This document shows, one piece after another, positions 1 through 37,561 of a stretch of 37,561 nt of DNA (the first letter of the stretch is position 1; the number at the start of each line of letters is the position of its first letter). A model generated the notes under the pieces. That model saw only the letters and a list, made by a program, of their open reading frames with translations. It ran no database searches and had not been told where the DNA came from. The stretch covers positions 31,280,722 through 31,318,282 of the forward strand of contig NC_057719.1 of assembly GCF_004010195.1 (NCBI RefSeq). The letters run 5' to 3'. The position numbers were made by a program, and so were the translations under genes. Source of the DNA: Chiloscyllium plagiosum. Taxonomy: Eukaryota.

Positions 1-16
1 CCTTCTCTCGCCCCCA

Positions 17-68
<52 letters not shown>

Positions 69-90
69 CCCCACCACTCTCTCTCTCTCG
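1..90. repeat. (CT)n microsatellite with a repeated CTCGCCCCCACCACT unit
   Basis: Directly visible dinucleotide run; the interrupting motif occurs twice. Confidence 0.95.
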
Positions 91-99
91 CGCCCCCTC

Positions 100-413
100 C
101 AACCTTTAAGCATGTGTTGTACTTATACTGGTGTTTGAAGAGAGTGTGCTTATTGGGACTGTTGTGTATATTAGGAACAGCTTACTTCGGTCTAGTTGGA
201 TAGGCTGAGTTCTGTAGGGGTTCTTTATTCTGTTCTTTGTGTTTCATTCTGTAATTTTGTGAATGTATTTTTGCCTGTTCTAAAATCAAGGAATCAACCT
301 AGCTAACTTACTCCAGGTAATTTTCACTGCACACTTACTGAAACAAATTGCAAAGTTATGGCCTGAACTGTCTGCTTAACCAAGTTTTGAGTGGCCTGGC
401 TTAGTCCATAACA
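100..413 (+). mobile_element. Possible 3' part of an LTR (solo LTR, truncated by the window start)
   Basis: Ends in ...CCATAACA, typical of Gypsy-type LTR termini. The 5' end and TSD are not visible. Confidence 0.35.
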
Positions 414-629
414 GTTGACTGAATTTTATTTTGGTAAAAAGCTGTTTTTCATGGTAAACTTCCTGAATGAACCTTCTCTCCTGTGGGTACCCCTTTGCAA
501 AATTGTTTTATTGTTTGCAGCCAAACATATATGATGAGTCAATCCATATAAATCAACACAATCTGGATTGTCAGCATACTACCAAAGTGTCAGGGTGCCA
601 ATTTAATTAAGTAAATTTTATACTTACAC

Positions 630-835
630 AAAAACTGAAATTGCTGGAAATGCTGAGCAGGTGTGGCAGTATCTGTGGAGTGAAACCAGAGTTAATGTTT
701 CAGGTGCAGTGATCCTTCCATAGAATCATTCTGAGGAAGGGTGACTGCACCTGAAACATTAACTCTGATTTCTTCCAACAAATGCTACCAGACCTGCTGA
801 GCTTTTGTTTCTGTTTTCCAGAATCTGCAGTTTTT
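630..835. mobile_element. Palindromic Penelope-type terminal-repeat remnant
   Basis: Perfect 24-bp inverted arms at 687-710 and 744-767 within a longer imperfect inverted repeat. Related motifs (AAACAGAAA...TGCTGG...CAGCATCTGTGGAG) recur at 9560-9730. Confidence 0.6.
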
Positions 836-1485
836 TCTATTTATATTTGTATAAAAATAACTAATGGTATTCAAATATTTATGTGATTTAAGATAATTCA
901 CCAAAAAAGGAAACGACTAGGCTACACAAATGTGGTTCACAAATCATGGTGAAGGGAGCAAGTCATTTAGCCCATCAAGCTGGTTTCTGGCATTTAGTTT
1001 GCTGACGTGCATCTGTTTGCCTGCCTTGTTATACTAGAAGTGGCATTTCCAGATGTGCAATTGATATTTTTAATTTATCTGGGATCTGAAGGGTGTCGGC
1101 AGTGGAGTTGAAATGAAAGGTAAACCATTAACCTCAAATAACGGAGCAGTTTAAATGGCTGAATGGTGGTCGCTGCCTTTTTTTAACATGTTCATTGTAC
1201 TGACAAAGTAGCAAGAAAAACTAACATTTAGCTTTTTCTGAATTTAACTTTTATGCATACCTATGATCTTGATGCACTTTTTGTGAAGTGTGATATGGTT
1301 GGGTGATGGTTATAGTCTGATATAGAGTCATAGAGATGTACAGCATCATGAATTTATTTTTAAATAAATATTTGCTAGTATGAAACTAAAGTGTAGCTGT
1401 AGAAAGATATTTTGTTGAATCTTTCACCTTGCATTCATCAAGACAATTCACATGTATGCACATATATTACTGCACAGGGCCCTGT

Positions 1486-2192
1486 CACAGAGTATTACAG
1501 CACGGAAACAGACCATGCCAAACATGATCCCAAACTAAACTAGTCCCATCTGCCTGCTCCTGGCCCATATCTCTCCAAAACAATGTTGTTACTGTACCTG
1601 CATCCTTCCGTTCCTCTGGAAATTCATTTCACACACTAACCACTATATGTGTAACAAAGAAAATTGCCCCGCATGTCCTTTTTTTTTAAAATCTCTCCTC
1701 TCATCTTGAAAAATATGCCATCTCGTGTTGAAATCTCCCATCTTTAGGAAAAGAGACTACCATTAGCCTATCTTAAACCCCTAATTAGATTAGATTACTT
1801 ACTTCCCTCGTAAATATCTTCAGATCCCTGTCTAGTTTGATAATATCATTCCTGTAGCAGGGCAACCAGGACTAGACACAGTATTCTAGCAGAGGCTTCA
1901 CCAAAATCCTGTATAACCTTAACATGACATCCCAAAACTTGTACTGAAAGGACTGAGCGATGAGGGCAAGCATGCTAAACACCTCTTTAACCACCTTGTC
2001 TATATGTGGTTCAGACTTCAAAGAATCAGGTATCTGAGCCCCGAGGTTCGTCTGTTCTACAACTTCTGCCCAAGACCCTTCCATTAATTGTGTAAGTCCT
2101 GCCTCTGTATGTACTGAAATGCAATACCTCTCATTTCTCCAGATTGAACTCCGTCTGCTATTTTGCAGCCCATTTGATGAAGATCCTTTTGT
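1486..2192 (-). mobile_element. CR1-clade LINE (HER1-like) 3' fragment
   Basis: The minus-strand ORF ends ...DVMLRLYRILVKPLLEYCV, a CR1 ORF2 C-terminal motif. The 3' end matches other copies in the window. Confidence 0.85.
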
Positions 2193-2203
2193 AATGTTAG
2201 AAA

Positions 2204-2530
2204 AGACACGGTGGCTCAGTGGGTAGCACTCCTGCCTCACAGCGCCAGGGACCCGGGTTCAATTCCTGCCACGGGCAACTGTCTGTGTGGACTTTACACA
2301 TTCTCTGTGTCTGCGTGGGTTTCCTGCAGGTGCTTCGGTTTCCCCCCTCAGTCCAAGATGTGCAGGTTAGGTGAATTGGCCATGGTAAATTGCCCGTAGT
2401 GTAGGATGCATTGGTCAGGGATGAATGTAGGGGAACGGGTCTAGATGAGTTGCTCTTCGGAGGGTCAGTGTGGACTTGTGGGGCCGAAGGGCCTGTTTCC
2501 AAACTGTAGGGAATCTAATCTTATCTAATC
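2204..2530 (+). mobile_element. tRNA-derived SINE (HE1-like)
   Basis: A-box TGGCTCAGTGG, B-box GGTTCAATTCC, V-SINE-like core, LINE-like 3' tail GGGCCGAAGGGCCTGTTTCC and (ATCTA)n end. Highly similar to 7891-8205. Confidence 0.9.
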
Positions 2531-2559
2531 AAACTTGTTTTAATACAAAATATGAGCAG

Positions 2560-3020
2560 AAGAAATTTTACAAGGATGTTGTCAAGACTTGAGGGTCTGA
2601 GTTAGGGGAAGCGATTGGACAATTTAGGACTTCTTTCTTTAGAACATAGGAGACTGATGGGTAATCTGATAGGAGTGTATAAGATCATGAGCGGCACAGA
2701 TAGGATGAATGCACTCAGTATTTTTCCCAGGTTTAGGGAATCGAGAACTAGAGGTCATCAGTTTTAAGGTAAGAGGGGAAAGAATAAAAAGGAACCTGAG
2801 GGGCAACTTTTTTTTTAACACACCGAGGTGGTACGGCTATGAAATGAGCTGTCAACGAAAGTGCTTGGAGTGTACGTTAGCAGCATTCTGAAAGACATTT
2901 GGGCAAATACACGGATAGGATAGGTTAGAAGGATATGGGCCAAGTGCAGGGAAATGGGGTTAGCGTGGATGGACCAATTTGAGCCAACGGGTGTGTCTCT
3001 ATGCTGTAGGACTCTGACTC
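2560..3020 (+). mobile_element. CR1 LINE 3' fragment
   Basis: Decayed RFTRML...RRLRGDLIEVYKIM-type coding sequence and a CR1 3' UTR ending ACTCTGACTC. Confidence 0.85.
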
Positions 3021-4143
3021 GTTTTCTGGTTTATCTCAGACCAGTTGCGCCTTGACCAATTGGGGTCAGTTTGTCTGGTTTAAAAATGAAACACAGCTTG
3101 GCAGCTAACTGTGGGTCCTTATCTGCTTTCTGTGATTAAAGCCTTTATTAATCAGTCCACTTGCGAATCAATCAACTTTTTTATTTTCATGCATTATAAA
3201 TGTTTTCCCTTTACTTTGGTATTTCTTGGAAATTGTCTGATGATGTGTGCAAGACAAGAAGCTTTATCTTGACATCTTTTTTTTCAGATATACTAATTTA
3301 TTTTTCATATAATTTCTGTGGGAATGGGAAGAATGGGTTGTACTGCAGTTATTTTGATAGAAACGTTCACAACTCCAGAATTGGGCAGTAGTGCAAATTT
3401 TTGAAAAGTGTTTTAAGAACGTCAAAATAAGGACTTAATTTCTGATGGTAAGCTGGGTGAGTAGCAGGAGTTGACAGAATTGCAATAAATAAGGAAATGA
3501 GGCTTAAGTATAAAGCTGACAAGTGGCATCACAAAGCAAATTTGTTCCCTTTTTAAAAAATGCAAATATGAAATTTTGAATTAGGTGAGGTCAAGTGGAA
3601 CATTCATAAGGAAGGAGTTGGTCGCAGACATTGCCCCAATAGCTCCTTATGTATCCATGGCTGGGTTGACTTGGATGTACCTGAAGCAGAAGCTAAAGTG
3701 TATGGATTTTTAATCATGCAGCAGAACTCTTGCTTCAAAATTACAAGAGGACTTTAAGACTTAAATTGAACTACCATAACTAGCCTGCTGGGAGTGAGGG
3801 CAAGGAAGGAAAAGCTGGAGAAAGGAAGAATGAGGCAGAAGTGAAGCCTGAAGCTTGGGCAAATATTGAAAAGTTTTTTTATTAATTTTTTTTGTCTGGA
3901 TAAAGTGTTGCTGCAGAGTTGAAGTGATGTTCTAACTTTATCAACATTGTTAAATGTATCTCTAGTTTTATTACCATAGGACATTCCTCATTATATTTGA
4001 ATTAAAATTAACATACATTTCAATTTATTGTCACCAATATGGTTATCCCAAATTTTCACAACATAAGTCTTCCTTCTAAAATATGTTCTAGAATGAAATG
4101 CTTTATATAAATTTAGGTGTGTGTGTGTGTTTATATGTGACAG

Positions 4144-4261
4144 GTCAGAAGAGCCAGAGGAGAAAAAGCAAAGGAGTGATGCAACATTAGCATCTGCCCA
4201 GCTGATGAGTGGGGACTTACAGGCTAATCAGTCTGCATATAATTACAATGCTTGGTATCAG
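4144..4261 (+). CDS. PRPF39: PRPF39 (pre-mRNA-processing factor 39), penultimate coding exon
   Basis: Acceptor CAG at 4141-4143 and donor GTAAGT at 4262. Translates (G)SEEPEEKKQRSDATLASAQLMSGDLQANQSAYNYNAWYQ, matching the recalled vertebrate PRPF39 C-terminus (GSEEPEEKK...GDLQANQAVYNYSAWYQ). Confidence 0.92.
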
Positions 4262-4789
4262 GTAAGTAGTTTGAGAATCATCAACTCACTTCTGGTTTCT
4301 TTGAAGGACTGAGTTTCCATGTTCAGTTTTGTGCTAATACACTTTTTTTTAAAAAAAAAAACCCTACTTGAAAATATTGACTTATGTTGAATTGGATATT
4401 TTGCAATCAACTCCTTCAGGGGTATTGTTTCTCCCTGGGACCTGAACCAACAGTACTGACGACTACTCTGGTGTCACTTCCTCCACATTCACTTGTAGGA
4501 CTGAGTAGTAAAAACATCAAACTTATATAGTCTAGTTTGTTTAACAAAAAATACAGATCATAAAAATCCCATGTCTCTCTAATCTGTTAAGTTTCAGATG
4601 GTCATTAGGTCATGACAACTGTTGCTATCCTTCAACTTTCTCCGTCAACTTTAATCAGGATTTCCATTTCTAATTGATATTCTGTCTGGGCGATGAATGT
4701 AGTACACCTCCACTGTACAAGTATTATGTGCTAAATACATGATGCACTGCAACATCTCACTAAGATTACTACTGCAGCATCTCCTAGGT

Positions 4790-5105
4790 TATCAAAGATC
4801 CTTGCATCGCACTTTCCAAACTTATACCATTACCATATAGAATGAGAACATGTACGTGGACACTCTTATCACCTGCAAGTTCCCCTTAAGTCATTTAGCA
4901 TTCTGACTTGGAAATATATCACCATTCCTTCAGTGTCATTGGGTCAAAATCTTGTAATTCCCTGCCTAACAACATTGTGCTTTTATTTACAACATATGAA
5001 TTACAACCGTTCAAGAAGGTTACTCACAACCACCTTCAAGGGCAACTAAGTACGGGCACTAAATACTGACCTCACCAGAGATGCCCATGTCCCACAAGTG
5101 AAGTT
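4790..5105 (+). mobile_element. Old LINE (CR1/L2 group) 3' end remnant in the PRPF39 last intron
   Basis: Decayed WNSLP-like coding end followed by CACCTTCAAGGGCAACTA...AAATACTG...GCCCATGTCCC, resembling L2/CR1-group 3' ends. Confidence 0.55.
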
Positions 5106-5861
5106 TTTTTTTAAAAAAGCACTATCTCAGGCCTCACAGGGAAATACAGTAGATTATTTTCCAAGTCTAAAACAATCCAGATTTGAAGATGTATTGACAT
5201 CCTTTTGCCATCTCTTGACCAAAATCTAAGTACACTCAAATAGCACTGACGGAGCATCTTCACCACATGGATTACAGTACTTCATGATGGCAGACAACTA
5301 CTTTCCCAGTAACCAGGAGGTGCTAAACATCCTCATTTGAGAATTAAATTTTCAATGTTAATTCACTCTTGTATTTTAGAAAAGTCTTAAATTCTAAATA
5401 TCACTTGCAATACTTTGCAAGTTTGTGCTACACTATTATGCAACTCAATTATTTTATATTTAGCATTAAGAATCTCTGAAGTAGAGAAGAAGACTGAGCA
5501 GCTAAGTTGATTGCTGAATTTCAACATATCACATGCATGCAAATCTAATCTTTATGTTGGGCTGGTATTCTATTTATCAGCTGAATCCATGGGATTTAAA
5601 CAAAAGAATAGTTTTGGCAATCAGTCTAATGTGCATAGGTCTGCCTAAAGTTCGCATAATTCAATGCTCATGTCTCAGATGGGTAAACGAAAGTAAATCG
5701 GCAAAGCTTTTCTTTACATATGACTATGATACTTGATCTGGAAGTCTACATGTTTACAATGAAAGCTTAAATTGTATGATCACCAAAATACATTAAGTTT
5801 TTAAGTGCTTTTATTTTGAAGTTTCTATCGTATATTTAATTTTTTTTTTCTTCTCCAACAG

Positions 5862-5915
5862 TACAATTATGCAGCACCATGGAACTATGGGCAGTATTAC
5901 CCACCACCTACATAA
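5862..5915 (+). CDS. PRPF39: PRPF39 terminal coding exon
   Basis: Long polypyrimidine tract and CAG at 5859-5861, in phase 0 with the previous exon. Translates YNYAAPWNYGQYYPPPT*, matching the PRPF39 end (YNYQNPWNYGQYYPPPPT). Confidence 0.92.
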   Translation, partial: YNYAAPWNYGQYYPPPT

Positions 5916-6440
5916 TATACTGGAATTTCTTGTGCTGAGATGTTCCTTTCCGTTTTAAAAGTAAAGAGTGGAAAATATTGCATCTTAATGGACTTACTAT
6001 CCAAGACTGTGAATTTCTTTCTCAAGGATTAAAACTAGGGGAAAGTTGTTTACTGGAAAATGTTTGAGATCCGATCAGATTTACGTACAAAAGTGTTTTG
6101 AGAATTTCTCATCTTTTTTGAATGCAGTTTTTTTAAAAAAAATCTTCATACATAATTTGTTAATAGGAAAATAAATTTTAAAGATACTGCAGAGCACCAC
6201 TGGTATAGTTTCTTATCTGGCAATTTCATGCAGCTGTGGAATTTTGAAAAATTGCTAAGCTACATAATCAGGTATGCAACTAATACATTGTAATTGAGAA
6301 CTTCAAAGACGTGTTGCTTTTTATGTTTAATTAAAATAAGCATGCACATCGGGAAGATCTGATTTTAGATACTTAAAAGAAAGTGCCTCCTTTTGTGAAA
6401 TAATACTGTTACATGCATTAAATATTCTTAAACAAAACAC
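5916..6440 (+). other. PRPF39: PRPF39 3' UTR with candidate polyadenylation signals
   Basis: AT-rich sequence after the stop with no repeat recognised; AATAAA at 6170-6175 and ATTAAA at 6417-6422. The true end is not determinable from sequence alone. Confidence 0.55.
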
Positions 6441-7418
6441 GAGCAATGGGATTTTGAGGATTTACACCTGGCCACCCTATTGTGATATCATGTCGCTAAT
6501 CAGATCAACATTAAACATACAAGTTGCCTCTTGTAAATATACTATAATTTTAGAAGCATTTTTATTAAAGAGTTGTTACCATTATCTATTAGCTAGCAGC
6601 AAGTATAAAAGGGCTACTTATTTTTTTGAGCAGATTCCTTTTCCAAAACTTGTGCAACTTAGAACTCCACACATTTGTAACTATCTTTTAAGTATAGAAA
6701 AGCAGCAAGTGAGATCTGCTCAAGACCAAGTAGAAAGTTCAAAACACACCAGGAATGTTTTTATGTTCAGGCTGATCAGATAGAAAGGATTGCATGGGAC
6801 AGATGTGGATCACATTGTGGATTTCATTAAGAAATGTCTGTAATATGAGAAAAGTTACTTAGACTGGTATTTTGGATGTTATTCAAATGAGCTGCAGATT
6901 TTTTTTTTATCTCAAACCCTTTTCTAATTTTGAGTCAGAATTTTACTAAGCTCTGTTGATTTAATGCATTTGTCCTGGGTATCACTTCATATCAATAAGA
7001 TTTCCATCATCAATGCAATTATATTGTAAATTTAGGAAATATGATACCAGAAGATGAGAATATCAGAGTAAAGCTGGTCATCTGAAAGTTGATGGGTCGA
7101 GCTGTGTTACTATCCTGATTCATGTCAGTAGATGTTCAGGTCCATCAATGTCCGCACATCCTTTCATAATAACTCTGGTTTTATTTGATTAAGAGAAGAT
7201 ATCAACCTAAACATTTGTATCTTTCCATGCAGATTACTTTGTCATATTCCAAGGTTAATATTTTGGCTACACATGACCAATCTGACCCCAACTTTACAGC
7301 TAGAAAGATCTCTCGGTTTTTTCTTTTGCCCCTCTACCATTGTGAACTAATCTCATTTGTGGAGAAGACATGTGTTTTTGGCTTTTCTTTGTGCATGGGC
7401 ATGCGCAATGCATAAATT

Positions 7419-8710
7419 TAGAGTCATAGAACTGTACAGCACAGAAACAGACCCTTTGGTCCAACTCATTCATGCCGACGAGATATCCAAATTAATCTAG
7501 TCACATTTGCCAGCATTTAGCACATATCCTTCTAAACCTTCCTAATCGTGTACCCATCCAGATGCCTTTTCAATGTTGTAATTGTACCAGCATCCATCAC
7601 CACTTCATGCGGTAGTTCATTTCATACACTCACCACCCTCTGTGGGTAGAAGTTGCTTCTGAGCTCTCTTTTAAATCTTACCCCTCTAACATTAAGCCTG
7701 TGCCCTCTAGTTTTGGACTCACCCACTCCAAGCAAAGATCTTGACTATTCACCCTATCCATACCCCTCATGATTTTATAAACCTCTGTAAGGTTACCCCT
7801 CAGCCTCCTAATGCTCCAGGGCAAACAGTCCCAGCCTATTCAGCTTCTCCCTATACCTCAAACACTCCAACCCTGGCAATATCCTTATAATTAGGGCCGG
7901 CTCAGTGGTTAGCACTGCTGCCTCACAGCACCAGGGTCCCAGGTTCAATTCCAGCCTCAGGTGACTGTCTGTGTGGAGTTTACACATTCTCCCTGTGTCT
8001 GCATGGGTTTCCTCTGGGTGCTCCGGTTTCCTCCCACAGTCCAAAAATGTGCAGGTTAAGTGAATTGGCCGTGCTAACTTGTCCATAGTGTTAGGTGCAT
8101 CAGTCAGAGGGAAATGGGCCTGAGTGGGTTACTCTTCGAAGGGTCGGTATGGCCTGGTTGGGCGGAAGGGCCTGTTTCCCCACTGTAGGGAATCTCATCT
8201 AATCTAAATCTTTTCTGAAACCTTTTCAATTTTCACAACATCCTTCCCGTCAACTAGAGTGGCCTAACCAAAATCCTGTTCAGCTGCAACATGACCTCCC
8301 AGCTCCTGTAATCAATACACTGACCAATGAAGGCAAGTATGTCAAACATAGTCTTCACTATCCTGTCTACCTGGGGCTCCACTTTCAAGAACTATGAACC
8401 TGCCCTCGAAGGTCTCTTTGTTCAGCAAAATTCCCCAGGACCTTATTATTGAATGTGTAAGTCCTGTTGTGATTTCCTTTGTAAAATACAGCGCATTGTC
8501 TAGATTTAAACTCCATCTGCCCCTCCTCGGCCCATCTGATCAAGATCCTGTTTTATTCTGAGGTAAGCTCTTTTGCTGTCCACTACATCTCCAGTTTTGG
8601 TGTCATCTGCAGACTAACTAACCATAACTCCATGTTCATATACAAATGCTGAAAAGCAATGGACCTAACACCAATCCTCGTGGCAAGCCCCGATCACAGG
8701 CCTCCAGTCT
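7419..8710 (-). mobile_element. CR1 (HER1-like) LINE 3' fragment, split by a SINE
   Basis: Begins with the reverse 3' tail AGAGTCATAGA...CAGCACAGAAACAGACCC. Colinear with the copy at 14878-16380 on both sides of the SINE. Confidence 0.88.
7891..8205 (+). mobile_element. tRNA-derived SINE (HE1-like) nested in CR1
   Basis: A/B boxes (GGCTCAGTGG, GGTTCAATTCC) and (ATCTA)n tail. Interrupts the CR1 sequence ATCCTTATAA|ATCTTTTCTGAA. Confidence 0.9.
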
Positions 8711-8859
8711 CAAATTGATGTTTTTAATTCGGTTGACATATAATGGAATTAGCACATGAATACGTTGTGAAGAAATATGTAAAGTTCTGTGCTATTAAGG
8801 AATTAATTTCAACACTTAGGACTTCAGGCAAGTATTGAGACGCCATGGTTTATATGCGA

Positions 8860-9255
8860 AATTTGAGTATTGGATCTAAGGAAGAGGCATACAAATCAGC
8901 CAGAAAAAAAAAGACCTGAGGTGTGGGAGCACTTTAATGCAAAAGGTGTTAGAGGTTTGTTAAGAAAGAAAGAGTATGAGGATAAGCTTAGGGAAACAAA
9001 AACTGAATTGAAAACTTTGTATAGGTATGTGAAGAGAAGATTGAGGAATACAAATGTAGGTCAGTACAGTCAGCAAAGGTATCTAATGTAAATCTATTTT
9101 TATAAAATGCTAAGCGAAAACCAAGAATTCGAGATGGGTCCGCCTGATGTCGGTAGTGGAAAAATGCTAGTGGCCTTCATAAAGGATTTAACGGGATAGA
9201 CAAGTTGGACCAAAGGGTCTGTTTCCATGTTGTACGATACTGATTCTATGATGTA
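8860..9255 (+). mobile_element. Degenerate CR1 fragments
   Basis: KKEYEDKL...KTLYRYVKRR...NVG is a CR1 ORF2 linker motif. A CR1 3' tail (TTGGACCAAAGGGTCTGTTTCCATG...TTCTATG) lies at ~9205-9250. Confidence 0.65.
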
Positions 9256-10207
9256 GATACAACATATGGAGTGCTGTAAAGTGGAAACAGGCTACTGAAT
9301 TGGATTATCACCCATGACCGAAATGAATGACAAAGCAGATTGAGCATGCCAAAAGTTCTACACCTGCTCTTATTTTCTGTTACAAGCCAAGAGTGAACCA
9401 CTTCCTTGAACTGAACCAATGCAGTTGGTGATTTTTTTTTTTAGTGTAACTTGAAAAGTATTAGACCCTGACCCTACAGAAACAGTTTTTCCTATGTTCA
9501 CCCTGTTTGGTCTTGTAAGAATTTTCAAAGTCTCCTCAAAATCAAAAATAGTAGTGATTTAAAAACAGAAAATGCAAGAGAAATTCAGAGACTGGAAGCC
9601 TCTGGAGAGAGAGCAAGATTTAATGTCTTAAACAACAGAAAAGGAATTGCGAATGTTGGAAATCAGAAACAAAACTGAATTGCTGGGGTAAAAAAAGCTT
9701 CTCAGACTTCCAGCATCTGTGGAGAGAAAGGTTTGGGTTGAAGTCATCTTTCGTCAGAAATTCTGTGTTTTACGATTTTATACTCCTTTTACACTTGATG
9801 AAGGAGCAGTGCTCCAAAAGGTAATGCTTCCACGTAAGTCTGTTGGACTAGAACCTGGTATTGAGATTTTTAACTTTGTGCACCCCAGTCCAACACTGGC
9901 ATCTCCAAATCCCTCTAAATACTTCTTATTCATATACCCACCCAGATGCCTATTCAGCATATACCTCGAATGGTCCAACCCTGACAACATCCTTGTAAAT
10001 TTTATCTGAACCCTTTTCAAGTTTCGCAACATTCCTTCCAGTAGGAAGGAAACCAGAATTGCACTCAACGTCCTCTTTGAAGTCACAAACTTTGACCAGT
10101 AAGTGGTTTAAGAAGGTTGTCCTTTACCATATTTCAGTCAGTGAAGGACAACAAATTTTGCCTAGTCAACAATACCCGCATCATTTCAAGGAACATTTTC
10201 ATTTGAT

Positions 10208-13022
10208 TTGGAGGTGCCGATGTTGGACTGGGGTGAACAAAATTTAAAAATTACACAATACCAGGTTCTGGCCGAACAGGTTTATGTGGAAGCTCGAGCA
10301 TTTGGAGCGCTGCTCCTTCATCTGGTGATTGTGGAGTATAACATTGTAAGACGCAGAATTTATAGCAAAACTTTACAGTGTGATGCAATTGAAATTATAT
10401 ATTGAAAAACAGCTGGATTGTTTGTGAAGTCTCTCATCTTTTAGAATGACCATATTTGTTTCAGTTCTTTCATATGTAAATCCCAGAACTTTTTTTCTTA
10501 ATTATATTCTCAAGTGAACTTTAACAATAGTTCTCATGTCAGCTCAGATAATGCATTGAAAGTGTGAGGCATCCTGTGTGAGGCTCTCTGTGCTCCAATG
10601 TTCAGACTGATCCTATTCCCTAAAAAGGGGGTTTACAGAATCTTGGATTCATGCAGTTTTTGAGCAAAATAAAATGTAATTCTACAAGTGCAAATTCACC
10701 CCACAAATCTGTGTAGGGAGGGGGTTGCATGGGTATTAGTGTGTAAAGTGGTATAAGTCTGTGAGGGTGTGTATGAGAGAGAGCTTGTGTATGAGAGAGG
10801 GTGTGCATGTGTGTATGGGTCTATAGGAGTGTGTGTGTGGTGTATTGGGGTCACTTGTAGTGTGACATGAGTCCAAGGCCCCAGTTGAGGCCATCCTCAT
10901 TGGTACTGAACTTGGCTATCAGTCTCTGCTCGGCCACTTTGCATTGTTGCCTGTCCCGAAGTCCACCTTGGAGCATGGTCAACTGAAGATTCTAGGTCGA
11001 ATGACCCAGACCACTGGAGTATTCTCCGACTGGGAGGGATCTCTCCTGTCTGTTGATTGTCCAGTGTCCATTCATCCATTGCCATAGCCTCTGCTCGGTC
11101 TTGCCAATGTACCGTGTCTGCAGCGTGAGAGATAGGCAACATTGGCTGAGTTGCAGGAGTACCTGCCATGTACATGGTGGGTGGTGTCCCTACATGTAAT
11201 GGCGGTGTCCATGTCAACACTCTGACACTTCTTGCAGTGTCTGCCATGGCAGGGTTGTATGGTGTTGCCCTGAAAGCCGAGCAGTTTGTTGCATGCAACA
11301 ATCTGTTTGAGGTTTGGTGGTTGTTTAAAGGTGAGAAATGGAGGTGTGGGGAAGGTCTTGGCGAGGTGCTAATCCTCATTGATGATGTGCTGCAGGCTGT
11401 GCAGAAGATGGCGTAGTTTTTCAGCTCCTGGGAAGTACTGGACAACGATGGGTACCCTGTCGTTGCTCATGTCTGTCTCCTGAAGGAGGTCATTATGGTT
11501 TCTTACTGTGGCAAGTCAGAACTGGCGGTCGATGAGTTGAACATTGTAGCATTCTTGAGTACTTCCAAGTGCCCATTATGTTCCTTCTCATCTGAACAGA
11601 TCCTGTGTATTTGAAGGGCTTGTCAGTCAGGGGTGGCTGTTTTAATATGTTTCAGGTGGAAGCTGGAGAAGTGTAGCATTGTGAGGTTATCTGTGGGTTT
11701 GCAGTAGGGTGAGCTGATGGTGTGTGTGTGTGTGAGAGAGAGAGAGAGATGGGTACCCTCTCAGTTGTAGCTAGTGTCTGTCTTCTGAGGAGGTCATTAT
11801 GGTTTCTCACTGTGCCATGTCGGAACTGGTGGTTGAGGAGTTGAGCATCGTAGCCTGTACTTATGAGGGCATTTTTGAGTTCTTCCAAGTGCCTATCATG
11901 TTCCTCCTTATCTGAACAGATGCGGTATGGCCCCCCAATATGCCAACATTCTCATGCACAGGCTCGAACAAGACTTCTTTACGCAGGACCTCCAACCAAC
12001 ACTCAATAACAGGTATATTGATGACATTTTCTTCTTCTGGACCTATGGTGAGGAATCACTGAAATAACTACTGAGTGATATCTTTGAGTTTCATCCCACT
12101 GTCAAACACACCATGGACCACTCTCCTATCTGTCTCATTCTTAAACATATGCATCTCCTCCATGTAACTACCCCATGTTCTACGCAGTCTGTAACATGTT
12201 ATCAGTGAGGATGAGCACCTCGCTAAGACCTTCCCCACACCTCCACCTCTCGCCTTCAAACCGATCACTGTTTGCAGTAAACTGCCCGGCTTTCAGGACA
12301 ACGCCAAGATGTGTCAGAGATGTGACACAATACCATCATTACACGTGGGGGACACTACCCACCCTGTATCCCACACATTCACGCAGACCCTCTCTCATAC
12401 ACAAACTCTTTCATGCTCACACATACACCCACACTCTCACAGACTTATATTCTCATATAGCCATGCACACACTCTGTCTCCCCTGCACGCATGTACGCAC
12501 ATATAAGTTGGGGAATTTGCACTTTCAGAACTACATTTTATTTTGCTCAAAAATTGCATAAATCCATGTAAGATTCTGTAAATCCGACTTCAGAACTAGA
12601 ATCACGACCCTAACTGTGGGACACACACACACTTTAAATTCACACCTTCAATGCATTATCTGAGTTGAAATGAGGTAAAAACAATGACTGCAGATGCTGG
12701 AAACCAGATTCTGGATCAGTGGTGCTGGAAGAGCACAGCAGTTTAGGCGTCATCTCGATGCTGCCTGTTGTCTAAAGCAATCTTGAGAACGTATCTTTTA
12801 AAAAAAGTTCTGGGATTGCATATGAAGAAACTGAAACTAACATGATCATTCTAAAAGATGAAAGACTTTAGCTAAATTAGTTTAATATTAGGTTCATGAC
12901 ACGACATTCCTGTTGCTGGAAAGTCTGTCTTATGATTCTACTCCACAACCACCTGATGAAACAAGCGCTCTGAAAGCTAATGCTTCTAAATAAACCTGTT
13001 GTGCTATAATCTGGTATTGTGG
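10208..13022. mobile_element. Rearranged Penelope-like retroelement (inverted structure) immediately upstream of the FAU copy 1 promoter
   Basis: Minus strand ~11060-11180 encodes a frameshifted GIY-YIG remnant (HVHGRYSCNSANVAYL..C / YIGKTEQRL..WMNGH). Plus strand 11927-12060 encodes MAPQYANILM...RYIDDIFFFW (RT core). Both ends are inverted copies of the same terminal repeat. Flanked by a 13/14 direct repeat (10194-10207; 13023-13036). Confidence 0.85.
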
Positions 13023-13039
13023 CATTTTAATTTGATGTG

Positions 13040-13615
13040 AGAGGAGCAGCCCACGCGAACACTCAAATGTCCCTAATGAGTACACGTGGAAACTACGCAT
13101 GGTCCAGACGATATTGACTCCTCTGGCACGCTCCACCAGGAGAATTCAAATTGCGCACGCGCAGTCAGCCCGATGGCCCTCGACCGACGGTCTTTGCACG
13201 TACGCATGCGCAGCTATTTGCCGTTATAGCGCGCGTGTGCAGTAGCTCCCTCTTTTTCTGTTTAGGGAGGTGTTGGTGAAGTCGTTCCTGTTTTCACTGA
13301 AACCGGCCCTGACTTTTCTCGGTGAGTGATCGCAGTTTGTCGAGTTCTGAAAGGACGGATTTATCCTCTCCTTGCCTTGACTGTGTTGCGGGCTGTGGAC
13401 TTTCAGCTCCTGGGGCTGTGTGTGTGTGTCAGCAAATGGCGCCGGGCCTGTGACCTGGGCTTCCCTTTGGGCCGGCGCCATTTGCTGGGAGTGCGGGCTG
13501 GCGGCGGCGGCACCTTCCTGCGGGAGGTCTATGTTAGAGGGTCTGAGGCTGGCGGATGTATTGGTAACCAGAAGCCACGCGGCGGCCTCCATTGGGCGAA
13601 TCTCACGTTTTGTGG
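13040..13615 (+). promoter_or_regulatory. FAU: CpG-island promoter of FAU copy 1 (ribosomal-protein-gene type)
   Basis: CpG-dense block in a CpG-poor window. E-box CACGTG 13083-13088; NRF1-like TGCGCACGCGCA 13152-13163 and TACGCATGCGCA 13201-13212; weak TATA-like TTATAG 13224-13229; TCT/5'TOP tract CTCCCTCTTTTTCT 13246-13259; two YY1-like AAATGGCG motifs in intron 1 (13434-13441 and the reverse within 13474-13483). Confidence 0.85.
13246..13321 (+). other. FAU: FAU copy 1 non-coding exon 1 (5'TOP)
   Basis: Starts in the oligopyrimidine tract (YCTYTYY initiator match at 13249-13255) and ends at donor G|GTGAGT (13322). FAU has a non-coding first exon. The exact TSS is uncertain by a few nt. 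Confidence 0.75.
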
Positions 13616-13724
13616 CTGTTCAGGGCATTGGTGAAACTATGTAAAGCGAATTCTTTTTTTCTGAACAAAAGAATATTAGAGGGCAGGAACAGGCTCTCAC
13701 CAAGAGCGCACCGACACATGACTG

Positions 13725-14875
13725 TTCAATCTCGCCTCGATGCTAATGCCCTCTAAATCGGGCAACATCCTAGTAAACTTTTTCTGTACCATCTCGAAAG
13801 CTCCCCCACCCCATCCTTCTAGTATTGCGTGACCAGAACTGTACATAATGTTCCAATATGGCCTAACTAAAATTCTATAAATCCACAACATGACTCGTTG
13901 ATTTTTTTTTGTACACTGTGCCCTGATTAGCAAAGGCAAGTATGTCATCTTGACCACCTAGTCCACTTTGAGGGAACTGTGCATCTGTATGCCTAGATCC
14001 TTTGACACCTACATTTACTGAATACTTCCCTTCTTCATTACGTCTTCCAAAGTGTATCACTTTGCATTTATCTTTATTAAAATCCATCTGCCATTTATTC
14101 ACCCAAGTCCCCAAGCTGCCTACATCCTGCTAGGTCCTCTTGCAAACTTCCTCACTGTCCGAAGCTTCCCCCAACCTTTTGTGTCATCGACACACTTACT
14201 AATCAGGCCACTTGCATTCTCCGATTCATTTATATATAATACAAACAAAAGCGGTCCTAGCACCGATCCCTGCAGAACACCACTGTTCACAGATCTCCAG
14301 TCAGAAAAAAACACCCACCACTATCGTCTTCTAATGACCAACTCAGATCTGTATTCATCCAGCCACCTCACTATGCATTCCATGGGACTGCCTCTTGTGT
14401 CAGCCAGCCACGTGGGACCACATTCCGTACTCTTTCTTCATCAATCACTTCTGTCACTTTCTCAGGAAATACAATCAATTTTGAGACTTTTTGCTAATCT
14501 TAATTTTTCCACATGAGTAAATTCTGACCTTAAGAATCTTCTCCAATAAATTTCCTATCACTGACGTGAGGCTCACAAGTTTGTAATTTCCCTTAAGCAA
14601 AGGAAGAATGTTGACTATTCTCCAGCCCACTGGAGCCCCTCGTGTCACCAGATAGGATACAAAGATTTCATATGTGACCACAGAACTTCCGTCCCTCAGC
14701 ATTCTTGGATTGGCCCCATCAGGTTTCAAGGACTTGTCAAACTTAATGCTTTTCAAAGTTCCCAACACCATCACCATTTATTAATATCAACATGCCCCAT
14801 AATGTTCACAAACCACCATGTCCTCCAGTGCAAGATATTTGTTAAGGACCTCACCCACTTCCTCCAACTTCACAC
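13725..14875 (-). mobile_element. CR1 LINE RT-region fragment in FAU copy 1 intron 1
   Basis: Broken ORFs with SGVLQGSVLGPLLFVLYIN...CVDDTK and WQMDFNKDKCKVIHFG. Confidence 0.88.
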
Positions 14876-14877
14876 AC

Positions 14878-16380
14878 CGAGTCGTAGAGATATACAGCAC
14901 AGAGCGCACACTTCTGCCTAACTTGTACGTGTTGACCAGATATCCTAAATTAATCTAGTCATGTTTGCCGGCACTTGGCCCACATTCCTCTCAACCCTTC
15001 TTATTCATAAAATCATCTAGTTGCCTTTTAAATGCTGTAATTGTACCAGCGTCCACCACTTACTTTGGCAGCTCATTCCATATGTCCACCACCCTTTGCC
15101 TGAAAAAGTTGCCCCTTAGATCCCTTTTAAATCTCCCCTCTTGCCTTAAACCTATGCCCTCTAGTCTGGACTGCATCGCCCCCAGGGAAAAGACCTTATC
15201 TATTTATCCTATCCATGCCCCTCATGATTTTATTAACCTCTATAAGATCACCCCTCAGCCTCTGATGCTCCAGAGAAAACAGCCTCAATCTATTCAGCGT
15301 CTTCCTATAGTTCAAACCCTCCAACCCTGGCAAAATCCTTTGTAAATCTTTTCTGAACTCCTTCAAGTTTCACAATATCCTTTCTATAGGAGGGAATTGC
15401 ACACAATATTCCAACACATCTATCCTGGGACAGGCGAAGCAAAGACATGCCAGAGAATTCCTAGAGGCCTGGCACTCCTCCTACAACGCCATAAACAAAC
15501 ACATAGATCTAGATACCATCTATCAACCCCTCAGAAAACAAACAGAAAATGACCACCACAAACCCCAGGAACCCCATCCAGGACAAACCTATAAATAGAA
15601 AGCAGGAGACAACAGCTTCGCTTCACTTGGAGGACGCCACTGAAGCTGTTTCCTAGCCAGGTAATGAAACGTCTGGATATCAAACCTGCTCCCCAAACCT
15701 CAGCCTGAGCTACAAACCTTGCATATTCCAAAAGTGGCTTAACCAATGTTAAGATGAAACATGACCTCCCAACCCCTATACTCAATGCTGTGATCAATAA
15801 AGGCAAGCATACCAAATGTCGTTTTCACTGTCCTATCTACCTGCGACTCCACTTTCAAGTAACTATGAATTTGCACTCCAAGGTCTTTTTGTTCAGCAAC
15901 ACCCCACAGGACCTTACCATGTAGTATATAAGTCCTGCCCTGATTTGCCTTTCCAAAATGCAGCACCTCACATTTATCTAAATTAAACTCCATCTGCCAC
16001 TCCTCAGCCCGTTTGCTCATGTGATCAAGATCCCATTGTACTCTGAGATAACCTTCTTCGCTGTCTACTGTACCTCCAGTTTTGGTGTTATCTGCACATT
16101 TACTAATTATATCTCCTATGTTCACATCTAAATTATTCATATAAATGACAAAAAGTGGTGGGCCCTGCACCAATCTTTGTGGCACATCATTGGTCACATG
16201 CCTCCAGTCTGAAAAGCAACCCTGCACTACCACCCTCTGTCGAACCGGTTCTGTATCAAAGTGGCTAGTTCTCGCTGTATGCCATATGTTCTAACCTTGT
16301 TAACTAATCTATCATGAGGAACCTTGTCAAATGCCTTACTGAAGTCCATATAGATCATATCCACCACTCTGCCCTCAATC
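14878..16380 (-). mobile_element. CR1 (HER1-like) LINE fragment
   Basis: ORFs with YMDFSKAFDKVPHDRL, VPQ..VQGPPLFVIYMN and WQMEFNLDKCEVLHFG, plus the 3' tail at 14878. Confidence 0.9.
15415..15722 (+). mobile_element. 5'-truncated Penelope-like element nested in CR1
   Basis: Encodes a GIY-YIG C-terminus (TSILGQAKQRHAREFLEAWHS..NAINKHIDLDTIYQPLR). Flanked by the 9-bp direct repeat ATATTCCAA (15406-15414; 15723-15731). Confidence 0.8.
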
Positions 16381-16384
16381 CTCT

Positions 16385-17610
16385 TAGAGTTTCTTTGTCC
16401 TTGAGTGGACCCATCCTTCCCTTCAGTACAGTCTTGCTCCTCCTGCATGTTAAAACACCTGTAATTTTCATTAATCCTGTTTACTAAAGACCTTTCGTCG
16501 CCCCTTTTGGTCTTCCTAATTCCGCTGTCTTTGTATTATTTCAGCGCTCTTGTGTCTTCAGTTTCCTAAATCTTACATATGCCTCCCTTTTTTCTCTTTG
16601 ACTAAACTCTCAATTTCTTCTGTTATCCAAGGTTCCCAAATCTTGCCATCCGCATTTTTTCCTTTTCACAGGAACACACTAGTCCTGAATTCTTAATCTA
16701 CTTTAAAAGAGTCCCCACATGATAGATGTGGGCTTACCCCAAAACAGCTAACTTCAATCTATATTCCCAAGTTCCTGCCTGATATTGTCATGGTTAGCCT
16801 TCCCCAAATTTCACCTTAAGACTTTTCTTACCCTGGCCTCGTTCCCCAACACCAGATCTTTTATGAGTACTTGCCTCGTTGAGTTATTGACATGTTGCTT
16901 CAAGAAACCCTTGCTGGATGCATCTAAAAAGTTCCCCCACTCCCACCCCCATCCAAGATCCTGGCACTTTGGGAGTCCTAGTCAATTTGGCAAAGTTAAA
17001 ATTACCCATTACTTATACGAAAATTCTTTTTACATTTTTCCATAATCTGTTCACTTACCTGTTCCTGTCTCCTGCTGGCTCTTGGGAGACTGCAATACAT
17101 CAAAGTGATGGTACTCTTTCTATTCCTGAGCTCTACCATATGGCCTCACTTAATGAGTCCCTCCAAGGTGTCCTCCCTCGGTACAGCTGTGATATTCTTT
17201 TCCCTGATCCCAACACCCTCATCTCTTTTTTGTATCCCTTTCTCGTGTGAAACGTCAGAATACTGGAACATTAAGCTGCCAGTCTGGATCCCTCGCAAAT
17301 AAGATTTTGTAACAGCTGCAGCATCATAATTTTGTGTACTAATCCAAGCTCTAAGTTCATCTGTCTTAACTGTCATACTCCTCACTTTAAAACACTACAG
17401 ACCACCAGTCCTGTAGTGTTCATTAACCTCTCCCTGTCTGTTCTTCCTCATAGCCTTACTGGCCTAAATCTGTAATTCCTTGGTTATTTCTCTTGCTTAC
17501 CTAATGGTCTGGACGCTACAGTTGGACGCATTTCCTGTATATGTAGTCTTCACAGACATTCAAACTATTTCTGGTTTCCTACATTCCGCAGGAGAAGCAT
17601 ACTACCTTGC
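16385..17610 (-). mobile_element. CR1 LINE 5' portion (AP-endonuclease region), decayed
   Basis: ORF 17146-17385 (KTDELRAWISTQNYDAAAVTKSYL) resembles the CR1 APE N-terminus. Confidence 0.75.
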
Positions 17611-18881
17611 TGATGTTTTTACCCTCTAGCAACTACTTAATTTTAAAAGATTATATTAACTTACAGCTAACTAAATGGTCCCTAAGGTTAGGTTCTCACT
17701 AAAAAACACTACATACACTATTGTGTGCAATAGTCTTGATACTATAAATCCTAATACTGTACTACTGTACCACTAGCTAAATCCCATTACACTCAAACTT
17801 TATGGATATTAAACGTTCATGGCAATTGAAGATGAGGAAAAATATCTCCTCACCCCAGTTTACCAATCAGAAGCCCTTCTGTCCAAAACATCTTTTTTGA
17901 ACTTGCAATGTCATAAAACACAACTCCCACTATATTCCCTGTGTAATTGATTAAGCTACTCAAAATTAAGCCCTGCACTTGAGTTTTTACCTGCTCCAGT
18001 TGCTGCCTCCTCCCTCTGACTTCTGGTTCCATTTGCTAGCTACTACTCAAAACTAGCAGTCATGGTGACTGTGCCAACATCTCCCAGAATCCTCCTCAGT
18101 TGCTTTGCACTGGTACCCTCTTGATGCTCTTCCTCCTCTTGAGCATTGTGTATTCTGCAACTCCCTATTCCGTAATGGTGACTGATTCAATTACTCCCAA
18201 AATCCTTGAGCACTTCTCAGTTTGCCCCATAGTGTGAAGGTATTGAGTATGTGGGACTGTCATTCTCAGAGAGTGGTAAATTAAGATCTCTTAAAGGAGT
18301 TGAAGGTTATTGAGATTAGATGGGAATGTAGCCTTGAGAACACAATTCCTAATCAACCATTATCTTATTTGATGACAGATCAGCAACAGCAGGCTATGGT
18401 CTATTTCTGCTACCATTAAATGTTCATAAAATGACCTCTTGAAATGGTGATGATTGTTGTTTGCATGTTTTCCCCTTCTCTTCCTTTTATTCCCTGCTCT
18501 GTATCATATTATTAAAGAATAGCAATTTACATTTAATGTAGTGTGTTTAACTTTTGAGTGTGAGGTAGTGTTCATCCTCAGTTGCCATGAGAATTCGGTG
18601 AAATCTTTCATAAATCATTATAGGAACAGTTTGAGGGGTGGCTTGCTAGGCCACCTCAAAGGATGATTAAGAGCATGGGTCTGCAATTGCCTATGGTCCA
18701 AATGAGTTAGATGGCAACTTTATTATCTAGATTTCTATTGGCACCAAATATGGAATTGTTTTTCTTGATGGCTGTCTTTATTTACTGTTATGAGTGGAAA
18801 CTGATTTGATATCTGAAGTTTTTAAGTGAAATTTGTGCAGTTAGTACTTCACTTGGATTTTTTTTGCCCCTTAGAATCACC

Positions 18882-18956
18882 ATGCAGCTGTTTCTACACG
18901 CTCAGAAGACCCACACGCTTGATGTGAATGGAGAAGAGACTGTTAGGCAAATTAAG
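18882..18956 (+). CDS. FAU: FAU copy 1 exon 2 (FUBI N-terminus)
   Basis: Acceptor TTAG ending 18874, CACC-ATG Kozak context, [25 protein letters not shown], donor GTAAAC. 75 coding nt. Confidence 0.95.
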
Positions 18957-19045
18957 GTAAACTAACTTCTCAATAGTAAACTAACTTTTTAAATCTTAAG
19001 ATCTTAACCTCTATTATTTTTATTTGTATATTTTTAATAATTACC

Positions 19046-21705
19046 AGGGAAAGAGTAGACCCACTCAAGGACAAAGGAGGAAAGTTATGCATGGTGCCAC
19101 AAGATGTGGGAGAGATCCTTAATGAGTACTCTGTATCAATATTCATCAAGGAGAAGGACATAACTGATGTTGAAGTCAGGGATGAGTGTGTGAATACTTT
19201 AGAGAAAGTCAGTGTACTGAAGGAGGACGTTTTGGGTATCCTAATTTGCATTAAGGTAGATGAGTGCCCAGGGCCAGATGGGATCTATCCCAGGTTACTA
19301 CAAGAGGCACGGGAACAAATAGTTCAGGCATTGGCAGATAACTTAACATCCTCTTTGGCCATAGGCAAGGTTCTAGTGTACTAAGAGATTAGCCAATGTT
19401 GTTCCTTTCCTTTAAGAAAAGAAGCAGGGATAATCTAGGAAATTATAGGCTGGTGAACCTGACATCTGTGGTGGGGAAGCTGTTGGAGAAGATATTGAGG
19501 GGCAAGATATAGGCACATTTGCAATAAAATGTTAGTGACGGGTATCATGGTTTTGTACGGGGTTGTCTCACCAACCTAATTGAATTTGTTTTTGAAAAAG
19601 TGACACACCTAATTGATGAGGGAAGGGCTGTGGATGTAGTTTTACATGGACTTTAGTAAGGCATCTGATAAAGTCCCACATGGCAGATGATACAAAACCA
19701 AAATCACGTGCGATTTTGGGTGGCCTGGCTCGATGGATACGACTGCTTTGGTCAAAGACGAGAGAGTAGTGGTGGAAGAGTGTTTTTCAGAATGGAGACC
19801 AGTAACTAGTGTTCCACAGGGATCAGTCTTTGGTCCCCTGGTGTTTGTAGTATACACAAAAATGTCGAGTATCCGAACGAGATGGGTGAGGAGTATTTTG
19901 TTCGGATAACTGATCTGATCGTAAACAAAGGAAGCCATACCGAACATAATTACATAAAAAAGCATGTTTAGAGTTTATATTTCATTCAGTTGATAAGTGT
20001 GCAAACACTGGATATTGCTTAAAAATTTGTGGTATTTTACAAAATCAAATCACTTTTGCGTAAATAAAATTCATTGAGGAGGAGGTTGGGTTATTTTTCG
20101 AAGAAAATATCTAGTTGCTGTTGCTTGAAGTGCTTGTGTTTCTTTGCTCCACTACTCCAATCACAGCTTCATGTACACTTCAAATGAGGCATCTACTAAA
20201 TCTATATTATTGGCGTCAATTTTATCAATCTTGGATGAATATATCTTTAGGTGTAACATTATGCCTCAGCATGTATAAAAGTCAAAGTAATTCTAACATG
20301 AAGTAATTTTTAATTTTAAATACTTACTATCTTAAAATTAGTTACTTAGTAAATATGGATATTTTTGGTAATTTTTCTTGGTCATAATTTCCTGCGATTA
20401 AAACACTGGAAATACTAAAACCAGACTGTTCATTACCCAGTACAAACTCCTCTCTCATCTTGATTTCATTTCATTTGCCAGCTTTCAAATTGAAGCAGAT
20501 CATTCAAAATTCACATCGCACTTCTGGCAACACTCCTGCTATTTCAGACCAGGTGAAATTCTATCCATTCATTTGCAATCTTATTTGATGATTGAAGTAC
20601 ACTCTGACCATCTTTCCAACCACACCCCTCGCCGCACTCCATAAATATTACACCAATTAAAATCCCATATGCTGTTGCAGTCAACTCATCACCCTCCTTG
20701 CTGATGCACTCAGATTTCCTGATTGCGATTGTTGCACCAGTGTCGGTAACATTACTTTGATGTAATGTTTTTACAGGGCCTCGAGATCTTGTTCGGATAA
20801 TCCGAAGTTCAGATAATTGGTGTTCAGATAACAAAGGTTATTCTGTTTATATAAAATGATTTGGAGGAAAATGTGGATGGTCTGATTAGTAAGTTTGTGG
20901 ATGACACAAAGATTGGAGTTGTTGATAGTGCCGATAATTGATTGTGAAAGGAGACAACAGAATGTAGATGGGAGACTTGGGCACAAATGGCAGATGTCGT
21001 TTAATTCACACAAATGCAACATGATGCATTTTGGAAGATCAAATTTAGGTGTGAATTATACTGTAAATGGCAGAACCCTTGGGAACATTAATATACAGAC
21101 AGACCTGGATGAGAAGGTCCATAGATGGCCAAAGTAATTCAGAAGGCACATGACATGCTTGCCTTCCTTGGCCAGGGCATGGAGTACAAGAGTTGGCGAA
21201 CCATGTTGCAGCTATATAAAATCCTTATTAAGCCGCAGTTGGAGTATTGTGTATAGTTTTGGTCACCACACTACTAAAAGGACGTGAAACCTTTGGAGAG
21301 AGTACAGAGAAGGTTCACCAGGATGTTGCCTGGTCTTGAGGGCATTGGCTTTGGAGAAAAGTTTTTTTAAAAAAAAATAGGATTGCTTTCGCTGGAAAAA
21401 TGGCGGCTGAGAGGAGACTCTACAAAATTGAGAGGTATCGATTGAGTGGGTAGTCAAAGGCTTTTCCCCAGGGTTGAAGTTTCAATTACAAGGGGGCAGA
21501 GGTTCAAGGTGGGTGGGGGGGAAAGTTTTAAGGGAGGTGTGTGAGGGAAGCTTTTCATGTAGAGTGGGAGGAGCCTGGAACGCACTGCCAGAAGAGGTGG
21601 TGGAAGCAGACACGTTGGCGACATTTAAGAGCCATCTAGGTGTTTGCATGAGCAGGAAGAGAATAGAGGGCTATGGATCGAATAAGGCAGAAGGTTTGTT
21701 TTTAG
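19046..21705 (+). mobile_element. CR1 LINE in FAU copy 1 intron 2, split by a DNA transposon
   Basis: ORF pieces EILNEY..SIF, CPGPDGIYPRLL, YMDFSKA.DKVPH, WQMSFN..KC and WNALPEEVVEA. Absent from the equivalent position of copy 2, where homology stops at ...AATTACC 19045/36096. Confidence 0.9.
19855..20845 (-). mobile_element. Tigger/pogo-like (Tc1-mariner) non-autonomous DNA element
   Basis: Interrupts CR1 at a TATA site. Degenerate 24-bp TIRs (15/24) ending TATC(C/T)GAAC. Subterminal GTTC(G/A)GATAA repeats at 19900, 20791, 20807 and 20822. Minus-strand KQQQLDIFF at 20100-20126 resembles a pogo/Tigger transposase C-terminus. Confidence 0.7.
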
Positions 21706-22457
21706 CATGTAAGCTTGCTCGCTGAGCTGGAAAGTTTGTTTTCAGACATTTTGTCACCATACCAGGCAACATAATCAGTGAGTCTCTGGTGAAGCCTGAT
21801 TTGATGTGTACTTAAATCACCACTGAAGTAATTTCTACAAATTCTGTTTAGAGGTGACTCCATACTTAGATACAGTATGAGAGATTAGCCTCTGTCATAC
21901 AACAGTGTGCTCCTTGGTGTGCTCTATTCTTTATTCTTTTAATTGCAACTGTCACTGCAAAACCTCCTCAATTCGTAAGTGTAGAAAGTCAAGTGGTTTG
22001 GGATTATAACAGATTATTACAGTAATCAGGTGAAGTCTGTGCTGTTTAGGTAATGCATGTTTAGATAATGTTTTAATAATCCCTATTACATCAGTGTTTA
22101 TAAAATGGCTTTTTGGTCAGTCAGCTGGTAAGAAAGAAGGTGAACTGTACTCTAAAAATGCATTTCATTGAGTATGTGACAGACTTTAATAAAGTAGATG
22201 CGACATTACTGTATCGTGTTGTGATATTTTGCAGTAGACATTTGTGAAGTTTTTTTATTCACTGCTGGCTACAAAAATTTAATTGTAAATTCAATTTGGG
22301 ATGTGAAATTTTTGGGTTCCATGAGTAACAGTCCAAAAAATCCTGTTCTGTATACCTTTAAATGTTAAAGTGCTGATTATTTTGTATATTGATCCTTGGA
22401 CAGTTCTGTTTTGCTTGCCCCAAGAATCTCATTTATGATTTTCTTTTTTTAATTCAG

Positions 22458-22602
22458 GCCCATGTCGAATCCCTAGAAGGAGTCTCTGCTGTTGACCAAG
22501 TGCTCCTCTTGGCTGGTACTCCCTTAGATGATGATGCCATCATAGGCCAATGTGGTATAAATGAGCACTGCACACTAGAAGTAGTTGCTCGATTGCTGGG
22601 TG
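22458..22602 (+). CDS. FAU: FAU copy 1 exon 3 (FUBI C-terminal part)
   Basis: CAG acceptor, 145 nt, [48 protein letters not shown](G), donor GTATGT. The ubiquitin-like di-Gly is completed across the junction. Confidence 0.96.
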
Positions 22603-23525
22603 GTATGTATTATTATGATTTGAATTTCCCTAATCAGTATTTTTTTAAAAATTGTGTTGAATGTTTACAGTATTGGCAGCAGAGTCATTTCAATTGACCT
22701 GATAGGTTAGTGTTTGCAGCATAACCATCGGCATTGCCATCTATTTCTTTCTCTGTATAATTATGAAGAAATTCCCTTAAATACATTAACATTAGGTTGC
22801 ATAAAGATGTGTAGTGCATTTTGTAGAGGTAATCTTGTTGATAAATATTGAAGAATTATTTGCCACATAACCATATTATTGCCACCAAAATTAAACTCAA
22901 ACTCACTATTTTCTCTATGCTGATGTCACATAAATTGCCTTTCCTCAGTTTGTTGCAGATCATGGAATGGTTGGTGTTAAGAAATTTGACTTTGGAGTGT
23001 GCCAATGTTAATATCAATTACTTTTTTTCAGATTTTAATAAGATTGTTTTTTTTTTGCTGAGAACCCATGCCTTTTTCGTTGTCCAAGGGTGCTGCATCC
23101 CTAGTTGAATTAAGCATGGAATTGTAGATATTTTCTCAAACTATTTAGAGATGTTATTTCCTGTGGAGCAGTGCTATTCAAACCTGAGCCTCTTGGTCTG
23201 GAGATAGGGATACTACCACTGCATCATGTGTCAAGTCTAAATTGTATGTTGTTGGTTTGGTGCTAGTAACTGAGTTGTTCAGTAAATGAATAAGCTCTTC
23301 AGTGGTGTATACTTTCCTCTAATAATTGCTTAAGTATGTGGAGGTTTGTGCACCAGCCTCGAGATGGTCGAACAGCTCTTGCAAGTCTGTATATGACTTA
23401 AGATCTGTCTAGAATGTCTCGAATATAAATTTACAAACAGTAAACCAAAAGTTTAGTTTGGAAGTCTGTTTATGATGTCTGTCTTAAAATAGACCATAAG
23501 CTTTTTTTCACTCCCTTATTTTTAG

Positions 23526-23581
23526 GCAAGGTCCATGGATCCCTTGCTCGTGCTGGGAAAGTGAAAGGTCAGACTCCCAAG
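23526..23581 (+). CDS. FAU: FAU copy 1 exon 4 (ribosomal protein eS30 N-terminus)
   Basis: TAG acceptor, 56 nt, (G)[18 protein letters not shown], donor GTAAGC. Confidence 0.96.
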
Positions 23582-23866
23582 GTAAGCTTGACTGACTGAA
23601 GGCAACCTGCAGCAAAAGTATCTAAGATTTTCTTGTACTTTTGTGTTTTTGTATATCTAAACAATATGCACACAATTGTATTGAATGTGATGAACAGCCA
23701 TACTAGTAACTATCAGGTGAATTATCAATCTGAATTGTCTCACCTGTCAAGGCCATGAGTCATTGCATAATCTCTATTATTGGTTGGTGTTTGTCAATGA
23801 TAAAAAGCCATTTCCAATTTGATTGAAGTTTTGTGTTCATTTTAGTTAACAAAACTTTACACCAGG

Positions 23867-26590
23867 TTCATAATTTCATAAGATATAGAAGCAGAATAGA
23901 CCATTTAGCCCATTGAGTCTACTCCACTATTCAGTCATGGCCGAAATACTCCTCACTCCCATTTTCCTGCCTTCTCTCTATAACTCTTCAACCCATTACC
24001 AGTTAAAAATCTAACTCCTTCTTAAATTTACTCAGTATCCCAGCATCCAATGCACTTTGGGGTAGCAAATTCCACAGATTCACAACCCTTTGGGAGAAGT
24101 AGTTTCTCCTCAACTCTGTTTTAAATTTGCTACCCCTTAAGCTCAGACTTGCCTCACAAGAGGAAGCATTTCCTCCACGTCTATTTTATCTGTACCTTTT
24201 ATCGTGAATATCTCAATTTGATCTCCCCTCATTCTTCTAAATTCCAGAGAATATAGGTCTAAATTGTTCAATCTCTGTTCATATGTCAAACCCCTCATCT
24301 CTGGAATTGATGTAGTGAACCTTCTCTGAACTACCTTCAGTGCCACTACATCTTTCCTCAAATCAAGGACCAAACCTGTGCACAATACTTCAGGTGCGGT
24401 CTCACCGATGCTTTTACAATTGCAACAATACTTCCTTACATTCATGTCTGTTCCTTTAGCTATAAAAGCCAACATTTCATTTGCTGCCTTTTTTATCTGC
24501 TGTACCTGTATGCTAGTTTTCTATGACTTATGAACGAGGACACCCAGATCCCTCTGCACCGGAGCACCCTGAAGTCTCTCTCCATTTAGATAATAGCTCG
24601 CCTTCCCATTTTTCCAACTAAAATGCAAGACCTCACTTGCCCACATTAAACTCCATCTCCCACACTTTGGCCCACTCTCTTAACCTATCTATATCCATTT
24701 GTAAGAATCTTATTTCCTCATTGCACTTTACAGTCCCACCTATTTTTGTGTCATCCCCATATTTATCTATAGAGCCTTCTATCTCTGTATCCAAGTCGTT
24801 AATGTAGATTGTAAATAGCTGCGGTCCAAGGATCGAACCCTGTGGCACCCATTAGTTACTACTTGCCATCCAGGAAAAAAAAATCCATTTATCCTGACTC
24901 TGTTTTCTGTCCATCAGCCAGTCACCTATCCAAGCTAATAAATTATCCCTAATCCCATATGATCCAACCTTTTGTGAATTAACCTTTTGTGCAGCACCTT
25001 ATATCTGGACATCCAGAAGGTGTATGATATTATATCTACAGGATCCCCATTGTCCACTTTAGTCGTTACATCTTTGAAGAGCTCTAGCAAATTAGTCAAA
25101 CATGATTTGCTCTTCATAAAATCATGCTGACTGACGGCGTATTGACTTTCTAAATGTCCTGATATTGCTTCCTTGATAATTGATTCCAACACTTGCCCAA
25201 CAACAGATGTTAAGCCATCTGGTCTGTAATTTCCCATATTGCCTCCCTCCCTTTTTGAATAGGGATGTTACAGCATTTTTCCAATCCACTGGAATCTTTC
25301 CTGTATGCAGGGAATCTTGAAATACAATAACCAACGGATCCATTATCATCGTGACCACATCTATTAATACCCTTAGATTTAGGCCATCAGGCCCAGGGGA
25401 CTTGGCTGTCCTCAATCCCAGTAGTTTGCTGAGTACCTTTTCCCTGTCGATGTTGATTGTTCTAAGTTCTACGCTTTCTATTGCCTCTGACTTGCCCATT
25501 CCAATTGAAATGGTACTATTGTTGTCTGTGAAAACTGAGGCAAAGTATTGATTCAGCATCTCTGCCATTTCAGTGTTCCCCACTATTAACTCTCCAGTTT
25601 CATCTTCCAAGGGACCAACATTCACCTTAGCAATTCTCTTCCTTTGTATATACCGATAGAAGTTTCCTTTGATATTTTATGCTAGTTTTCTTTCATAATT
25701 TACCTTGGCTCTTTTTATTAATTTTTTTAGTTTCTTTGTTTGAAAGTTTCCCATTCTTCCAGCCTGCCACTGTCCTTTGCAATATGGTATACCTTAGTTT
25801 AATTTTATATAACCCTTTCCTCCTCGTTTAACCATAAATGTTTTCTTTTACCACCCTTATCATCTTTTTTCCTCACTGGGGTATATTTTAGTTGTGAGGA
25901 ATTGAGTAGCTGCTGAAACAATTGCCATTGCTCCTCTGCTGTCTTATCTCTTAGCCTTCCTGTTCAATTTACTCTGGCCTAATCTGTCCTCCTGCAAGTG
26001 TAATTTCTTTTGTTTAATTCCAGAACACTAGTATGGGACTCTACTTTCTCACCCCCAAACTGAATTTTGAATTCAATCATACTATGGTCTCTATTCCCCA
26101 GAGGATCCTTAACCATGATGTCATCAATTAATCTCTTCATTACACAATACCAAATCCAGAGTAGCCTGCTCCCTGGTTGGTTCCACAACATACAGCTCTA
26201 AGAAACAATCTCTAATACATTCAGTGAACTCTGCCTTTAGGCTACCCTTGCCAATTTGATTCTTCCAATCTGTTTGTTAAAATCACCCATAAGTATTGCA
26301 GAATCTTTCTTGCAATCCTCTAATACTTCCTGGTTTTTACTGTGCCCCATTACGGAACCACTATAGACTACTCCTACCAAGTATTTCTTCCCTTTTGCTA
26401 TTTCTTATTTCTACCCAGACTGCTTCTACATCTTGATCTCCTGTGTTTATGTCATTTCTCATTACAGCATTGATCTTTCTTCACCAGCAAAGCAACACAG
26501 CCTTCAGGACTCTTGATCTTAGTCACAGAGAACAGTGTCTATGCCCCGAACTATACTATCCCCAGTTACAAGTACATTTCCCGCCCCTGC
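23867..26590 (-). mobile_element. Long decayed CR1 LINE (ORF1 esterase remnant, endonuclease, RT) in FAU copy 1 intron 4
   Basis: Ordered ORF fragments: VLVTGDSIVRGID (ORF1 SGNH), [63 protein letters not shown]. 3' tail at 23867-23915. Confidence 0.92.
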
Positions 26591-26696
26591 TTGAATGATA
26601 AAGTGCAATGATAAATTTCCTTTCAGTAGAACTCTTATAATCTGGAGGCTGTGAATACACAACAGTCTTAAGTCTTGTACACACGTGGGAACCTCT

Positions 26697-27760
26697 AAGT
26701 CATAGAAGCAGAAGTAGGCCATTCAGCCCATCAGGTCTGTCCACCATTCAGTGAGATCTTGACAGATCTGGTAATCCAAGACTCTGCTTTCCTGCCTCTG
26801 CTTTATAACCCTTGATTCCCTTACAGATTAAAAATGTCTATCTCAACTCTGAATAAACGTAAGGACCCAACCTCAACAACTGTACGGTAAAGAATTCTAT
26901 AGATTCACAACCCTCAAAAGACATTCCTCCTCATCTGTTTTTAAAATATGCAACCCCTTATTCTGAAATGATGCTGAGACACTCTGGCGAAGGGAAATAA
27001 CCTTTGTCTATCCTGTCAAGTCCCTGAATCTTGTTTTAAGGTCCTGTTCTTCTATATTTGAATCAATACAAGCCCAATCTACTCAATGCTCCTCAAAGAC
27101 AATCCCTCTATGACTGGTATCGCCCTAGTGAACCTTCTTTGAGCTGCCTGCAATGCCATTGTATCATTCCTTAGACGAATGCTCCAAAACTGTTTGGTAT
27201 TCCATGTTTGGGACTGATTAGTGCCTTCCTTCCTTTCTTTTCATTCCTTATGAAATAAAGGCTGAGTCATTTCCTCATCCAAGTCATTAATATATATGTA
27301 AATTATTGTTGAGTTAATATGGATTCCTGTAGCACACCCTTAAACAGATCGCCAGCCTGAAATGCCTCCGGTATCTCATCTATATTTCGTTAGTTAACTA
27401 ATTCTCTATCCATGCTAGTATACTTGTAACCTCCATGAAGAATTTTAGAAAATTGCAGGCACGATTTCCCCATCATTATGCCATGCTGACTTATGATCGT
27501 ATCATGCATTTCTGAATGCTCTGCTACTACACATTCTTTTGTTATAAACTAATAGTTTCTCACTAACTGTCATAAAGCCTCTTCCCTTTTGTTAATTAAA
27601 GGCGTTAGATTGGTAGTTTTCCAATCCTCTGGGACTTAAAGGATTTCTGGAAGATTGTCAACAGTGCTTCTGTAGATGTTGCCTGACCTCCTGTGATTTC
27701 CAGCATTTTTGTTTTCGGGATATGCTTCCACTATCTCTAACTACTTCCCATGAGATGTAT
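26697..27760 (-). mobile_element. Second, more decayed CR1 fragment
   Basis: 3' tail GTCATAGAAGCAGAAGTAGGCCATTCAGCCC, followed by sequence colinear (with deletions) with the 23867-26590 element. Confidence 0.78.
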
Positions 27761-27997
27761 CTTAACATTTAGAATCAGGCGGTTTATTGGTTGTTAGCCC
27801 AATTAGTTTCCCTTTCACTTGCTATCTAGTGATAGTTATTTATTTCCTGTCCTTTTTATGTCTTGACCTCTGACATCCTTTTCTTATTTGGGAAAGCACA
27901 TGCCCTGCAATACTGCTTTTTGCCAAACTTGGCTCCAAGTGTTAGTGTTGTTTTCTACTAATATTTTAAATTTTCACTGATTTATTCTTTTGCATAG

Positions 27998-28123
<126 letters not shown>

Positions 28124-28255
28124 AATGTTGTTTTTCATCAAACTCAATGAAATGAATTGATATCTCTGCCTCCCTACCTTACAGACTGGCTCACTCAACT
28201 GGAGCTATTTCAGAAATGAAGTAATTGGTTTGTATTCAAATTCTGGATTGTGATT

Positions 28256-28295
28256 AATAAACATTTATTTCCAGCAGTTTTGAGTTTTTGTCTTG
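28256..28295 (+). terminator. FAU: FAU copy 1 polyadenylation signal
   Basis: AATAAA at 28256-28261, ~130 nt after the stop, followed by a T/GT-rich downstream element (GTTTTGAGTTTTTGTCTTG). Confidence 0.8.
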
Positions 28296-29344
28296 ATCTG
28301 TTCTATAGTATAACTTAATTCACTATATTCTGCTGATCCTTACTGTTAAGTTGATTGCTATTACAAAGCTATCTTGTCAATGATTAAGATTTCTTCTTTG
28401 ATACATTCTAGTTATGAGGTATGTTAAATTCTAGTTGCATTGTCTACTGGATTCTATATTGATGCAGTGATTTGTGCCTAAATTTATAATGAGTGTAAAC
28501 TTGAGAGATTTTTGTCTGAGGATCTAAGGCAGGGAATGCAGTCACCTTGGAAATGAGCTTAAATGGGAACAAATTATAATCACGATTTAATATTTATTCA
28601 ACATTTGATATCAAATTAAACCATAAGGGTTTTGTAACATAATTGATCTTTACTGATATGGTGGATTTCAAATCCAGCTAACTTGATTCACTTGGTCTAA
28701 TTGGCCTTGAGGAAGAGAGAAAGGGTAATTACAAATAATGTCCAATATCATCTGCACCCCATGGATTATTCTATCATATACAAGTGCTTGGCCATTATGG
28801 GATCTACAAACTAATGTCCTCCCTGGTTTACATGATTCTTAAAACTGAATCCTCATTTAAGAAAGGACTGCCAGTAACAGTTATTGGAGCTGCTAGTGGC
28901 AAATGAATCAAAGGCAATTTAATAAAAATAACCCTGGGTCAGCTCTTATTGTATTACTAGCCCTCCGATGATGGTCAATTCCTACTTTTAAGTTCAGATG
29001 CTTTTTTTTTAAACCTACGGAAAGAAATTCCACTAAATTTGGAGGAATTCCCTTAAAGCTCACTTACCCCCTCTTGATTTTATTCTGCATACCCTATGCC
29101 ATATTAGTCAGCTGTTTTTTGTCTACTGAAGCAGGACCAAAAAGACAGCCAACTATCAGTGTTAGAATAATACTCAAGTGCAAATCTCTGCTTTCAGTAA
29201 GATGGTGTAGAGGCAAGTTTAATCCAAAATCATTTTATAATTATAAAATGATTTTGGTGTCCAAATCACCAAAATTTTGTGTCAAAACAATAAAATTCAA
29301 ATTCCATTGGCTTCTGGTATCCTGGGCATAATTTAAACTATTCG

Positions 29345-29985
29345 AGGAGAAAGTGAGGACTGCAGATGCTGGAGATCAGAGCTGAAAATGTGTTGCTGGA
29401 ACAGCGCAGCAGGTCAGGCAGCATCCAAGGAACAGGAGAATCGACGTTTCGGGCATAAGCCCTTCTTCAGGAATGAGGAAAGTGTGTCCAGCAGGCTAAG
29501 ATAAAAGGTAGGGAGGAGGGACTTGGGGGAGGGGCTTTGGAAATGCGATAGGTGGAAGGAGAAATCTGAGTTCTCCAGTTTCCTCATTTCCTCTCCCCCC
29601 ACCTTGTCTCAGTCAAATCCCTCGAACTCAGCACCGCCTTCCTAACCTGCAATCTTCTTCCTGACCTCTCCGCCCCCACCCCACTCCGGCCTANNNNNNN
29701 NNNNNNNNNNNNNNNNNNNNNNNNNNNNNNNNNNNNNNNNNNNNNNNNNNNNNNNNNNNNNNNNNNNNNNNNNNNNNNNNNNNNNNNNNNNNNNNNNNNN
29801 NNNNNNNNNNNNNNNNNNNNNNNNNNNNNNNGGCGCAAGCTTTGCATTTCTTGCGGTTGCAGGGGAAGGTGCCGGGAGTGGAGTTGGGTTGGTGGGGGGT
29901 GTGGACCTGACGAGGGAGTGGTCTTTTCGGAACGCTGATAGGGAAGGGGAGGGAAATATATCCTTGGTGGTGGGGTCCGTTTGGA
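29345..29985. mobile_element. Penelope-like element spanning the assembly gap
   Basis: Starts with ACTGCAGATGCTGGA...GTTGCTGGAA...CAGCAGGTCAGGCAGCATC, the same motif class as 12687-12750 and 630-835. Purine- and pyrimidine-rich segments lie in opposite orientation. Confidence 0.6.
29694..29831. other. Assembly gap (138 N)
   Basis: Run of N. Confidence 1.
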
Positions 29986-30254
29986 CTAGTTGGTTAAATT
30001 CAAACTGCTGTCAAAACAACCACCAAAACTCAGGTGTCCATTTTCCAGCCATTTGTTACATTTACAGCAGCCTCATCTTTAGCTGGCTGCTGTGCCTTAC
30101 TTTAAATTCAGAAAAGCAGTTTAAGATAGAAAGTGATCATACATTCTTTGAGTTTTGAGACACTTTTAAATCTCAATTCTATATACAACAAATTTAAAAA
30201 GCGAGTAAAGTTGTAGTTTAGTCCAAATCGCTTATGGCACAGGAGATAAGTTGG

Positions 30255-30885
30255 TACAAGCAGTTCAGGATGAATGTAATCCCAAAGTAAACTCGTCCCA
30301 CCTGTCTGGGTTTTGTCCATACTCCTCCAAACATTTTTTATTCATGTACTTATCTATCTTAAACATTTGTAACTACTTGCATCCACCACTTCCTCTAGAA
30401 TTCTATACACAAACCACTGTTTAAAAAAAAAAAAATTTCTTTGTTTTAAAAGAGTGCCAATCCCCACCCTCTGGAAAAGACATCTGCCAATCACCTTGTC
30501 TATACCCCTCATGATTTCATTAACCTCTACAAGGTCACCTCTGAATCTCCTATACTCCAGAGAAACCTTACCTTATAACTCAAACCCTTTGGTTCCAGAA
30601 ACTTCCTGGTAAATCTTTTCTGAACCATCTCCACCTTAATATGCCCTATAACAGGGTGACCAGAACTATATGCAGCACACTAAAGAGGCCTCACCAGCAT
30701 CTTGTAAAATCTCAACATAATGTCCCAACTCCTGTACTCTAGTTGTGAGCAAAAAAGCAATCTTAGCCACCCTATCTACGTGTAGCAAACTTCAAAGAAC
30801 AATATACCTGAAGCATCATCTGCAAACACAACTATGACTTCAGCACCTTCATATAAATCCCTTATATAAATGACAAAAGTGAACC
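30255..30885 (-). mobile_element. CR1 LINE 3' fragment
   Basis: Colinear with the CR1 copies at 1486-2192 and 7419-8710. Confidence 0.8.
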
Positions 30886-31552
30886 CTATCCATTATCATT
30901 CTAAGCAGCAATCCAATCAGTCACATTCTACTCAACTTCTTAGTCCTGCAGGTTTACTCCCTTCAATACCCATCAAATTCTCTTTTGAAATCATTGGTTC
31001 TGCAGCCTTGGCACCTTCCAGATCATAACTACTCAGTGAGTACAAATATACTTCATGTTGTCTCACACTCCTCCCAGATTGCGTTGAAACTTGCAATTAT
31101 TTTATATACAGTGCCCTGTTGTAGAACATCTCAGCCAGCAGAAACAGAGTCAAGAGTTGCACAGCACGGAAACAGACCCTTCAGTCCAAATTGCCTATGC
31201 CAACCAGATATCCTAAATTAAATTAATCCCATTTGTCAGCATTTGGTCTTTTAAATAATGTAACATCCTGTTATTGGCCAGAAACTCAACTGGACTCAAC
31301 ACAAACACAAGTGCCTACAAGAGCAGGTCGGAGGCTAGGAATACTGGAAAACTCATCTCCTAACTCCCAAAGCCTATCCACCTAGATGGCATAAGTTAGG
31401 AGCGTGATCTTTTCTGCATTCATCCTGCCTACACTTGTAAAATGTTTTTAAGTCCTAACAAAACAAGAATATCAGTTCTTCTCTACTTTATCTCAAAGAT
31501 TGTAGATTCTGCCTTACACACACCATTTCAAGGAACATTTTAATTTGATGTG

Positions 31553-32130
31553 AGAGGAGCAGCCCACACGAACACTCAAATGTCCCTAATGAGTACACGT
31601 GGAAACTACGCATGGTCCAGACGATATTGACGACTCTGGCACGCTCCACCAGGAGAATTCAAATTGCGCACGCGCAGTCAGTCCGATGGCCCTCGACCGA
31701 CGGTCTTTGCACGTACGCATGCGCAGCTATTTGCCGTTATAGCGCGCGTGTGCAGTAGCTCCCTCTTTTTCTGTTTAGGGAGGTATTGGTGAAGTCGTTC
31801 CTGTTTTCACTGTGAAACCGGCCCTGACTTTTCTCGGTGAGTGATCGCAGTTTGTCGAGTTCTGAAAGGACGGATTTATCCTCTCCTTGCCTTGACTGTG
31901 TTGCGGGCTGTGGACTTTCAGCTCCTGGGGCTGTGTGTGTGTGTCAGCAAATGGCGCCGGGCCTGTGACCTGGGCTTCCCTTTGGGCCGGCGCCATTTGC
32001 TGGGAGTGCGGGCTGGCGGCGGCGGCACCTTCCTGCGGGAGGTCTATGTTAGAGGGTCTGAGGCTGGCGGATGTATTGGTAACCAGAAGCCACGCGGCGG
32101 CCTCCATTGGGCGAATCTCACGTTTTGTGG
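31553..32130 (+). promoter_or_regulatory. FAU: CpG-island promoter of FAU copy 2
   Basis: Near-identical to 13040-13615. Same E-box, NRF1-like sites (31665-31676), TOP tract (31759-31772) and paired YY1-like sites (31945-32002). Confidence 0.85.
31759..31836 (+). other. FAU: FAU copy 2 non-coding exon 1 (5'TOP)
   Basis: TOP tract and donor G|GTGAGT at 31837. Differs from copy 1 by one substitution and a 2-nt insertion. Confidence 0.72.
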
Positions 32131-32131
32131 G

Positions 32132-32452
32132 AGGGTGAGACCGCATCTCAGGGTGAGACCGCATCTGGAGTACCGTGTACAGAACTGGCCGCTCTGTTTA
32201 CCGAAGGAATTTAATGTCTCTGAGGTAGATCATGGAGGTTTTATAACACTTGGTGGAGTGAGTGAATTGCCTCATGATTGAAGGTACTGTGGTGTTTAGA
32301 AGAGTCAAAGGTGACATCGGGTCTACGTGGAAGGGATATTTCTCTTGTGAGGTAATCGAGAATTAGGGATCATATTTTTTTTTAAAATGAGGGTATGAGG
32401 AAAACCTTTCTCCAGAGTGACTGTTTTTTGGAATTCTGTTCTCCAAAATGCT
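32132..32452 (+). mobile_element. Decayed CR1 3' coding fragment abutting the copy 2 promoter block
   Basis: VRPHLEYRVQNW.. is the CR1 VRPHLEYCVQFW motif. Confidence 0.7.
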
Positions 32453-32454
32453 GT

Positions 32455-32627
32455 GATTAGATTTTTTTTAGATTACTTACAATGTGGGAACAGGTCCTTA
32501 GGCCCAACAAGTTCACACCGACCCAATGAAGCGCAACCGACCCAGACCCATTCCCCTACATTTACCCCTTTACCATACACTATAGGCAATTTAGCATGGC
32601 CATTTCACTTAACCTGCACACTTTTGC
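32455..32627 (-). mobile_element. 5'-truncated HE1-like SINE
   Basis: Reverse complement of the 3' half of the SINEs at 2204 and 7891, with a TAGAT tail. Confidence 0.8.
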
Positions 32628-32891
32628 TGTGTGTTAAGAATCTTTTAAGGCAGTCGTCGATTCTTTATTGCCAAGGGGATGCAATATTATCAGGGCTGTG
32701 TAAAGTTAAAAATCACACGACACCAAGTTATAGTCCTACAGGTTTAATTGGAAGCACACTAGCTTTCGGAGCGTCGCTCCTTCAGGTGGTAGGAATGTAG
32801 AATTCTGTTTAAAATCTGATCAACCGTGATATTGTTGAATGGCAAAACAGGCATGAAGAACTCAGTAGCCTACTCATGTTCCTTGTTCACA

Positions 32892-34073
32892 CGATTTGGA
32901 GATGCTGGTGTTGGACTGGGGTGTACAAAGTTAAAAATCGCACCACACCAGGTTTAATTGGAAGCACGCTGGGTTTCGGAGCATCGCTCCCTCATGTGAT
33001 AGTGGAGGGCTCAATCCTAACACAGAATTTATGGCAAAAATTTAGTGTGATGTAACTGAAATTATACATTGAAAAATTGATTGTCTTTCATCTGTTTGAA
33101 TACCATGATAGTTTCACTTCTTTCATGTGTAAATCACAAAACCTTTTTTTTAAAGTTGCATTCTCAGGTTAGCTGTTAACAATGGTGATAGCCAGACAAT
33201 ATGTTGAAGGTGTTACATTGCAGAGTTACATTGTACTTTGCTCAAAAACTGCATACATTCATGTAGAACTCTGAGCTTAAAAACTGCATGAATTTATGTA
33301 CAACTCTGTTACCTCACTTTTTAGATTAGAATCAATCTAAACATCAGGTCATAGACAGAGAACACAGGGGGCTAACACCTTCAACATATTGTCTAACCAT
33401 TGTTAACAGCTAACCCGAGAATGCAATTTTTAAAAAGCAAAGGTTTTGTGATTTAAACATTAAAGAAGTGAAACTATCACTGTATTCTAACAGATGAAAG
33501 GCTTAACAGACAATCAATTTTTCAATGTATAATTTCAGTTACATCACACTGCAAATTTTTGCTATAAATTCTGTTACAATCGAGCTCTCCACTATCACCT
33601 GATGAAGAAGCGTTGCTCCGAAAGCTAGTGTGCTTCCAATTAAACCTGTTGGACTATAACCTGGTGTTGTGATTTTTAACTTTGTACACCCCAGTCCAAC
33701 ACCAGCATCTCCAAATCATGACTTTTTTTAAAAGTTGCATTCTCAGGTTAGCTGTTAACAATGGGTGATAGCTAGACAATATGTTGAAGGTGTTAGCCCC
33801 CTGTGTTCTGTCTATGCCATGATGTTTAGATTTATTTCTCTTTTTTGATTAGGATCAGAGTTTTACATGAATTCATGCAGTTTTTGAGCAAAGTACAATG
33901 TAACCCTGCAAGTACAAATTCACCCCACAAAATGTGTGCTTGTAGGGGGGTGTGTGTGTCTGGGTTGGGGTTGAGTGTGAGAAAGTGCATCATCTGATGA
34001 AGGAGCGATGCTCCGAAAGCTAGTGTGCTTCCAACTAAACCTGTTGGACTATGACCTGGTGTTGTAATTTTCA
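32892..34073. mobile_element. Penelope-like terminal-repeat composite (fold-back) in FAU copy 2 intron 1
   Basis: Same family as 10208-13022. Inverted arms 32893-33215 and 33373-33717. Perfect 12-bp flanking direct repeat TCCTTGTTCACA (32880-32891; 34074-34085). Confidence 0.85.
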
Positions 34074-34379
34074 TCCTTGTTCACAGGTTTTCTAGTGACC
34101 TCAAATATCAGACAGCTCTTATTGATCTGAATCTACTTTACTACTGATATGCCCTCCTCCCAGTCTTGGCAGTTGTATTACTAAGGGCTAGAGTTCACTT
34201 GAGGGGTCACTCACTTCAGGTGGAGATGATTATTTTTCTGAGGACATTGTTTCAGAGAGACTCGATGGGAATAACAATTAATATTTCTCAATGTAGAGGA
34301 TGGAAAGTTTGAGGTATCAGGGTATACTGGGACATTTTTCACTGTAGTGTAGGAGGTTGAAGCGTGATTTTATTTTTAG

Positions 34380-35510
34380 AGGCTGATAAAATCAGGAGGG
34401 GCCTAACTAAGGTGAATAGCAAAAGTTGATTAACCTAGTGGTTGATTTCAAAATTAGGGGCCATATTTTTCAGGTAGGGAGAAAGATCTAAGGGCAACTT
34501 TGTCAGAGGGTGGTTTGTATATATAATGAAGTGGTGGATATAGGTACAGTTGCAACATTTAAGATATCTGGATAAGTACGTGAATAGGAAAGGTATAGCC
34601 CTAGGGATGTGGGCCAAACACAGGTAAGTGGGATGAGTTTAGTTTGGGAACATGGTCAGTGTGGACTAGTTGGACAGAAGGGTCTGTTTCCACAGTGTAG
34701 ACTCTCTTTCCCAATTAATACTGATTTTCTTCAGTTACTCGCTCTCTGTGGACCATGATATTTGAGTTACTTGGGTTATTTTTTGTGAAGATAGAATCAA
34801 AGTATATATTTAATCTGTATGCTTTCTTTTTGTTCCTCACAATAGCTTCCCCTGTTTCTTAATGAAAGGGACCTCATTTGTCTTCACTCTTCAGATACCT
34901 ACAGAAGCTTTTGCCATCAGTTTATATGTTCCTGTAAATGTACACTCCTACTGTCATCTTTTCCCTCTTGATGAAACCTTTTGTCTTCCTTCAAAATCTA
35001 AACGTCACTCAATCATCCAGTCTATTTTTGGCAAACTTTTGAATCAAATACTATCCCTAATTTCCCTCTTTCACTATGGTCAGGCTGACTTTCCAGTTTC
35101 ATTGCTGTGCCAGATAGAAATGAACACATGGAAGAAATGCAATATGTGCTCTTTAGATATTTTCCATTGTCCATCCACGATGATCCTTCCAAGTAAGCAT
35201 AGTCAGCTTGTGCCTTGTAACATTGAACCTTATTTAGATTCAGGGCCTTAGCCTCAATCAACTGTGTCAGTCTCCATCTTTAACGAATTCTAACATTATG
35301 GTCATGCTTCTGCAAGGGGGAACTGCCTGATGAAGTGATAGGTGCAGGTACAATGTTTAAAAGATATTTGGTTAAATGTCGAGATAAATGTCAAAAGGTG
35401 TAGAGGGAATTGGGCAAAATGCAGGCAAGTGGGACTAATTTAGTTTTGTAAACATTATTGGCATGGATGGGTTGAACTGAGGGTCTATTTCCATGCTATA
35501 TGACTCGATA
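34380..35510. mobile_element. Cluster of CR1 fragments (+ 34380-34705, - ~34840-35310, + 35320-35510)
   Basis: CR1 3' UTR tails (GGGTCTGTTTCCA...GACTCT) at ~34680 and ~35485, with a decayed ORF2 segment between them. Confidence 0.65.
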
Positions 35511-35934
35511 GTATCGTTAGCCTTGTCGTGTGAGGCAGTGTTCAACCCTAGTTGCTATGAGAAGTTGGTGGAATCTTTTGTAAACCACTACAGGAACAGT
35601 CTGGGAGATGGCTTGCTAGGCAACCTCAAAGGTGATTAAGAGTATGGGTCTGCAATTATGTATGGTCCTAACAAGTTAAAAATGACCAGTTTACTGCCAT
35701 TAGTTGAACTAACTAAACTTTATTGGCAATGAATATAGATTCATGTATTTCAGAGGTACCAGAGGATCAACAGTGATATCTGTGCATGAGCTGTTCCTTT
35801 TGTTGAAATATTTTATTGATGGCTATTTGTATTATTTGACTGGAAGCCAATTTGGAAATGAGTTGTAAGTGAAATGTAGGCACTTAGTGTTTTACACATT
35901 GAAAGATATTTTTGTTTTGTTTCCTAGAAGTATC

Positions 35935-36009
35935 ATGCAGCTGTTTCTACATGCTCAGAAGATCCACACTCTTGATGTGACTGGGGAAGAGACTGTTGGG
36001 CAAATCAAG
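35935..36009 (+). CDS. FAU: FAU copy 2 exon 2 (FUBI N-terminus); remaining exons would lie beyond the window
   Basis: Acceptor CTAG ending 35927, ATG 7 nt in (as in copy 1), [25 protein letters not shown], donor GTAGAC. 68/75 nt identical to copy 1. Confidence 0.9.
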
Positions 36010-36618
36010 GTAGACTGTACTAAATTGAGTACTAACGTTTTTGAGGCTAAAATCTCAATCTCTACAAATTACTAATTTGTATTTTTAACAATTACCCGGC
36101 ATTTGAGTCTTTTTCTGGTATTGATCCTATTCTTTTGATAGAAAGTTGTTTTTGGAATTAGTTTTTATAAATTGTCTCCACTTATGCTCCTGTCTATAAG
36201 GATATTTTCTGCCATGTTGCTGTACCCAATGATGAACTATACACAGTTTAGCAGTAAAAACTCCCAATTCGCTTATGGTTGAACATATTGCATTTGTCTT
36301 CGGCTGTTGTTTAGAGATTTGAGACCGCCCAAGGTATCCCTTGTAAAGCCTCTCTCTCTAGTTCGTCCCAGAGATCGTACTCTTTAGAATTCTGGAATAA
36401 AAACCTCTTGCAGACAGATTAGTTTAATTTTAGTCTTCCCCTTTATTCACTAATAGCGTCACTGTTACAACATAACACTGATGCCTCTAAGCTAAACTAA
36501 CTAGGTTCTAATAACCTAGGAGAATAGGGTACCAACTCTTCAAGTGCCCCAGCAGGCTACTCTGATATACTGACACAAAGTGACTTCCTTTATGCAAAAG
36601 TTTAAAGGAAATTGCGTG

Positions 36619-37561
36619 TTTTTTTTATAGATATTTTTATTAGAAATTTAACATTTTTACAAGTTTACAAAAATAAACAAAACTCTCAGATATAAACATT
36701 GATATACAATTAACTCAAATATACAATAGCCAAAATTTAACAAGAGACAGAAAAAAAAACGAAAAAGAAGGAAAAAAAAACTATCTACTAATCTAACCTA
36801 CAACTAACCAGAGTGTATATTTAAGTCTCTTACATGCTCGGAATGTGTTAACATCAGATGTATTAAAACCCGTATTCGTGCGGGAATCCTCTCCCGAGGG
36901 GCCCCGGACCAGCCAGGTTTGTAATCTCAATTAAATAAAAGCCCTTGTTAGGAAAGCCGAAATATCTGTATTTATGTAATTCAAGAAGGGCTGCCATATT
37001 TTATAAAATAATTCGGTCTTTTGGTGCACCATATTTGTGAGGAAGTCAAGGGGAATACATTCCATAATTAATCTGTGCCAATTTGAAAGTCCGGGGGGCC
37101 CTCAGCCACCCAGTTCACCAAAATATTTTCCCTTGCACAGAAAGAAAGAATAGAAAATAGTCTCTTCCCGTACGTGTCCAGGGAGGGAAAGTTCAAAAAG
37201 CCCAAAAGGAGAGATACAGGGTCCACTTTAATTTCCGTTCATAAAATTTCTGTCAGAGTTCTTGCTACTTTAGTCCAATATCTACGGATCTTATGACAGG
37301 TCCATAAGCAATGTACAAGAGTGCCCACCTCTATTTTGCATTTAGGACACATTGGAGATGCTCCTGCCTTAAATTTTGCCAATCGAACCAGTGCTATATG
37401 GGCCCTATGAAGTATCTTCAGCTGGATAGCCTGGGTTCTGTTACAAATAGTAATTCTTCTAGCATTTTCCCAGATACCATTCCACGTTTCTGTGGAGATT
37501 TCTAGTCCCAAATCCTGATCCCATATTTTAAGCAGATTGTCCATATCTCCCGATACTTCAT
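36619..37561 (-). mobile_element. L1-clade LINE 3' end (ORF2 C-terminus, 3' UTR, polyA), continuing beyond the window
   Basis: ORF 37239-37544 has QLKILHR and the zinc knuckle CPKC..EVGTLVHCLWTC. It continues past one nonsense codon and one frameshift to ...WQPFLNYI..LTRAFI* (stop 36931-36933). AATAAA on the minus strand at 36636-36641 and an A-tail at 36619-36626. Confidence 0.9.

What the first reader, a model, noticed from the sequence alone, without database searches (positions are those of the whole stretch)
13023..32130. Promoter-only homogenisation: two old FAU paralogues share a ~99% identical 595-bp regulatory block
Seen: 13023-13615 and 31536-32130 differ by only ~5 substitutions and one 2-nt indel (counted by eye), and the ~290 nt of intron 1 in the block appear identical. 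In contrast, the coding exon 2 copies differ at 7/75 nt and the alignable intron 1 segments (18558-18708 vs 35528-35677) at about 26/150. The introns also carry different TE insertions. Non-coding DNA is thus more similar than coding DNA, with abrupt edges. The block spans the NRF1-like sites, TOP initiator, exon 1, splice donor and YY1 pair. Inference: recent or recurrent interlocus gene conversion confined to the CpG island. This would keep transcription and TOP-dependent translational control synchronised while the proteins diverge.
Basis: partly seen in the sequence, partly recalled or inferred. Interest (0 to 1): 0.78.

Follow-up and report, generated by a model that had tools for sequence, protein, structure and literature searches.

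The report
Shark ribosomal-gene twins share one promoter
Two old neighbouring copies of a ribosomal-protein gene (FAU) in a bamboo shark differ by about 10-20% elsewhere but share a 99% identical 600-base promoter block, likely because DNA is copied between them (gene conversion), a known process seen here in the reverse of the pattern reported for fungal ribosomal genes.

Summary
Observation confirmed: 13023-13615 and 31536-32130 differ by 5 substitutions and one 2-nt indel; the 294 intronic nt are identical; exon 2 differs at 7/75 and its surroundings at 103/497. Both paralogues exist in two Chiloscyllium species and Hemiscyllium, so the pair is old. Independent runs support three of four junctions; copy A's left junction was not recovered. 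Orthologous sequence in other species differs from both copies by 6-9%, which argues against purifying selection and for interlocus gene conversion. Corrections: the edges sit at an insertion on the left and at unalignable intron on the right, so the block is the last long homology island and need not be CpG-island-targeted. The shared block is 10 nt longer in other individuals. The proteins differ at only 5/133 residues, none in eS30. Adaptive synchronisation is untested. 5'-restricted conversion is known (BEX/WEX/GASP, GSTT2), and this scan noted a camelid case on other DNA. This is a new member, the mirror image of fungal ribosomal-protein conversion.

The parts
13023..13615 (+). Homogenised block, copy A (FAU 'faua' type): promoter CpG island, exon 1 and 5' part of intron 1; shared stretch reaches 13625 in other individuals
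31536..32130 (+). Homogenised block, copy B ('KIHTL' paralogue)
13252..13321 (+). Exon 1 of copy A, starting at a C in the pyrimidine tract 13246-13259 (TOP-type start, label recalled); lacks the TG found in copy B; donor CG|GTGAGT
   Evidence: (depth 3,000-15,000 over 13228-13350 in X3; exon-only piece 13252-13321 in X18)
31765..31836 (+). Exon 1 of copy B (TG+ version)
   Evidence: coordinates by offset from copy A
13152..13211 (+). Two NRF1-like GC palindromic motifs (label recalled)
13430..13487 (.). Inverted repeat, 19-nt arms 95% complementary with 20-nt spacer, each arm holding a YY1-like core; same in copy B (about 31945-32002)
   Evidence: (DNA fold -25.4 kcal/mol, z -5.27, 0 of 200 shuffles)
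10211..13022 (.). 2.8-kb insertion with inverted ends that forms copy A's left edge; Penelope-like by recalled motifs, no Pfam hit
10194..10210 (+). Outer copy of a 17-nt target-site-like direct repeat; 15/17 to the inner copy (13023-13039), which equals copy B's 31536-31552
   Evidence: only 3 matches at >=14/17 in the window
10152..10193 (+). Residual old homology to copy B's left flank 31494-31535
32131..32148 (+). Window-specific small duplication/rearrangement at copy B's right edge, 13 nt longer than in run X1
   Evidence: record 7, 13 letters left out
18875..18956 (+). FAU A exon 2 (ATG at 18882)
22458..22602 (+). FAU A exon 3; 48/48 to the C. plagiosum faua protein XP_043553253.1
23526..23581 (+). 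FAU A exon 4
27998..28261 (+). FAU A exon 5 (stop at 28121-28123, AATAAA at 28256)
35928..36009 (+). FAU B exon 2 (ATG at 35935); the rest of gene B lies beyond the window
18539..18709 (+). Alignable non-coding segment of intron 1 (80-83% to 35509-35678), not homogenised
   Evidence: no Rfam match
29694..29831 (.). Assembly gap of 138 N between the two genes

Best explanation
Two old tandem FAU genes 18.5 kb apart share a 99% identical promoter/exon-1/intron-1 block, likely kept alike by repeated non-allelic gene conversion that likely stops where insertions have broken the homology. Shown: the genes predate the Chiloscyllium-Hemiscyllium split, the block differs by 0.8% between copies but by 6-9% from other species, its left edge in copy A is an insertion junction, its right edge is where alignable sequence ends, and two exon-1 versions are expressed. 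Inferred: after the duplication, transposon insertions cut most of the homology into short diverged pieces; the promoter stayed insertion-free, so it is the one stretch long and similar enough to pair; a break in one promoter (open chromatin, possibly meiotic promoter breaks, possibly the hairpin at 13430-13487) is repaired from the other copy; each event resets identity and favours the next. The likely result is two co-regulated genes that act as dosage duplicates, whether or not selection favours it.
For: Old pair: A clade 97/94, B clade 89/85, each with C. plagiosum, C. punctatum and H. ocellatum; same-length chromosome records for both copies in each species. Ortholog further than paralogue: the C. 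punctatum A-type model GCC24788.1 reads 31 codons from the orthologous promoter and needs at least 7 changes in 93 nt, all at sites where both window copies agree (against 5/593 p=3e-4). Organism C holds 0.15 of the block's words against 0.78-0.88 for the five best organism-A runs; its exon-1 piece has 6 other letters in 70 and its orthologous intron flanks 11 in 224 and 15 in about 265. Real loci: in X1 the block contig ends at 13625 and two contigs start 30 letters (k-1) before that point, one into flank A (depth 14.7) and one into flank B (16.3). X3 bridges the right junction of A; X1 and X3 bridge the left junction of B. TG+ and TG- exon 1 both occur in X3 (10,017 of 16,077 depth TG+) and X15 (3,207 of 5,370). 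Internal clock: the target-site-like copy inside the block equals copy B, the copy outside has 2 changes. Not ultraconserved: three haplotypes at 13535/13547 and a microsatellite length variant among runs. Hint of the same boundary in organism C: its flank-B contig also ends 30 letters from the branch point. Theory: conversion continues until substitutions, TEs or large indels disrupt pairing (PMC3924837, passages).
Against: No contig covering copy A's left flank (12900-13022) at high identity was listed in X1 (84% read) or X3 (whole). Depth of the X1 contig (23.5) fits a fully doubled block with SNP bubbles but also a doubling of the 3' 328 nt alone (expected 20.2-23.6). All data laid are collapsed short-read contigs, so alleles cannot be phased to a paralogue, and the window's 0 differences in the 3' part may be partly assembler collapse. 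No other species' copy-B promoter was seen, so recurrence rests on the organism-C branch point and on the clustering of all 5 events in the first 276 of 593 nt (p about 0.02). In the same 93 nt the paralogues differ at 3 sites against at least 7 for the ortholog (p=0.33). C. punctatum A agrees with window copy A at 13119-20, and the TG deletion looks fixed in one copy, so homogenisation is incomplete. The linkage of TG+ to gene B in mRNA is taken from the window and was not seen in reads.
Confidence: 0.63

Rival explanations
1. One recent long-tract event (a single conversion or promoter replacement) in this species' lineage copied one promoter over the other; there is no recurring process.
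For: Every observation within organisms A and B fits one event followed by drift. No second species' pair of blocks was read.
Against: Organism C's flank-B contig ends exactly 30 letters from the A/B branch point, as expected if its two copies also share that 30-mer. Differences cluster in the 5' half (p about 0.02), suggesting tracts of different ages.
Confidence: 0.2
2. Assembly effect: short-read collapse inflated the identity, or the 5' half of copy A's block was filled in from copy B.
For: N gap in the scaffold. Copy A's left junction not recovered. X1 depth is compatible with only the 3' part being doubled. Copy B's alleles at 31568, 31632-3 and 31785 were not seen in X1 or X3 contigs. 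Both window copies share 13547G and the shorter microsatellite where X1 and X3 contigs differ.
Against: The right end branches into both flanks in X1. Copy A's block starts exactly at a 17-nt repeat whose diverged twin lies on the far side of the insertion. An A-type gene model from another species' assembly carries the 5' half of the block. Two exon-1 versions are expressed in two studies. X3 likewise lacks the flank-B contig that X1 holds, so such contigs do drop out.
Confidence: 0.1
3. Purifying selection alone has kept both promoters near the ancestral sequence in a slowly evolving lineage.
For: The block holds promoter, TOP and YY1-like elements. Sharks have a low mutation rate (PMC10587355, passages).
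Against: Other-species sequence differs by at least 7/93 and by 6/70, about the same as neutral flanks. Organism C holds only 0.15 of the block's words. The block is polymorphic within organisms A and B. It is more alike than the coding exon.
Confidence: 0.05

Closest known systems
[quoted passage not shown]
   Same: Neighbouring genes whose 5' non-coding part is homogenised by conversion independently of diverged coding regions, giving chimaeric histories.
   Different: There more than 20 fast-evolving genes of three families share a 5' UTR motif; here two conserved housekeeping paralogues share a whole promoter, exon 1 and 300 nt of intron, with insertion-defined edges.
GSTT2/GSTT2B promoter conversion in humans (PMC3375281; passages seen)
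   Same: Conversion spreads a promoter change between tandem duplicates that carry CpG-island promoters.
   Different: There the whole young duplicate is 99.4% alike and one copy is dying; here only 600 bp is alike between old, intact, expressed genes.
Concerted evolution of fungal ribosomal-protein duplicates (Mullis et al., PMC6993855; passages seen; also as reviewed in PMC3924837)
   Same: Conversion between retained ribosomal-protein gene duplicates.
   Different: Opposite polarity: in fungi the coding sequence is homogenised, probably from cDNA, while promoters and introns diverge. Here promoter and intron are homogenised, so the donor must be genomic DNA, and exon 2 is not.
Patchy conversion bounded by TEs and large indels (Fawcett and Innan review, PMC3924837; passages seen)
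   Same: Predicts that conversion persists where pairing is not disrupted and ends at insertions, as at both edges here.
   Different: General theory; no ribosomal-protein promoter case appeared in the passages seen.
5'-limited conversions of SIGLEC11/SIGLEC16 and of beta-like globin genes
   Same: Tracts that cover promoter and first exons of older paralogues.
   Different: Those tracts include coding exons; this one ends 5.3 kb before the first coding exon.

Membership tests
FAU (FUBI-eS30) genes | Ubiquitin-like domain fused to eS30, non-coding exon 1, four coding exons | tested here: met
   Exon peptides match shark FAU proteins (PF00240+PF04758), exon 3 48/48 and exon 5 41/41; for copy B only exons 1-2 are in the window
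Interlocus gene conversion | Both copies are real genomic loci | tested here: inconclusive
   Three of four junctions supported in independent contigs; left junction of copy A not recovered
Interlocus gene conversion | Duplication is older than the tract's identity implies | tested here: met
   A and B clades span two genera; 21% divergence around exon 2 against 0.8% in the block
Interlocus gene conversion | Paralogues within a species closer than orthologues between species | tested here: met
   At least 7/93 (C. punctatum A), 6/70 (organism C exon-1 piece, probably a retrocopy), word share 0.15, against 5/593; covers parts of the block only
Interlocus gene conversion | Discrete tract with divergent homologous sequence outside | tested here: met
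   74.6% identity just left of the tract across the insertion
Interlocus gene conversion | Polymorphisms shared by both loci | tested here: inconclusive
   Three haplotypes at 13535/13547 among runs, but contigs are collapsed and unphased
Interlocus gene conversion | Non-reciprocal transfer seen in pedigrees or gametes | not testable with these tools
   Needs sperm or pedigree long-read data
BEX/WEX/GASP-type 5' concerted evolution | Coding tree by paralogue, 5' tree by species, in several lineages independently | tested here: inconclusive
   Coding tree by paralogue met; no second species' pair of blocks obtained
Fungal-type (cDNA-mediated) ribosomal-protein conversion | Coding exons homogenised, introns and promoter diverged | tested here: not met
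   Exon 2 differs at 7/75 while 294 intronic nt are identical
CpG-island promoter | Over 200 bp, GC above 0.5, CpG o/e above 0.6 (criteria recalled) | tested here: met
   589 nt, GC 0.56, o/e 0.91; methylation not tested
5' TOP mRNA | Start at C followed by a pyrimidine run; growth-dependent translational control | tested here: inconclusive
   Sequence and exon-only piece starting at C13252 fit; no raw-read start site (X22 laid 0 reads); control not tested

The most novel reading that the evidence does not exclude
Bamboo sharks keep a rare DNA-level ribosomal-protein duplicate because recurrent, promoter-initiated conversion locks the two promoters and TOP leaders together in every lineage, preserving ribosomal-protein stoichiometry while the cleaved FUBI moieties drift. 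The tract would then be a footprint of promoter-directed meiotic breaks in sharks, whose PRDM9 is reported as partial, and a natural test of conversion as a dosage-coupling device.
Probability: 0.2. Interest if true: 0.68.

Novelty: new member of a known kind. Interest (0 to 1): 0.42.

Why it matters
Intact DNA-level duplicates of ribosomal-protein genes are rare in animals (28 of 14,552 duplication events in mammals, PMC4219774, passages). Where ribosomal-protein duplicates are known to convert, in fungi, the coding sequence is homogenised and the regulatory DNA diverges. This pair shows the reverse, with clean edges and several congeners and sister genera available, so it is a tractable case for asking whether conversion couples the expression of dosage-sensitive duplicates or is a by-product of residual homology. 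It could also indicate where recombination starts in sharks. It also means that short reads on FAU exon 1 cannot be assigned to a paralogue except by one 2-nt indel. The process itself is known.

Tried and rejected
No whole genome is held for this window, so flanking synteny and genome-wide repeat counts were not examined. Raw single-cell run X22 laid 0 reads on 31100-32600: no test of start site or phasing. Organism C (X18, 64% read) gave no contig over most of the block: a hole, not evidence of absence. Copy A's left flank was not listed in X1 or X3: reported as open. Rfam at gathering threshold: 0 matches in the window, so no snoRNA explains the conserved intron segment or the hairpin. Pfam gave 0 families for the six frames of the 2.8-kb insertion and for three frames of copy B's intron 1; RVT_1 hit copy A's intron 1 below the curated cut-off. 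Absolute dating from the pedigree mutation rate was dropped because it would make the duplication implausibly old; only relative divergences are used. The protein tree could not place the Stegostoma pair, so a duplication older than Hemiscylliidae is not claimed. Literature searches for a reported shark FAU duplication and for promoter-limited conversion in ribosomal-protein genes listed no such paper; only listings were seen, the library lacks most subscription journals, and no supplements were read, which could hold such gene lists. Earlier scan notes by place and by 'FAU shark' words gave nothing.
Full report
Observation. The two blocks are as described. Self-BLAST aligns 13023-13615 with 31536-32130 at 98.8%: five substitutions (13055, 13119, 13120, 13169, 13272) and a TG present only in copy B. 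All lie in the first 276 nt, and the 294 intronic nt are identical. Exon 2 differs at 7 of 75 nt, 4 of them synonymous, and the alignable region around exon 2 at 103 of 497 columns with no identical run over 18 nt. Between the block and that region nothing collinear aligns except chance-level pieces; copy A's intron 1 holds a reverse-transcriptase remnant (RVT_1, E 1.6e-5, below cut-off) and copy B's holds repeats found elsewhere in the window. The block is a CpG island. A 138-N gap separates the genes.

The genes. Copy A is a complete five-exon FAU gene; its exon 3 matches the Chiloscyllium plagiosum 'faua' protein at 48 of 48 residues. Copy B's exon 2 encodes the 'KIHTL' variant seen in a second protein of C. 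plagiosum, C. punctatum and Hemiscyllium ocellatum, in each case on a chromosome record of the same length as the first. In a tree of 22 chondrichthyan proteins, A (97/94) and B (89/85) each group across the two genera, so the duplication predates their split. Stegostoma also has two copies on one chromosome, but they fall unresolved outside the hemiscylliid pair. The C. plagiosum A and B proteins differ at 5 of 133 residues, all in FUBI; FUBI is cleaved from eS30 (PMC8354635, search listing only).

The edges. Left of copy A's block lies a 2.8-kb insertion with inverted ends (10211-13022; Penelope-like by recalled motifs, no Pfam hit). Beyond it, homology to copy B's left flank resumes at 74.6% (10152-10210 vs 31494-31552; 0 of 2000 shuffles). 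A 17-nt direct repeat flanks the insertion. Its inner copy begins the block and equals copy B; its outer copy has two changes. The sharp left edge is therefore an insertion junction, and the inner copy has been kept like copy B while its twin drifted. On the right, run X1 and organism C show that the shared sequence runs to 13625; the window's copy B has a private rearrangement 13 nt longer at that point.

Is it an artefact? No genome was available. Twenty of 24 listed runs hold part of the block; five were laid. In X1 one 826-nt contig joins copy B's left flank (219 nt) to the block and ends at 13625; two further contigs begin 30 letters before that point and run into flank A (depth 14.7) and flank B (16.3), the signature of a de Bruijn branch. 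X3, from another study, bridges the left junction of B and the right junction of A. Exon 1 with and without the TG occurs in X3 (62% TG+) and X15 (60% TG+); contig depth is a poor measure of expression, so only co-occurrence is claimed. Against: no contig for copy A's left flank was listed in X1 or X3, and the X1 depth of 23.5 fits either a doubled block with bubbles or a doubling of the 3' part only. The flank is a high-copy repeat, X3 also lacks the flank-B contig that X1 has, and an A-type model from a C. punctatum assembly carries the block's 5' half, so a misjoin is unlikely but not excluded. The best holder may not be independent of the window's source, but X1 and X3 differ from both window copies at 13547 and at the microsatellite.

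Conversion or selection? The C. punctatum model GCC24788.1 has an N-terminal extension read from the orthologous promoter. It needs at least 7 nucleotide changes in 93 nt, all at sites where the two window copies agree. This is a lower bound from amino acids. Within those 93 nt the paralogues differ at 3 sites, which is not significantly fewer (p=0.33); against the whole block the contrast is p=3e-4. Organism C holds 0.15 of the block's words, which corresponds to about 94% identity if coverage is complete (my arithmetic), close to its 5-6% divergence in orthologous intron flanks. Its exon-1-only piece, probably a retrocopy, has 6 other letters in 70. The block also varies within organisms A and B: three haplotypes at 13535/13547 and a TG-repeat variant. 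So the block evolves at a near-neutral pace between species yet stays within 1% between paralogues, only a few times the diversity reported for epaulette shark (0.002, PMC10587355, passages). That is the pattern of concerted evolution. At 13272 both exon-1 versions read G in X3 and X15, so some window differences are probably polymorphisms; the TG deletion is the one difference that looks fixed, and it is derived, since C. punctatum A and organism C have the TG.

Mechanism. Shown: old pair, discrete tract, heterologous edges, intron included (so the donor is genomic DNA, not cDNA). Inferred: insertions left the promoter as the only long, similar, uninterrupted homology; breaks there are repaired from the copy 18.5 kb away; tracts stop at the heterologies (PMC3924837, passages). 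Candidate break sources are untested: open promoter chromatin; promoter-directed meiotic breaks (PRDM9 in elephant shark lacks SSXRD and is not fast-evolving, and whale shark's SSXRD is weakly predicted, PMC5519329, passages; bamboo sharks not examined); and a strong hairpin at 13430-13487 (z -5.27). Recurrence is suggested by organism C's contig ending at the same branch point (336 letters, 279 laid, 37 between, leaving 20 in the block plus 10 shared) and by the clustering of differences (p about 0.02), but a single recent event is not excluded. Co-regulation is the expected consequence; that it is selected for is not shown, and the coincidence with the CpG island needs no targeting.

Comparison. 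5'-restricted conversion between diverged neighbours is known from BEX/WEX/GASP (PMC1274310, abstract and passages; lead from scan note e1-8046045) and promoter conversion from GSTT2 (PMC3375281, passages). In fungal ribosomal-protein duplicates the polarity is the reverse (PMC6993855, passages). Searches listed no report of the shark FAU pair or of promoter-only conversion in a ribosomal-protein gene (listings only, partial library, no supplements read).

Verdict. A real feature, most likely interlocus gene conversion in an insertion-bounded promoter island (0.63 recurrent, 0.2 single event), with artefact (0.1) and purifying selection (0.05) as minor rivals. It is a new, well-defined member of a known kind; interest 0.42.

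Noticed in passing
window 32127-32160 and run X15 record 16: Copy B's right edge holds a donor-like AGG|GTGAGA that copy A lacks, duplicated in the window. X15 depth rises over 13548-13625 in a contig that continues unlike flank A, and gene B has two RefSeq protein accessions in both Chiloscyllium species. A B-specific alternative 5' exon is possible.
   Followed up: no
window 18539-18709 and 35509-35678: A non-coding intron-1 segment retained at 80-83% in both paralogues amid unalignable DNA; no Rfam match. Possibly a regulatory element.
   Followed up: partly
run X18 record 21; protein P0012: An exon-1-only piece (13252-13321) with unrelated flanks looks like a FAU retrocopy in organism C. 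H. ocellatum has a third FAU protein on another chromosome with changes in eS30.
   Followed up: partly
protein P0010 (GCC24788.1): The C. punctatum model has a 52-residue N-terminal extension that reads through promoter and exon 1; probably a mis-annotation.
   Followed up: yes
FAU proteins: Both hemiscylliid paralogues share H6, N60 and C122, whereas the Stegostoma and Rhincodon pairs differ at 122 (C/Y). This fits either separate duplications or earlier conversion of coding exons.
   Followed up: partly
window 29224-29257: Perfect 34-bp AT-rich palindrome between the two genes.
   Followed up: no
window 648-806: A 159-bp self-complementary stretch (80.5%), MITE-like.
   Followed up: no
window 13070-13096 and 13242-13268: A weaker inverted repeat (27 nt, 70%) pairs the start-site pyrimidine tract with upstream promoter sequence.
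   Followed up: no
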